This document shows, in pieces, positions 1 to 55,793 of a DNA stretch of 55,793 nt. Source of the stretch: a virus. Its lineage: Duplodnaviria > Caudoviricetes. Every line of letters starts with the position of its first letter. The stretch's first letter is position 1. The notes beneath the pieces are model-generated. The model ran no database searches and was not told the DNA's origin. It was given only the letters and a program-made list of their open reading frames with translations. Where the stretch lies: the IMG/VR virus record IMGVR_UViG_3300046011_004185, positions 1 through 55,793 of that record; one strand, written 5' to 3'. Both the position numbers and the translations under genes were made by a program.

Positions 1-201
1 AGGGTATGGTCCCCATTTCTGGCAAAACTTTAATAACGCTTTAAGATCAGACATTTTGTGCCAGTACTCTTGTTCTGCGTGTAGATCCAATTCGTGCAAA
101 CAGAGATAGCAAAGGTCCGCAATCTTTGTGTGCTCGCTGAACTCAAAGTAAGTCAGATGCTGAACCTTGGCAAAGTCTTTAAGTGCCTGGTCGTAGGTCA
201 T
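1..201 (-). CDS. 5' part of a 96-aa hypothetical protein that spans the circular junction (continues at 55575-55793)
   Basis: ATG at 201 preceded by AGGAG; reads MTYDQALKDFAKVQHLTYFEFSEHTKIADLCYLCLHELDLHAEQ, in frame with ORF 55575..55763. Confidence 0.8.
   Translation of the reverse strand, partial: MTYDQALKDFAKVQHLTYFEFSEHTKIADLCYLCLHELDLHAEQEYWHKMSDLKALLKFCQKWGPYP
4..129. repeat. Terminal overlap copy 1 (126 bp, identical to 55668-55793); circularisation overlap
   Basis: gtatggtccccat...aatctttgt is identical at both ends; the first 3 nt (agg) differ from 55665-55667 (tgc). Confidence 0.95.
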
Positions 202-211
202 GATCTACTCC

Positions 212-505
212 TTAGCGTGAGGTTGTTTTGACAGAGAAGACTGCTGCGGTCTTGGTGTACTTGGCCACAACTTCCTGAGCCACACCGAGATCAGCTAAGA
301 GCTTTTTGTAATCAACAGTCTTGCGATCAGCTTCGATGACGGTGGCTTTGAACAGATTGCCAACAAACTCTTTGGAGCCGCCAGGAGCGGTAGCTGCATC
401 TTTAAGATCGTCTTTGATTAAGTCAGCCTCTTTAGTCAGGCGATCAATCTCAGCAAGCAGGAGACCTAAGCGGTCGATGTTGGTGGTGATGATGTCGTTA
501 TTCAT
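212..505 (-). CDS. Hypothetical phage protein (97 aa)
   Basis: Purine-rich RBS (AGGAAAG), downstream of a predicted promoter; helical N-terminus. Confidence 0.75.
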   Translation of the reverse strand: MNNDIITTNIDRLGLLLAEIDRLTKEADLIKDDLKDAATAPGGSKEFVGNLFKATVIEADRKTVDYKKLLADLGVAQEVVAKYTKTAAVFSVKTTSR

Positions 506-553
506 TTGGCTTTCCTTTTCTTTCCTAACCGGACCAATGTGTCCGTGGATGTA

Positions 554-582
554 AATGTAAGGCCATCTTAGATTTGTGTAAA
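554..582 (-). promoter_or_regulatory. Putative sigma70 promoter
   Basis: TTTACA-17 nt-TACATT on the minus strand, in the intergenic gap upstream of 505. Confidence 0.6.
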
Positions 583-598
583 CAATATCCCCTAGGTT

Positions 599-916
599 TT
601 AGTCGGGTATTACCTTGAGCCTCCCAGACTCAAAGAGCCAGCCAATCGTTTTGCGGTGCGCCATTTCCCAAAGGTCTTGGCGGTCTTCCTTGCTCATCTT
701 GGAGCCTTGGTCCAGCTCCATATGGCAGGAGTAGCACAGGGCCGCTATCCGGTAGTCGTGGGCCTTTATGGCCGTTCCCTTGCCGTCCCGCTGCTGGTTG
801 GAGTGGGCTGCCACCACCGTCCCGTCCTGGGCCCCACAGAGCTGGCAGGGAGAGGATCGGACGACTTCCAGGAGGGGCTTGCTGCGGTAGTTCACCGGCG
901 GGCGTCCTTCTGCCAC
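599..916 (-). CDS. DUF1364/YbcO-like Zn-binding His-Me nuclease-family protein
   Basis: CQLC...VVAAHSN...GKG..IKAHD...ALCYSCHMELD pattern. Confidence 0.7.
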   Translation of the reverse strand: MAEGRPPVNYRSKPLLEVVRSSPCQLCGAQDGTVVAAHSNQQRDGKGTAIKAHDYRIAALCYSCHMELDQGSKMSKEDRQDLWEMAHRKTIGWLFESGRLKVIPD

Positions 917-1101
917 TGGCGCTTATTCTGCTCGCCCACCCAGAGTCCCGCGCAGGTTAGCTCGAGCTCCTCTGAGGGCGGGTTGGTTTTTAAGGCAGTC
1001 TTCACCCCGTCCTTGTATCCAGCCTGGTACTGACTGTTCATGCGGCTCTCTGCCAAGAGACTGATGGCGATAATTAAAAGGATCAGCAGGATGTATTTCA
1101 T
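892..1101 (-). CDS. Small hypothetical protein with an N-terminal TM or signal segment
   Basis: MKYILLILLIIAISLLA; overlaps its neighbours in an operon. Confidence 0.65.
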   Translation of the reverse strand: MKYILLILLIIAISLLAESRMNSQYQAGYKDGVKTALKTNPPSEELELTCAGLWVGEQNKRQWQKDARR

Positions 1102-1295
1102 TCGATGTCCCTCAGCTTATAAAAAGAGTTGCCGTCTGCCTCACGGATTGAATCAATTTTGTACCCCTCACCGCGCAGCCGGTGGATGATGGACGACAGG
1201 CGATCGATGTTCATCCTTGTTGCCTGCTCATAAGTAATCTTTCCGGTCTTGATTAAACGCAGTAAGACCCGCTGCTTCTGAGTTCGCTTGCTCAT
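1098..1295 (-). CDS. Small winged helix-turn-helix protein
   Basis: TQKQRVL..L...GKIT...A....I.RLSSIIHRLR.EGYKI pattern of small phage HTH proteins. Confidence 0.7.
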   Translation of the reverse strand: MSKRTQKQRVLLRLIKTGKITYEQATRMNIDRLSSIIHRLRGEGYKIDSIREADGNSFYKLRDIE

Positions 1296-1627
1296 ACCGG
1301 ATTCCTCGAGTTTCGGTTAGCGCATGGCCATACCTGTCTCAACGCATCTCGAGCTAAGACCTCAGCGTTTCGGTGGCGCTGCCCAGGATTGATAGTTAAG
1401 TACTGCAACACGATGTCCTGGACCTGGCCGGCTGTAATTACATTTTCTACCTTCGGGCAGATGGTGATATGCACATTGACATCGTAGATACCAACGACAT
1501 ACCCAAGGGCATACATCTTGTCGCCCACATTGGTACTGGTTAGCTTTTGATAAAGATCGTTGCCGGTCAAAAACTCAGCGCTCGCAACCGTAGGAACAAA
1601 CGCTAAAACCGCTAGCCACTTTTTCAT
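1292..1627 (-). CDS. Rap1a/Tai-family immunity-like exported protein
   Basis: Signal peptide (MKKW...ASA), then TGNDL...GYVVGIYD...ICP...T.GQ...IV.QYL..NP..RH..A..L...AL...WPC. Confidence 0.7.
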   Translation of the reverse strand: MKKWLAVLAFVPTVASAEFLTGNDLYQKLTSTNVGDKMYALGYVVGIYDVNVHITICPKVENVITAGQVQDIVLQYLTINPGQRHRNAEVLARDALRQVWPCANRNSRNPV

Positions 1628-1818
1628 GTCGCTTCCTTTTTGGCCAAAGTTTCCACAACCGAAATGTGCATCTTGATCTGCGAGGCAATACTTGCAATCG
1701 CTTGATAGTCTGGCTTATAAGTTTGTCTGGTAAGCCGGTTCAAATCGGTGAAGAGCTGATTCATCGCTACCAGGTGGCCACTCAAATCAGCGGCGTCATT
1801 TACTTTTATCTTTTTCAT
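1624..1818 (-). CDS. Hypothetical protein
   Basis: Start moved to the ATG at 1818, which follows a GAGGT RBS; tightly packed operon. Confidence 0.6.
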   Translation of the reverse strand: MKKIKVNDAADLSGHLVAMNQLFTDLNRLTRQTYKPDYQAIASIASQIKMHISVVETLAKKEAT

Positions 1819-1820
1819 GA

Positions 1821-2024
1821 TTACCTCACTCTCACTTGACATGTGTACGCTTGGGTGCTGTCTCGGAAAGCTGCCATAACCTTGCAGTCATCGGTAATGC
1901 TTTTTTCTTGCCACTCCATACCCAAGATAAAAGCAATGACAGAAATTAAGATCCAGCCAAAGGATTCTTTCCAGCGGCCCACTAACCACTCCCATATCTT
2001 TTTAAAATCAAGCAAGTCCTTCAT
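1821..2024 (-). CDS. Hypothetical membrane protein
   Basis: GAGGAG RBS; one hydrophobic segment (FGWILISVIAFILG). Confidence 0.65.
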   Translation of the reverse strand: MKDLLDFKKIWEWLVGRWKESFGWILISVIAFILGMEWQEKSITDDCKVMAAFRDSTQAYTCQVRVR

Positions 2025-2034
2025 CGTTCTCTCC

Positions 2035-2268
2035 TCAAAATAAATTGGGTTGTTCCCACTTCGGCATCAATTCTTCTGGTTTCGGAGGGCGAATCTTTCT
2101 AATTTTTTCGATCATCACATGCACTCTTCTTGGGAATGGCCACTTCTCCGTTTTTGGAATGCTTAATAAAAACCGCTCCCCATCATCGAAGACATCTAAC
2201 ACTTGGCCCTTTTCCCCTGTCTCACAGACTAAAACCCAGTCATCGACCTTGATGACCGGCTGCGTCAT
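2035..2268 (-). CDS. Hypothetical protein, possible SH3/KOW-like fold
   Basis: IKVDDWVLV..TGEKGQVL pattern; overlapping start and stop with its neighbour. Confidence 0.55.
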   Translation of the reverse strand: MTQPVIKVDDWVLVCETGEKGQVLDVFDDGERFLLSIPKTEKWPFPRRVHVMIEKIRKIRPPKPEELMPKWEQPNLF

Positions 2269-2597
2269 AGCGTTACCTTTCCCTCAAGCCTGAGGTTGGC
2301 CTGCTCACTTCTCCAGATATCAACACGGGCCTGCGCTGCAATTAAGTCCCACCGCAGCTTCTCCTCGACCTCCACTGCAGCTCGTAGCCCCTGAAGAAGT
2401 TGGCGATACTCATCGTGGGCATAAGCCTCACGCTCTTGCGCCCCGATCGATTCCTCGCAGCTCCTCTTCATCAGCAGGGACTTCAGTGATTTTCTGTACT
2501 CCTCAAGATAGATTCGCTCAGCTTTTGCTTTGGCGAACTTCTGAGCGTTAGCGATGATGTAATCGACTGCCTTGTGTGGATCGCGGTCCTGGCTCAT
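2265..2597 (-). CDS. Conserved helical phage protein (possibly recombination-mediator-like)
   Basis: Start at MSQDRDP after GGAG; coiled-coil AKAERIYLEEYRKS...AQEREAYA...WRSEQAN. Confidence 0.65.
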   Translation of the reverse strand: MSQDRDPHKAVDYIIANAQKFAKAKAERIYLEEYRKSLKSLLMKRSCEESIGAQEREAYAHDEYRQLLQGLRAAVEVEEKLRWDLIAAQARVDIWRSEQANLRLEGKVTL

Positions 2598-2800
2598 TCT
2601 CCTGCCTCCCTTACGGTAATAGTCACTTTCACAACATCCCCTTTGCTTTTCCAAAACGGATCGTTGTCTAACCAGGCCTGGGCAAACTTACGGGTGCGAA
2701 AGGTCATCGTTCTTTCAGCCTCCCAGTACTTCATATCAAACGGAATGCAAACAAACTTTCCTCGTTTAAGTTTTATTGCCCAACATGTAGTCTTTTTCAC
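2594..2800 (-). CDS. Hypothetical protein
   Basis: Overlapping stop and start codons with both neighbours. Confidence 0.6.
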   Translation of the reverse strand: MKKTTCWAIKLKRGKFVCIPFDMKYWEAERTMTFRTRKFAQAWLDNDPFWKSKGDVVKVTITVREAGE

Positions 2801-3144
2801 TCTTGTTCCTCAATTTTTATTTTCAACATTCCTGCGATGTCTTCTGCCCAATAAATCCGAAGGTCAACGATCAGCGAGTCATCGATGTAAAGACCGGCGT
2901 GACCCATCGAGTCCAAGACTGCCTTCAATAGGTTGTCCAGGTCTCTGCGCCGATTGTCTGGGCGCCAAGCCTCAATCGTTACCTTTAGCTTTCCGGTCGT
3001 TGTCTTGCCCCTACTCTGTAAAAAGACTTGCTCTGCGACTGCTGTCCGATACTTTCGGCCGGCCTCGCTGATGATCATTCGGTTATTGACCATGCGCCAA
3101 TAGGTATTGACTGACGGCGGCCAGGGTAAAGTAAGTTCAATCAT
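2797..3144 (-). CDS. rusA: RusA-family Holliday junction resolvase
   Basis: LPWPPSVNTYWR...PDNRRRDLDNLLKAVLDSM...DDSLI; start trimmed to MIELTL. Confidence 0.92.
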   Translation of the reverse strand: MIELTLPWPPSVNTYWRMVNNRMIISEAGRKYRTAVAEQVFLQSRGKTTTGKLKVTIEAWRPDNRRRDLDNLLKAVLDSMGHAGLYIDDSLIVDLRIYWAEDIAGMLKIKIEEQE

Positions 3145-3380
3145 TTCCAGCCCTCGCCTTTGTTGCCTTTTTTCCATTGGTCGATAACATCGGATTCCAA
3201 AATAGAGCCGGGATGTTTTTCGTTCCAACCCTGTAACCACTTGTGGGCATGGTCTCGGTCTTTAATACGCATTCGGATAACCCAACGGACAAGGTGCTGG
3301 TGTCGGCTTTCATCGTCACCTTTACCTTCTTGCCAGTTTTTGTATTTTTCATAAATGTCAAAATGTCCCATGCTCATCAA
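3141..3380 (-). CDS. Hypothetical protein
   Basis: Fills the gap between the helicase and RusA with overlapping ends. Confidence 0.6.
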   Translation of the reverse strand: MMSMGHFDIYEKYKNWQEGKGDDESRHQHLVRWVIRMRIKDRDHAHKWLQGWNEKHPGSILESDVIDQWKKGNKGEGWK

Positions 3381-4308
3381 AGCTCATAGCCACCGCATCG
3401 TGTGTTTCCACAAACTGCTGTGAGTCCCGGTGAAACCACAATGAGTACCATTCCTCAACCTCTCCGTTTCGTTGCTTTTCACACATCAGCATTGCATCTG
3501 CCGTCATTGGATCGATCGCGGCCCCGACCGAGGCTTGATGCTCTTTCTTTTTGTTTCGCCAAACCAAGAAGACATTGTCAACCTGATCAGCGATCGCGCC
3601 CGTGCCCTTAACATCGTGCTTATTTGGTGTTGATTCTTCATTGGCTAATTTTCTGATGTGATGCACAAGGTGTACATGGATGTTGTGATCTCTCGCTAAG
3701 GCGCACAACTCATCGATGAACCACTTCTGCCCGTTGTAGTCGTCCTCGCCCTGAACGCACTTCATGAGCGAGTCGATAAAGATGTGGGTGACCCCGAGCT
3801 CCACCGCGCAGTACCTGGCCACGGCAATAACCTGCGCTGCCTGGGTGGTCCCTTGTTGGTCGTAAAACCAAAGGTGCTGGTTTGAAAAGGTTTTAAGCCT
3901 TCCGACCAAGCCTTGGATGTAGCTGCCCTTGTCCATGAACCTAGGCTTGTGAATGTTCTCGCCCGAGAACTGCCTAAGCATCCGCTCAAGTGACCGCTTT
4001 GGTTTCATCTCAAACGATGCAATGCAAACCTTTTGCTTCTGCTTAATTAAACCCAAAGCGATCTGCCCAGTGATCAGAGACTTACCCCCGCCGTTTGAGC
4101 CTGCATAGATCGTCACCTCGCCAGGCCGGTAGGCAAAGTCCTCGTGGGTCTTAGCCCAGGGCAGGAGGATTGGCGGCTCGCGGTTGGGGTTGACCGTGTC
4201 GGCCACGATCTCATCTAAGTACATCCCGGCCTCACGGACCTTTTGGCTGGCCTCGGTCGCCTTTAGGTAGGCACCAAAGTCGATGTCGTCATCCTTTAGC
4301 AGGTGCAT
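3358..4308 (-). CDS. SF4 (DnaB/T7 gp4-like) replicative helicase
   Basis: Walker A AGSNGGGKS, SFEM, Walker B IFIDSL, HLVHH, DVKGTGAIADQVDNV, EKQRNG. Confidence 0.9.
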   Translation of the reverse strand: MHLLKDDDIDFGAYLKATEASQKVREAGMYLDEIVADTVNPNREPPILLPWAKTHEDFAYRPGEVTIYAGSNGGGKSLITGQIALGLIKQKQKVCIASFEMKPKRSLERMLRQFSGENIHKPRFMDKGSYIQGLVGRLKTFSNQHLWFYDQQGTTQAAQVIAVARYCAVELGVTHIFIDSLMKCVQGEDDYNGQKWFIDELCALARDHNIHVHLVHHIRKLANEESTPNKHDVKGTGAIADQVDNVFLVWRNKKKEHQASVGAAIDPMTADAMLMCEKQRNGEVEEWYSLWFHRDSQQFVETHDAVAMSFDEHGTF

Positions 4309-4636
4309 AGTCCTCTCCCTTATCCCAGATCAGCTCACCGTTATGGAGGGTGAAGACATCCTTCGCCCCGGCCTTTAAGCAGGCAACATGCATCCCATAA
4401 ATCCTGGCGGGTGTATCGTCCCCGTCTACATGCACCTGAAGGTTTTTCAGAAACCTCAGGTCGAGATGTTTTGGGTCATCCTTGCTCTCGATGACGACTT
4501 CTGGGTGGCCGTATAGGTCTGAAAAATTCTGCCAATTGGCGGCCCAAAAATCTCTGCCCATACCTACCCATACCCAGACCGCTTTGGGGGCCTTACGAGC
4601 CATTCTGATGCGAACTAGAGGCATATGGCCGATCAC
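4289..4636 (-). CDS. Hypothetical replication-module protein
   Basis: Between the initiator and helicase, overlapping both. Confidence 0.65.
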   Translation of the reverse strand: MIGHMPLVRIRMARKAPKAVWVWVGMGRDFWAANWQNFSDLYGHPEVVIESKDDPKHLDLRFLKNLQVHVDGDDTPARIYGMHVACLKAGAKDVFTLHNGELIWDKGEDYAPAKG

Positions 4637-5283
4637 TTTGCCCTCCGCAAAACAACCTGAGGCACTTCATCCTCCCACCTGCGCTGGTTGAGGTAGGTCT
4701 GCGGGGACGGCTCAAACCCCTCCCGCCACTGCTCCGTTTCCCGCATAGTCCGTACATGTTCGATGATCCGGTCAGCGATCAAATCCAGCCCATGCCGCAC
4801 CCATTTTTTCTCGCAGTCGGCCTTGGCCACCTTGCGCTTGCTTGTCGGCCAGGTTGACCAAAAGTCCCCAAACCGAGTCGGCTCTGCCGACGGTGTGGTT
4901 TTTAATTCTTTTCTGATATCTGACTTCTGATTAGGGATATGGTTCGGTTTCGATTTGCTATCCGATTCGGTTTTCTTTGGCCTCCCGCCTTTGGCCGCTG
5001 ACTGCCTATTCATGCTCACCTGATGCTGATACTTGGCTATTTCCTTATCGCAACGGGCGTTCCGATACCCCTCTTCGGTCCTCTCAAAGAACTCATCGAG
5101 CACCACAACGACGATGTCCTCATCAAGCCTGACCTTGCGGGAAACCAATTTGGTATCAAGCGGGATGGGACTCTCCGACATCATATAAAGGTCGATCAGT
5201 CGCCGATACGCCAAGTCCTCGGCATCGGCCAAGTGATGGGTGTCCCGAATATAGTCACCAAGGAAAAATTTGTACCAAATCAT
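4633..5283 (-). CDS. YdaU/DUF1376-family replication initiator-like protein
   Basis: WYKFFLGDY..DT.HL...EDLAYRRLID.Y N-terminus; C-terminal F..FW..WP..KRK..K...W...P.P.TYLNQRRWEDE. Confidence 0.85.
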   Translation of the reverse strand: MIWYKFFLGDYIRDTHHLADAEDLAYRRLIDLYMMSESPIPLDTKLVSRKVRLDEDIVVVVLDEFFERTEEGYRNARCDKEIAKYQHQVSMNRQSAAKGGRPKKTESDSKSKPNHIPNQKSDIRKELKTTPSAEPTRFGDFWSTWPTSKRKVAKADCEKKWVRHGLDLIADRIIEHVRTMRETEQWREGFEPSPQTYLNQRRWEDEVPQVVLRRAK

Positions 5284-5489
5284 GCGACCTCCCCGAACAG
5301 ATCGGGCCGCAGCTCCTTACGGGTGACGGCCCCTTGGGTGAGTCTTTCGATCTCCACGGCAAGCTCCGGCGAGCATAGGTGGCGGCCAGAAATCAGCTGG
5401 CTCATCCAGGTGCGGGTGATGCCCAAATCCTTGGCCAGGGCGTCTTTTGCGCCCCGTTTCTTGTCTGCGAAGTATTCCTGCAGCGTCAT
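5280..5489 (-). CDS. Cro-like/YdaS-family HTH regulator
   Basis: LAKDLGITRTWMSQLISG...IERLTQGAVTRKELRPDLF; ATG at 5489 after GAGGAG. Confidence 0.85.
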   Translation of the reverse strand: MTLQEYFADKKRGAKDALAKDLGITRTWMSQLISGRHLCSPELAVEIERLTQGAVTRKELRPDLFGEVA

Positions 5490-5514
5490 AGGTCTCTCCT
5501 CAAAATGTAAAACC

Positions 5515-5565
5515 ATCATACATTATCAAAACGCAATTGCAAGTTGGTCTTAAATTTGATAATTT
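5515..5565. promoter_or_regulatory. Divergent overlapping sigma70-like promoters
   Basis: AT-rich gap at the strand switch; palindromic TTGCAA (5537-5542) can act as -35 in both directions: minus strand 16 nt to TATGAT, plus strand 15-17 nt to GATAAT/TAATTT. Confidence 0.5.
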
Positions 5566-5600
5566 AATGGAGTAGTAAATTTTAGGAAAGGTAGGAAAGC

Positions 5601-5762
5601 ATGGACGAAGCATGGGTTCACGAGTTGATGTTGGAAAGGATGCAAAGGTGCGAGGAGGCGATAGCCCGGGCGAGAGCTGGGGTGGCCACCGAGGAAGATT
5701 GGGAAATTATTCGCTACGAATGTGGCTTAGGAAAGGAAAAGAAAAATGCCGTTAACAGTTAA
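5601..5762 (+). CDS. Small hypothetical protein (53 aa, not in the ORF track)
   Basis: AGGAAAG-C-ATG; MDEAWVHELMLERMQRCEEAIARARAGVATEEDWEIIRYECGLGKEKKNAVNS. Confidence 0.65.
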   Translation: MDEAWVHELMLERMQRCEEAIARARAGVATEEDWEIIRYECGLGKEKKNAVNS

Positions 5763-6363
5763 AGATTCAAGCAATTTCATCGGCGTTCCTGCGGGGATGC
5801 ATCTTGCGAGGTGCTACCGGATTGTCGATAAGGGCACCCAAAAGGGCTTCCAAGATAAGTTACAGCCCACGGTCATGCTTCAGTTTGAAATTCATGGTGA
5901 AGATGAAAACGGTAAACCTTTGGTGACCACCGATGGCCGGCCGCTATCAATCTCAAAGAGCTACAACTGCACCTTAGCTGAGAAATCAAACCTTAGGAAA
6001 GACCTGCAGATGTGGCGAGGAAAAGAGTTCACCTCAGCCGAACTCAGAGGGTTTGAGCTCAAAAATGTCTTGGGTCACTGGGCCATGCTGACGATCACCC
6101 GTAAAGAGGCAAACGGCAAGACCTACTCGAGGATTGAGGCCATCAGCCCAGTTCCAAGATCGGTCAAAGAAATGGGTCTCCCGCAGGGTGTCAATCCAAC
6201 GCAGGTTTTTGATATCGAAAATCCTGACATGGAAATGTTTGATACTTTTTCCGAGAAACTTAAGTCGGACATTATGTCCGCTCCGGAGTGGTCGGGAAGC
6301 AAAGAATCAAAATCGGCGCCTAGCTTTGATGCTACTGGTCTTGACGACTCAATTCCCTTTTAG
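5746..6363 (+). CDS. Putative single-stranded DNA-binding or annealing protein
   Basis: Beta-rich core with an acidic-aromatic C-terminus (LDDSIPF) typical of SSBs; upstream of an exonuclease. Confidence 0.65.
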   Translation: MPLTVKDSSNFIGVPAGMHLARCYRIVDKGTQKGFQDKLQPTVMLQFEIHGEDENGKPLVTTDGRPLSISKSYNCTLAEKSNLRKDLQMWRGKEFTSAELRGFELKNVLGHWAMLTITRKEANGKTYSRIEAISPVPRSVKEMGLPQGVNPTQVFDIENPDMEMFDTFSEKLKSDIMSAPEWSGSKESKSAPSFDATGLDDSIPF

Positions 6364-6371
6364 GACTAGAC

Positions 6372-6617
6372 ATGAGCGAAGAACCCACATTGGTTGAGGT
6401 CTGCGGACTTAACTTTCAGCTGGATGGAAAGTCTTTTTTATTTTCCCCATCCGATGATGTCACCGCAAAAGAGGTGTGCTTGATACTTCAGATGATCCTT
6501 AATGTGTTAACGCACAGAGGCAATGTAAGGATTGATTTGGAGTCTTTCATCAAGCAGCACAATTTGATGAAACACTTTACGGAGATTGTGCAAGAACAAA
6601 AACCTGAGGAGAAGTAA
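6372..6617 (+). CDS. Hypothetical protein
   Basis: AGGA RBS; operon packing. Confidence 0.6.
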   Translation: MSEEPTLVEVCGLNFQLDGKSFLFSPSDDVTAKEVCLILQMILNVLTHRGNVRIDLESFIKQHNLMKHFTEIVQEQKPEEK

Positions 6618-6887
6618 ATGAAAAAAACTATAGTTGTGGCGCTGACCGCCGGCTTACTTGCCGGTTGTGTCAGTAGACCAGTGACCCAAGCTGAGCCACC
6701 CCGGTACGCCCAGCAAAGCCTGGTTCTTGACCGAGACATCCACCCCATGGATCGACAGGAAGTAATCCAGGCGATTAAAGAGTGTGAGAGTCAAAAACTC
6801 CGCGCCGTCATGGTGTATGCCAAACGCCGGATCAATCAGCAGCCAGCCATTACGGTGGTCGATGTCACCTGCTCCCCAAACTGGTGA
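6618..6887 (+). CDS. Putative lipoprotein
   Basis: MKK plus a hydrophobic core and lipobox LAGC. Confidence 0.7.
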   Translation: MKKTIVVALTAGLLAGCVSRPVTQAEPPRYAQQSLVLDRDIHPMDRQEVIQAIKECESQKLRAVMVYAKRRINQQPAITVVDVTCSPNW

Positions 6888-7675
6888 AGCCTATGACGAC
6901 ACTTAAAGTTTCATCATTCACATCTGAGGCTGGGCATTGGTACACCCGGGAGGGTGCGCCGATGTATCAGATTGAAGGGGCCAACGGAAAGATCCGTAAC
7001 ACCACGCTACGGGATGCCCGAAAGCATGACCTTGTTCCGTCGGTCACCACGATTCTTAATGTGGCGGCTAAGCCTGGCCTTGAGAACTGGAAGCTGCAGC
7101 AGGTCTTATTGGCCGCCCTGACCCTACCAAAACGAGATCAAGAATCTGAAACTGAATACATTGATCGGATCATTACAGACTCCAAAGAGCAGGGCAGGGC
7201 CGCTGCTGACGCTGGAACCGACATTCATGCATCCATTGAGAACTACTTTGATCGGAAGGTCATTGTCGGCCACGAGGAGCATGTCCGGGGTGTAGAGAAA
7301 GCCATAAAAGAAGCCTTTGGAGAACATAAGTGGGTCTGCGAATCTTCTTTTGCTCACACCTCAGGCTTTGGCGGTAAGTGCGACATGCACACCCGAAGCT
7401 CGGAGGATCAACTGTCTGGGATTATTTTGGACATCAAAACCAAGGAGTTTACCGATCCAGACAAGGTTGAGGGGTACGACGATCACCTTATGCAGCTGGC
7501 CGCCTACCGGTTTGGTTTAGGCATCTACAAGGCACGGTGCGCCAATGTGTTTGTCTCCCGTAGCGTCCCTGGGCTTGTCAAGATCATTGAGTGGTCGGAC
7601 GAAGACCTTCACCGGGGTTGGAAGATGTTCGACAGCCTCTTACAGTTTTGGCAATTTAAAAATGACCACCGATAG
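6884..7675 (+). CDS. PD-(D/E)XK exonuclease (phage recombination type)
   Basis: PSVTTIL, GTDIH, GGKCD, ILDIKT and QLAAY motifs. Confidence 0.85.
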   Translation: MKPMTTLKVSSFTSEAGHWYTREGAPMYQIEGANGKIRNTTLRDARKHDLVPSVTTILNVAAKPGLENWKLQQVLLAALTLPKRDQESETEYIDRIITDSKEQGRAAADAGTDIHASIENYFDRKVIVGHEEHVRGVEKAIKEAFGEHKWVCESSFAHTSGFGGKCDMHTRSSEDQLSGIILDIKTKEFTDPDKVEGYDDHLMQLAAYRFGLGIYKARCANVFVSRSVPGLVKIIEWSDEDLHRGWKMFDSLLQFWQFKNDHR

Positions 7676-8024
7676 GGAGAAGGCCATGCAGATCGCAATA
7701 GACTTTAATGCGGCCTATCCTCCGCATCAGAGGCACTCGGACACGAGCCGGGCTTCGGCGGCATTAACAGCGCCAAAATTTAACGCCAGGACACTAGACC
7801 TCTTAAAAGAGTTTAGGAACCAACCCCAAGGCATGACCGATGAGTTTGGGCAGGGTCATTTAAAAATTGAAGGCAACTTCTACAGACCCATGCGGGTGAC
7901 GCTTTATAAGCACGGGTATGTAGAGGACTCAGGAGACCGCCAGAAACTTAAAAGCGGCCGATTCGGGGCGGTTTGGAGGATTACAGGGTTTGGCCTAGAT
8001 AAGCTGCGGGAGGAGGGTCTATGA
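7662..8024 (+). CDS. Hypothetical protein, possible winged helix
   Basis: Start trimmed to MTTDREK; H..TS.A.A and GMTDE...R..L...G.VEDSG.R...SGR..AVW pattern. Confidence 0.55.
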   Translation: MTTDREKAMQIAIDFNAAYPPHQRHSDTSRASAALTAPKFNARTLDLLKEFRNQPQGMTDEFGQGHLKIEGNFYRPMRVTLYKHGYVEDSGDRQKLKSGRFGAVWRITGFGLDKLREEGL

Positions 8025-8275
8025 GTCCAGCGGACTTAAAACAGATCTTTTTTCACTGTCACCACAAGGACATCAACGGGTTTTACGCCAACGATGTGGA
8101 CATCATTGAGTACGGGCAAAAGGTAGCCGCTTACGCTTTGGCGCAAAAGAAACCCATGACCGAGGATCAGGTCTTGGACTTCATGCTAAAAGTTGAACTA
8201 CCTAGTCAAGAGGATTTACTCGAGCGGGTTAAGGCCTTAGTTCGGGCGGTCGAAGAGTTTCACGGAATCAAATAA
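8021..8275 (+). CDS. Hypothetical protein
   Basis: GGAGG RBS, ATGA overlap; last gene before the convergent terminator. Confidence 0.6.
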   Translation: MSPADLKQIFFHCHHKDINGFYANDVDIIEYGQKVAAYALAQKKPMTEDQVLDFMLKVELPSQEDLLERVKALVRAVEEFHGIK

Positions 8276-8299
8276 AAAAACCCCAGGCATGACCTGGGG
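8274..8299 (-). terminator. Rho-independent terminator of the late operon
   Basis: CCCCAGG-5 nt-CCTGGGG followed by T7 on the minus strand, at the convergent junction. Confidence 0.8.
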
Positions 8300-8332
8300 T
8301 AACTACTTCCATGGCGAAAGTAGATGAGGAGA

Positions 8333-9604
8333 TTAGGGTGCGACTACATCGCCCATCTGACCAAGCGGGCGGGTGCGTCCAATATCAACGGCTGAACTCA
8401 TTGCCGGCCCAGCTATGGCAAGCGGGATGGCTATGGGTGCGGTGGCGGGGAACATAGAGCCGAAGGCACCAAGAGCCCCTAATGCGGTTGGAATGGCCTT
8501 GCCGTAGTCTATGTTCTCTTGGCCTACCTGAGAGCTTAGAGCGCCCAGCTCGCTACCGGTCTGATAAAGAGCCAGGGGAGGTGCGCCATAACGCATCGCA
8601 GCCCGACCAAATCCACCCAGCTTAGACTCTGGCCCCATCATGTTTCTAAAGAGGTTAGAGACCTCCTCTAGGGCTCCCCGGGACGGGGTTGGAGGTGGGG
8701 CAGATGGTACGGCCGACCTGGGGAAAAGAACCCCCGATGGGGAGGCTGTCATCCCTGGAGCCTGGGCTAATACATTCGGAGCGCCCTGAGACACGACACC
8801 AGCCCTTTGGAGGGCTCCAATGTTCTCTGCGGCCTCCTTGGCTCTGGCGGCCTGCTGAGCGGTCTCAATGTTAAATCCGCCCATCCGAGCCCGGCCACTT
8901 GCCCCGCTTGTCGGGTCTGTTGTTCCCTGAAGGATGCGGGTCTGCATTGCATCATCTACGGGGGGAGGCTGCGGAATGCGGCTGGCGACTTCTTCAGCAA
9001 TCGATCCAGCCACCTTACGGCCACCAGCTCGAGCGAGATCAGTTATCGCTCTCCGAGCTGACACGCCGGCGCCCAATGCGGCCCCACCCATTTCGCCTAG
9101 TGTCCTAGCCTTTTCCTCTGAAATCTCATCAGGGGTGGGTTGGGCAGGGGCAGCCTCTGGGGTCTCGGCTTTAACAACTTGGAAGGCGCCATACCCTTTT
9201 AAATCACCGAGATAGTTCACCGTTGAGTCGGGCAGCTTGTCGCCCTTCGGTGTAAAGAACGGATGGTTCACACCGGCGTTATATCCAGCAGCAGCGAGTC
9301 TCGGGTCGCCCTGGCTTAGCTCATAAGATTTTTTCAGGTAAGCAAGACCGGCATCAATGTTCTTGGCCGGGTCCTTGATGTCATCCAGCGTAAAACCCAT
9401 TTCCCGAGCGGTGGCGGGCTTGATCTGCATGATCCCGATTTCACCTGCCCCACCGGTACCCACGGCCGGGTTTAAGCGGCTTTCCTGATAGGCCACGGCA
9501 ACTGCAAGCTCAGGGGGTAGACCCATCTCCCGTGCTCGGGTAGCAATCCGATCGGCGTAGGCCTTTTGAACCGGAGACAAACTTTCGTAAAAAGAAAGAT
9601 TCAT
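8333..9604 (-). CDS. Virion ejection protein with an N-terminal lytic transglycosylase (SLT) domain
   Basis: QESRLNP...GEIGIMQIKP.TA...DPAKNIDAG..YL...AGYNAG; Ala/Gly-rich hydrophobic C-terminus. Confidence 0.85.
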   Translation of the reverse strand: MNLSFYESLSPVQKAYADRIATRAREMGLPPELAVAVAYQESRLNPAVGTGGAGEIGIMQIKPATAREMGFTLDDIKDPAKNIDAGLAYLKKSYELSQGDPRLAAAGYNAGVNHPFFTPKGDKLPDSTVNYLGDLKGYGAFQVVKAETPEAAPAQPTPDEISEEKARTLGEMGGAALGAGVSARRAITDLARAGGRKVAGSIAEEVASRIPQPPPVDDAMQTRILQGTTDPTSGASGRARMGGFNIETAQQAARAKEAAENIGALQRAGVVSQGAPNVLAQAPGMTASPSGVLFPRSAVPSAPPPTPSRGALEEVSNLFRNMMGPESKLGGFGRAAMRYGAPPLALYQTGSELGALSSQVGQENIDYGKAIPTALGALGAFGSMFPATAPIAIPLAIAGPAMSSAVDIGRTRPLGQMGDVVAP

Positions 9605-9606
9605 GC

Positions 9607-11259
9607 TTACCTCACACTACTTGGGAGCCGATTGGCTGCGCCTTGATTATCTCTTCCCGGGGGTGCTGGCATCCGGTTCGTCTGAGATATCGGGGCGCTC
9701 GCCAGGCGATCGGTAAAGATCTGAGAGATCTGGTTGTGGTAGGTGTTGGTTAAGTTGTTCCACTGATCGGAACCCACCAGGTCATCGATCGATCCCTTGT
9801 GCTGGCGCACTAGCTGAGCCCGCTGGCGGTCAAGCTCAGCGCGAGCTTTGATCATGTCTAGCTTGGCAAGGATAACGGCTGGGTTGTCGCTTCGGGCGAT
9901 AGACGCCTGAGCAAATAAATCCCGTTCAAAGTTAGACACTGACCCCTGACCCTGTCCTAGTCGTGCGGTCTCAAGCTGAACCTGAGCCATCAGGGAGTAG
10001 GCCATCTGAGCCTGATTGATCAATGTTTGAGGTATGCCAGCGTTTGTCAAAGCCTCCCGAAGGTTGGACAGGCTAATTTGGAAGCTGCGGGTTCCGATTC
10101 CACCCTCGGTAAGTTTCAAAAATGCCGACATCACATCGGGGCGCTCAAACACACCAAAGATTTGCTTAGCGTTTTCGCTTGAAGCAATTGGGTAAAGCAT
10201 GTTGACCGGAGCCAAGCGGCTTGTCACCGACTTTCCGGCGTCGATGTATTCGCTCTTCTCGCCAATCTTGCGTTTTGCCTCAAGGGCAGCAGTTTCCTTA
10301 GCCTCGGCCGACATCGCCTCAACATCTTGCACCGACAGAAGGCGGTTAGACGGCGGCTGGCCGGGCGCTGCTCCCGGTGCTGCAGGTGCTGTTCCAGGCG
10401 CTGCTCCAGGCGCAGGTGCTTCAGCAGGCTTTGCTGGCTCACCGGCTCGGGCAGGCGGTTTAGGCCCTTCAACAACTCTGCTTGCAATTTCGTAGTAGCG
10501 GGGATCACCGTTTGAGGCATAGAGATCCAGCAGGGCTGCAGTCCGGCTGTCCACCTTGTACTCACCCGGATATCCATAGATTTGACGGGTGACCAGATCG
10601 CCCTTCGGGAACGGGTAGAACATTCCTGATGCAAGATCCTGAACACCGCTTTCCCGAACCTGATAACGATCTTGTTCGAGTTTTGAGGCGTCCTTCATTG
10701 CAGAAATCGGAGACACCGATGGGTCCATCCGAGCCATCTGCAGATACTGACGGGCGGTCATAAAGTTAGGATTAGGTGGGGCGACAGGGATGCCCTCAAC
10801 GGTCTCAAATCCTTTAGGTGCCTGGCCAGGTAATGCTCCGCCTGTCGGACGACCAGACGGTAATGCCCCGCCCGTTGTCGTGGTAGTTGGCAGGCCACCT
10901 TGTGGCTCACCGAGAAGACGGCCAAATTCACGCTCCCGCTGTCGCATCCGCTCAAGCTCTAACCCTTTTCCTGCTAGGCCGAGCTGAGCCTGAGCAATAT
11001 CCCGCTCTTCTTTTTCTTCCTGCATTTGTGCTTCGCGCAGGTTTTTAGCGGCCAATCCAAGAGACTCCCCAAAGCCGCCTGTCTGCGTTGGGGCTAAAAA
11101 TCCCTGAGCTAGGGCTAGGGCCGTTGGATCAATAAATCGACTGCGCCTTGCCTCCAAAGCGTTCTGCATCCGCTGCAGAGCCTCTTGGTAGGCCATATTG
11201 GCCTCCACGGCCTCGGGATCGCTCCCTGGTAGGTATCCGACCGTTGTCTTCTCAGCCAT
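9607..11259 (-). CDS. Putative DNA ejection/internal virion protein
   Basis: LAQGFLAPTQTGGFGESLG followed by coiled coil, Pro/Ala linker and GSVSNFERDLF; position in the ejection cluster. Confidence 0.6.
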   Translation of the reverse strand: MAEKTTVGYLPGSDPEAVEANMAYQEALQRMQNALEARRSRFIDPTALALAQGFLAPTQTGGFGESLGLAAKNLREAQMQEEKEERDIAQAQLGLAGKGLELERMRQREREFGRLLGEPQGGLPTTTTTGGALPSGRPTGGALPGQAPKGFETVEGIPVAPPNPNFMTARQYLQMARMDPSVSPISAMKDASKLEQDRYQVRESGVQDLASGMFYPFPKGDLVTRQIYGYPGEYKVDSRTAALLDLYASNGDPRYYEIASRVVEGPKPPARAGEPAKPAEAPAPGAAPGTAPAAPGAAPGQPPSNRLLSVQDVEAMSAEAKETAALEAKRKIGEKSEYIDAGKSVTSRLAPVNMLYPIASSENAKQIFGVFERPDVMSAFLKLTEGGIGTRSFQISLSNLREALTNAGIPQTLINQAQMAYSLMAQVQLETARLGQGQGSVSNFERDLFAQASIARSDNPAVILAKLDMIKARAELDRQRAQLVRQHKGSIDDLVGSDQWNNLTNTYHNQISQIFTDRLASAPISQTNRMPAPPGRDNQGAANRLPSSVR

Positions 11260-11261
11260 GG

Positions 11262-12305
11262 TCAGCCTCTCATATGGTCAATTGACATGAGACCACCTTG
11301 AGCTGCTCCTGCGCTGTACTCGCTTGGGTTTACAACATTTCCAGTAGAGGTTTGATAACTCCCTCCGCCTAAGTCTGTGATACCAGGAACACTGAGATCC
11401 CCTCCTCCAATTTTCGGAAAGTCAATTCCTTTAAGAAACTCAAAACCTTTTGTTAAAAGGCTTTGGCCTTCTTTTTGGTCTGGACGGACACCGCCGAGAA
11501 CCGATAGCACCCCGAGGATGTTCGATAGCGGCGAGGTTTGGTACAACCCAGCCTTGGGTCCGACGAAGGTTGAGGTCTGAGTTGTCGGGATCTGAAAGCC
11601 CCGCATCAGGGCAGCTGCCGTTGTGGCCTGCTTTAAGGGATAGTCTAGTCTTGCTTGCTCGTAGGCCTGACGCTCTGCTCCGCCCTTAGTTAAGGCGCCG
11701 GCTCCGGTAAGGCCAAGTTCCTGCTCCCCACGGGCTATTGCCGCCTGCTGGGCTGCCGCACGGTTTTGCAGGTCTAGCTCATCCATCGCGGTCTTCACGG
11801 CGTTTTGGTACCCCTGAGATAGTGCGCCGTACTGCTGACCTAAAAGGTTCCTCTGCATGTTCGCTAAGGCCTGCCCGGTAGCCGAGGCGTATCGCTGACT
11901 GCCTATGCCGCCCTGTCCAACAAAGGCACCCCGAAGGCTTGGCATGATCGACTGCTGGAGGTTTTGCTGTTGCAGGCGAGCCATCTCATCGACCACCTGC
12001 TTTTGGTATGGGTCCATCAAGGCCGCAATCCGTGAGGGCGTCAAACCCGCTGCGGCTGTTGCGGCTGTCTTACCGGCGGCTGTCAGACCAGGTTGATAGG
12101 CTGTAGCCGCACCAGGAATCATCCCGTAGCCCTGAGTCTGTAGGGGGTCATAACCGGCTATGCCTGCAGAGGCGGGCTGACCCATGGCCGTCTTTGCGGC
12201 TTGGGATAGGCCTGTCAGATAGTCGGTGTAATAGGCTGGTGCTACATCTGCCTTAGTTTCGACCTGCTTAATATCCGGTAACGGAGCGCCTTGGGTGATT
12301 GCCAT
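11262..12305 (-). CDS. Putative DNA transfer/ejection protein
   Basis: Gln/Ala/Gly-rich; MDPYQKQVVD and GQGGIGSQR motifs typical of podovirus pilot proteins. Confidence 0.6.
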   Translation of the reverse strand: MAITQGAPLPDIKQVETKADVAPAYYTDYLTGLSQAAKTAMGQPASAGIAGYDPLQTQGYGMIPGAATAYQPGLTAAGKTAATAAAGLTPSRIAALMDPYQKQVVDEMARLQQQNLQQSIMPSLRGAFVGQGGIGSQRYASATGQALANMQRNLLGQQYGALSQGYQNAVKTAMDELDLQNRAAAQQAAIARGEQELGLTGAGALTKGGAERQAYEQARLDYPLKQATTAAALMRGFQIPTTQTSTFVGPKAGLYQTSPLSNILGVLSVLGGVRPDQKEGQSLLTKGFEFLKGIDFPKIGGGDLSVPGITDLGGGSYQTSTGNVVNPSEYSAGAAQGGLMSIDHMRG

Positions 12306-12307
12306 TC

Positions 12308-15300
12308 TTATCTCCTAGCCTTCTTTAGGTAATCCAAAGGACTCTTTTTTGCCGGGGGCGGTAGATCCTTGGGTTTTGCTGACCGATGGTGAGCTCTGAT
12401 TGAGTGCATCATTTCGTAAAGTTTGTCCGATCCGGCCTTCGTTGACCCGTTACCTAGGGCTGCGACCACATCGGCTGGGAAGACAAACTCCCCGTCCGCA
12501 AGCATGGCTGGGATGTCGTCTGACTGCCCATCTCCAGGCCCGGAAACCGCTGCGCCCTGACGGAAGTCTACCCTTGCTTTACCTGAGTGCGCCACCACGG
12601 GTAGTCCGCCGCCGGCGTAACTCGAAAGGCCTCCCCGAGCCATCAATGGAGTGGCTAGCCCCCCTTGGGCAGCGGCCATCAGCGAGCCCTCTTCGTCTGC
12701 GGGAATCATCTCCCGAAACGACTTTGGCACTGGATTGAATACCTCATTGATGTCCACGGGAACACCGTAGGTAAAGTAGTTATTCATTGCAGCTTCCTCT
12801 TGCGCTTGCGCTTGTTTTATTGGTTCGTACTGTTGCTCAAGTAACTGATCGGACTCAACCTTTGCCAAGAACGGATCAAGAGAACCTTTAAATGCCTCTT
12901 GTCTCATCCGGCTTGATATAAACGGGTCCTTAAAGGTCAAGTCATCGTCGGACACGATTTGTTCTTCAAACGGAAACATAAATGGCTGCCCTGGCTGGCG
13001 CTGTGCCAACTGTGGAGCAGTCAACCGTGTTGAGGTTTGTGAGGTTCCCGATGACGCAACTGGCGGCGCATCGATGATCGGCGGCGTCCAATCGGGCGGA
13101 ACCGTAGTAACAGTTTCCTCAACTACCTTCTTAGTGTTGCCATCAACAACCGTGGTGACCTGAACATTACTTACCGGATCGGTTTGAACCGTTGTCTGAG
13201 TGTTTGTCTTGGTATCGGTTGTAGTCTGAGTCGTAACATTAGTATCTTTATTAACAGCAACTTCAGTAGTAGTGTTAGGCTCAACGGTTGTTTGCGTGAC
13301 CGTGTTGGTATTGGCATCATTGGTTGTCGTAACCTTGGTATTAGTTGCAAGGTTTTCTTCCGTCCGAGTAGCAGTGTTAGCCTTTGGATCAGTTACCGTG
13401 GTGGTCTGAGTATCGGTGCCAACGGTTTTTTCTGTAGTGACATCGGTTTTGGTGTTGGTCTCTGTTGTCTTTGTTATGCCCGTATCTTTGTTGGTGGTAG
13501 TGGTTACAGCCACATCCCCCTGATGAACGGTCTTTGAAACATCAGAGTCATTAGCAGCGGCTGAGGTTGTTGCGCCCTTTATGGTTGTTAAATCACCTAC
13601 TGTAAGCACACCACCCTTGGCGTTTGTTCCAATAACAATGTCCGGGGCCAAGAAGGTTTCGTTGCCTTTTTTGGTTACCGACGAGCCAATCACATCACCA
13701 ATCGTTATGGCGTTACCCTTGTCATCAACACCGACCGCCTGATTTAAGTCTTTAATTGCAAATGCAGACTGAGGATCTGACTTCTCAACGCTATTAATTA
13801 ACTGCTCGGCCACCACGGTGTTGGCAATGTTGTTTGCCTGCTCTTGATTAATCCCTGACTTAACCAAATCGGCGCTAATTTTGTTGCCAGCATCAGCAAG
13901 GTCTTGGTTCTTTTCAAGGGTCGTTGTGATGATCTGATCGACCGTTGACTTCTGAGCACTTGGAATAGCCGCAGAGGAAATAATCTCATTGGTTGCGGCC
14001 CGGTCGGCAAACACATCTACCGTGGCCGTAAATGCACCGACGGTCTTACCAGCGGTCACCGAGGCGATCGTTGCCTGGGTTAGGGCTTTATTTGGATCAA
14101 ATGTGCCTGTAGCAAAATAATCAGCCGCAATTGAGGCTATCGCCTCTTCTGGATATTCAGTGACCGCCTCCCGGCCTGCCGCTGTAACCGACCGCTTTAC
14201 CGTGCTGCCAATTGCATCTCCAACAGCATCTCCAGCGGCTCTCTTAATGAACGGAAGCTCTGCCACGGGGCCAAGCACCGCTGCCACCGTTCCGGCTGCT
14301 AAAGCTGACTTCTGACCAGCTGCATGAGCCTCTTCCGGTGACATACCGGATTTTTGAGCCATGGCCACTGTTTCGTTGTAGTTTGCACCAGCTGCTTCAG
14401 CGGCATTCATGCCGGCGCTAACGGTAAGACCAGCAATTTTACCAATCCACTTGGCAGCACCAACACCTGTAAGCAGCGGGGCAATCTCTTGAACGCCCTC
14501 GTTAAAGGGTAAGGTAAAGATTGTGACGGGGTTATCCCACATCGCTTTAAATAGCTCTTTACCTTTTTCTACTGCACCCTCTGCTCTACTTACCCGATCA
14601 AAAACATTCTTTTCTGCCTGGGCAATATCTTTACCGACCGCAAATTCGCTCGACTTTTTAAGCTGGTTTGCAGCTTGCATCAAGGCGCTGTCTTTATCGA
14701 TGACATTCATTGCCATCAGACTGCCTGCCATGCTCTCTGCAAGCTCACCAGTTGCTCGAGTTGTTAGACCAAAAATTCGAACTAAGGGGGTAATTAAATC
14801 CTTACTGATCTTGTCGCCAACGACAATCTTTTGACCGTCCTCAGTTGTAGCATTTAGGAAACTATCAAAAGTGCCCAAGGATGACAGAGCATCACCAACT
14901 GCTGTTTGATCATATCCAGCGTAGGTTCCCTTACCATTTGCCACGCCCATCTGAGCTGCACGGATCTGATCCGAGGCGGCAGCCAGCGATGGGTTCTCTT
15001 CTCGGGTGTCAGTGCTGTACTGCTTACCGTTCCAGGTAAAGATTTGGCCTGGGCCAAGCTGATTCCTGGCTGTCTGATAGGCATTGGCAAAAGTATCCTG
15101 CGCGGCAACATTTTGCTCTGTAACCTGTTTAGCGATATCGGCAGCCGTAGCTGACACTTGATAGGTTTCGCCGCCAAAGTTAAAGGCTGTGTACCCTCGA
15201 GCTGCGGCCAAGGCGGCAGCCTCTTGGGGTGTGTCTGCCTCAGTATTAGAGATTTTTAAGGTATTACGCTCAATGGTTCGAGCTGCTGCATCATCAAATC

Positions 15301-17554
15301 CAGCAAACTCTTCAAGATCTACCTTCTCTATACTTTTCTCAATCTCGGTTTTTAAACTATCAGCTGTTTTGACAGTTGTATCCGATACTGGAATGAATGC
15401 CTGCTGAACCTGACTGATTGCCTCAGCAGCGTCATTGGCCTCCTCTTCTGAAGCACCATTGGCTAGCGCTGCGCTTACAATTTTGTCTTTTGCTGTGTCA
15501 GCACCACCTGTTACATCTCGATTTACAACCTCTACAATTTTTGTAGTGACATCTGGATTCGTAACATTATTGGCAGCCTGTAAGGTTCGATCCAAACCTT
15601 TTACGGCGCTTACCGCTGCGCCGATATTTCCAGTTGATATTGCCTGAACTACACGGGCTGCAGCAGCAGCTGTCTGAAGGTCGCTACTATTTGATAACTG
15701 ACCACCTATTTGAGCCGCTGAAACCCAATCTTCTTTTGATATAGCGTTTGCTAAATTGGCCGCTTTTGTAACATCTGAAAAGGTAATGTTTCCTGCGACA
15801 TTAATGTTTCCAACACTGCTCGCTATGGTTGGATTATTTGAAAGCGCTGTTACAACCCCTAATGGATTGTTGTTTTGTATTGCACTGGCCACATTGGCAG
15901 CCGTGGCCACATTTGTGTACCCGCCCATACTGGCAACTGACGCTATTGCTCCAAGGTAATTACCCTGACTGATTGCAAAAGCTGCATTGGCTGCCACCGC
16001 AAACGGTTGTACACCAGGGACAAATGACGCAACGGTTAGGGCTTGAGAGATAAGCTGGCCCTGACCTGTATCTTGACCATAGGTCGTAAACTGCAGCTTT
16101 CCAGTGGTTGGGTTAACAATCATGTTGTAACCCGTCATGCCTGGACCGCTATAGGTCTTGCCAATCTGAATGCTATAAGGGTCGGTTGCCGAGGTGTACC
16201 CCAAGGTTTGGGTCGGGGTCTTAACTACCTTTCCAACCGATATATCGGGCAAAAAATACTGGGTGTAAAAATTTCCCTCTTCATCTCGGACCTGCCTGCT
16301 TTGAACTCTTGCCAGCTCAGCCGGGGTTAGCTCTCGATTAATACCCGCGCTGCCTGCGCTTTCATCAAGGGCGATGTAAGGATTAAAAGCTGACACCATG
16401 TATTTTGGCGTCGTTGATCCTTCCTCAAACCTCTGCGAAACCTGGCCCTCACGGAGCATGTCCTCGAGTTTTATTTGGCTAAGATCGGTTACGCCTCTGC
16501 CAATTAGCTCCTTGGCCATATCCAAGACGACCTGCTCACCAGCGCTTGGATCTCGCCCTAGAATTTGTTTGGCTTGGTCATAGGTAAAGCCTACAGACTC
16601 ACCTCGAGTTCCAAATATGCCGCCGCTGAGCTGCCCAAGGTTAGGGATAATTTGAGATGCTAGATTTAAGACTGTTCGCGTGTCGTAGCTTTGACCATCG
16701 CGCTCGATTGTTGCAGGCCTATTTAAATCAGTTAAAAGTTGTTGTGCGGCTGTAACATTTTGAGCATATTTTGGGTCATTAAAACGAGATGCCTGCTCAT
16801 AGAAAGACTTTGGAAAATCCTTTGGATCAAGTTTTCCTGAGGCAATCTGTTCTACATAAGCCTGCTTACCAGGTGCGTTTGGATCTGTTACACCGATACT
16901 TTCGTAAACGGTGTCAACAATTTTTTGTGCCTGATCTTTTGTTGGCGCAAGTAGCTTTAACTGCTCTTCAGCTTTAAGAACATTTTCCTTATAAAGCGGA
17001 TCGGTTACCCCGACAGCGGCTTTTAAAAATGTCTTTTGAAAGTCTTCTGGTTTGACTGCGCCAGACTGAAGCTGTTGTTGCCAAAAGTCTTTGCCTGGAG
17101 CATCGGCAGCTGTGACACCTACGCTTTGGTAGGCCTGGTCAATAATTTTCTGACGGTTTAAATTTTCAATCTGTTGCTGAGCCAGCCGAACATTTTCAGC
17201 GTATTTTGGGTCAGTTACCCCAGAAGCTGCTTGTAAGAATGTCTTTTGGAAATCCTCAGGTTTTATTGCACCAGTTTGGAGCTGCTGCTCCCAGTGGGCG
17301 CGACCAGGGGCGTCAGGGCTAGTGATCCCAATATCTTTATAGGCTTGATTAATTAGGTTGTAATTTTCAAGTCCTGAGTAAGCGGGCGTAATGTTTGCTG
17401 TTTGAAAAAACGACGATTGCTGGGCAGGCGTGTATCCAGTAGCCGCAGCAATATCGGATGCGGAAAGCCCAAACTTTGCAGCTGCATCAGCGATCGCCTT
17501 TGGGTTATCAACATTTGCGGCAACAAAGCTGCTTATGTCTTGTGGGCTAATCAT
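12308..17554 (-). CDS. Large multidomain putative internal virion/ejection protein (1748 aa)
   Basis: N-terminal tandem helical repeats, hydrophobic Ala/Gly segments, Thr-rich repeats, C-terminal GPGDGQSDDIPAMLADGEFVFPADVV domain. Confidence 0.6.
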   Translation of the reverse strand: MISPQDISSFVAANVDNPKAIADAAAKFGLSASDIAAATGYTPAQQSSFFQTANITPAYSGLENYNLINQAYKDIGITSPDAPGRAHWEQQLQTGAIKPEDFQKTFLQAASGVTDPKYAENVRLAQQQIENLNRQKIIDQAYQSVGVTAADAPGKDFWQQQLQSGAVKPEDFQKTFLKAAVGVTDPLYKENVLKAEEQLKLLAPTKDQAQKIVDTVYESIGVTDPNAPGKQAYVEQIASGKLDPKDFPKSFYEQASRFNDPKYAQNVTAAQQLLTDLNRPATIERDGQSYDTRTVLNLASQIIPNLGQLSGGIFGTRGESVGFTYDQAKQILGRDPSAGEQVVLDMAKELIGRGVTDLSQIKLEDMLREGQVSQRFEEGSTTPKYMVSAFNPYIALDESAGSAGINRELTPAELARVQSRQVRDEEGNFYTQYFLPDISVGKVVKTPTQTLGYTSATDPYSIQIGKTYSGPGMTGYNMIVNPTTGKLQFTTYGQDTGQGQLISQALTVASFVPGVQPFAVAANAAFAISQGNYLGAIASVASMGGYTNVATAANVASAIQNNNPLGVVTALSNNPTIASSVGNINVAGNITFSDVTKAANLANAISKEDWVSAAQIGGQLSNSSDLQTAAAAARVVQAISTGNIGAAVSAVKGLDRTLQAANNVTNPDVTTKIVEVVNRDVTGGADTAKDKIVSAALANGASEEEANDAAEAISQVQQAFIPVSDTTVKTADSLKTEIEKSIEKVDLEEFAGFDDAAARTIERNTLKISNTEADTPQEAAALAAARGYTAFNFGGETYQVSATAADIAKQVTEQNVAAQDTFANAYQTARNQLGPGQIFTWNGKQYSTDTREENPSLAAASDQIRAAQMGVANGKGTYAGYDQTAVGDALSSLGTFDSFLNATTEDGQKIVVGDKISKDLITPLVRIFGLTTRATGELAESMAGSLMAMNVIDKDSALMQAANQLKKSSEFAVGKDIAQAEKNVFDRVSRAEGAVEKGKELFKAMWDNPVTIFTLPFNEGVQEIAPLLTGVGAAKWIGKIAGLTVSAGMNAAEAAGANYNETVAMAQKSGMSPEEAHAAGQKSALAAGTVAAVLGPVAELPFIKRAAGDAVGDAIGSTVKRSVTAAGREAVTEYPEEAIASIAADYFATGTFDPNKALTQATIASVTAGKTVGAFTATVDVFADRAATNEIISSAAIPSAQKSTVDQIITTTLEKNQDLADAGNKISADLVKSGINQEQANNIANTVVAEQLINSVEKSDPQSAFAIKDLNQAVGVDDKGNAITIGDVIGSSVTKKGNETFLAPDIVIGTNAKGGVLTVGDLTTIKGATTSAAANDSDVSKTVHQGDVAVTTTTNKDTGITKTTETNTKTDVTTEKTVGTDTQTTTVTDPKANTATRTEENLATNTKVTTTNDANTNTVTQTTVEPNTTTEVAVNKDTNVTTQTTTDTKTNTQTTVQTDPVSNVQVTTVVDGNTKKVVEETVTTVPPDWTPPIIDAPPVASSGTSQTSTRLTAPQLAQRQPGQPFMFPFEEQIVSDDDLTFKDPFISSRMRQEAFKGSLDPFLAKVESDQLLEQQYEPIKQAQAQEEAAMNNYFTYGVPVDINEVFNPVPKSFREMIPADEEGSLMAAAQGGLATPLMARGGLSSYAGGGLPVVAHSGKARVDFRQGAAVSGPGDGQSDDIPAMLADGEFVFPADVVAALGNGSTKAGSDKLYEMMHSIRAHHRSAKPKDLPPPAKKSPLDYLKKARR
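16735..17356 (-). repeat. Three tandem repeats of about 70 aa (DUF4214-like)
   Basis: QAYKDIGITSPDAPGRAHWEQQLQTGAIKPEDFQKTF / QAYQSVGVTAADAPGKDFWQQQLQSGAVKPEDFQKTF / TVYESIGVTDPNAPGKQAYVEQIASGKLDPKDFPKSF. Confidence 0.8.
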
Positions 17555-17556
17555 TT

Positions 17557-17829
17557 TTAAGCAACCCTCGGATTAATTGATGCCAATAACGCTGCCGCCC
17601 AGTCATACCAATTCTCATAATTTTCAGTCGATGGAATGGCCTCATTGGTGAAAATATCAATTGCCTTAAGTCCATCGCCCCACAGCTTCCAGTCTGTCAG
17701 TGGGCCAGGGATCTCAAGCTGCTGAGCTGCGTACTGTTCGCACATCAGTGCTGCCCAAGACTCAAAGGTATGAAACCGTGGGTCATAGACCAGCGGCTGG
17801 CCACCAGCAGGAGTAAGCGGAGTTGTCAT
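17557..17829 (-). CDS. Small conserved virion-region protein
   Basis: Trp-rich; located between the nozzle and ejection genes. Confidence 0.65.
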   Translation of the reverse strand: MTTPLTPAGGQPLVYDPRFHTFESWAALMCEQYAAQQLEIPGPLTDWKLWGDGLKAIDIFTNEAIPSTENYENWYDWAAALLASINPRVA

Positions 17830-20063
17830 GAATATCCTCTTACATCGCCAATATCTGCGTTTAGGATGACTCGACCAAGCTGATAATTGCCTCCGACGGT
17901 GTTAGATATGAACTTCAGCCGCAACTCTCGGCGTTGCTCTTTCATATCAATTTTGCCGGTCCCAGGGTCGAAGTTATAAGGCGCCGAGTCTTGGTCGTCT
18001 ATTTGTGCATATGGCCGGCCAGTCACAATCAGGCTCATTTGCCCGTTTTGAACAAAGTCTGGCTCCACCCGCTCAAGCCTTAGCCATCGGTTTGCCCCGT
18101 CCATTGTGGGTTGGGACGGGCCGCCGGCTACCCAGCCAAGATCCGATGTTTCAAAATAGGACTCGACAGCTGTAATCGTTTGGCCGTTGATTGCGTCGGT
18201 ACCGATCTCGTGCTGATAAATCTCAATCCGATCTTCAGGGGTTTTAAAGGTCAGGCTAGCTGTGTTCGATGCGGTCGGTGCGGCAGACAGGGTCAAAACC
18301 ATGACATAAAGAGCGGTAACTGGGATTGAGAATCCTGCCCCGCCGAGACCACCGAGGTTTGCGTCGCTTGCCGAAAGGGCATCTCCAATCTCGTAGGCAG
18401 CCCCGTAATTCACTAAAGTCACGGCTGTCACCCCGCCACCGGACACGGTGATATTTGCCGTTGCGCCAGACCCTGATCCGCCAGTAAGCGGAACATTGTT
18501 ATAGGTCGCATTTGCGTACCCCGAGCCTGCGGTAATCGATCCGAAAGTCTTGATCCCGCTGGATTGGATATTGGTGATTGTCGTGCCGGCCGGGATGTCG
18601 GTGCCGAAGACTAGGTAATTAGTCTTTAGATCCGTGTAATAGGTATCTAAGGCAATCCTAGTAAACCCGCTTATGTAGGTCATGCTAGCCGTCAGGACTG
18701 TTTCCTGGGGCAAGGTCACCCAGTCAGCCTCAACCGGGAAAGCGAAAACTTGAGAGAAATACCCGGCTGATCTACGGGAGCCTAAGGCTGTCCCGGCGTC
18801 ATACCAAGTGTTCTCGCGGATGTTATAGATAATGGCGTCATTACACTCCGCCGAATTACCTCTTGGATAGAACCACCACACCTCACCAAAACGGGGAACT
18901 TTGGTTGCCCAGACCTTTTGTCTTTGGGCGTAGTTTAAATTGTCAAAGAAGTAGTTCTGGTTCATCTGATTCGGAATCTCTTTGACAACACCGTTATAGA
19001 GCAAGAATCGGTCAACCCCAATCCAGTAATAAACGCCGTCATACTCAATAACGCACTGAGAGGACAGAATTGATGTCTGCGAGGAGATAATGTCGTACCG
19101 CCAAAAGGTTGGCGCAGCGAAGTCTCCTGAGTTTGGTATACCCAAAGACTGAGGTGCGTATGAAACCCGAACCAAAGAATCTAACGACCAAAAGAGCCCA
19201 GAGGGTGAGTTTGATCCACCTCTGACCGGAAGGCCTTGAACAATCTTTCCAGTGGCCACATTGGTCTCGTTTGCATCAGCTGAAACCCAATCTTGAGCGT
19301 TGCCGGCCGAGCAGTTTCTAATTAGACCGTTGTTTCCGTAAACGAACACATAGGGGTGCAAGACAACCACGCCACCAGAGACAGAAACATTATTATTAAA
19401 GGTGGCCGTTACAGTTGCCGATGCAGTAGCGTTTTGGCTCATCACCACATTGACGCCTGACACCGAAACAACTGTCGTGTTCGCTGGTATTCCCGCTCCG
19501 GTAATTGTTTGTCCTGCGCCTACTAAAAGGTTTGTGGCCCCTAAGGTAATGTTAGGAGAGGCGTTTACTGTCGTTACTGAAGCCGTAAACACCCCAATCT
19601 GACTCATTGTGGTGCCATTGATGTCACCGATTAAAACGGGGGTATTCGTGGTGTTATCGATAGCCGCAATGTTTTGCCCCGGATGAGCTACCAATGAGCT
19701 AACCCCGGCTCCGGCAACATCATAAAAGCCATCGAACTGCCACAGGTTTAAAGCTGAGGCAGTAAAGTTATTGACGGTAAAGTTTGCTACCCCAGCCCCT
19801 ACGCCGTTGTCGTCAATAACAAGCTCTTGAAGACCGTCGGAATAGCCAGAAAAGATGTAGTTAAAGTTATTCTGAGCGTTAACCCAAATACCCCTGGACG
19901 GACCTGTTAGCTCATTAGAGATGACCCGATAACCGCCCATTTTACGGGGGCGGCCACGCTGGAACCTGACCCAGCGGCCATCGTTGTAATACTGCTTATC
20001 AAAAGTCGTACCGTCGCGCTGAATCCCCGCAAGGGTATCGATAGCAAAAACTTTTTGCGTCAT
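17826..20063 (-). CDS. Tail nozzle/stabilisation protein (P22 gp10/T7 gp12-like beta-propeller)
   Basis: WVRF..GRPRKMGG, YWIG.DRF..YNG.V.EIP, FGEVWWFYP, YN..ENTWY, L.RVEPDF motifs; size and position. Confidence 0.75.
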   Translation of the reverse strand: MTQKVFAIDTLAGIQRDGTTFDKQYYNDGRWVRFQRGRPRKMGGYRVISNELTGPSRGIWVNAQNNFNYIFSGYSDGLQELVIDDNGVGAGVANFTVNNFTASALNLWQFDGFYDVAGAGVSSLVAHPGQNIAAIDNTTNTPVLIGDINGTTMSQIGVFTASVTTVNASPNITLGATNLLVGAGQTITGAGIPANTTVVSVSGVNVVMSQNATASATVTATFNNNVSVSGGVVVLHPYVFVYGNNGLIRNCSAGNAQDWVSADANETNVATGKIVQGLPVRGGSNSPSGLFWSLDSLVRVSYAPQSLGIPNSGDFAAPTFWRYDIISSQTSILSSQCVIEYDGVYYWIGVDRFLLYNGVVKEIPNQMNQNYFFDNLNYAQRQKVWATKVPRFGEVWWFYPRGNSAECNDAIIYNIRENTWYDAGTALGSRRSAGYFSQVFAFPVEADWVTLPQETVLTASMTYISGFTRIALDTYYTDLKTNYLVFGTDIPAGTTITNIQSSGIKTFGSITAGSGYANATYNNVPLTGGSGSGATANITVSGGGVTAVTLVNYGAAYEIGDALSASDANLGGLGGAGFSIPVTALYVMVLTLSAAPTASNTASLTFKTPEDRIEIYQHEIGTDAINGQTITAVESYFETSDLGWVAGGPSQPTMDGANRWLRLERVEPDFVQNGQMSLIVTGRPYAQIDDQDSAPYNFDPGTGKIDMKEQRRELRLKFISNTVGGNYQLGRVILNADIGDVRGYS

Positions 20064-21337
20064 CAGTAAGTCCCACCAGATACGCCGCTAGTGAAAGTTC
20101 CTGTTGTTCCTGAAACGGCACCTGAAAAGGCGCCTGCACCAGTGACGGTTATTCCAGTGGCTGTTGCCCTAAATCTTTGAGTTCCAAGCACCGAAACACC
20201 AAACTGTCCGGCCCCTGGTCTGTAGACACCGGTTGTCGTTTCGCTTGCAAAAGAAAGGCTTGGGCTACCCACATTGCCGTCTGCTAATTGGATACTAGAA
20301 AGTCCAGCCAGAATCGTTGAGGCATTTAGCAGATTGACAGAGTCGCAAAGCAAAATTGCCTGCTGACCGGCAGGGATAACTGCAGTACCAGATCCCGCTA
20401 CACCAGTCGTAAAGGTGATGGTGTAATTTGCCCCGGTTCCATCGGTCTGATTGGTGATGTAATAAACTTGGATGGTCTGGGGTAAGTTGACCGTTACATT
20501 TCCCGCCAAGGTTCCGGTGTACTTTTGGATCACATTGGCCGCCTCGACCGGGGTCAATGTGTAAGATCCGTTAGTAACCGCCTTAGTTAGCTGAGTAAAG
20601 TTAAACTCAGTTGATCTTCCTAGTCCGACACTGAAAAATGCAGTTCCTGAAGATATGACGAAGCAGGAATCTGTCGGTTGAAGATCTAAGGAAGCTGATG
20701 AGTCGATCAGCTGACCGCCAGACGGGGATATAGTGACCGTTCCCGTGCCGTTATTACGGATAAGCGTAAACCAGTTATTCCCTAAAGTAGACGCTGAGGT
20801 TAGGGTTATCGTCCCTGCCCCACCCGTCCAGACGACAGTCTGAGCTCGATCTGTGTCATCAAGCGTAAAGTTTGTTGAGTAGGTTCCGACCGGATGGGAC
20901 TGATTTAGAGTGTTGGCAACAGCCAATAAACCATATCCAGCCAGCGTAGAGGCATCCACATTTGAGGTTCCAACGCCGAAAGCAATTACACCCCAGGTAC
21001 CGGCGGTATTTGCATTGGTCTCAATGTAGATATATTTGGCTTGGCCAGCCGCAACGGCGACAATTGTGTTTCCGGCGTAGTCGGCTACCGTAAATGTATT
21101 GGCTCCAACATTTCGGATTAGGGCGTCATTACCGACCGATGTCTGATTAGCCGGGGGCATCTTAAGCAGCAGCCCTCCGGTGGTCGCCGTGACCTCCATG
21201 ATCCGGGCGGCATAGTCGTCCGTGGCGTTACCGTTAATCGGCCACTCCAGCTGGGTGTTAGCGGAGATTGAGAAGGCCCGAAACGACACATCGGTCGGCT
21301 GGACCACATTACCGGTAAATGGACTGTTGTAGCTCAT
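20063..21337 (-). CDS. Tail fibre or fibre-attachment structural protein
   Basis: Thr/Gly beta-rich repeats, DGNVGSPSLSFASETTTGVYR motif, ends in GGTY. Confidence 0.65.
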   Translation of the reverse strand: MSYNSPFTGNVVQPTDVSFRAFSISANTQLEWPINGNATDDYAARIMEVTATTGGLLLKMPPANQTSVGNDALIRNVGANTFTVADYAGNTIVAVAAGQAKYIYIETNANTAGTWGVIAFGVGTSNVDASTLAGYGLLAVANTLNQSHPVGTYSTNFTLDDTDRAQTVVWTGGAGTITLTSASTLGNNWFTLIRNNGTGTVTISPSGGQLIDSSASLDLQPTDSCFVISSGTAFFSVGLGRSTEFNFTQLTKAVTNGSYTLTPVEAANVIQKYTGTLAGNVTVNLPQTIQVYYITNQTDGTGANYTITFTTGVAGSGTAVIPAGQQAILLCDSVNLLNASTILAGLSSIQLADGNVGSPSLSFASETTTGVYRPGAGQFGVSVLGTQRFRATATGITVTGAGAFSGAVSGTTGTFTSGVSGGTY

Positions 21338-21972
21338 TATGAATCCAATACAGTAGATTGACGGTCAGCGATCCGTGTCAGGTCTTCAGTCTTCAAGGTG
21401 TTAATGATCTTGTCGTACTGGGCCTGCCACATCGGCATACGCTCATCGTTTTTAAGGAACGGCATGGCCTGCAGGAGGCTGCCGTAAAGCAGCGCCTGCG
21501 GGGCGTAGATCGTGAACCAATTGGTTTGATTTGAGGAATCCAGGGGCTGAATCCGCTCGTAATAAAGCACCTCAAAGGTGTACCCTGAGGCAGGGGTAGG
21601 GGCTACTAACCAGTGGGTATAGTCGTAGTCGCAGTAAAACTTAGGAACCTCGGTTTGGGTTGGGTCTGGCCAGTACTCCCGCAGGTACTCATATTTGCGG
21701 AGCAGGACAGGCTTGCGCTCCCCGGCCACGACCACATTCATGGACACCGTCTTATGCCACCGGGCGGGCTTATCGATTACCGGCTGGGTGGCCACCATGG
21801 TGCTCTGCATCACGGTCAGGTTGCCTAAGAACTTAATCTCTGAGGCGATAACCTGCTCGGCCAGCATGATGAAGGTAGGAATCTTCTCAAGCGTGGCCGT
21901 GTCCGTGCGCTCCAGGTAGGTCGAGATATCGTCTACCAGGGAGTCATAGGTCATCACCGCAGCGACTGTCAT
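21337..21972 (-). CDS. Head-tail adaptor protein
   Basis: MTYDSL...I..YLERTD...IPTFI.LAE...P.P...Y...NW....AP.ALLYGSL..A.PFLKNDER. Confidence 0.8.
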   Translation of the reverse strand: MTVAAVMTYDSLVDDISTYLERTDTATLEKIPTFIMLAEQVIASEIKFLGNLTVMQSTMVATQPVIDKPARWHKTVSMNVVVAGERKPVLLRKYEYLREYWPDPTQTEVPKFYCDYDYTHWLVAPTPASGYTFEVLYYERIQPLDSSNQTNWFTIYAPQALLYGSLLQAMPFLKNDERMPMWQAQYDKIINTLKTEDLTRIADRQSTVLDS

Positions 21973-22379
21973 TACCAGCTCCTATACTTTTTGGTCTTCT
22001 CAGCGATCGACTTGGGCTGGGAGACAAACTGTTTTCCGGCCGCTTTGCCTTCCCGCTTAGCCCGGGTCGTGGCGGCGTATTCCGAGGACGACAGGCTTTG
22101 GATGGCCTTTTTGGGCAGATACCGCTCCCCGGTGGCCTTAGGACCCTGCGTAGAGGGTTTTCCAGACTTCGTTCCCCACTCCTGCTTTGACCACTGGGAG
22201 AGGCTGTTATCGGCCCGTTTTGGGCCTTTATAACCACCCCCGGAAGACTTGTACTTCTGAGTGGCCAGCTGAGCCTTCCTGGCCGACCATTGCCCAGGCG
22301 AGCCACCCTTACCCGAGGCCTTGACCTGGGCGACGATGCGCTTCCATTTTCCTGGGTTGGATTTGACTGCGCTGCTCAT
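21972..22379 (-). CDS. DUF5872-like basic protein
   Basis: KGG.PGQWSARKAQL..QKYK..GGGYKG...SL.QW.KQEW.T...ERYLPKKA. Confidence 0.7.
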   Translation of the reverse strand: MSSAVKSNPGKWKRIVAQVKASGKGGSPGQWSARKAQLATQKYKSSGGGYKGPKRADNSLSQWSKQEWGTKSGKPSTQGPKATGERYLPKKAIQSLSSSEYAATTRAKREGKAAGKQFVSQPKSIAEKTKKYRSW

Positions 22380-22825
22380 GAAAAGGCCCTTGTTCCCTGT
22401 TTATCAATTATCAGCTTTTGGCCTCTAGGCTGCATCTGAGGTGTGTTTGGAACAGAGATATGCGTCCAAGAATCAAACTCTAGGATGATCTGATCAAAGG
22501 GTACTTGGGCGGCTATGCAGGCCTCCACCACCTCCCGTGGTTTCATCCCCGGAACTCTGAGGTCAGCCGCACAGCCTAAACGGTGTTGTGAGGTGTCTTT
22601 AGATCCGACAGCGTCATTTACAGGCTTAGACCTGTAGGCGCTGTTGATCATCACGGCTTTGCCGCCTATCGCTTTTTTGACTTCTTGGAGGAGGGCTGCG
22701 AGTCTTTTGAGATTTTCGATTTCAGACTCATTAGGCGTGTTTTCAACGCCGAGCCGAACTGCCGTATCCGAGCGAGTAAGTTCTTCATAGGTAAAGTTCT
22801 CCGAAAGTTTATCGGTAGGGTTCAT
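22376..22825 (-). CDS. Endolysin, peptidase M15A family
   Basis: LSENFT.EEL..S.TA, INSAYRS..VN.AVG...SQH..G.AAD, FDQIILEF..WTHIS. Confidence 0.9.
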   Translation of the reverse strand: MNPTDKLSENFTYEELTRSDTAVRLGVENTPNESEIENLKRLAALLQEVKKAIGGKAVMINSAYRSKPVNDAVGSKDTSQHRLGCAADLRVPGMKPREVVEACIAAQVPFDQIILEFDSWTHISVPNTPQMQPRGQKLIIDKQGTRAFS

Positions 22826-23325
22826 TTTTTGCCTGCCATTGCGTCAGTTTTCTCTTTAGATCCCGCTGAAGATCCGTAGTAGTAATACACCGCTGCCATA
22901 AGAACAGCATCCAAAGTTCCTAAAGCCCTTGCCACCAACTCCCTCATGTCGCTGGCAATAGTTCCGTTAAATAGCTTGTAATTGACCAGGCACCAAATCA
23001 CAAAGGTCACCGCGCACATAATCCTCGGAGTCCACACATCCCCGGTTTTGGCGGCCATTTCACGGGCTGAGTTACGGTCTCCAGCGTGAATCTCCTCAAG
23101 TTTGATGTCTAACTCTTTCATCTTGATCTTGAGATCAGCCTCGACCTGCTTGAGTGCGGCCATCTGATCGGCATTGATATTTCCCGATGACAGCGCCTCT
23201 TTAATTTGATCTTTGGTCGCGTCTTTCATGCCCAGCGCAGAACCAATGGCGTCTACAGCCATTCCTGCCAATGGGCCTCCAAGAAGGGTTGCCGCTGTTG
23301 GCGCAATTTTAGTGAGCCATTCCAT
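22822..23325 (-). CDS. Putative holin (3-TM type)
   Basis: APT.AT.LGGPLAG, DR.SAREM, two C-terminal TM segments, YYYGSS.GS..K; next to the endolysin. Confidence 0.7.
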   Translation of the reverse strand: MEWLTKIAPTAATLLGGPLAGMAVDAIGSALGMKDATKDQIKEALSSGNINADQMAALKQVEADLKIKMKELDIKLEEIHAGDRNSAREMAAKTGDVWTPRIMCAVTFVIWCLVNYKLFNGTIASDMRELVARALGTLDAVLMAAVYYYYGSSAGSKEKTDAMAGKK

Positions 23326-23666
23326 TAGTTTTTCCCCATGTTTACGGTGTCATCGCCTTTGCAAACAGTTACCTTTCCGTCTTCAACATCCACCCGCATA
23401 GGCGGTTCTTTCTGATCTAGTCTGGCAATAAGGTTCTGGATAACCTGAAACTCGGGTTTTTCTTCTTTGTCCCGCGTTCCGGTGATGCCGCCAATCATGG
23501 AGATTAGGGCCATAATGACGCCAGATGCCATGCCCACAATCGGAGTCAGTGCCTCAGAAGATAACTGCATAGCCGAATAAATCACCATGCCCACCATTAG
23601 TACGATGGCTGGAATGCCTATTACCCCGATTACCTTGCTGGCCAGTTCTTTTGCGCTTTTTTCCAT
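23325..23666 (-). CDS. Membrane protein with two TM segments (lysis cassette)
   Basis: Start trimmed to MEKSAK; two hydrophobic helices. Confidence 0.6.
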   Translation of the reverse strand: MEKSAKELASKVIGVIGIPAIVLMVGMVIYSAMQLSSEALTPIVGMASGVIMALISMIGGITGTRDKEEKPEFQVIQNLIARLDQKEPPMRVDVEDGKVTVCKGDDTVNMGKN

Positions 23667-24118
23667 CACCACACCTTTGTAATTTTGAGTATTGCGTACA
23701 TCACAAAAGCTAAAACCCCTAGCACTAACCACTCATTCCGAGTCTGCTTACGGTCTGATTCAAACTCCCGCTGCAGCTCTTTCTTTTCTTTTCTTATCCT
23801 TACCTCTAGCTGCTCTACCTCTTGAACCGCTTTCCTGCCAAACTCTTTCTCAATGTTCCTAAACGCATCCTCTTTTTGCTTACGGATGTTGTACAAAATC
23901 CGATACTCGTTGATGGCGTCGATGAACATCATGTCGCCTCGACGCTGAACTTCCTGCTGTTTCTTGCGCCAAGCAACCCTTGCTCGAGCCTCTTCGTCCA
24001 AAAAGGCATTGACTTCCTTGGCCGTTTCCTTGATGTCCCGACCAGCCTTTAAGGCCTCGCGGATACCGCCAAGAGCAGTTTGGACGACCTTTGATGGGTC
24101 GGTGGGATCGGGCAGCAC
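23666..24118 (-). CDS. Coiled-coil protein with a C-terminal TM anchor (lysis cassette)
   Basis: Charged helical body, C-terminal WLVLGVLAFVMYAIL. Confidence 0.6.
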   Translation of the reverse strand: MLPDPTDPSKVVQTALGGIREALKAGRDIKETAKEVNAFLDEEARARVAWRKKQQEVQRRGDMMFIDAINEYRILYNIRKQKEDAFRNIEKEFGRKAVQEVEQLEVRIRKEKKELQREFESDRKQTRNEWLVLGVLAFVMYAILKITKVW

Positions 24119-24196
24119 TCAAAGGCTCCATAAGAAAAAGGACCATCCGATGATTATGAGTAAGACACCCAAGAACACAAAAGCCCAAAATCCCAC
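24119..24196 (-). CDS. Possible 25-aa single-TM microprotein
   Basis: GTG-start MGFWAFVFLGVLLIIIGWSFFLWSL fills the gap between 24198 and 24118. Confidence 0.35.
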   Translation of the reverse strand: MGFWAFVFLGVLLIIIGWSFFLWSL

Positions 24197-24197
24197 A

Positions 24198-24398
24198 TTA
24201 GAGTCCAATCAATTTTTTAAAGAATTCAGCAGCAACACCAGGCCCAAACAGCACCACAATAATTACGGCGTAAAGCAGATACTCAATCTTGCTCATACGG
24301 CGATCGCCCTCGCGTAATGAAGCAGAGATCTGCTCATAACGAGTAGCGCAAACGGCCTCGTGGACGGCCAATTTGGTCTCTACAGACTGATCAATCAC
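24198..24398 (-). CDS. Small membrane protein (holin or XhlA-like architecture)
   Basis: HEAVCA.RY..I coiled coil followed by a TM helix. Confidence 0.65.
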   Translation of the reverse strand: MIDQSVETKLAVHEAVCATRYEQISASLREGDRRMSKIEYLLYAVIIVVLFGPGVAAEFFKKLIGL

Positions 24399-24444
24399 TT
24401 ACTTTTCCTTATTAACTAAATTTTTTGTACTTTTAAAAAATTTT

Positions 24445-24810
24445 TTATAACACACTTACCTTTCCAGAAGAAAATATATTGTTTGTGTTTGGTATTTGAT
24501 CTGGCATTAAAATTTCTGACTCCTTACTTTCTGCGTTACGCAAAGCGTGAACGCAATAAGCGATGGTTCCATTTTCTAGCGCTTCAATAAAATGTCGTTT
24601 TCCTGCCTTTGTAATAAACACATGAGGAGCTTTAAAAATTGTTTCACTTCCATCAACATTAACTTTTACTGATCCACAAGCCACCAAAGTTAAATGATCA
24701 AAATTATGGACATGACCTTCGTTCATATCGCCTATGTTTTGAAAATTCATTTGACGAATCCATAAATTTGATGCAACTGTAATTTTTGTATCTGGATAAG
24801 CCATTACCAT
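24445..24810 (-). CDS. Cupin-fold protein
   Basis: GHVHNFDHLTLV..GSV.V...F.AP....KAG.RH.I.ALE...YCVHA. Confidence 0.75.
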   Translation of the reverse strand: MVMAYPDTKITVASNLWIRQMNFQNIGDMNEGHVHNFDHLTLVACGSVKVNVDGSETIFKAPHVFITKAGKRHFIEALENGTIAYCVHALRNAESKESEILMPDQIPNTNNIFSSGKVSVL

Positions 24811-24983
24811 TTACCTTTTGGGCATTTTGCAATTTGAAATTGAATTTTTGTTTTGACAGGACATCCACACGCTCTGCATTGCATCACTTTAATAATTGGC
24901 ATTAACCGTAATTGATCACACCCCATACAAGTTTTTAATCTTGTAGTTTGTAAATCTTTAGTACTAATAACTTGTAAATTCAT
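24804..24983 (-). CDS. Small Cys-rich protein (59 aa, DUF6171-like; not in the ORF track)
   Basis: MNLQVISTKDLQTTRLKTCMGCDQLRLMPIIKVMQCRACGCPVKTKIQFQIAKCPKGKW. Confidence 0.7.
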   Translation of the reverse strand: MNLQVISTKDLQTTRLKTCMGCDQLRLMPIIKVMQCRACGCPVKTKIQFQIAKCPKGKW

Positions 24984-24986
24984 AAT

Positions 24987-25400
24987 TTATAAATTGGAAA
25001 TTGGAATTTCTACTGGGTTATTTTCAATAACACCAAGCTCTACCAATACATCTGCAACTTGTTTTTTGAAGTGAATTTGTTCCCACATTTCAGAATTGGC
25101 TATAACTTCTGGATCAAGATCCAATGGAATATTTTCTAAATTTGCAAGAGATTTTCTTGTTGTTTCGCACTCAATACCAACAAGAGTTTGAATGTATGAC
25201 AAATCAGCATCTGGAGATTTTTGTGCCTCTATCGCTTCAATAGGAGGAGCGTAATCTTTTATGATTTGTTCTAATTCTTGTTGATTTTTTGGAAGAGGGT
25301 TTGTTAGCCTCAAACTTGCCCATGTTCCATCATCAAAAAATACCTCTAATGTTTTTAATTGATTATCAAATTTTGTAATTTTGTATTTTAATAAACTCAT
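24987..25400 (-). CDS. Hypothetical protein (possible adhesin chaperone)
   Basis: AT-rich, acidic, directly downstream of the Gly-rich adhesin. Confidence 0.6.
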   Translation of the reverse strand: MSLLKYKITKFDNQLKTLEVFFDDGTWASLRLTNPLPKNQQELEQIIKDYAPPIEAIEAQKSPDADLSYIQTLVGIECETTRKSLANLENIPLDLDPEVIANSEMWEQIHFKKQVADVLVELGVIENNPVEIPISNL

Positions 25401-26311
25401 GCTAATCCTCCAGCGACGGTGCCGCTATTGTTTAATGTTACAGCGCTAGATCCTTTAACTAAATATCTACCAGCAGTTCCAAAAGTAGATCCAGCGGACC
25501 CAGTTAAACCACTTCCAACATTTCCGTTTGCACCGGTTGACCCAGTTGCTCCAGCGGTTCCAGAATTTCCAAATGTTCCTCCATTGCCGCCAGTACCACC
25601 AGTACCACCAGTACCGGCATTAGTGCCACCTGCGGCTCCAGCAGATCCAGCGGAACCATTAGATTGCGATTGGCTATAACCTTGCCCAGCGCCACCATTA
25701 CCACCAGCACCAGCAGCTCCACCACTTGTAGATACAGTTTTGCTACACGCATTAGACCCAATACAAGTCCAACAAGCTCCTTTTCCGTTATAACTGCAAG
25801 TTCCTATACAAGTCGTAAATCCAGTTTCACTACACGATCCATTACAACCACTTGGGTTGCATCCACCACCAGGACCTGTTTGTGTAGTAGATCCAGACCC
25901 TCCTTGACCACCAGCGCCGCCTTTGCCACCACCGCCACCACCACCGCGAATATTTGCGCCAGAGTTGTTGTTAATTACAACAGTTTGATTTGGATAGTCA
26001 GCGTAAATTGCATCTCCGCCGTTTCCACCTGCGCCACTTGTTCCAGCAGCACCACCAAAACCATCAATATTTCCGCTGTTGTTTATAGTAATAGTTGAAT
26101 TGGTTGGAAATTGACCAACCGTTAGAGCGGTACTACTTCCAGTTCCGCCAACTGTCACTCCAGAATTAATGTTTAAAATTACATTTTTAGCTTCGGTTGG
26201 TGATCCCGCAGCCGTAAACAAATTATAATTTGTTGTTGTTGAAGATAGCGTTATTGTAATTGTCGGAAGACCATAAGACCCACCAACAAACGCTGCAACA
26301 ATCCCAGTCAT
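25397..26311 (-). CDS. Glycine-rich adhesin, T-even gp38-like
   Basis: NYNL...AG.P...I.INNSG.I.GFGG...GGNGGDAI...INN...I.GGGGGGG and polyglycine repeats, with a Cys-rich loop. Confidence 0.7.
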   Translation of the reverse strand: MTGIVAAFVGGSYGLPTITITLSSTTTNYNLFTAAGSPTEAKNVILNINSGVTVGGTGSSTALTVGQFPTNSTITINNSGNIDGFGGAAGTSGAGGNGGDAIYADYPNQTVVINNNSGANIRGGGGGGGKGGAGGQGGSGSTTQTGPGGGCNPSGCNGSCSETGFTTCIGTCSYNGKGACWTCIGSNACSKTVSTSGGAAGAGGNGGAGQGYSQSQSNGSAGSAGAAGGTNAGTGGTGGTGGNGGTFGNSGTAGATGSTGANGNVGSGLTGSAGSTFGTAGRYLVKGSSAVTLNNSGTVAGGLA

Positions 26312-26766
26312 GTTACATTCCCAGAAACAATGCAGACGGTTCCGCTGAGGAATAGGATATTTGCCAATCCCCTAGTAGCCAGGGTCATGGTGCTCTTATC
26401 CGTGTCCGTGCCCGCGATGTAGGCGGTTGTAATCGTGCAGGTGATCGTTATGTTGCCAGTTGTGTTGTTAGCAATAACAATTGCATCTCCGGTTGAAAAC
26501 ACGCCATCTGGAATTGTCACCGAGCCGCCGGAACCCACCTGAATGTACTGTCCAACATCGCTGGTTGCCAGCGTGTAACTGGTCGTCTTAGCTGATCCAG
26601 ATTGTGGAATAGCACGAATATTACCGGCTGAGTCAGAAATTATTCCAGAAGTATTGATCGTCAACCTAGTCGTGCCGTTAGTCTGCAGCTCAAGCTGGCC
26701 CGAGGCGTCCCCGGTCGAGATCAAGCCACCCGAGCCGGATGAGGTTGCGTTTATGGTTGATGGCAT
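26308..26766 (-). CDS. Short fibre/adaptor (cassette C)
   Basis: N-terminal TGDASGQLELQTNGTT shared with 32675..33247; C-terminal SYTL..SD.G...VTIP...IVSGNVT. Confidence 0.65.
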   Translation of the reverse strand: MPSTINATSSGSGGLISTGDASGQLELQTNGTTRLTINTSGIISDSAGNIRAIPQSGSAKTTSYTLATSDVGQYIQVGSGGSVTIPDGVFSTGDAIVIANNTTGNITITCTITTAYIAGTDTDKSTMTLATRGLANILFLSGTVCIVSGNVT

Positions 26767-26769
26767 TTC

Positions 26770-27156
26770 TTACTCCATAATTTTTGTTGCTGATGCCTGA
26801 GAGATGACATTTGAGGCAACCAGAAAATCAACCAGCTCCTGCGCTCCGGCCTGCTCTTTGGGCAACTCAGCCTTCACCGTGACAATCTCTGGTGCTGAGT
26901 TGTTATCCCATTTGGTCTTCTCAGCCAGGCTCATGCCTTTACGGAAGTCATCCGCTGTCCACGAGCGAGGAGCGGGAGGTGCCGGGGGAGGCGGCTCTGG
27001 TTTTACCAGTTGACCGTTTACCCAGCCGTCACCGTTAGCCGCATTGTCAGGAACTTGGGTGTCGTAAAGTTTGGCTATGTCTGGGTGATAGATCTTTTCT
27101 GGATCAGTCCAAGCCACATCTCGAATTTGACCGTTTTCAATCCATGCGTATTTCAT
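26770..27156 (-). CDS. Putative fibre/adhesin assembly chaperone
   Basis: MKYAWIENGQI...GDGWVNG..VKPEPPPP; follows the Gly-rich adhesin. Confidence 0.6.
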   Translation of the reverse strand: MKYAWIENGQIRDVAWTDPEKIYHPDIAKLYDTQVPDNAANGDGWVNGQLVKPEPPPPAPPAPRSWTADDFRKGMSLAEKTKWDNNSAPEIVTVKAELPKEQAGAQELVDFLVASNVISQASATKIME

Positions 27157-27158
27157 GA

Positions 27159-28442
27159 TCAGAATCCTTCTGTCCAATAAAGAACAACTACACCCGTGCC
27201 GCCTGAACCTGCGGTAACACCACTACCACCACCCTGTGAAGCGCCACCACCACCTCCAGCATAACTACCTGATCCGCCTCTTGTAGCTGCACCGCTTTGG
27301 CAAGACGCTCCGCCTCCACCACCAAGCGGACCACCATTTCCGCCAACTGCTGGGCTAGCCGAGTCACCGGAAGAAGCCCCACCACCTCCACCACCTAAAC
27401 CGCCATCACCGCCAGTTGGATTTGACGAACCAGTACCGCTATAAGCCCCACCACCGCCACCACCGGGTGAACCATTGCCACCAAAACAAATTACCGTACC
27501 ACTTGCGCCGGCTCCGCCGCCGCCACCATTTAAGGTTTGATAAATAACATCAATCCATGTGCCGCTACCAAAACCATTACCCGCTCTCATAAATGCACCA
27601 GATGTACTAAATGCACCAATACCAGCACCATTTGATCCAGATGCGTTTGCTGCTCCGGAAACTCCACCTAAAACTGTCGAACCAAACGATCCGCTCCCGC
27701 CATTTCCACCAATGACATTACCGCCTGCTGCTGATTGGCCATTTGAACCAGATCCACCACCGCCAGTCATAAAGGCTTGACTAGCAACTAATGCGTCACC
27801 ACCTCTAAATCCTGCACCGCCGCCGCCAGTAGCTTGGTTTCCTTGGTTTACCGAACTACCAATATTTCCACCACGGCCATTTGACCCAAGCCCGCCACCA
27901 CCAGTTGAAGAGGGTTGTGTGCTTGATCCTGAATTTGTTCCACCCGCCCCACCAGTGCCGTAGTGAGATCCAGCACCACCACCACCTCCGGCTGTATTGT
28001 TTGAAGATTGCCCGGTTCCACCAGCACCACCAGAGGCGGTATATGAACCTCTTAGAGTTGTAGCAGCAGTTCCTGATCCACCAGATCCAGGTGTATTTCC
28101 AGAAGCGTTAGTACCGCCAGTAGCGGTTAACAAAGTTCCATAAGAACTTGTTCCTCCTTGACCTCCTACTGTTATGGTGTCAAGCGTCTGTCCAGGAATA
28201 ACATCAATAACTCCATATGCAAACCCACCTCCACCTCCCCCAGCGCTCGGAGTGCTGGAAGTATTAGTTGATGCACCATTGCCGCCACCACCCCAAACAG
28301 CTACACCGATTTGATATACATTTTGTGGTACGACTTCCGTAGAGGTGGTTGAAGTGATAAGTTTGAATTGCGCCCATCGAGCAGGCGCTACACGGGTTGC
28401 ATAATTAGGCGGCAACCCAAAGCCATACATTCCCTTATTCAT
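27159..28442 (-). CDS. Glycine-rich adhesin/fibre tip protein (cassette B)
   Basis: VP.NVYQI.V.VWGGGG.G...GGGGGG, many GGGGG runs, C-terminal G.GG.GVVVLYW. Confidence 0.7.
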   Translation of the reverse strand: MNKGMYGFGLPPNYATRVAPARWAQFKLITSTTSTEVVPQNVYQIGVAVWGGGGNGASTNTSSTPSAGGGGGGFAYGVIDVIPGQTLDTITVGGQGGTSSYGTLLTATGGTNASGNTPGSGGSGTAATTLRGSYTASGGAGGTGQSSNNTAGGGGGAGSHYGTGGAGGTNSGSSTQPSSTGGGGLGSNGRGGNIGSSVNQGNQATGGGGAGFRGGDALVASQAFMTGGGGSGSNGQSAAGGNVIGGNGGSGSFGSTVLGGVSGAANASGSNGAGIGAFSTSGAFMRAGNGFGSGTWIDVIYQTLNGGGGGAGASGTVICFGGNGSPGGGGGGAYSGTGSSNPTGGDGGLGGGGGGASSGDSASPAVGGNGGPLGGGGGASCQSGAATRGGSGSYAGGGGGASQGGGSGVTAGSGGTGVVVLYWTEGF

Positions 28443-28843
28443 TAGAAGTCACCTCCGTAAGCGATTACACGAACGCCGGTCTGCGTTACAGTTACTGTAG
28501 CCCGCAGAGAATACCCAGTAGGAATTGTCAGCGGCATGATGTTGGCATTACCGTTGCTTGACAGCTGAGCGGTAAACGCTGGCGCTGTTGTGCTTGAGGT
28601 AACCGCAATTACCGGGATCTGTTGCCACAAGAAGTAGGTTGTGCCATCAAAAATAAACAGATTAACAATACATGCGGTCGTTGTGGCTACACCCTGAACA
28701 TCAATGTAGTCAATCCGCGAGCCGCTGGAACCCGCCGTAAATACCGTGCCAACCGTCGTGGGCGCGGTCAGCGATGTATCCGCTGTCGTTAAAAGCGCAG
28801 ATCCGACCTTTGGGGTGGCTGCGTACTGTGCAGAAGTTGCCAT
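28442..28843 (-). CDS. Tail-associated beta-sandwich protein
   Basis: TAGSSGSRID.I...LTIPTGYSLRA...GGDF; within the fibre cluster. Confidence 0.6.
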   Translation of the reverse strand: MATSAQYAATPKVGSALLTTADTSLTAPTTVGTVFTAGSSGSRIDYIDVQGVATTTACIVNLFIFDGTTYFLWQQIPVIAVTSSTTAPAFTAQLSSNGNANIMPLTIPTGYSLRATVTVTQTGVRVIAYGGDF

Positions 28844-28853
28844 TTAAATCTCC

Positions 28854-29168
28854 TTAAATTAAGGCAAATGAATCGTTGACTGTTCCGGGAGACACATTTG
28901 CCCCGGTCGCTTGGGTAACAAAACCTTGAGCACCACCTGATATTGAAGTAAAGCTCAAGGCCCCGCTACCGTTAGTCTGTAGAACCTGGCCAGTTGTGCC
29001 ATCCGCTGATGGAAGGGTAAAGGTTAGGTTTGATGCAACAGAGGCAGGTGCCTGCAGCTCTACATAATTAGTGCCGTTATCGGTATCCTCGCCCAGGCGC
29101 AGACGACCCTGGGTGGTTGATGTACCCTCTGCGGTAAAAATTCCATCGCCGTTGATAATTGCTGGCAT
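28854..29168 (-). CDS. Short fibre/adaptor (cassette B)
   Basis: L.EDTDNGTNYV.LQAP...TFTLPSADGT.GQVL.TNGSG.LSF fibre motif. Confidence 0.65.
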   Translation of the reverse strand: MPAIINGDGIFTAEGTSTTQGRLRLGEDTDNGTNYVELQAPASVASNLTFTLPSADGTTGQVLQTNGSGALSFTSISGGAQGFVTQATGANVSPGTVNDSFALI

Positions 29169-29171
29169 GAT

Positions 29172-29621
29172 TTACTCCGGTTTGTTAGGCCACTGAACAT
29201 TGTGGGGAAAGCCAGCCTGCGCCGGTACATCACGCAGGGCTTGGCAATAATCTTTCCATGCCTGGCTGGGCGTCATGTCGCTACGGAAGCGCCAGTCGGT
29301 ATCGGCCAGTCTCTGGTTGCGGTCAGCCCGGACGGACTTCTTGGTCTCTTCATCCTTAGCCGCCTTGCCTTCGTCATCCAGGGTCTGCACGACATACTTG
29401 GTGTGCCACTTATCCCCGATCTGCTCGACACCCTGTCTGGCGACATACTCATACGGGCCAGAGGTTGAGGGTTGCGGGCCTTCAAAGACCGGATCGACAC
29501 CGATGGCCTGCATCACCTCGTCGGTCAGCCGGTCGAAGGTCGGGCCGTTGTTGTCTTTTAGGTACTGACGAAGTTCACCCTCGTACATCACTGCGCCGTT
29601 TGATCGAAGTCTAATTTCCAT
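29172..29621 (-). CDS. Tail fibre assembly chaperone
   Basis: VR.DRN.RL.DTDW...W..Y.QALRDVP.Q.GFP..V.WP.KP. Confidence 0.85.
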   Translation of the reverse strand: MEIRLRSNGAVMYEGELRQYLKDNNGPTFDRLTDEVMQAIGVDPVFEGPQPSTSGPYEYVARQGVEQIGDKWHTKYVVQTLDDEGKAAKDEETKKSVRADRNQRLADTDWRFRSDMTPSQAWKDYCQALRDVPAQAGFPHNVQWPNKPE

Positions 29622-29629
29622 GTTTACCT

Positions 29630-30160
29630 CTAGGCTATCGCATAAGACCAGCCGGACTTATTATGACGACACCGCCATTGAATTGTCACGGCTGGAATGT
29701 TTAATTCCTTTGCTGCCTCGGTTGTTGAACCAAAAACACCAAAGGGGCTGACTACGGTCTTTGCTCGGTAATTATTGCTTCCACCAACAGCAATAGACAT
29801 TTTTGCTTTTACTTCAGGTCTGTGCATTACGTTTTTCTCGCCAATAGCCCAAGGTTTTGGCTTTCCTTTTAATGCCTCAGACTTCTTGCGCTTGGTCTCC
29901 TCGCTATTGGGTTTACCAAGGTTTCCGTCACGCACATTGATCTTTCCAAGGCCGATAAACACGTTGCCGACCTCATAGCAACCTTTATCACCTATACGGC
30001 ACATACAATATTTGTCTGCACCACGGCCACGTTGATCCCATTTACCGGAATCAAGCCAAATCTGTTTCCACTCATCAAAAGTCAATTTAACTTCTATGCC
30101 TCTAGTTTTGGCGTTTGACTTATGTTGCGTGTAGGCTTTGAGGAACGGATCTCTTGTCAT
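29630..30160 (-). mobile_element. Free-standing homing endonuclease (His-Me-like domain plus NUMOD3 and NUMOD1-like HTH)
   Basis: K.NAK.RGI...LTF.EW...W...RG.....YCMCR.GD.G.YEVGNV; GKPNSEETKRKKSEALKGK; F.S..EAA.ELNI. Confidence 0.75.
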
Positions 30161-30162
30161 GG

Positions 30163-32118
30163 TCAGGCCACCGCAAAAAATATGAATGTCCCACCGTTAG
30201 CGTTTATTGCCGCCGGTGCGGTACTACTAATCTCAAACCCTGAGTTTGCGGTGTCAATGTAGTCTGTATTGGTGACTTCCGCCGCCGTTGAGTTTAGAAG
30301 CAGATATGGATCGTTCCCGGCCACTATGCCGCGAGCCGAATCCCAGACGTACCAATCGCCAGTGTTGTCTGATCGCTTAATCATTACAAAACGACTTCCT
30401 GCGGTGAATCCACAATCAATAGTTTGTGTTGATCCTGTACCCGTATAGAAGCCTACTTTGCTTACTCCTGCAACGGTGGCAAACAAATAAGCTACATAAG
30501 TAACTCCGGAGGCATTTACTTCATTTGTTGAACCAACAGTAAAAACTGAAGATGTTGCATTTGTATTATTCCAATATGCACTTGAACCAGCATAAGCGCT
30601 AGTTGAATTCAATATAAGTATGCCAGCACCTTTGTTGTTTGGTGTGTAAACATTCCACCACTCGCCTGATGCGCTTCGAGCCTTCACCCACATCATTTGT
30701 GGTTCAACAGTTAAATTATGAGTAACTGTTCTTCCTGACGTACCATTACCCGTATAGCAGACCACATCAAAGAAGCCAGGGGCGCGTTTGAAGTGCCATC
30801 TTGCTTGATTATTGTTGTTATAAGAAAGTTGAAAACTATTTTGTAAATCAAATTGGCAAACACTTACAGTTTGTTCTGCGGCAGTTGAGGCTGTTCCACC
30901 AAAATATTTGTTATTACCAGCTAAACGATAAACCACAACAGAATTAAGAGCATTTCCTGATTGGTCACCAGAAATACAAAGATCAGTCGGAAACCCAACA
31001 GCATAAGACGATGACCCAGCATGAACTTTTGGATAGAACACACTCGTCCCACTCGTAGGCGTTTTCATCGGCCCACGGCGAATGGCGATGTAGATCATTG
31101 TGTTGCCATTGCCGTTTACTTCACTAGAACTAGAAACAAGCGTGAATCCTGTTGCGGTAGGGCTTAGATAATCATTAGAGAGTTCAGCACTTGAACTGTT
31201 TGCGATTAAACGCTGGTCATTACCGCTTACAACCATGCCACGCATATTGTCAATTATTTGCCAGCTTCCTGTGGTGCCAGCATTTTTTATCATTAACCAT
31301 TGCGGTTCATAACCAAGAGTTACCGTTGGCCCTGATGTAGAGCCGTTACCTGTGTAAGAACCACAAGTAATCACATTATCCGAACCGGTTAGGCCAAAGC
31401 CGCCAGCATCGTGGGCGAAGAGGTAGGCGACGTAGTTAAAGCCATTTGAGTTTACGTCTCCGGCTGTTCCTACCCCAAAAGTAGTGGCGTTCATGTCAGG
31501 TGGGTTTGTTTCGCTACCCCAATAATTTGATGCTTGGTCTGCATACGCGCCAGTGCTGTCTAAAAAGGCAGCAAATTTTCCATTGGTTTGAGTTCCAGAA
31601 CGATGCCAAACAGCCCAAGAACCTGTTGAGTCATATCGTTTTATTATTATGCAGCCGGGCGCAGAACCAAGATTGTGTGCAACCGTGCGTGGAGAACCTG
31701 TCCCCGTATACGTCACAATATCAAAGAACTTTGGTTGCTCTCGGAATGTCCAAGAAACTAAAGTATCAGCAGAAAAATTATATGTACTGTCTGTTCCTAA
31801 TGTAAAACCAGTAGTTCCAAACGCCGTCAAAGAATTTGCTAAGGTTGACTGTGCATTTGTCAGGTTGGTGTAAATAACATTGTTTGCGCCGCGAGTTGTG
31901 TCGTAAATACCATTATCACTTGTACTTCCACGGTTTTTTAACCAAACCATCCCACCTTTAGTGGACAGATCAATGTTGTTGGTAATGGTTTGTGTAGAAC
32001 TGTTTCCTGTATAAAGGTATGTCGAAAAGACATCCTCAATGTAATTAACTGCCGCAGACTGGGCGAACTCCCCAAATCCCTGAGCAGATGCGGCGCCTTT
32101 TGTAGCGATTAGAGGCAT
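30163..32118 (-). CDS. Repeat-containing receptor-binding/fibre tip protein (651 aa; cassette A)
   Basis: Several YTG.G...[HT].L...P...IK.R....W...D..RG units; start trimmed to MPLIATKG after GGAGG. Confidence 0.65.
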   Translation of the reverse strand: MPLIATKGAASAQGFGEFAQSAAVNYIEDVFSTYLYTGNSSTQTITNNIDLSTKGGMVWLKNRGSTSDNGIYDTTRGANNVIYTNLTNAQSTLANSLTAFGTTGFTLGTDSTYNFSADTLVSWTFREQPKFFDIVTYTGTGSPRTVAHNLGSAPGCIIIKRYDSTGSWAVWHRSGTQTNGKFAAFLDSTGAYADQASNYWGSETNPPDMNATTFGVGTAGDVNSNGFNYVAYLFAHDAGGFGLTGSDNVITCGSYTGNGSTSGPTVTLGYEPQWLMIKNAGTTGSWQIIDNMRGMVVSGNDQRLIANSSSAELSNDYLSPTATGFTLVSSSSEVNGNGNTMIYIAIRRGPMKTPTSGTSVFYPKVHAGSSSYAVGFPTDLCISGDQSGNALNSVVVYRLAGNNKYFGGTASTAAEQTVSVCQFDLQNSFQLSYNNNNQARWHFKRAPGFFDVVCYTGNGTSGRTVTHNLTVEPQMMWVKARSASGEWWNVYTPNNKGAGILILNSTSAYAGSSAYWNNTNATSSVFTVGSTNEVNASGVTYVAYLFATVAGVSKVGFYTGTGSTQTIDCGFTAGSRFVMIKRSDNTGDWYVWDSARGIVAGNDPYLLLNSTAAEVTNTDYIDTANSGFEISSTAPAAINANGGTFIFFAVA

Positions 32119-32672
32119 CTCAACCTCCAGCCCTTGCTTAAGTTTTCTGTAGCTGTAATAACCTGAAGGTTCCAAGGCACATGAAGCCCGCACACTTCAG
32201 GATTGTGAATTGGAACCACATGGTCAACATGGTACTTAATGCCAGTTTGCATTTCTTTGGCTTTGGCAATTTCGTAGTGTTCCAAAATCTGCGCCTTATT
32301 TATGTTATTTAACCACTTTGGGGTAGCCATGTCTTGCGCGGCTCTTCGTCTTGCCCGATTTGCAACATAACGAGCTTGATTAGCCTTGTAATACTCATGC
32401 AAATAATTTGGGTTGCGCTCATGCCATTTTTTTGAAGCGTTTCTAACAGACGATTTTGCTGCTTCTGGGTTAGTAACACGCCACTCTTTTTCTGGATTTT
32501 TCTTGCGCCATTTTGCGGTTGATTTGTTTACCTTGTCACGGTTCTCAGCATTCCAAACATATTGTTGCAACTGCCTGCATCGACGGCAAGTTTGATAATA
32601 CTTACCGCTGACTTTATGAAACTGAAAGTCAGTCTGAAGTTTATCTTGTTGGCACTTGCGGCAAATTGGCAT
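32109..32672 (-). mobile_element. Free-standing HNH homing endonuclease
   Basis: N-terminal CRKC...CRRC, ATPKW, YHVDHVVP...VCGLHVPWNLQVI...EN..K. Confidence 0.88.
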
Positions 32673-32674
32673 TT

Positions 32675-33247
32675 TTATGCAAACCTTGTCTGAGAAGCAA
32701 ATACTGTAAAGGCGGCATTCCCAGTTTTTATGATCGTGTAAACATAAGCATCAATGCTGCTAGCGTTACCCGCCGACCAAGCCGTGCCACCCTGATACTT
32801 TGGCGTAACACTCGATCCATCGACCTGCACCACATTGTTGTAGTAAGCCGTTGCACCCTGAGTCACAAAGAAGGCCACGGTCAAAGACTCGCCGGTTGCC
32901 ATCAGGGTATTAAGACTCGTGCCGCTTGATCCACGGAAGTTAACCGTCCAGTTGGCCGAGGCATTCGAGGTGTAATACAGCACCGCCTGGGTCGTCACAT
33001 CGTAGTTGATCGTTCCAGTAGCTGCCGTAGCCGAGATCGTGGCGGTCTCTAAGACATCGGCAATCTTCAGTCCAGCCGCACTCGATGTGCCGACCATCGT
33101 GACCTTATTGGCAAAGACTGCGCTTTGGTCAGTCCCTAGGGTGACCGCGGTTGTTGTCCCGTTGGTCTGGAGAAGCAGTTGACCGGTTGTATCGCCAGTG
33201 TGGACTAGCGAGGTTCCGGAGGTAAGTCCTGCTGCAATCGTACTCAT
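32675..33247 (-). CDS. Short fibre/adaptor (cassette A)
   Basis: N-terminal TGDTTGQLLLQTNGTT; C-terminal WTVNFRG...TQG.T.YY...YTIIKTG...FTV.ASQT.FA. Confidence 0.65.
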   Translation of the reverse strand: MSTIAAGLTSGTSLVHTGDTTGQLLLQTNGTTTAVTLGTDQSAVFANKVTMVGTSSAAGLKIADVLETATISATAATGTINYDVTTQAVLYYTSNASANWTVNFRGSSGTSLNTLMATGESLTVAFFVTQGATAYYNNVVQVDGSSVTPKYQGGTAWSAGNASSIDAYVYTIIKTGNAAFTVFASQTRFA

Positions 33248-33256
33248 GTCTACTCC

Positions 33257-33826
33257 TTAAATCACGATCCAGCGCTGGCCGGATGAAACCGTTACATTTT
33301 GGCCCGAGGCGACAGTAATTGGCCCCACGCTCCAACCATTGGTCCCTGAGGCGATCGTGTAGCTCGTGCTAACGGTGGTGCTGTTCACAAATATGCCGTT
33401 TGAGGCCACCGGTGCGCTTGCCTTTAACTCACCCGTGCTGGGCTTATAAAGCAGCTTGGCGTTACTGGTATAAATATTTAAGGCAGACCCAGAGGTAGCC
33501 TGTAAGAACGCCGGGTAGTAATCAGTTGAGCTCGATGTATCGTTAGTGATCGTGGCGCCGCTCGTAATCGTCGTCCAGCTCAGCACCCCCGCGCCGTTGG
33601 TCACCATCGCCTGGCCGTTAGTTCCGTCAGCAGTTGGATACTTTAAGGCGGCTGGGTTATTGAAAAAGAGCTTAACCGTACCGGAGGCGTTCTCCATGTA
33701 CATCGACATGTCGTTGTTGGCAATGTTTAATGCCAACTCACCTGCCACCAGGTTTGCCGCGCTAGGTACCGTCGTTGCTGTAGTGCTGTAATACAGCGAT
33801 ATTGGGGTAAAGCCTGCCTGTGCCAT
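33257..33826 (-). CDS. Fibre hub protein with an Mtd-N-like N-terminal domain
   Basis: VPSAANL.AGELALNI; YPTADGT.GQ; C-terminal SYTI..G.N..SVGPITV.SG..VTV.SG.RW.VI. Confidence 0.65.
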   Translation of the reverse strand: MAQAGFTPISLYYSTTATTVPSAANLVAGELALNIANNDMSMYMENASGTVKLFFNNPAALKYPTADGTNGQAMVTNGAGVLSWTTITSGATITNDTSSSTDYYPAFLQATSGSALNIYTSNAKLLYKPSTGELKASAPVASNGIFVNSTTVSTSYTIASGTNGWSVGPITVASGQNVTVSSGQRWIVI

Positions 33827-36800
33827 TAAAAGGTACCTCCAAAAATTCCTGTTGTTGCCACCATAGTCCCGGCGGTCAAAGTATTAGTTGATGGATTGTA
33901 AGTAAGGTCAGAATCTACTTCTACCGCCTGATTTCCGGTCGTAGCATCAACAAAAGCTGGATAAAAAGTTGCGTTAACTGAGGTAGCAGTTACGGCAACA
34001 TTATTTGCATTCGTTGCGGTTCCAGCATTTGTTGCATTACCTACCGTAACCCCAGACGGGTCAGACCACTGCGGAGCTGTGCCGCTTGATGTCAAAAGGA
34101 ATGTTGAGCCGCCAATTCCAAGTTTGGTCAGGGCGGTTCCAGCGGAGTAGTAAACCAGGTCGCCGGCCGTGTATGAAGTTACCCCGGTTCCACCGTTTGA
34201 TGTCAGAACCGTGCCCGTAAGGCTGATGTTGGGGGTAGATCCGCCCGAGGAAGCCAAGGGGGCTGAGGCCGTAACACTCGATACGCCAGCAACTACTGCA
34301 GACCACTGGAATGCGCTCCCAGTCCACTCTAGGTAGGTGTTCGCTACCGTCGGGGCGGTCGCAAAGGTCGTGGTTCCTGCCCCGGACTGATAAAGGATCT
34401 GATTTGCGGCTCCACCAGCTACATTGGTGGCCGTTGTCGCCGTGGTAGCGCTGGTAGCGTTTGTGGCGTTTCCTACGGTAACCGTGGCGGGATCGGTCCA
34501 CTGGGGAGCCGTACCGCTCGAGGTAAGCATGTAGGTTGAGCTAGCAATACTCAGTTTCGTAAATGCCGTGCCGGCTGCGTAGTAGACCAGGTCACCTGCG
34601 GTGTATGAGGTCAGCCCAGTGCCCCCTAGCGAGGTCACAACCGGCGAGGTAAGGCTAAATTGTGTGCCGCTTAGGGTTAACCCTGTTCCTGCCGAATAAA
34701 CCTGAGATGCCGAGAACTGGGTAAAGGTCAGGTTTGTGGTGCCAATAATTATTGGGTTATTGGTCGTCAGTACATAAGACTCACCAGCCCCGGTTAAGCC
34801 CTCTTGGACAAAGAAATAGTCGCCTTGGCCAAGCCCAGTAATGCTGTCTGGCTTATAGGTGTTCTCGTTAGTCGCTCTCGTAAGAACCCAAGGGGTAGAC
34901 CCATCGCCTACCGTCGTGACCGTGTAGATGCCGTTATGGGCTGCGTTGGCCTGGTTATAGACCAAGACCCGGTTTGTAGCAGATAAGTTAATCCCATCGA
35001 TTTGGATGGCAGCGTTCGACCCAGCGTTGGTCAGGGTAGCCCCCACACCAGCGTTTACTAGGCCGCCAATCGTAAGCCCCGTGCCGTTTGTGAAAGTCGT
35101 GATCTCCGGTCCGTTATAGGACAGAGACAGAGTTACCTGGTTAGCCGCCGGTACCGAGAAGACATAGTAAGCAGTCCCGGCCACGATCCCGTTGGATGTG
35201 GACGAGAAGACGATCTGATCGTTTACCGAAAGGCTTGGGGATGTCGAAAATGTCAGGGTAGTGCCACCAACGATGTCCGTAACGGTCACCGATGTGCCGC
35301 CGGCAAGGTATGTGGCGTTCAGAGCGGTCGGGGTCTCCACCCGAACTGGGGTGTGTATTGTGATTCCTGTGGATACCGCATCGTCCACATACTGCTTGGT
35401 GGCCAGCTGCAGGGCCGTAGTTGGGGCTTGGGTGACCGTGACCGATGTCAGACCTGAGGGCGTAAGGCTATAAGACGGGGTGCCGCCGTTATTTACTAAG
35501 ACACCGGTTCCGGCTGCCAAAAATGTCGTTGCTCCAGCACCGGACTGGTACGGAATCGACCCTGCGGCACCGCCTGCAAGGTTTGTGGCCGTTGTGGCCG
35601 AGCCGACCGACAGGCTTGACTGATTAGTCCACTGCGGCGCGGTTCCACTAGAGGTAATGACTTGGCCGTTAGTACCGATAGCAAGTTTCGATAGTGCCGT
35701 CCCGGTGGCGTAATAAACAATGTCGCCAGCGGTATACGAAGTTAGTCCCGTGCCGCCGTACCCAGTGGCCAATGTTCCGGCCATGCTGATGACGCCGGAT
35801 GTCGTAACCGGGCCGCCCGAGAAAGTAAGGCCGGTAGATCCACCGCTAACATCCACCGAGGTAACCGTTCCAGCTCCTGGTAAAGCCGCCCAGGTGAAGG
35901 CACTGCCGGTCCACTTAAGAAATGTGTCTGTTGAGACTGGAGCCGATATAAAGCTAGTCGTATCTAATCCGGTTTGGAACACGACTTGATTGGCAGCTCC
36001 GCCGGCAACATTCGTAGCCTTGGTCGGGGTGCCTGTAAGGGTCAAAGTACCCGAGGTTGTAATCGGACCGCCAGTAAAGGACAGCCCGGTTGTGCCTCCC
36101 GATGCGTCTACAGAAGTGACCGTTCCATCACCGGTACCAAAGGTAAACCACGAGCCAGCATAACCCTCAAATTTTGAGCTTGTGGTGTTATATCGAATCT
36201 GTCCATTTGTTCCGCCTGGACGCTGCCCGGTGGTGCCTACTGGCACGGTTATTGCACCAGTGCCAGGAATTATTGGGTTATCCGATATTCCAATCGTCGG
36301 ATTTCCAGGGCCGGTGCCGTTAGCTACATCAATTTCATTAGTCGTGCCCGTAATCTGTAGGGCGGTGACGCTGCTGCCACTAACGATGCCCAAAATGCCC
36401 GTGCCGGCTAGGCCTGCAAGCGATCCTACGGTTCCTGAAAGGCTGATTGTCGGGTTGCCTGAGACACCATTGCCGTCAGCCACAGAAACGCCTGTAGAGC
36501 CTGTAATCGTGCGGCCGACCATGGTTGAAGCGCCGGTCTTTGCCTGCAGCCCCAAGGTTGAAGAAAAGAGGCTAGCCACGGCTCCGGCCAGACTGATCTG
36601 CATGGTGGACTGAGCGCCGCCGTCTGTAAGCCCAAGACCTGCACCGACGGACAGAGCCCGACTATTGGTAAGGCTAGGCTCTTGGTTAACCGTAATAAAG
36701 GTCTGCGTCTGACTCGGCGAGGCGGCAATCGCCCCGGTCGTGGTCTGTACGGTCTGACCGTTTTGGACGATAGGTACTGCCTCGGTACCCGTAATGGCGC

Positions 36801-36843
36801 CGGCGGCTGGTAGTTGGGTAATGGTGACTTGGGCTGAAGGCAT
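33826..36843 (-). CDS. Long tail fibre protein (1005 aa)
   Basis: Three GGTG(L/V)TSYTAGD(I/L)VYY repeats, two GTVTSVD.SGG.TGL.F.GGP.TTSG repeats, ATKQYVD, NGIY.VT; ends in GGTF. Confidence 0.8.
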   Translation of the reverse strand: MPSAQVTITQLPAAGAITGTEAVPIVQNGQTVQTTTGAIAASPSQTQTFITVNQEPSLTNSRALSVGAGLGLTDGGAQSTMQISLAGAVASLFSSTLGLQAKTGASTMVGRTITGSTGVSVADGNGVSGNPTISLSGTVGSLAGLAGTGILGIVSGSSVTALQITGTTNEIDVANGTGPGNPTIGISDNPIIPGTGAITVPVGTTGQRPGGTNGQIRYNTTSSKFEGYAGSWFTFGTGDGTVTSVDASGGTTGLSFTGGPITTSGTLTLTGTPTKATNVAGGAANQVVFQTGLDTTSFISAPVSTDTFLKWTGSAFTWAALPGAGTVTSVDVSGGSTGLTFSGGPVTTSGVISMAGTLATGYGGTGLTSYTAGDIVYYATGTALSKLAIGTNGQVITSSGTAPQWTNQSSLSVGSATTATNLAGGAAGSIPYQSGAGATTFLAAGTGVLVNNGGTPSYSLTPSGLTSVTVTQAPTTALQLATKQYVDDAVSTGITIHTPVRVETPTALNATYLAGGTSVTVTDIVGGTTLTFSTSPSLSVNDQIVFSSTSNGIVAGTAYYVFSVPAANQVTLSLSYNGPEITTFTNGTGLTIGGLVNAGVGATLTNAGSNAAIQIDGINLSATNRVLVYNQANAAHNGIYTVTTVGDGSTPWVLTRATNENTYKPDSITGLGQGDYFFVQEGLTGAGESYVLTTNNPIIIGTTNLTFTQFSASQVYSAGTGLTLSGTQFSLTSPVVTSLGGTGLTSYTAGDLVYYAAGTAFTKLSIASSTYMLTSSGTAPQWTDPATVTVGNATNATSATTATTATNVAGGAANQILYQSGAGTTTFATAPTVANTYLEWTGSAFQWSAVVAGVSSVTASAPLASSGGSTPNISLTGTVLTSNGGTGVTSYTAGDLVYYSAGTALTKLGIGGSTFLLTSSGTAPQWSDPSGVTVGNATNAGTATNANNVAVTATSVNATFYPAFVDATTGNQAVEVDSDLTYNPSTNTLTAGTMVATTGIFGGTF

Positions 36844-37184
36844 TATGGGCTCGGGCTAATTACATCGAGGTTGCCGTTGTTTTCCGGGGTGTCTTGGTTA
36901 CCCTGAGTTGATATCAGGAACTGGCCATAACCTCCGGTCTGCAACGCCGGTTGAACATTTGCAACGCTTACATCTGGCCTGGGGAAGCGAAGGTTAATTC
37001 GCTCAGTCTTCCTGGCCGGCAAGCGATAGGGGTCAAACTGATCCTTACATCCTTGATCGCAAACGCGCAGCCCCGGAAAGTTGGGGTCTGGGCTCATATT
37101 GACATACGGGCGCTTCATCTTGCACCGATCGCATATAGCAATCGCAACAGATGTCAGCCCGCGAGTGTCAAGGAATCGAGGCAT
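36843..37184 (-). CDS. Conserved Cys-containing virion protein
   Basis: AICDRC...GLRVC..C.D..DP...LRFPRPD. Confidence 0.65.
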   Translation of the reverse strand: MPRFLDTRGLTSVAIAICDRCKMKRPYVNMSPDPNFPGLRVCDQGCKDQFDPYRLPARKTERINLRFPRPDVSVANVQPALQTGGYGQFLISTQGNQDTPENNGNLDVISPSP

Positions 37185-38257
37185 TATCTTGTGTACACCG
37201 AAATGTTAGGTGCAAAGTAAATAGGCGACTTATCGCGCTCTTCTTGCTCTGCCTCGTAGATATAACGGTCTGACATCTTTTCAAGGTAGGCAATCCGATC
37301 TGGGGCCACATTGGGCATCTCTAAGGACATCCGATGGGCGAGCATGAATACCACCGCCTCGTACCACCGCTGGGGCACCTCGAGCTCGTCCGTCAGGGCT
37401 CCAACATCCATGATCTGCCTGGAGTACCAAACCGTCATTTGGATGAACGGGTCGTTTGGCACCGGCCATAGGTACATGGTCGGCTGCGGGATCGTGCGGT
37501 CAAACCAAAACTGATAGGGCTGGTTAGCCGTAAAGTTTTGATTTGGCAGGTTCGTGTAGTCGTCCCGGTTAAGCCTAGCCATCTGAATCAGTCGGGCGTT
37601 GTTACCCACATACCACTCGCGCAGGGCTAGGGTCGTGCCGCTGTAAGCCCTGACCCGGTAATACTCTACGGTCTGGCCAGGATCGACATCAGTCCAAATC
37701 CACTCGTTATCGGTTACGACTACTTGCCCCAGGTCCTCGAGCGTCCGCCAGGTCGTTCCGTCAACCGAATACTCATAGATGATATTCCAAGTAGCAGTAC
37801 CGCCGCCTGCAACATAAGGCAGGATGCCAATAGAACCGGCGTAAATAGGATTGTCAGTGCCATAGAAGACTGAGATGTTTCCGTTGGCTGAGGTTTGTTG
37901 ACAATAAGTGTCAATATCGGAGTCTGCGACAAAGCTAACTGTCCCCCCTGCACTTGTGGCGTAATCGCCGCTCGGACGGTTCATGGTGCGATAAAGCACA
38001 TTCAGGACATCAATACAGCCCAAGGGCATTGTATAAATGTACTGATCGGCCTTCAGACCAAAAACCTTCTTATTAATTGCCCAGTAATTGATGCCCCGGT
38101 TTGCTAAGGCAGACAAGGCAAAATACAACGACTCCCGGGCAGACAAAACCTGCTCGGATGTAAGCTCCTCAGCTAGCTTTCCGCATCTGCGAGCTCCATG
38201 GTCGATCATGGTTTGAACATTGATGACCGTGGTTGAAACGGTTCCTGAGTACGCCAT
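37184..38257 (-). CDS. Head-tail adaptor/head completion protein with an inserted beta-sandwich
   Basis: ANRGINYW, LNRDDY.NLPN, QFWFDR...YLWPVP, E.PQRWYEA...LA. Confidence 0.75.
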   Translation of the reverse strand: MAYSGTVSTTVINVQTMIDHGARRCGKLAEELTSEQVLSARESLYFALSALANRGINYWAINKKVFGLKADQYIYTMPLGCIDVLNVLYRTMNRPSGDYATSAGGTVSFVADSDIDTYCQQTSANGNISVFYGTDNPIYAGSIGILPYVAGGGTATWNIIYEYSVDGTTWRTLEDLGQVVVTDNEWIWTDVDPGQTVEYYRVRAYSGTTLALREWYVGNNARLIQMARLNRDDYTNLPNQNFTANQPYQFWFDRTIPQPTMYLWPVPNDPFIQMTVWYSRQIMDVGALTDELEVPQRWYEAVVFMLAHRMSLEMPNVAPDRIAYLEKMSDRYIYEAEQEERDKSPIYFAPNISVYTR

Positions 38258-38665
38258 TTACCACCCCGGACAATTCCAGCGTTTCATGGAAGCGCGGGCC
38301 CTACTTCCGCGCTCGCTTTTCTCAGCTACTGGCCCCATTCGTGCGCAGAATGAGTCCCTACGCTTTCCCCCCTGAGGTTGCGGTGCCTTGAGATTTGATC
38401 CGGTCTCCCGGTTATATTTTGCTCGACCTTTAGCGGTCAGTCCTGCGCCCTGGCTTGCCGGCAGCTTCTCGCCGCGACCAATAGCCAGGCTTACATCGCC
38501 ACCTTTTTTCATCTTCTCAGGCAGTTTGGCATAAGACTTTTTGCTTACATTAGCTTCAGTAAACTCAGCTGCTACAGACGGCTTAATTCCAACCTTCTTA
38601 GCAAACTTCGGGTTGTACTCGGCCGCCTTCATGAGCCTAAACTGAGCTTTTGACTTGGCTGGCAT
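38258..38665 (-). CDS. Basic protein, DUF6321-like C-terminal part
   Basis: GAGLTAKGRAKYNRETGSNLKAP...RRDSFCARM...RW.C; N-terminal MPAKSKAQ.RLM.A. Confidence 0.65.
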   Translation of the reverse strand: MPAKSKAQFRLMKAAEYNPKFAKKVGIKPSVAAEFTEANVSKKSYAKLPEKMKKGGDVSLAIGRGEKLPASQGAGLTAKGRAKYNRETGSNLKAPQPQGGKRRDSFCARMGPVAEKSERGSRARASMKRWNCPGW

Positions 38666-39253
38666 TTAAGCTACCTGTTGAACGCTAACAATTATTGAAG
38701 GAATTGCTGGGTAAGCTGGTGTTACCGACGCCGGCAAATGTTCAAGCGTTACCTGAGTCGATGATGGCAGCCAAAAAATCTGCACATAGTCAGCAGAATT
38801 TAAGTCCAAAAAGATATTCCAAGCTGCAACCATGTAACCAAAAATGTTTGATGTTTTTCTGGCGGGCACCGTAACAATCGTTGCCGAATTTGCCAAATCA
38901 GAGCCATTAACTTTAAACCAAATCACCACTTCATGTTGGGTGTTGTCTACATTTTTTAACTGAGCACTGAATTGCAAATCATAAATTCCAGTATTTGGAA
39001 CTGTAATTTGAGAACCGCTTACTAGCGTTACACCATCTGATACATCTTGAGTGTTGTAAGTAATTGCGGTGCCAGCAGAAATATTTCCTGTTTGATCTGT
39101 GCTATCACTCCAAGCACCGTAAGCCCGATTGTAAGCAATGATGTCGCCTACAGTTGTCTTTTTGTTGTCACCGCTTTGAACGATGGGGACTAATTCAGCA
39201 CCAGTTAACGGCAGCGTTGCCGCAGTCATTGCTGAGATCTTGGTATCTGCCAT
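38666..39253 (-). CDS. Head or tail fibre protein with a C1q/TNF-like C-terminal domain
   Basis: MADTKIS...L.G.E.VPIVQ.G; YGAW.D..DQ...TG.Y.LQFSAQL...IWFKVNG...DYVQIFW. Confidence 0.6.
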   Translation of the reverse strand: MADTKISAMTAATLPLTGAELVPIVQSGDNKKTTVGDIIAYNRAYGAWSDSTDQTGNISAGTAITYNTQDVSDGVTLVSGSQITVPNTGIYDLQFSAQLKNVDNTQHEVVIWFKVNGSDLANSATIVTVPARKTSNIFGYMVAAWNIFLDLNSADYVQIFWLPSSTQVTLEHLPASVTPAYPAIPSIIVSVQQVA

Positions 39254-39481
39254 TTAGGACTCCAGCTCAATCTTGTCGTTATTCTCCTGAAGGACATAAC
39301 CACTGCTTTCCATCAGGATGTAATAGGGTCCAGCGGAAACCGGTCCACGAACGATTACCGATTGGCCGCCCACATCATTTCCAAGGCCGTTGCTGGCGTC
39401 AGCCACTACACCAGATGCTTGACCTGGGTAGGTGTTAGCAAAATTCGCTACGAATTCAAAACCAACGCCATGGTCGGACAT
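39254..39481 (-). CDS. Small virion structural protein
   Basis: C-terminal YILMESSGYVLQENNDKIELES motif. Confidence 0.6.
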   Translation of the reverse strand: MSDHGVGFEFVANFANTYPGQASGVVADASNGLGNDVGGQSVIVRGPVSAGPYYILMESSGYVLQENNDKIELES

Positions 39482-39786
39482 TACGCAATTCCTGCCTGAA
39501 TGAGTTTTAACACCACGGTTCCATCACCTGAATTCATCGTCACTCGAATCGCTGTCACCGGGAAAGCATAGTTTCCGTCAGCGTTTGCAATTTGAGCGGC
39601 TACTGTTGGATGAGGAAACCATGTGGTAAACCCAACCGCTGGGTCATCAAAAGTATGCTGAACCGTGTAGTTCACAGTTCCGGTTTTAACAACCCCAAAG
39701 CCGACATTGAAAGGTGTGGCATTCAGGTTCATAACAATCGGTGTGCTTGAACCAACTCCCACCTGGGTTACAGTTTGTAGCTTCAT
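39481..39786 (-). CDS. Small beta-rich virion protein
   Basis: YTVQHTFDD...NYAFPVTAIR...IQAG. Confidence 0.65.
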   Translation of the reverse strand: MKLQTVTQVGVGSSTPIVMNLNATPFNVGFGVVKTGTVNYTVQHTFDDPAVGFTTWFPHPTVAAQIANADGNYAFPVTAIRVTMNSGDGTVVLKLIQAGIA

Positions 39787-39797
39787 GTCTAATCCTT

Positions 39798-39825
39798 AAA
39801 GAGCGGGGGCTTTCGCCCCCACCTC
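39798..39825 (-). terminator. Hairpin, probable terminator
   Basis: GGGGGC-GAAA-GCCCCC then GCTCTTT on the minus strand, just after the stop at 39828. Confidence 0.6.
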
Positions 39826-39827
39826 AT

Positions 39828-40937
39828 TTAGCACTTCACTCTACCGCCGCGCTTTTTGCCAGGCGTAACCGTTACTGATTTCTCAGTTTCGGTGACACTA
39901 TCACCAAATCTTCTGACAGGTTTTTGAATTTCATCAAGCATCTCTTGAAACATACGACGCTCGAAATCAGACTTAACGCCTTGGCCTTGAGCTTTTTCTT
40001 GCATTTTGCGCTCAGCATCACTAACTGAGCCACCAGACCGCATTTTCTTTCCGTATTTGCTATAGACCTCTACATCTTTAGTCTTAGCAGCCTTCATAGC
40101 GGGGGCGTTTTCTTTCTCAAATTGGCTATGCAGCCGCTTTTCAGCAGGCGTCATGACCGCGCCACCTTTTTTGAAGGTACCGGAAAGTTTGCTGATGCTT
40201 ACGGGTGTAGACGGGGTTTTATGGCCCTGGGGCATGCTTTCTGCCTTACCCGAGTCATTTACCGCTCCACCCTTAGCATACTTTTTTGCGGCACCACCTT
40301 TCTTGTAGCCGCCACCGTTACCCAGCTTCACGCCACCTGTTTTGGCAGGCGAGTGATCAGGCTTGGTCGTGACCATCTTGGTGTTTTTGTACTCACCAGC
40401 GTCACGGGAACCTTCTTTCTCGGTGATGATGCCGCCAGCGGCCTTTTTCATAACCTTGCCGCCGTACTTATAGCCGCCTTGACCGTATACCACGCCACCG
40501 GTTGCGTAACCGCCCTGACCTTTAACTACACCGCCAGTCTTCAGACCTTTGTGAGCTTTAGAGGCAGGCTTTCCGGCATGCTCTTTAAGTTTCTTGGCGA
40601 CATCGGATGTGGCTTTCGCCTCAGCCTTATGCTCGGCCATCGACTCCTCAGCCTCGCCACCTTTTTTCATCATGGCAGCGGCACGGCCTACGGGGGCGGC
40701 AGGACCGGCACCCATACCGCGCATCATGCGACGACGGTCAGCCAGTGCGGGACGCATCGGTGACTTACCAGGCATTGAACCACCGCGAGCAGGCATACCT
40801 GCCGGCATCGGGGTAGCGGTAGGTGCTAAGGCACCGCCCATTTGCATTTTCTTTTCTACTTTTCCACCTTTTTTGAGCTTTAACTCAATAGATGGCTCTG
40901 TGGTCATCATTTTGACCATCGGCTTAAACTGACCCAT
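39828..40937 (-). CDS. Basic low-complexity protein with about 12-14 [MYFLK]xxGGx[VILA] repeats (probable internal head protein)
   Basis: Start trimmed to MGQFKPM after AAGGAG; LKKGGKV, MQMGGAL, MKKGGEA, LKTGGVV, YATGGVV, YKYGGKV, KAAGGII, YKKGGAA, YAKGGAV, FKKGGAV, MRSGGSV, KKRGGRV. Confidence 0.75.
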   Translation of the reverse strand: MGQFKPMVKMMTTEPSIELKLKKGGKVEKKMQMGGALAPTATPMPAGMPARGGSMPGKSPMRPALADRRRMMRGMGAGPAAPVGRAAAMMKKGGEAEESMAEHKAEAKATSDVAKKLKEHAGKPASKAHKGLKTGGVVKGQGGYATGGVVYGQGGYKYGGKVMKKAAGGIITEKEGSRDAGEYKNTKMVTTKPDHSPAKTGGVKLGNGGGYKKGGAAKKYAKGGAVNDSGKAESMPQGHKTPSTPVSISKLSGTFKKGGAVMTPAEKRLHSQFEKENAPAMKAAKTKDVEVYSKYGKKMRSGGSVSDAERKMQEKAQGQGVKSDFERRMFQEMLDEIQKPVRRFGDSVTETEKSVTVTPGKKRGGRVKC

Positions 40938-41103
40938 TTTCTGGCTCCTTAGATTCGGTTGACTCAGGAATATCCAATCTGGCAACTAACGCATTCATGA
41001 CATCGATGGCCGCCTGAGATGCTACGGCCACATCATGTGCATGCTCGCGCTGCTTGATCATTTTGGAAATTTCTTCCTGCAAAAATTCCTTAGTGATCTG
41101 CAT
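40924..41103 (-). CDS. Small coiled-coil protein (59 aa; not in the ORF track)
   Basis: TAATG-coupled; MQITKEFLQEEISKMIKQREHAHDVAVASQAAIDVMNALVARLDIPESTESKEPENGSV. Confidence 0.65.
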   Translation of the reverse strand: MQITKEFLQEEISKMIKQREHAHDVAVASQAAIDVMNALVARLDIPESTESKEPENGSV

Positions 41104-41702
41104 TAACTAAAAGAAGCGTAGGCCGGGACATAGTAATCAGTGCCACCAATCCGAACCTTGATTGCCTTGGACACGGTAGCGACTGCGGTTGCCGTTGGGG
41201 CAATCGTTGCTGCTGGGCCAGATGCAATGTTGATCAGCGACTGCACTTCACCGGTCTGAGTTCCGCTATCCGTTACCCGGATAAAGGACGACTCTGCGCC
41301 CAAAGTCACATTGACGCTGTAGTCGGTGTCCAGCTGCAGAACAGCCAGAGTGCCGCCAGGAGTTGTTGCTGAGCCGCCCAAGGTTGCACGGATGGCGTTC
41401 GCTGCACCAGAGATCGTACCGGTGGTATTGATCGAGGTGGAGATGTGTGCGCCGTTAATCGTGCCGCCAGCCGCTGCACCTGCGCCGGTTACCCGGGTAA
41501 ATGCACGGAGCGTTTCGCCAGAGCCAGTGCTGGTGATATCCAGACGCTGATAAGAAAGACGGGTATCGCCAGTTGTTGCCGAGCTCGTTGCATAAGAGCT
41601 GGAGATATTTTGCGCAGAAGTTACGGAAATCGGATCTGCGGCACTGCCAGACTCAAAACCGTTGTTTGATCTTACTGGGCCGGAAAAAGTAGTACGGGCC
41701 AT
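41103..41702 (-). CDS. Putative capsid decoration/head fibre protein
   Basis: MARTTFSGPVRS.NGF N-terminus after AAAGGA; C-terminal IKVRIGGTDYYVPAY; first gene after the MCP. Confidence 0.65.
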   Translation of the reverse strand: MARTTFSGPVRSNNGFESGSAADPISVTSAQNISSSYATSSATTGDTRLSYQRLDITSTGSGETLRAFTRVTGAGAAAGGTINGAHISTSINTTGTISGAANAIRATLGGSATTPGGTLAVLQLDTDYSVNVTLGAESSFIRVTDSGTQTGEVQSLINIASGPAATIAPTATAVATVSKAIKVRIGGTDYYVPAYASFS

Positions 41703-41711
41703 GATATTCCT

Positions 41712-41784
41712 TTCGTGTAGTAGCACCTTGCCTTACTGTCTCTACTAAGTCTGCTAGGCCAGTCAGTAAGGCTAAACATCCTAG
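41712..41784 (-). ncRNA. Structured RNA downstream of the major capsid gene (Mu-gpT-DE-like candidate)
   Basis: Stem GCCTTACTG/CAGTAAGGC; loop CCTAG pairs with upstream CTAGG and loop TAGTAG pairs with downstream CTACTA. Confidence 0.55.
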
Positions 41785-41818
41785 AAAACCCCCACCGGAT
41801 CGCTCCGGTGAGGGGGTT
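41785..41818 (-). terminator. Rho-independent terminator after the MCP gene
   Basis: AACCCCCTCACCGGA-GCGA-TCCGGTGGGGGTTTT on the minus strand. Confidence 0.7.
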
Positions 41819-41824
41819 ACTTCT

Positions 41825-42739
41825 TTAGACTCCAGGAGTACCGTACATAGCACGGGGGTCCGTGAAGCCAACATCGTAACGCTCGGTTGCCTTGTACCGC
41901 ATGGTGTCGGTCTCAAAGTCACCTTCCATGGTCTTCTCCAGACCACGGCGCATCATCAGCTTCATGCCTTCCGGAGCGTCAGTCTGCACCCACCATGCGG
42001 TGGAGGAAGTCAGACGCGACAGAACAGCGGCACCCTCGTCGAGCAGTCCGATGGACTTGATCGGGTTGATGTCGTTGTCTGCGGTACCAGAACGCAGAAC
42101 GGACTTCAGCAGAACCTCGGCCTGGAAGACATTGCCCGGGGCCACCACCAGTTGGCGGGGAACCAGACGGATCTTCTTGCCGTTGTTGTCCACTGCCTGA
42201 CGGATCTGAATGAGCATCTGCTCAAGCGAGGTCTGTGACAGGTTAGCGGGCGTTGTCAGCAGGTTGCTGAAGGTGCCGTTTACGATCGGGTGCGAAGCGG
42301 AGTTCAGCTGAACGCCGTCGCCACCGGGGTAGGCACTGTTAAATGCGCGGTTAAGCACATTGGCCGACAGGGTCTCCTTGGTCTCGATCAGGGACTGAGC
42401 GAGATGGCGGGCATACACCTGGCCGATACGGATGTGGTCGCCGTCTTCAACAAGAACTTTGGTCAGTGCAAAGGCCAGGCCATAGACACTGTACACATAG
42501 CGCTTGAGGAAGAGCACACCGCCCTGCTGATAGGTAACCGGAGTTCCATCAGGCAGTTGCGGAGCTGCGCCAAATCCATAAAGGACCGGCTCTTCGTGAT
42601 AGTTACGGGGAATACCTTGTTGCTCACGGAAAACCCGTGACCACTCGTCGGTACGCTGATCATAGACTCCGTCGAAGCATTCATTGAGGATCGGCTCAAC
42701 TATGCTTCTAAAGTCGGTACTGCGCATCGGGGCTGCCAT
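41825..42739 (-). CDS. Major capsid protein (HK97 fold, Mu gpT-like family)
   Basis: EE..L.GFG.AP...G....Y, E...ANVLN.AF...GGDG..L....HP, P.QL.V.P, EGDFET..MRYKA.ERY..GF.DPR..YG.PG. Confidence 0.9.
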   Translation of the reverse strand: MAAPMRSTDFRSIVEPILNECFDGVYDQRTDEWSRVFREQQGIPRNYHEEPVLYGFGAAPQLPDGTPVTYQQGGVLFLKRYVYSVYGLAFALTKVLVEDGDHIRIGQVYARHLAQSLIETKETLSANVLNRAFNSAYPGGDGVQLNSASHPIVNGTFSNLLTTPANLSQTSLEQMLIQIRQAVDNNGKKIRLVPRQLVVAPGNVFQAEVLLKSVLRSGTADNDINPIKSIGLLDEGAAVLSRLTSSTAWWVQTDAPEGMKLMMRRGLEKTMEGDFETDTMRYKATERYDVGFTDPRAMYGTPGV

Positions 42740-42752
42740 TTATCTGCCCTCC

Positions 42753-43352
42753 TTAGATTGCGTTAACAGTACCTGCGTACTGCGACTCGCTGATTTGTAC
42801 CCGTACAATCGTGTACGCATCTCCCCACGCATTGTCTGGGTAGGGGGCTAGATCGATGACACGACACTGCTTGGCGTTACCCGAACCAGCAGCCGAGGTA
42901 CCTAAGGTAGCCTGCGACAGACCAGTTGTGGTGGAGCCGGCGGTCGAGTTCGTGATATCAAACTCGTCACCAATCGCGGTCTGAGACAGGGAACCATCTA
43001 CCTGGATCTCATAGACGATGTTGGCGTCTTGATAAAAATAAGCAATTACGGAGCCAACTTGGAAAGACTCGTTAGCGGGCCAGTAGTTGCTTACACGGCG
43101 ACGACCAGTGGCATCGGTCCACTCAACACCAGCGAAGGCACCTAAAAATGCCTCACCAGTTGCTGCAGGCTCGATCCAACCAGCGGTGTTCATCTTAACG
43201 GGTTGACCTTTCAGAATGTTGCTAGCAAAGCCAGCGGAGACATTACCTGAGGTCGAAACCGCTTGAATTCCGTTTGCAAGCGCGAAAGCACGATCCAAAC
43301 CAGAGGGATGGTATGCCGGGCGCAGGCCAAACGGAGCAGAGGTTGCACTCAT
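42753..43352 (-). CDS. Putative capsid cement/minor capsid protein
   Basis: APFGLRP...G.F.GVE.TD..G...YEIQ...G...TGLS; immediately upstream of the MCP. Confidence 0.7.
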   Translation of the reverse strand: MSATSAPFGLRPAYHPSGLDRAFALANGIQAVSTSGNVSAGFASNILKGQPVKMNTAGWIEPAATGEAFLGAFAGVEWTDATGRRRVSNYWPANESFQVGSVIAYFYQDANIVYEIQVDGSLSQTAIGDEFDITNSTAGSTTTGLSQATLGTSAAGSGNAKQCRVIDLAPYPDNAWGDAYTIVRVQISESQYAGTVNAI

Positions 43353-43390
43353 TTGCTACTCCTTAATGGTTGATAAATCCTCCCTTGCCA

Positions 43391-43927
43391 TTAAGAAAAG
43401 ATTGGCGCGGGAAGGGGTTTGTCAAGTTCGCCTAGTCCCTCGCCCTCAACCTGCCCGAGTCTTCGACCCGAACTGTCTTTGCCGACCTGTTGTTCCGCCT
43501 GCACCTTGATTTTATTTGCTTCCTCAAGAGGTTGATCGTGGTGAAAGTGGGTCATGATGGCCTGATAAATTTCTTCAGGAATCTTGAATAACAACATTTC
43601 ATTGCATGCGACATGACCAATGTGTTCGCCAGCCTTTACGCGATAATTTTCAAACCCTGAGATTTCATCGGCGCTAACCGGAACATACCCAAGGCGCATT
43701 CGCTTATCGATGCTGTCGTAACTATTAGTGGTTGAGAGCCAAACGACATGCCACCCAGGAATATGGGGGGCCTTTGGCAATGCTTCTGGCGTGAATTCAT
43801 CCTTCCACATCTTCAGACGCTCATCAGATGACACGAACATATCCTCCGGGGCCTTACGGCTTGCGTCCTCGCTAGCACGAGTTTCGCGTGATCCGGCAGA
43901 TACAGATTTTTTTAATCGAGAATCCAT
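43391..43927 (-). CDS. Conserved head-morphogenesis region protein
   Basis: PGW..VWLST...KR.RLGY.PV...LLFKIPEE. Confidence 0.65.
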   Translation of the reverse strand: MDSRLKKSVSAGSRETRASEDASRKAPEDMFVSSDERLKMWKDEFTPEALPKAPHIPGWHVVWLSTTNSYDSIDKRMRLGYVPVSADEISGFENYRVKAGEHIGHVACNEMLLFKIPEEIYQAIMTHFHHDQPLEEANKIKVQAEQQVGKDSSGRRLGQVEGEGLGELDKPLPAPIFS

Positions 43928-43936
43928 TGTTAGCTC

Positions 43937-44896
43937 CTATTTTCGTTGTGCTGCTTCACGGGCATATCGGGCAACCATCTTGGCCTTCATCTTGGGATCG
44001 TCCCAAAACCCAGCCTCTTTCATTGCTCGTACCTGCTCGACGCTCAAGGTAAAGGTGTTCCGGCTTCCGCCACCACCTGTCTCCCTCTCGCTTCCTGTCA
44101 CAACGCTTTTCGGACCTCTCTTTCTTGGAGTCTCGTAAGTAGAGTCAGTATAGGCATCACTTTCTTCATCCTGCAACTCAGTTTCAACTCGGGCGGAAAG
44201 CTCTTGCCAATAGGTTTGAGTCGCCGGGTTAAAACCTTCTCGAGCCAGTTGGGCATCGATCTGTTTGGCCATACGGCTTTTGGGATCGCCACCCTCTGGG
44301 TCGTACCAAGAGTTCTTTTCCATCCAACGCTTGGCGTACTTCTGAACCATGGGGCTCTCGGCTGCCTGGTAGACCTGAGCCTGCTGCTCTTGCTGAGCCT
44401 TCATTGCAGCCAGCTGGTCGTACCGATCCTTGGCGGCCATCATAGCCTCCTGAGCTCCCACTAAGGCGGTACCGTCAGCCTTATCGGTAGCCTCTTTCAA
44501 GCGGATCTTGGCGTACTTGATCCGAGCCTCCTCGTCTTCCATAGCCTTTTTGAGCTCGGCAAGACGCTTAGCCTCAATCTCCCGCTTAAAGGCGGCCATC
44601 TGCTCGCGCATCTCTTGGATCTCACGATCCTGAGCCGCAAGCCGCTCGTCCTTCTCGTTTTGAACCCGCTTGATGTACTCCTTCTTGGCCTTACGGCGGG
44701 CTCTCCTGGCCTCCCGGACGGCGTCTGTGTCGCCCGGTTGGTCTTGGTCTTCGTCCTCTGCCGGGGCGGCTTCAGCCTTTGGGGCCTCCTCCTGCTCCGG
44801 TTCATCGGTAAGCATGCTGTCAGGCAGCTCAACCGTTAGAGAACCGTCTTTTTCCTCGGAAATCTTTATATCTTCTTCTTTTGCTTCTGCGTTCAT
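43937..44896 (-). CDS. Scaffolding protein
   Basis: Acidic N-terminus, long coiled coil, W...NSWY, C-terminal LS.EQV.AMKEAG. Confidence 0.75.
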   Translation of the reverse strand: MNAEAKEEDIKISEEKDGSLTVELPDSMLTDEPEQEEAPKAEAAPAEDEDQDQPGDTDAVREARRARRKAKKEYIKRVQNEKDERLAAQDREIQEMREQMAAFKREIEAKRLAELKKAMEDEEARIKYAKIRLKEATDKADGTALVGAQEAMMAAKDRYDQLAAMKAQQEQQAQVYQAAESPMVQKYAKRWMEKNSWYDPEGGDPKSRMAKQIDAQLAREGFNPATQTYWQELSARVETELQDEESDAYTDSTYETPRKRGPKSVVTGSERETGGGGSRNTFTLSVEQVRAMKEAGFWDDPKMKAKMVARYAREAAQRK

Positions 44897-44905
44897 GATC
44901 TACCC

Positions 44906-45334
44906 CTATACGAAGGCTTTCATTGCAAGTGGATCTCCGGTCAACTTGGCAATCACCTCATGGTCATTAATCACCATGAATAGAGCCGGATCTTCTTCGC
45001 CTGGGACTTCTACCTCCCAGCGATCTCCACCCCACTTAGGAACACGCAAAAAGTCCCCCACCTCGCACCACGACCCCTCGGGCCACGGTTCCATGGTGTC
45101 TCGCTTTTTAAACGCCAAGGGGCCAATTTCCACGACTTTAGCCACCATGTTGTTCCACTTCTCGGTTTCCTTGGTTTCTTGAACCAAGATAATCCCAGCG
45201 CTTGTAGCCTTCTTTTTTGAGCGTCGCAGCTGAACTAGGATGCGGGCTCCAAGAGGTTTGGCACCGGGGTCTACGCTCGGAAATGCCCAAGCCAACTCAG
45301 CGTCGTTAGACGCTACCGGTTCATTCATCTTCAT
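44906..45334 (-). CDS. groES: GroES-like co-chaperonin
   Basis: KPLGARILV...TSAGIILV...AKVVEIGP...VGDF..VPKWGG...VINDHEVIA. Confidence 0.85.
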   Translation of the reverse strand: MKMNEPVASNDAELAWAFPSVDPGAKPLGARILVQLRRSKKKATSAGIILVQETKETEKWNNMVAKVVEIGPLAFKKRDTMEPWPEGSWCEVGDFLRVPKWGGDRWEVEVPGEEDPALFMVINDHEVIAKLTGDPLAMKAFV

Positions 45335-45506
45335 CGTCTTCCTTTAAAAGGTTATTCAGGATGTCTAAGGCCTCCTGTAGCCCTTGATGCTGGCCGACTA
45401 GCCGCTGATAAGACTCCCATGTATTCGCCATACCTCCAGCGAGGGACGAGGCTATTTCAGCCTGCCTAGTCTTAATCGAGCCAATCAGATCCGAAGTTGT
45501 GGTCAT
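45321..45506 (-). CDS. Small hypothetical protein
   Basis: L..G....ESYQRLVG...GLQEAL pattern; located between the portal and GroES genes. Confidence 0.7.
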   Translation of the reverse strand: MTTTSDLIGSIKTRQAEIASSLAGGMANTWESYQRLVGQHQGLQEALDILNNLLKEDDEDE

Positions 45507-45670
45507 TTTTCGTTAGCTTGTGCAAGACCCCCTTTCGGTTCCGATTTGGTATCCGAATTGGTTTTCTGCCCTTTAGGCTGTAGGCTTTCACCATCAAGAG
45601 GCACACCCATAGCCAGGCGGGCGTGGTAGTTAACCAGCTCGCTTTGCTGCTCTTTGTCGTAATCAGACAT
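45503..45670 (-). CDS. Small hypothetical protein (55 aa; not in the ORF track)
   Basis: AAGGAG RBS; MSDYDKEQQSELVNYHARLAMGVPLDGESLQPKGQKTNSDTKSEPKGGLAQANEK. Confidence 0.6.
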   Translation of the reverse strand: MSDYDKEQQSELVNYHARLAMGVPLDGESLQPKGQKTNSDTKSEPKGGLAQANEK

Positions 45671-45671
45671 T

Positions 45672-48212
45672 TCAGACTCCTTTGGTTAGTTCAAGGGCGG
45701 TCTTGTCCCGGTCTAGCTTCAGACGGGCCGCATCACGGGTTAGCCGTGCCGATTCGATGCGCTCCTTCATATCCATATCGCCAACAGCGATCGCGTATTT
45801 GTACTTCTGCTCCTCCATGGCGAGCTCAAAGTCGGCCTGCAGCCTGAGCGTTTCGCGCTCAATGTCAGCGGCCATTTCCCGATCCTTCAGTTGCATCTCG
45901 GCCTGATCTCGGGCGGCTCTGCGCTGGGTCTCAGCCATCGAGGTATCCAGAAGTACCTTGGCATCAGGGGTGAGCTGCGGCTGGGGCTGGAACTGCTGGC
46001 CAATCTGCATCATCTGCTGGATGACCGGCATGATTCCCTGCAGGGTCTGCTCAGTATCCATGCTGATATGTTGCGCTGCCATAGCGTAGAGCTTGTCGAT
46101 CTCCTTGGGGTTAGCAACCATGCCGTAGTTCTCGTGCGGCTTGCCTCCCATGGCCTGGTTCACATAGCCCTTAGCCCTGCCCAGATACCAAAGCACGATG
46201 TGCTGCTTGATGTGCTCCATGGCCTTGGCAATGAACTGCGGGGCAATCAGGGGGTTGCCGCCAAAGACGGGGTCTCGGGCGAAGTCTAGGTGGCTCTGTA
46301 TGTGAGCTAGGTGATCTTGTTCGGGATAAGCGTAGGCCATCTGCCCGATCGACATGGCCACATTCTCGTTGGCCGGGTCCATCTTCTCGGGCGGCGGCAC
46401 ATCGACCATCAGCTCGTTCACGCCAGGCACCTTGATCTGCTTTAAGAACCTAGAGATCACCGCCCGGCGGTTAAAGAGGTCAGGATTCTGCTGCATGATG
46501 GCCATAACCGCCTGGGTCTGCGCCATCCGCTGGGTTTCAGAGAAGATATGGGGGTCTGAGACCGGGACGATGTCGGTATTTCTTTGGAAATCCTCGCGGC
46601 TGATCTCTAAATCGGCGACCACATCGCCTTTTTTCATGTCCTCCAGGTACCAGCGGTTAATCCGCCCCAGAATCATGAGAACCCGGCGCTGGCTCTCGTG
46701 CAGACGGGCATGGATTGAGGAAAATACTGCCGCGCCCTGCTCAATTAAAGCCTGAGTCGTACCAACAGGGGTCTGAGAGTTCACATCGGCAATTTTTTCC
46801 TCTGCCGTTGTCACAACTCCCTTGGCGGCGTTCGTTAGCCAGCCCATAAGCTCCATAAGAACGGGGCTTGGCGGGTTAAACGGCATCGGCATGGCGAGCT
46901 TGCGGACATCATCCACCCCCGGAGCTGCTTCAATCTCCGAGACCTGGGTGATTTCCACCTGTTGGCTCTGCCCAGACACCTTTGCGCCCTTCAGCTTCAA
47001 GAGAGTAGCGGCGTTGTTGATGTGGGCAGAATCTAGTAGGGCCCTCAGGCTGCCCGTAAGGGCTGCTGCAAGGCCTCCAATGAGGTGTGGGAGGCCTACG
47101 GCATAGGCGCCTCGCCACGGAATGAATTTGAACTCTACGATCCAGTCTAATTTGGTCATGGAGTCGTCGCCTTCTTCCCAGTTTCGGTAAAGGCCTACGA
47201 CTTCGTTGTCCAGCTCATCGACCATCAGGATGTACGGGGCCATTTCGCCCTTTGTGTACTTGTCCTCTTCAATCTCTAAGAAGGTGTAGATGTGATAAAC
47301 GCGCCGGACACCATCCTCATTTTCGTCTGGCTCTTTGCCTTCAACCTTGAGGTTGGCTTTGGCGGGAGCAGTTTCCTCTGGGTAGGCCGTTGCACGGACC
47401 AAACTGATGTCCCGATACAGACCAGACGCGATCCGACGTCGGAATTCGTATTCAGTAATGTCCTGAATCTCAGTTATCCGCTGCGCCGTATAGAAATTAC
47501 CTGCGGCAAAGGGGAGAAGCACATTGTCGATCGGTAAAAACTCAGCACATGGGCGCTTTTTGCGCTCGTCGTACCAGAGTTTGATGTACTGCGAGCCTCC
47601 GAGGGGCAGCTGGGTAAGCATCTGCTCCTCTTCGTCCCTGAATTCTTCGATCTGCTCGGTGAGCTGCCAGTTCATCCAGTCGCGTTTGCGCTCAGAGGCT
47701 TGGACCTTGTTGTCATTTACATCACCCAGGATCTTGATTCGGGTCGGGCCGTCGGGCGGGAACATCTCCTTGATGGCTCGGGCAGCAAAATCCACGCAGG
47801 CCTCGGCCATAACGGGGTGAACGACCTTAGATGCGCCAGTGAACTGAGCTCCACCAGGGGCGTCGTTGCCCATTCCAGTGCGCCGAATGCCCTCTTCGTA
47901 CTGCTCATCGCGCTTTTTGCGGCTTTCCTTGTCCTTGCGGATCAAGTCTTGGTACTTCAGAGCCAGTTTCTGCAGGTCAAACGGGTCAAAGTCGTCTGAA
48001 TCCGCCAGGTTTTGGTAGAAATCCTCGTTCTCCATCGGCCCGTTGTTAGGCATTTTGACGATCGCTGAGCCATCAGGCAGCTCCTCAATGTCTGCCTCGG
48101 CCAGGTTGGGCATCTCTACCTCAACTTCGCCCTCTTCGGTCTGAGCAGTCGGGTCCTGAATGCTAGGAACAAAGCGGTTGTACTCAGGTTCGATCGGAAA
48201 TTCTTCGGCCAT
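45672..48212 (-). CDS. Portal protein
   Basis: F.GAS.V.HP.MAEA.V.F.ARA..E.FP..GP, LPL.GS...K, F.PWRG.Y..GL.HLIG, PVGTT.AL.EQ, PVSDP.IFS; C-terminal coiled-coil barrel. Confidence 0.9.
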   Translation of the reverse strand: MAEEFPIEPEYNRFVPSIQDPTAQTEEGEVEVEMPNLAEADIEELPDGSAIVKMPNNGPMENEDFYQNLADSDDFDPFDLQKLALKYQDLIRKDKESRKKRDEQYEEGIRRTGMGNDAPGGAQFTGASKVVHPVMAEACVDFAARAIKEMFPPDGPTRIKILGDVNDNKVQASERKRDWMNWQLTEQIEEFRDEEEQMLTQLPLGGSQYIKLWYDERKKRPCAEFLPIDNVLLPFAAGNFYTAQRITEIQDITEYEFRRRIASGLYRDISLVRATAYPEETAPAKANLKVEGKEPDENEDGVRRVYHIYTFLEIEEDKYTKGEMAPYILMVDELDNEVVGLYRNWEEGDDSMTKLDWIVEFKFIPWRGAYAVGLPHLIGGLAAALTGSLRALLDSAHINNAATLLKLKGAKVSGQSQQVEITQVSEIEAAPGVDDVRKLAMPMPFNPPSPVLMELMGWLTNAAKGVVTTAEEKIADVNSQTPVGTTQALIEQGAAVFSSIHARLHESQRRVLMILGRINRWYLEDMKKGDVVADLEISREDFQRNTDIVPVSDPHIFSETQRMAQTQAVMAIMQQNPDLFNRRAVISRFLKQIKVPGVNELMVDVPPPEKMDPANENVAMSIGQMAYAYPEQDHLAHIQSHLDFARDPVFGGNPLIAPQFIAKAMEHIKQHIVLWYLGRAKGYVNQAMGGKPHENYGMVANPKEIDKLYAMAAQHISMDTEQTLQGIMPVIQQMMQIGQQFQPQPQLTPDAKVLLDTSMAETQRRAARDQAEMQLKDREMAADIERETLRLQADFELAMEEQKYKYAIAVGDMDMKERIESARLTRDAARLKLDRDKTALELTKGV

Positions 48213-48223
48213 ATTCTTTTTCC

Positions 48224-51200
48224 TTAGCGTTTGTCTTTATCGCTTTTGGCATATTTCATCCAAGGCTTATTTTTGGCTGACTCTGCCAGCCGTTTAATTG
48301 CGCCGCCAGTGGCGAGCTGCTGGATCTTGTGCCAGCGCATTAAATCTTTGTCTTTAGTGACCGCGCCGCCCTCTTTAAATGGCTGGCCAATCTTTACATC
48401 TGACTTCATCTTGGCAGGCAGATCCATCAGCCACATATCGGTTGCGGGCGCCTTCTTGTTGGCTTCTTTCAAAACCTTGTCAAAGTCGTACTCAAAGGCA
48501 ATATCTTCGCCGGTCTCACGATCGACTACTTTGAATGCCATGATCTCACGGCCATAACGATCAAACTCTCCGGTGTAGACCTCCTCTACATCGTCCGGCT
48601 CAAACTCTTTAATTGTGTACTGAGTCTTCTTAGCCTCGGTTCCATATTTTTTACCGAGCTTGTTCATGTACTCAGGGTAATTCCGACCATAGTACTGACG
48701 CATCCCTTCGCCGCCGATCTTCAGATCATCCCCGGTCAGGGTGCCGTCAGTCTCCTTTGACTCCAAGATTCTCTTGGCCACATCTTTGCCGACATATAGG
48801 TCAAGATCCTTTGGCTCAACGGTCTTATCCAAGACCACTGACTGACCTTTCTCGGCCATCAGCTTGATCGTGCCGTCTGCGTTTTTCTCGTAGATCAGGC
48901 CGTCAATGTGGGTTCCAAGGCTGCCACGGCGAATCTGCTCATCTGGGCCAACCAAAGCCACTTGGTCGTAGTCGTTGTCAGCGGCGTACTTAAGAAGACG
49001 CTTTACCCCAAGCTGATACCAATCCTTTTTGAACGGAGCGTTTGGAACGCCTTCAATTGCCTTATTTCTTCTAAGAACTATTTCTTCCTCAGCTCGTCGC
49101 GCTTCATCTAATAACGGTCTGATTTCTTCTTGTCGAGCAGGATTATCATTATTTCTATTGAATTCATTTAATAATTCCATCGCCCGTTTTCGAGCAGCGA
49201 CATAGGTAGGATCATAGTAATCAATGAATTGTTTTGGATCTTTATATCCTTTTACTCTTCCCTCTTGATGCCAGTCAGATTGAATCTCCTCAATGACTAA
49301 GGTTTTCTTGCCGCCAATGGTCATATCCTGCATACGCAGGTGCATCAGCGTGTTTGGTTCGCCTAGCCAATGCGTAGACTCATAATTTTTACTGGCTTCT
49401 TCCGCCCGAACTTCACGAAAATCAAAATCTGCCTTCTCTTTTTCTTTTGTTAATTGTTTCAGCTGCTGAAACACATTAAATGTTTCTTCACTATTTGGAT
49501 CAATTTCAGCCAGTGTTCTGTATTGCTCTCGTAAATCGGCGACTTGTCTGCTTAAATCGTATGCCTTGTTCTCTAACCGTATTAAATTATTAGACTTTGA
49601 AATTGGCAGCTTCAATAAAATTTCACGATAATTTTTTCCGCCAGGAAGAATCAACCCTTCGCGCTCATATTTTGGCTCTTTATATTCAGCAAGTCGGGCT
49701 TTGGTCGCATCAAACCATGCCTCTTCTTCTGCGGTAACCATCTCTTGAAATCCACGGGAGATTCGACGGTTAATGTCATTGAGCTTTTGGCGATCAACAT
49801 CGTCTAGGATAGTTCCGCGCACTACCTCTTCAATCTGAACATTATGTTGGTCGATGTAGTCCTGCACCTCCTGCCGGGTCACACTCTTCTTACCCTTTAG
49901 GAAGTCAACAATCCCTGTTGCCTCGAGCTCACCCGCGCTCGGGTTGAACTTCATAATGTCGCTTAGGAAAGCGTCGCCAGACCCCTCTTCCCGCTTCAGG
50001 TTGGCGGCCGCCTTCTCAACCGATGAGAAGAACCCCATCTCATTGGCTGGCACCTTGACCGCCTCTTCCTTTGGTGCCGGCTCCTTCTGAGCCCGAGCGA
50101 TGTTGGCCTGGGCGTACTTCTCCTTTTGGGCCTTGGAGTACTGAGCCTTCTGCATTTCCTCGGGCGTCATCTCTTCGCCTGCCTCAAGCCTGCGGATCAG
50201 CTCATTGACCGATATCTTCTCGCCACCAGGGCCGACCGGCTTAATCGATGCACCCACCGGCAGGTCACGCAGATATGGCGCTACATCCTCAGCTGCACGG
50301 CCGATCGCACCCGACACCTTCGGAGCAGCCAGAATCGGGATGCCGGTGAACTCACCCAGGGTCTCAAACTGCTCGAATGGCGCCTTGCCGTACTGATCTA
50401 GGAACTTCTTTACATCCTCAGTCGTAGGTAGGCCGGTCTCGCCCTCCATCCCGCGCAGGAACGCACCCAGACGGTTCTCGCCTGGCTGGGGGCTGACTGC
50501 AGCTCCAACGCCACGGCCTAATGAAATTATGTCGCCAGGAAGGCCAACGGTTGCCTGCAGCGCTCCCTTGCCGGCTGAGCCAAACGCACCCAATGCGCCC
50601 TGCACTGCCTGGGATGGGGTCTCGAAGATCTCTCCGATTCTGGGCTCTTTCCTTCTGACGCCACGGCCAACCAAGATCTCTTTTGCCGGAGACTCCGGCG
50701 GAAGGCCAGACTCGAAAAATCCCTCGAACTCAGATGCACCGCCGTTAGACATCCTGACCTCGCCACCTGCGGCATATGCTTGGTAATCGCTCTCGAGGTC
50801 CATAGCAAGTGGCGGTATTCCTTCGGGGCTACCTACTGCGCCACCCTCAGCCATCGTCTTCTCGTGCCAAGCCTTTAGATCGTTGTCGATCGCTCCGCCC
50901 TCAGCTTGGCCCTCTTTCAGTTTTTGTTCGAGCTGATAACGCTTTTCCATCAACCGATTGAGCCATTCATCATCGGCATATTGAATTGGGTGGGCACGGG
51001 AAAAAGAATAGTAGTCCCCCGATTCGGGCTGACCCAAGAGGCGCCGTGCATCGAAGTGCGATTGCCAAATGTCCTGATAATCGACCGGCACATCCAACCT
51101 TCCGGCGACCTGGCCCGCCATGGCAACCGGGTAATCTGATGGGATGAGCGGGTTCTCAATGATGCGCCCAGTCGGGTCCATCTTCGCAAGCCTAAATCCA

Positions 51201-52111
51201 GCCTGGTTGGTTTCTACATCCAGCAGCTCTGGCTCGATGATGGCCTTGCGTGTTGCTGCGACATCAGGAAAACCCATGGACTGGAAGTTCTCCTTGCCCA
51301 TGATGTCAAACAACTTGGTGCGGATGATTCCGTTGTTCTTATCGAGTATCAGGTCCCTGACCTCTGGGCTCTTGATCCCTGGCCAATCAGGTAAGGGCGG
51401 GAACTTCTTCGACCCCTCCCGCATGGCTTTATCGAATTCTTTCTCGGCCTTACTCGAGATCTCGCTGTATGGCACCTGCTGGATCAAAGCGTTGGCGCCC
51501 ATGATGTTGAAGTCGGTGTTGGTCGCTGATCCGGCGGTGTACACCCCGTACACTGGACGGCCACCCTCACCAGCTCGAGCAGCCTGCCTGCCCAACGCAG
51601 TAACTCGACCCAAACCCGACTCCCAGGCAGCTGACTCCTCAGGCGTTACCGGGTTGAAGTTTGCGTCCATATAACGCATGCCGCCCGTAAGCCGCACCGG
51701 TGTCTCAAGTTCGGTCTCACCAATATGTGTCAGATACTTGCCCGCAGCAGCACGGTCACCGACCAGCGGGAACAGGGCGGCCTCTTCTTTCACCAGTCGC
51801 TCGGGGGTAATGATGTCGATCTCTGGCGGATTGAACATCGGGTCTGGCACTGTCGTGGAATGCATGCCAGACACCGGCTTTGTCAGCTTTACGCCACCTC
51901 CGACCGGGTGATACAGGCCGAGCGCCTCGTTGGCCTTCCTTGACCTGGGCGGCAGCTTCGCCAGCTGCTCTGCTACTTCGGCATCCCTCGCAGCCCGTGC
52001 TGATGCCTGCTCTGCATGAGCTTTTCTGCCGGCCGATCGGATTGCGCTTAGCCCACCTTTTTCAGTGATCCGCTCAACGACCTGCGCACCCTTTTTGACT
52101 TTGCTAAGCAT
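48224..52111 (-). CDS. Large polyvalent-type multidomain protein (1295 aa)
   Basis: Two globular regions separated by xxGG-motif linkers; the second carries LPGG.NYRE.LL, H.RM.D, EEIQSDWHQ and APF...W.....KR....A motifs. Confidence 0.7.
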   Translation of the reverse strand: MLSKVKKGAQVVERITEKGGLSAIRSAGRKAHAEQASARAARDAEVAEQLAKLPPRSRKANEALGLYHPVGGGVKLTKPVSGMHSTTVPDPMFNPPEIDIITPERLVKEEAALFPLVGDRAAAGKYLTHIGETELETPVRLTGGMRYMDANFNPVTPEESAAWESGLGRVTALGRQAARAGEGGRPVYGVYTAGSATNTDFNIMGANALIQQVPYSEISSKAEKEFDKAMREGSKKFPPLPDWPGIKSPEVRDLILDKNNGIIRTKLFDIMGKENFQSMGFPDVAATRKAIIEPELLDVETNQAGFRLAKMDPTGRIIENPLIPSDYPVAMAGQVAGRLDVPVDYQDIWQSHFDARRLLGQPESGDYYSFSRAHPIQYADDEWLNRLMEKRYQLEQKLKEGQAEGGAIDNDLKAWHEKTMAEGGAVGSPEGIPPLAMDLESDYQAYAAGGEVRMSNGGASEFEGFFESGLPPESPAKEILVGRGVRRKEPRIGEIFETPSQAVQGALGAFGSAGKGALQATVGLPGDIISLGRGVGAAVSPQPGENRLGAFLRGMEGETGLPTTEDVKKFLDQYGKAPFEQFETLGEFTGIPILAAPKVSGAIGRAAEDVAPYLRDLPVGASIKPVGPGGEKISVNELIRRLEAGEEMTPEEMQKAQYSKAQKEKYAQANIARAQKEPAPKEEAVKVPANEMGFFSSVEKAAANLKREEGSGDAFLSDIMKFNPSAGELEATGIVDFLKGKKSVTRQEVQDYIDQHNVQIEEVVRGTILDDVDRQKLNDINRRISRGFQEMVTAEEEAWFDATKARLAEYKEPKYEREGLILPGGKNYREILLKLPISKSNNLIRLENKAYDLSRQVADLREQYRTLAEIDPNSEETFNVFQQLKQLTKEKEKADFDFREVRAEEASKNYESTHWLGEPNTLMHLRMQDMTIGGKKTLVIEEIQSDWHQEGRVKGYKDPKQFIDYYDPTYVAARKRAMELLNEFNRNNDNPARQEEIRPLLDEARRAEEEIVLRRNKAIEGVPNAPFKKDWYQLGVKRLLKYAADNDYDQVALVGPDEQIRRGSLGTHIDGLIYEKNADGTIKLMAEKGQSVVLDKTVEPKDLDLYVGKDVAKRILESKETDGTLTGDDLKIGGEGMRQYYGRNYPEYMNKLGKKYGTEAKKTQYTIKEFEPDDVEEVYTGEFDRYGREIMAFKVVDRETGEDIAFEYDFDKVLKEANKKAPATDMWLMDLPAKMKSDVKIGQPFKEGGAVTKDKDLMRWHKIQQLATGGAIKRLAESAKNKPWMKYAKSDKDKR

Positions 52112-52134
52112 GATTCCCGCCCCGTAGATGCGGC

Positions 52135-52163
52135 ATTATCAAACCTGCCTCAAAGTCTTGCCA
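52135..52163 (-). promoter_or_regulatory. Putative sigma70-like promoter upstream of the head and tail genes
   Basis: TGGCAA-17 nt-GATAAT in the gap after TerL. Confidence 0.45.
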
Positions 52164-52164
52164 C

Positions 52165-53583
52165 TCAGACTGCATACGGATTCTCCCGTTTACGGATACC
52201 CGCATCAATGTAATCTTCCTCGTCGAAGTCGTCTTCTCTTGGCGGATCAATCTCGAGCCAGCCTGAGTCTCTCAAGAACCGCAGCGCCTGGGTACAGGCA
52301 TCCACAAAGTCATCATGCGTTGACTCTGGGAAGCTGCAGATCTGGGAAACGAATGGCTCTGCCCAGTCCCTGACATAGCCCTTCCTGACGGTGGACTCGG
52401 GTATCCAGACCCGGCCGCGGGCGATGATGTTGGACACAATGTTCAGGCGCTGAACCTTATCAGCGTTGCCTGGGTTGTAAGCCCTCACGGGCAGGTGCGC
52501 CCGCTGCAGGTCTTGGATCAAGCTGATGCCCGAGCTCTTATCCTCGACCAGGATTAGATCCACCCGCTTACGGTCTTTACCCTCTCCGTAGATGGTTTCG
52601 TACTCCTCGATGACCTTAGGCCTCAAATCTGGATACTGCAGGCGGTCTTGCCAGCAATCGACGACCATGACCGACATGGCCCCATCCTGCGGCTTAAACA
52701 CGCCCCAGGTGATGCAGGCGGTGGGATCGTTGATCGTCTTCTCGGTATAGGCGCAGTCATAGGACTGGATGATGTACTCGAACTTCGGGAAGGGCTTTCC
52801 GTCTGGCCAGAGCTTGAACATCTCCCGCTTGACGATCCCTGACTCCTCGGGATCGATGATCTCGGCATAGATCTCCTGCCGGCCAAGGTTGGTTCCCTCG
52901 TACTGCAGGATCTGCTTTTGGAAGTTAGCCGAGAGGTTGGCCAGGTTGTCGTAGGTCGAGGCCGTCCGCACGATCACATCGTCCCCATTCCTGCCCACCA
53001 GCTCAATGATCAGGTCCTTCGGCCGGGGAGTGGTCGTGCAGATGATCTTAGTCTTCTTACCCAGGCGGACAGAGAACATGATCTGATCCCAGGCCTCGTC
53101 TAAGTAGTCCCAGGCGGCCAGCTCGTCGCACCAGGCGCCATGGAACTGCGGGCCACGGAAGCGCTCGGGCTCCGAGGCAGGGATGCCCTTGATCAGGCTG
53201 CCATTGGTCAATTTAAGCTCGTGGAAGGCCCGGTTGTAATCTGCCACAAGTGAACTGGGTATAACTGATAGGAGGCCCGAGTCTCCTTCAAAGCAAGTGG
53301 CACGAACATCAGAGGAAGTGGGGGCTCCGACGAGCCAGCGGGTTCCAGGCTCAGTCCAGGCCCACCAGCCCACCTGCTCTGCAGCCGTTCTTGTCTTGCC
53401 AGCACCGCGACCTGCCAGCATGAGCCAAATAGACCACCAGTCCCCAGCCGGGACAACCTGGTACTTGTGAGCCTTAGCGATCCAGTTAGCCCGCCATGCC
53501 CAGGCGATTTGGTCTTCAGGCTTGAGCTGCTCGAACTTGGCCTGAGTTTCCGGGTCTTTGAGGATTTCAACAAGGTCATTCAC
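52165..53583 (-). CDS. terL: Terminase large subunit
   Basis: AGRGAGKT Walker A, RFRGPQ...AWCDE, TTTP, QSYDCA, VEDKSSG, HDDFVDA. Confidence 0.95.
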   Translation of the reverse strand: MNDLVEILKDPETQAKFEQLKPEDQIAWAWRANWIAKAHKYQVVPAGDWWSIWLMLAGRGAGKTRTAAEQVGWWAWTEPGTRWLVGAPTSSDVRATCFEGDSGLLSVIPSSLVADYNRAFHELKLTNGSLIKGIPASEPERFRGPQFHGAWCDELAAWDYLDEAWDQIMFSVRLGKKTKIICTTTPRPKDLIIELVGRNGDDVIVRTASTYDNLANLSANFQKQILQYEGTNLGRQEIYAEIIDPEESGIVKREMFKLWPDGKPFPKFEYIIQSYDCAYTEKTINDPTACITWGVFKPQDGAMSVMVVDCWQDRLQYPDLRPKVIEEYETIYGEGKDRKRVDLILVEDKSSGISLIQDLQRAHLPVRAYNPGNADKVQRLNIVSNIIARGRVWIPESTVRKGYVRDWAEPFVSQICSFPESTHDDFVDACTQALRFLRDSGWLEIDPPREDDFDEEDYIDAGIRKRENPYAV

Positions 53584-53794
53584 TGGGATAGTTGCTACGG
53601 ATTACTCTGGCTATGTCCCTGGGCGTCATGTACTCGATCTCGGCTATCCTCGCGCACCGCTCCCGCTCAGCCATGACAGCCGCTTGGATCGTCGCCTCAG
53701 TCAGCTTGGCCGAGGCGATCAGGTACTCCGATAAGTCCTTGTTGGCACGGCTTAAAGCCTCCATTGAACCGATCAAGATCTCTTGCGCCTTCAT
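53576..53794 (-). CDS. Hypothetical protein
   Basis: AERERCARIAE motif; between TerS and TerL with overlaps. Confidence 0.6.
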   Translation of the reverse strand: MKAQEILIGSMEALSRANKDLSEYLIASAKLTEATIQAAVMAERERCARIAEIEYMTPRDIARVIRSNYPSE

Positions 53795-54333
53795 TCGGCC
53801 TGCTTACGGGCTTCCATAGCCGCCAGGAGGTCGTTAAACAATCCCTTAGCCTCCAGGCTAGCCTCCACCTTCAGCGGGTTGTTTTCGTCCCCGGCCAGGG
53901 CTACCCGGTCTCCGTACTTCCGTGGCTTTAACTTGGATGCCGTCCACTTCCGGGCGTCCACCCTGAGCTTCATCCACTGGATATAGGCGCCATCAAAGGA
54001 TGTATTCCCGTTCCCGTCCGTCTTCTCCATCGGCATGGCATCAGCTATCGCCTGTATCTCATCTGCAAGGGTATCTGCCTGATCTTCCCTGGCTTTTGTG
54101 TACATGTCCGAAAACTCTGCAAATCGGGACAGCCAAAGGTAAACAGATGCCACGGCGGGCATATGCTCGTCTTTACATATCTTTACCAGGGGCTCTCCAT
54201 GGGCTATGCGGGTGCAGATCTCTGCGGCGAGCGTGGAGTCGTACTTTGTTGGGCGGCCACCAGGATGTTTCTGAGGCGAAACCGATTTGGTTTCCGATTC
54301 GGTTTCTTTTTGTTTGGTTCGAGTTTCAGGCAT
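53791..54333 (-). CDS. terS: Terminase small subunit
   Basis: GRPTKY...EIC.RI..GE.L..IC.DE.MP...V..WL...Y.KARE.QAD.LADEI..IAD...LRVDARKW.ASKL.P.KYGD. Confidence 0.88.
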   Translation of the reverse strand: MPETRTKQKETESETKSVSPQKHPGGRPTKYDSTLAAEICTRIAHGEPLVKICKDEHMPAVASVYLWLSRFAEFSDMYTKAREDQADTLADEIQAIADAMPMEKTDGNGNTSFDGAYIQWMKLRVDARKWTASKLKPRKYGDRVALAGDENNPLKVEASLEAKGLFNDLLAAMEARKQAE

Positions 54334-54365
54334 GACCCTTAGTCCAATCGATTGATCGGTAGAGT

Positions 54366-54578
54366 CTAAGGGTTCTTGGGATTTCTTGCCACCGATCGCC
54401 TTACTGCCCTTTTGCGTTTACCTCTGACTTCGGCTGCTGCCTTTTCAATGGCCGAGGCAAACAGGTACAAATCATCATCCGTAAGCCGAGCCCCATACCT
54501 TCGATCCCAAATCAAAATTTTGAAGACCGTCGTTGAGATGTCTATCAGCCGATCCACATCAGACTTCCTAGCTTCCAC
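54366..54578 (-). CDS. Hypothetical protein (about 70 aa)
   Basis: GTG start at 54578 after AAGGAGAGG; the longer ORF extension runs through structured sequence. Confidence 0.5.
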   Translation of the reverse strand: MEARKSDVDRLIDISTTVFKILIWDRRYGARLTDDDLYLFASAIEKAAAEVRGKRKRAVRRSVARNPKNP

Positions 54579-54597
54579 TGCCTCTCCTTCTTTTGGC

Positions 54598-54749
54598 GGG
54601 GGCCGGGCTGTGTACAACAACCGAACCCCACGATGCCAGGAATCCGTTTGTTTCCCGACCCCCTTACGGCTGAGGACTGTTGCGCCGCCCCCGTAGTACC
54701 GGAAGCCAATCCCCATGCGTAAAGGTCCCCGGACTTAACGGCTCCGAGG
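54598..54749 (-). ncRNA. Candidate structured RNA (three consecutive hairpins)
   Basis: CCTCGGA/TCCGGGG; TACG-CA-TGGGGATTG/CAGTCCTCA-GC-CGTA; GGGGGTCGGG/CCCGGCCCCC; many G-U pairs on the minus strand. Confidence 0.45.
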
Positions 54750-54769
54750 TGCCGAAAACCAAATCGGTT

Positions 54770-54985
54770 TTAATTCGCTTTCACTTCGCTTTCAAACTGT
54801 TTTTGCAGCGCCTGACTCATTGTCCGAACCCCAACAAGGTGACCGTTCGTCCAAAGGATTCTGCAGAAATCCAAGAAGAAAAGCTCCTGCAAACTGTCCT
54901 CTTCAAAGACTAATCCTACCCCAGCCGCTTGATCAAGTAGGGCTTTCTTGGAGGGCATAGAGTCGCCATCAAACCTTATGCTCAT
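54770..54985 (-). CDS. Hypothetical protein
   Basis: GAGGAG RBS; operon packing. Confidence 0.55.
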   Translation of the reverse strand: MSIRFDGDSMPSKKALLDQAAGVGLVFEEDSLQELFFLDFCRILWTNGHLVGVRTMSQALQKQFESEVKAN

Positions 54986-55187
54986 TGCGCTTCTCCTCGA
55001 TGGTAATGGTATAAGCGGTGCCGTGCTTATCGACCACGCTGATGGTTTTCTTGGGAGATCGATAAGACCCGTCAGAATTTAAGTCGAAGTTAACGCTTCC
55101 CACGGAGTCGATGATTCCCTCCATATCTTGTTTCTTCAGGTTCTTCTGGATGATGTGGGCCAGGTAATCGCAATAGGCAAGAATCAT
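54969..55187 (-). CDS. Hypothetical protein
   Basis: Overlaps its neighbours; K.I.V.D..G..Y.ITIEE C-terminus. Confidence 0.65.
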   Translation of the reverse strand: MILAYCDYLAHIIQKNLKKQDMEGIIDSVGSVNFDLNSDGSYRSPKKTISVVDKHGTAYTITIEEKRNEHKV

Positions 55188-55390
55188 TTTTTATCCCTCA
55201 ATTCAAAGATTTCAAAGGCGCGGATAAAGAGCTCTGGCCAGGTGGCCTGGATCTTCTCCCGGTTCGTTGGATCTGCCCTGAACCATGTTAAGGCCAGGGA
55301 CTCAGCAAAGCCACCCAGGTGGCCATTTGACATAATGTTGGCCGCCTGGTGGTATTCCACTGGGCGCTGCATCTTTATGACATTACTCAT
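55184..55390 (-). CDS. Hypothetical protein
   Basis: GGFA..LA..W..AD..N...I...WPE.F pattern of small phage proteins. Confidence 0.7.
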   Translation of the reverse strand: MSNVIKMQRPVEYHQAANIMSNGHLGGFAESLALTWFRADPTNREKIQATWPELFIRAFEIFELRDKK

Positions 55391-55539
55391 GTTGCCATCT
55401 CCCAGCAGTAGGTAACCCCTTTCGGGGCATACTCGTTTAAGTTCTCAGCCATCTCTTGAGCCTCAAACTTCTCCCATGAGAACCAGACCAGCTCGGTCTT
55501 GGCTCCCTCAAACCTAATTACATTCCAACCTTTACCCAT
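55387..55539 (-). CDS. Small hypothetical protein (50 aa; not in the ORF track)
   Basis: GAGGAG RBS; MGKGWNVIRFEGAKTELVWFSWEKFEAQEMAENLNEYAPKGVTYCWEMAT. Confidence 0.6.
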   Translation of the reverse strand: MGKGWNVIRFEGAKTELVWFSWEKFEAQEMAENLNEYAPKGVTYCWEMAT

Positions 55540-55553
55540 TTCTATCTCCTCAA

Positions 55554-55571
55554 TGGGGGCCGAAGCCCCCA
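55554..55571 (-). promoter_or_regulatory. Stable intergenic cUUCGg hairpin without a U-tract
   Basis: TGGGGGC-TTCG-GCCCCCA directly before the RBS of the gene starting at 55539. Confidence 0.55.
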
Positions 55572-55574
55572 GAT

Positions 55575-55793
55575 TTAAGCTGTTATGAAGGCATCCGATT
55601 TCTTATGATTACGACCCTGATCAAATATCTTCTGCGACTCTGAAACATAATCAAGTTTCTCATCTGCGTATGGTCCCCATTTCTGGCAAAACTTTAATAA
55701 CGCTTTAAGATCAGACATTTTGTGCCAGTACTCTTGTTCTGCGTGTAGATCCAATTCGTGCAAACAGAGATAGCAAAGGTCCGCAATCTTTGT
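55575..55793 (-). CDS. 3' part of the junction-spanning 96-aa protein
   Basis: The frame continues from the ATG at 201 once the 126-bp overlap is merged. Confidence 0.8.
   Translation of the reverse strand, partial: TKIADLCYLCLHELDLHAEQEYWHKMSDLKALLKFCQKWGPYADEKLDYVSESQKIFDQGRNHKKSDAFITA
55668..55793. repeat. Terminal overlap copy 2 (126 bp)
   Basis: Identical to 4-129. Confidence 0.95.

Follow-up and report, generated by a model that had tools for sequence, protein, structure and literature searches.

A short motif centered on a Gly-Gly pair recurs in otherwise unrelated late proteins of the studied bacteriophage genome (hereafter the window, i.e., the whole 55,793-nucleotide stretch of DNA that was analyzed). 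The sequence evidence supports its being a functional signal common to these proteins, and not a quirk of composition, because it was more frequent than in controls matched for composition, shuffled locally or with GG held in place, was conserved in homologues and lay in low-confidence linkers and tails. The presence of a dedicated protein made of this signal, the repeat protein (Table 1), strengthens the case. The motif looks like a new shared signal; no description of it was found in the literature listings searched, including those on Gly-Gly cleavage and phage capsid-targeting sequences, and the matches listed for the strings KKGG, YAKGG and FKKGG included no phage paper. Tentatively, it is read here as a multivalent docking motif that may co-assemble head-internal proteins. 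The selection of head-travelling proteins in podoviruses lacking a prohead protease is poorly understood, and no mechanism is known for the loading of polyvalent effector proteins by phages; a seven-residue signal on effector-type, giant ejection and small basic proteins would make the loading question testable and, if it is a loading tag, could serve to load foreign proteins into phage capsids.

Table 1. Coordinates of the proteins and motif sites of the window considered in this study.
Feature	Position	Strand	Description
Repeat protein ("GG protein")	39828..40937	minus, ATG at 40937	369 aa; motif counts in text
Internal virion protein	12308..17554	minus	1748 aa; C-terminal motif cluster
Motif cluster MAAAQGGLATPLMARGGLSSYAGGGLP	12599..12679	minus	C-terminal region of the 1748-aa protein
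Conserved GDGQSDDIPAMLADGEFV domain	about 12311..12577	minus	just downstream of cluster MAAAQGGLATPLMARGGLSSYAGGGLP
Small modular protein	38258..38665	minus	135 aa; N-terminal KSKAQ module, junction motif, C-terminal DUF6321
Junction motif MKKGGDV	38492..38512	minus	between KSKAQ module and DUF6321
Major capsid protein	41825..42739	minus	304 aa, no delta domain; PHROG major head protein; candidate receptor
Acidic coiled-coil-like protein, scaffold position	43937..44896	minus	319 aa; candidate receptor
Large protein between terminase and portal genes	48224..52111	minus	1295 aa; strict motifs
Strict motif MAEGGAV	50834..50854	minus	in 1295-aa protein
Strict motif YAAGGEV	50756..50776	minus	in 1295-aa protein
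Strict motif FKEGGAV	48359..48379	minus	in 1295-aa protein
Strict motif LATGGAI	48296..48316	minus	in 1295-aa protein

Definition and Enrichment of the Motif

The loose pattern [MYFLIVWK]xxGGx[VILAM] was found in 13 copies in the repeat protein, with 0.86 expected from 300 whole-protein shuffles, and GG dipeptides numbered 18 against the 8.6 expected from whole-protein shuffles. The strict pattern [MYFL][KARQ].GG.[VIAL] was derived from the family logo of this protein, constructed from 187 repeat-protein family proteins with 1033 unique GG contexts. Ten strict copies were present, compared with 0.13–0.15 expected when residues were shuffled within windows of 15 or 30 aa and 0.27 when shuffling was confined to the flanks of fixed GG pairs; the maximum strict count across 1000 shuffles was three. 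The loose count of 13 agrees with the approximately 12–14 copies that a preceding sequence-only reading had attributed to the protein, and every instance that it had named in other proteins is literally present in the sequences. That reading had also proposed checks for enrichment and for conservation in related phages: the motif exceeded the composition-matched, window-shuffled and GG-fixed backgrounds, and it was retained in homologues of three unrelated protein families besides the repeat protein.

According to the logo, position −3 relative to GG was occupied by M, Y, F or L in 65% of contexts, position −2 by K or A in 68%, and position +3 by V, A or I in 48%; K was enriched at −5, −4, −2, −1 and +4, and positions −4 to −6 were of low information (≤0.41 bits). 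The residue adjoining GG on the C-terminal side was A, M, V, Y, E or S, without a dominant class, and the preference for V, A or I appeared only at the residue following it. The GG pairs of the repeat protein are encoded by GGTGGC (6), GGCGGT (4), GGCGGC (4), GGTGGA (2) and GGTGGT (2). Since synonymous codons vary at these sites, the constraint is on the protein and not on a DNA word, and a DNA-level repeat was thereby ruled out as the origin of the motif.

The Repeat Protein and Its Family

The repeat protein is rich in Lys and Gly (57 G, 57 K, 40 A and 25 M residues), has a net charge of +40 and contains 17 GG sites, or 18 overlapping heptamers; it is predicted to be disordered (ESM Atlas model, pLDDT 0.42, pTM 0.14). 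The N-terminal sequence MGQFKPMVKMMTTEPS.ELKLKKGGKV is invariant in the family. The window protein ends in KRGGRVKC, and a C-terminal GG-x(0–4)-Cys was found in 182 of 186 family members, with a terminal Cys in 183 of the 186. Metagenomic members contain 14–22 GG sites each; single sites are invariant among relatives of 44–100% identity, and insertions bring extra short units, such as MACATGG or YKTGGVVMGQGG.

In a protein collection clustered at 90%, 4888 of the 8000 scored candidates had E ≤ 1 × 10−3, and the protein is encoded at no fewer than 577 IMG/VR loci; with so large a carrier family, the signal is common in nature whatever its role. Longer fused forms accounted for 4 of 7999 candidates, and the possibility that they are domain fusions was rejected, as all were expanded arrays without an added Pfam domain. 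Neither megablast of positions 36000..48000 nor tblastn of the repeat protein gave a match in 50,697 phage records; however, record MW202545 does encode a homologue, which was hidden by the low-complexity filter, and the blank is therefore uninformative.

Motif-Bearing Proteins outside the Repeat Protein

Apart from the repeat protein, the motif is borne chiefly by the large proteins encoded before the portal gene. Four strict matches were present in the 1295-aa protein of the window (0.16 expected), and 54 motifs were found in 29 pre-portal proteins, compared with 2.6–2.9 expected from shuffles in 15- or 30-aa windows and 5.73 with GG held fixed; 14 of 50 motifs lay within the C-terminal tenth of their protein. 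When the fold of the 1295-aa protein was modeled, its four strict sites fell in blocks with pLDDT of 27–50, and the structured core, together with the GG pairs inside it, in blocks with pLDDT of 77–92. Residues 300–1295 (mean pLDDT 63) gave no PDB fold match at E ≤ 0.001 and no identified domain, and the whole protein had no Pfam family above the cut-off and no PDB sequence match. Polyvalent proteins occupy the corresponding position in related genomes: the pre-portal ORFs of genomes G002, G005 and G003 carry the domains ART-PolyVal, LPD23 and ParB_N, whereas the window protein has no such domain above the Pfam threshold, and only the G002 ORF among these three was linked to it by blastp. The main text of Iyer et al. 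(2017, PMC5512222) describes the packaging of polyvalent effectors into the phage head, and contains no mention of "linker", "glycine" or "GG motif".

The gene encoding the small modular protein lies directly upstream of the adaptor gene. Its product belongs to the Pfam family DUF6321 (53.9 bits with a cut-off of 28.5, residues 74–130), as do 120 homologues according to precomputed annotation. The sequence [MFLYK]xxGG stood at the module junction in all 49 fused DUF6321 homologues, and FKRGGDV precedes the domain in HTVC023P. Five of six stand-alone DUF6321 modules (D modules) were without the motif and had KKN instead, the upstream ORF then also ending without GG; in split-gene forms, the gene break coincides with the junction point. 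No mention of DUF6321 was found in the literature search, and none of DUF6496 among the matches listed.

In the giant internal virion protein, the MAAAQGGLATPLMARGGLSSYAGGGLP-type cluster is conserved in kind in five of five related complete genomes, and the same arrangement of cluster and domain was found in Caulobacter phage RW, Pag-Yong1, HTVC023P and MW202545. In the genes adjoining that of the giant protein, matches were found to a DNA ejection protein and to an internal virion protein containing an endolysin domain. The C-terminus of the RW internal protein is YMDGGRV, and that of a small protein of MW202545 is FKKGGKVNW. Of the minor instances, AAQGGLM of the protein 11262..12305 had a comparable C-terminal motif in only one of five homologues, and PKGGLA of 45503..45670 was matched by none of 15. 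Thus, of the instances named in the sequence-only reading, those in the large pre-portal protein, the DUF6321 protein and the giant protein's C-terminal region are backed by conservation, and these two are not. The placement of the motif in linkers and tails was borne out by the low-confidence regions, whereas its supposed absence from the capsid protein was not, since the major capsid protein has a motif match, YQQGGVL, at residue 70 that is conserved in all six complete genomes.

Distribution of the Motif in Related Genomes

Motif-bearing large pre-portal proteins are encoded in all seven genomes with the repeat protein (the window, G001–G005 and MW202545), and a proteome-wide excess of the motif was observed in six of the seven. 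Per genome, 3–6 motifs were seen outside the repeat protein, compared with 1.4–1.8 expected (P from 0.004 to 0.17). The repeat protein is absent from RW, HTVC023P and CRP-901, and these phages had no proteome-wide excess (3 vs. 2.0, 2 vs. 1.4 and 1 vs. 1.3, respectively). Among five named records searched, it was detected in one, a metagenomic assembly, and in none of the four cultured relatives.

Proposed Role of the Motif and Alternative Explanations

Under the tentatively preferred explanation, PHI-[K/A]-x-G-G-x-[V/I/A] (PHI = M, Y, F or L) would be a short linear docking motif carried by the disordered junctions and tails of head-packaged and probably ejected proteins. The proposed cargo comprises the polyvalent-type pre-portal protein, the small DUF6321 protein and the giant internal virion protein, which are probably head-internal because polyvalent domains occur in counterparts of the first and ejection-protein genes adjoin that of the last. 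The 369-aa protein would be a disordered, strongly basic carrier built from 10–20 motifs. One common multivalent partner, possibly the inner face of the capsid, the scaffold, the portal ring or the motifs of neighboring chains, would bind the motifs, rather than cut them, during procapsid assembly, and the repeat protein would form a multivalent matrix that keeps motif-bearing cargo in the head. This explanation is favored because the flanks are non-random even with GG fixed, the copies are many and variable in number, the terminal positions resemble other loading tags, the motif sites lie in disorder and the motif excess tracks the repeat protein across genomes. The absence of a delta domain from the capsid protein, the separate scaffold-like gene and the lack of a recognized protease point the same way; T7 and P22 share such a layout, and their internal proteins are loaded by binding, not cleavage. 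Against it stand the facts that no receptor for the motif was found, that the DUF6321 junctions are better explained by a role specific to junctions than by a tag, and that single genomes show a modest excess beyond the repeat protein. Moreover, the short motifs that unrelated head proteins of phages are known to share (T4 LxE, phiKZ-type S/A/G-x-E) serve as sites for proteases.

This last point also favors a close rival to docking, possible although rather doubtful, according to which the motif is a proteolytic site, and an unrecognized phage protease or a host protease cleaves the modular, polyprotein-like head proteins, as well as the repeat protein, at GG or after it, with the release of small basic modules or peptides and the trimming of short C-terminal extensions. 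Thus, of the two functions that the sequence-only reading had offered, an address or a processing signal, the shared functional signal is retained, and the choice between loading tag and cleavage site has evidence on both sides. In favor of cleavage, the motif lies exactly at module boundaries in the 49 fused DUF6321 homologues and is lost in five of the six stand-alone D modules, domain insertions in pre-portal proteins adjoin motifs (e.g., that of the ART domain in G003 relative to G004), GGA[VM] follows every ART-PolyVal domain inspected, and the logo indicates sequence specificity on both sides of GG. The GG-x(0–4)-Cys ending resembles the extensions of ubiquitin precursors, which are one residue long. 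The relative G002 has a HEMQH motif, and the main text of Iyer et al. (2017, PMC5512222) predicts that polyvalent proteins are processed by embedded peptidases. However, no protease was recognized: the sole peptidase in Pfam and/or PHROGs scans of the 47 window ORFs was of the M15 cell-wall type, six-frame searches of the whole genome for Peptidase_S78 (PF04586) and the C5 and C48 peptidases (PF00770, PF02902) gave nothing at E ≤ 1, and no prohead-protease gene was found among the head-module proteins with PHROGs and Pfam, in agreement with the sequence-only reading, in which none had been recognizable. Autoprocessing by a zincin was rejected, as HExxH occurred in the pre-portal protein of only one of six complete genomes and H[ED]xxH in no window protein. 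The conserved 178-aa head-module protein was considered as a hidden protease; its AF2 model was weak (pLDDT 62), a Foldseek search of the PDB yielded no match at E ≤ 0.001 and none protease-like, and the best VIA-align Z of 5.1 covered a helical stretch only. In addition, the GG sites at residues 132–170 of the repeat protein are 5–7 residues apart, so that cutting would yield useless fragments of 5–9 residues, and, relative to the adenain, PLpro and ubiquitin-type consensus sequences, the hydrophobic residue is displaced from GG by one additional position.

The remaining explanations are less probable than docking or cleavage. If the motif were a passive flexible hinge, i.e., the favored linker composition of the lineage without a specific reader, and the repeat protein an entropic spacer, its confinement to low-confidence linkers and tails and its loss where modules are encoded separately would be accounted for, GG being a generic flexible element. 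This is improbable, since the positional preferences survived window shuffling (54 vs. 2.6–2.9) and the fixing of GG (54 vs. 5.7 and 10 vs. 0.27), single sites are invariant across relatives of 44–100% identity, and extreme C-termini, which require no hinge, also bear the motif. There is also little likelihood of a DNA-contacting turn similar to the AT-hook or SPKK, by which a histone-like repeat protein would neutralize and condense the packaged genome and the other bearers would stay attached to DNA. The charge of +40, the enrichment of K around GG, the small and very basic modules joined by the motif (DUF6321, DUF6496, ParB_N) and the 55.8 kb genome enclosed by a capsid protein of only 304 aa are consistent with such a turn, whereas M/Y/F/L at −3 and V/I at +3 would be unexpected in a groove-binding basic turn; proteins are not known to pass the portal into the capsid on DNA, and DNA binding therefore leaves loading unexplained. 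Finally, the motif might mimic the mobile loop of GroES (K-x-x-GG-I-V-L) and recruit or occupy the host GroEL alongside the phage GroES-like protein. A Cpn10-family protein is indeed encoded between the portal and scaffold genes, and the mobile loops of relatives (KTKGGII, KTKGGVI, KTAGGIL and KTAGGII) match the loose motif. Nevertheless, this is very improbable: the GroES loop binds via a hydrophobic tripeptide, whereas in the logo and in the cargo motif a single hydrophobic residue follows GG and the adjoining position is often charged; the mobile loop of the GroES-like protein of the window is SAGIILV, without GG; and RW, HTVC023P and CRP-901 encode a GroES-like protein but no repeat protein.

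A further elaboration of the docking explanation, rather unlikely as a whole, is that the repeat protein may be a disordered "sticker and spacer" matrix filling the procapsid and recruiting effector and ejection proteins whose linkers and tails bear the same Gly-Gly stickers. By analogy, such a matrix would be the phage counterpart of encapsulin loading, operating via a multivalent carrier and not via one-to-one tags.

Comparison with Known Systems

In T4 and phiKZ-type phages, internal head proteins reportedly have capsid-targeting sequences and a prohead-protease motif in common. The likeness consists in a short signal on unrelated head-internal or ejected proteins, including an effector of the ADP-ribosyltransferase type, and in its placement in accessible terminal or linker segments. 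However, those phages have a prohead protease gene and a motif ending in Glu, whereas here no such gene was found and the motif is PHI-K-x-G-G, occurring internally and at both the C- and N-termini, with 10–20 copies in one protein. The adenovirus protease recognizes the consensus (M/I/L)XGG-X in the precursors of core and cement proteins; there, as here, a hydrophobic residue followed by Gly-Gly is common to several basic internal virion proteins, one of which is cut in adenovirus into a small basic DNA-binding peptide. Unlike in adenovirus, the hydrophobic residue is three places before the first Gly and would occupy P5, not P4, if the cut followed GG, cleavage being hypothetical here; no homologue of the clan CE cysteine proteases of the adenain/Ulp type (Peptidase_C5/C48) was detected in the whole genome at E ≤ 1.

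The cargo-loading peptides of encapsulins are likewise short Gly/hydrophobic tags, often with a basic residue after them, in the disordered termini of unrelated cargo inside an HK97-fold shell. Their sequences are unrelated to the present motif, which is also internal and highly repeated and whose binding to the shell is hypothetical; several proteins end in the motif and 14 of 50 copies in pre-portal proteins fall in the last tenth, and many other copies are internal. Double-glycine bacteriocin leaders are single N-terminal leaders of 15–30 aa that end in GG and have periodic hydrophobic positions, whereas the motif is internal or C-terminal, is present in 10–20 copies and carries ≤0.41 bits at positions −4 to −6.

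Candidate Partners in the Head Module

The 319-aa acidic protein had no family match in PHROGs and Pfam scans, and a scaffold role is suggested solely by its position and composition. Complex prediction combining residues 1–60 of the repeat protein with three head-module proteins (capsid, scaffold-like and 178-aa) gave a score of 0.00, below the mark, in runs without controls, and this speaks neither for nor against binding.

The carrier might additionally be tethered by its invariant C-terminal Cys. Capsid Cys21 was present in 47 of the 47 readable genomes carrying the repeat protein and was invariant in a smaller set (16/16); it was absent from RW, CRP-901 and HTVC023P and from all 78 RW-like loci. 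A disulfide between the C-terminal Cys of the repeat protein and capsid Cys21 was nevertheless set aside as no more than a side observation, because this co-occurrence represents effectively one lineage and the RW-like phages form a counter-case: the RW capsid protein contains no Cys at all, and RW-like phages have Cys-bearing GG-rich proteins.

Gly-Gly motif in the repeat protein

The 369-aa repeat protein contained 57 glycine and 57 lysine residues (net charge +40) and 17 GG sites. The loose pattern proposed in the sequence-only reading, counted here as [MYFLIVWK]xxGGx[VILAM], was indeed present in many copies, with 13 found against 0.86 expected. The logo built from 1033 unique GG contexts in 187 family members showed [MYFL] at position −3, [KA] at −2, any residue, two glycines, any residue, and [VAI] at +3, with lysine frequent at +4. 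The strict pattern [MYFL][KARQ].GG.[VIAL] occurred 10 times, whereas 0.13–0.15 matches were expected from local shuffles and 0.27 with GG pairs fixed. The codons at the GG sites varied synonymously, which points to constraint on the protein level. The ESM Atlas model of an identical sequence (pLDDT 0.42, pTM 0.14) indicates a disordered protein.

No matching family was found in Pfam or PHROG. The repeat-protein family included 4888 of 8000 scored candidates at E ≤ 1e-3, and of 597 candidate stretches from IMG/VR, at least 577 encoded a relative. Eighteen members sharing 44–99% best-segment identity with the window protein were aligned; the first 35 residues were nearly invariant and most GG motifs invariant, while extra short GG units were brought in by insertions; longer relatives (4 of 7999 candidates) contained expanded arrays only. 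The C-terminal residue was cysteine in 183 of 186 members, and 182 ended in GG-x(0-4)-C.

Late gene map and related phages

The window comprises an entire virus record (55,793 bases), 99% complete according to the CheckV estimate. Late genes, assigned from Pfam/PHROGs scans, were all located on the minus strand. By its capsid and portal proteins, the phage is related to Caulobacter phages RW, KcrB, RLK, and GB2A (capsid identity 77%); metagenomic MW202545 had 89.5% identity in the capsid/portal comparison, and the remoter relatives were pelagiphages HTVC023P (a type termed Podoviridae in one abstract) and HTVC027P, roseophages CRP-901 and CRP-902, and Planktothrix phage Pag-Yong1.

Late genes of the window, in order, followed by other features of the window and of related loci
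Feature	Position	Strand	Remark
Small terminase		-	Sf6-like; first of late genes
Large terminase	52165..53583	-	
Pre-portal protein	48224..52111	-	1295 aa
Portal	45672..48212	-	
GroES-like protein	44906..45334	-	Cpn10/GroES family
Scaffold-like protein		-	Acidic, 319 aa; after GroES-like gene
Conserved 178-aa protein	43391..43927	-	Between scaffold-like and capsid genes
Conserved 199-aa protein		-	Between scaffold-like and capsid genes
Major capsid protein	41825..42739	-	No delta domain
207-aa and 59-aa proteins		-	Between capsid and repeat-protein genes
Repeat protein	39828..40937	-	369 aa
Three small proteins		-	Between repeat-protein and DUF6321 genes
DUF6321 protein	38258..38665	-	135 aa
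SU10-like adaptor	37184..38257	-	Followed by tail genes
Internal virion proteins	8333..17554	-	One with transglycosylase domain, one 1748-aa giant
C-terminal domain of 1748-aa protein	12311..12577	-	Conserved GDGQSDDIPAMLADGEFV...GNGSTKAGS..L
ORF with NUMOD3 motif	29630..30160	-	Among tail genes
Gly-rich proteins	27159..28442; 25397..26311	-	Tail region
Split DUF6321 gene	L050:3995-4521; L077:2337-2863		Break exactly at GG junction; ORFs overlap by 4 nt
Pre-portal polyvalent protein of G002	L104:92-4822		1576 aa
RW-like MGC(K/T)YVKEFDFG proteins	L180:4156-4737; L204:8866-9564; L218; L209; L202; L192; L161		

The motif excess across the proteome tracks the presence of the repeat protein: 14 matches were counted against 1.4 expected in MW202545, which encodes it; 3 against 2.0 in RW, 2 against 1.4 in HTVC023P, and 1 against 1.3 in CRP-901, from which it is absent; and 6 against 3.1 in Pag-Yong1, where the repeat-protein hit was marginal only (E 0.001) and had an internal stop. 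The repeat-protein family is missing from RW-like phages, its N-terminal signature being found in none of 80 loci. In the annotated regions examined, no protein-coding gene was present between terminase and portal in RW and Pag-Yong1, and only a 201-aa protein was encoded there in HTVC023P.

Other small Lys/Met-rich proteins, with 3–5 strict motifs each, were encoded 3' of the capsid gene in RW-like phages. They start with MGC(K/T)YVKEFDFG; some end in cysteine, and some also contain DUF6496 or DUF6321 as a fusion. They could be analogous to the repeat protein or remotely related to it. Capsid Cys21 (LNECFDG) was found in all 47 readable capsid genes of repeat-protein genomes, and this position was Glu, Val, or Ser in all 78 readable RW-like capsid genes. 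Judging from these residues, a disulfide tether between Cys21 and the invariant C-terminal cysteine of the repeat protein is conceivable, the pattern resting on one lineage.

The motif in other proteins

The strict pattern was run on every ORF of the window and of five relatives, G001–G005, all six genomes being complete. Matches in the pre-portal protein, in the DUF6321 protein, and toward the C-terminus of the giant internal protein bear out the proposal that the motif is common to unrelated proteins. Its stated absence from the capsid requires qualification by one conserved match, YQQGGVL, probably a folded segment; five more single matches occurred in other ORFs. Two further proposed instances did not withstand comparison, the tail of 11262..12305 being conserved in only one of five homologues and 45503..45670 in none of 15. 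Outside the repeat protein, there were 3–6 strict matches per genome against 1.4–1.8 expected (P 0.004 to 0.17), a modest excess within each genome; at the family level, the signal is strong. The two Gly-rich tail-region proteins (34% Gly with 66 GG pairs and 28% Gly with 25 GG pairs) had no strict matches and one and zero loose matches, respectively; they are probably fiber-like.

The motif was present in 27 of 28 unique pre-portal ORFs, with 50 matches against 2.2 expected, 14 of them within the final 10% of the sequence. Adding the window protein brought the total to 54 matches; the expectation was 2.6–2.9 when residues were shuffled locally and 5.7 when GG was held in place, with a maximum of 13 over 300 shuffles. 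Ten of the 28 ORFs had no BLAST similarity to the 1295-aa protein. The motifs were located where domains are inserted or swapped. In the AF2 model of residues 300–1295 of the window protein, four strict sites fell in blocks of pLDDT 27–50, and the GG pairs of the folded core in blocks of pLDDT 77–92. ART-PolyVal, LPD23, and ParB_N were found in the pre-portal ORFs of three relatives (G002, G005, and G003), which makes these ORFs polyvalent proteins as defined by Iyer et al. 2017 (PMC5512222). According to that paper, effectors of this type are packaged in the head by phages; a term search of its main text gave zero occurrences of "linker" and "glycine". In the G002 protein, ART-PolyVal and LPD23 occur together with a ParB_N-like segment and a zincin-like HEMQH motif, every unit being preceded or followed by a GG motif.

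The DUF6321 protein is modular, combining a KSKAQ module and the DUF6321 domain with inserted modules that are optional. [MFLYK]-x-x-GG directly preceded the DUF6321 module in all 49 unique fused forms, and inserted modules were likewise bounded by the motif. The module stood alone in six unique sequences, of which five started with M(A/S)KKN, GG being lost, and one retained MAKGG. In L050 and L077, the upstream ORF with the remaining modules ended in ...AKVK, without GG; in L034, L046, L070, and L078, the gene was likewise split or cut down to the DUF6321 module at the GG junction.

In the giant internal proteins of all six complete genomes, 1–3 copies of PHI-A-x-GG (PHI being M, Y, F, or L) were encoded 5' of the conserved domain GDGQSDDIPAMLADGE[FY]V, despite lengths of 672–2468 aa. 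The same arrangement was found in RW, Pag-Yong1, HTVC023P, and MW202545, and the RW internal protein terminated in YMDGGRV. The C-terminal domain of the 1748-aa protein was covered by no Pfam or PHROG family; it is duplicated in MW202545.

Proposed docking, possible cleavage, and known systems

The motif is tentatively regarded as a docking motif of head-internal proteins, possibly bound by a common partner, because of its copy number and the variability thereof, its terminal positions, the assembly layout with no recognizable protease, and the linkage of the repeat protein with motif-rich cargo. Cleavage at GG by a protease is a serious, somewhat more doubtful explanation, consistent with the exact positioning of the motif at module junctions, its loss upon gene fission, the specificity on either side of GG, and the precedent of T4-type and phiKZ-type motifs. 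However, an M15 cell-wall peptidase was the sole peptidase among 47 ORFs in Pfam and/or PHROGs scans, S78, C48, and C5 peptidases were not found in six-frame searches, H[ED]xxH occurred in no window protein, and GG sites in the center of the repeat protein were only 5–7 residues apart. That the motif forms a DNA-binding turn appears unlikely, as does, equally, a role as a passive hinge, and mimicry of the GroES loop is highly improbable.

The nearest known systems are the head-protein signals of T4 and phiKZ, the GG consensus of adenoviruses, and the loading peptides of encapsulins. The window motif is set apart from each of them by its sequence register, its position, or its number of copies, and their defining partners were not found. 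The literature searched contained no account of the motif, nor of DUF6321 or DUF6496 in such a role. The most unusual aspect of this putative common signal of head-internal proteins is the repeat carrier protein.

Other features of the genome

The Cpn10/GroES-family gene lies within the head-morphogenesis module, flanked by the portal and scaffold genes, and this position is kept in RW, HTVC023P, CRP-901, and Pag-Yong1; the mobile loop of its product is SAGIILV. The 178-aa head-module protein, found in every relative examined, had invariant H60, S65, D71, D74, C108, and H129 and a CNEM motif, with no family match and no fold match (weak model, pLDDT 62). NUMOD3 is a DNA-binding motif of homing endonucleases. 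The GC content fell to 0.40–0.44 at 24001–26000 and 30001–32000.
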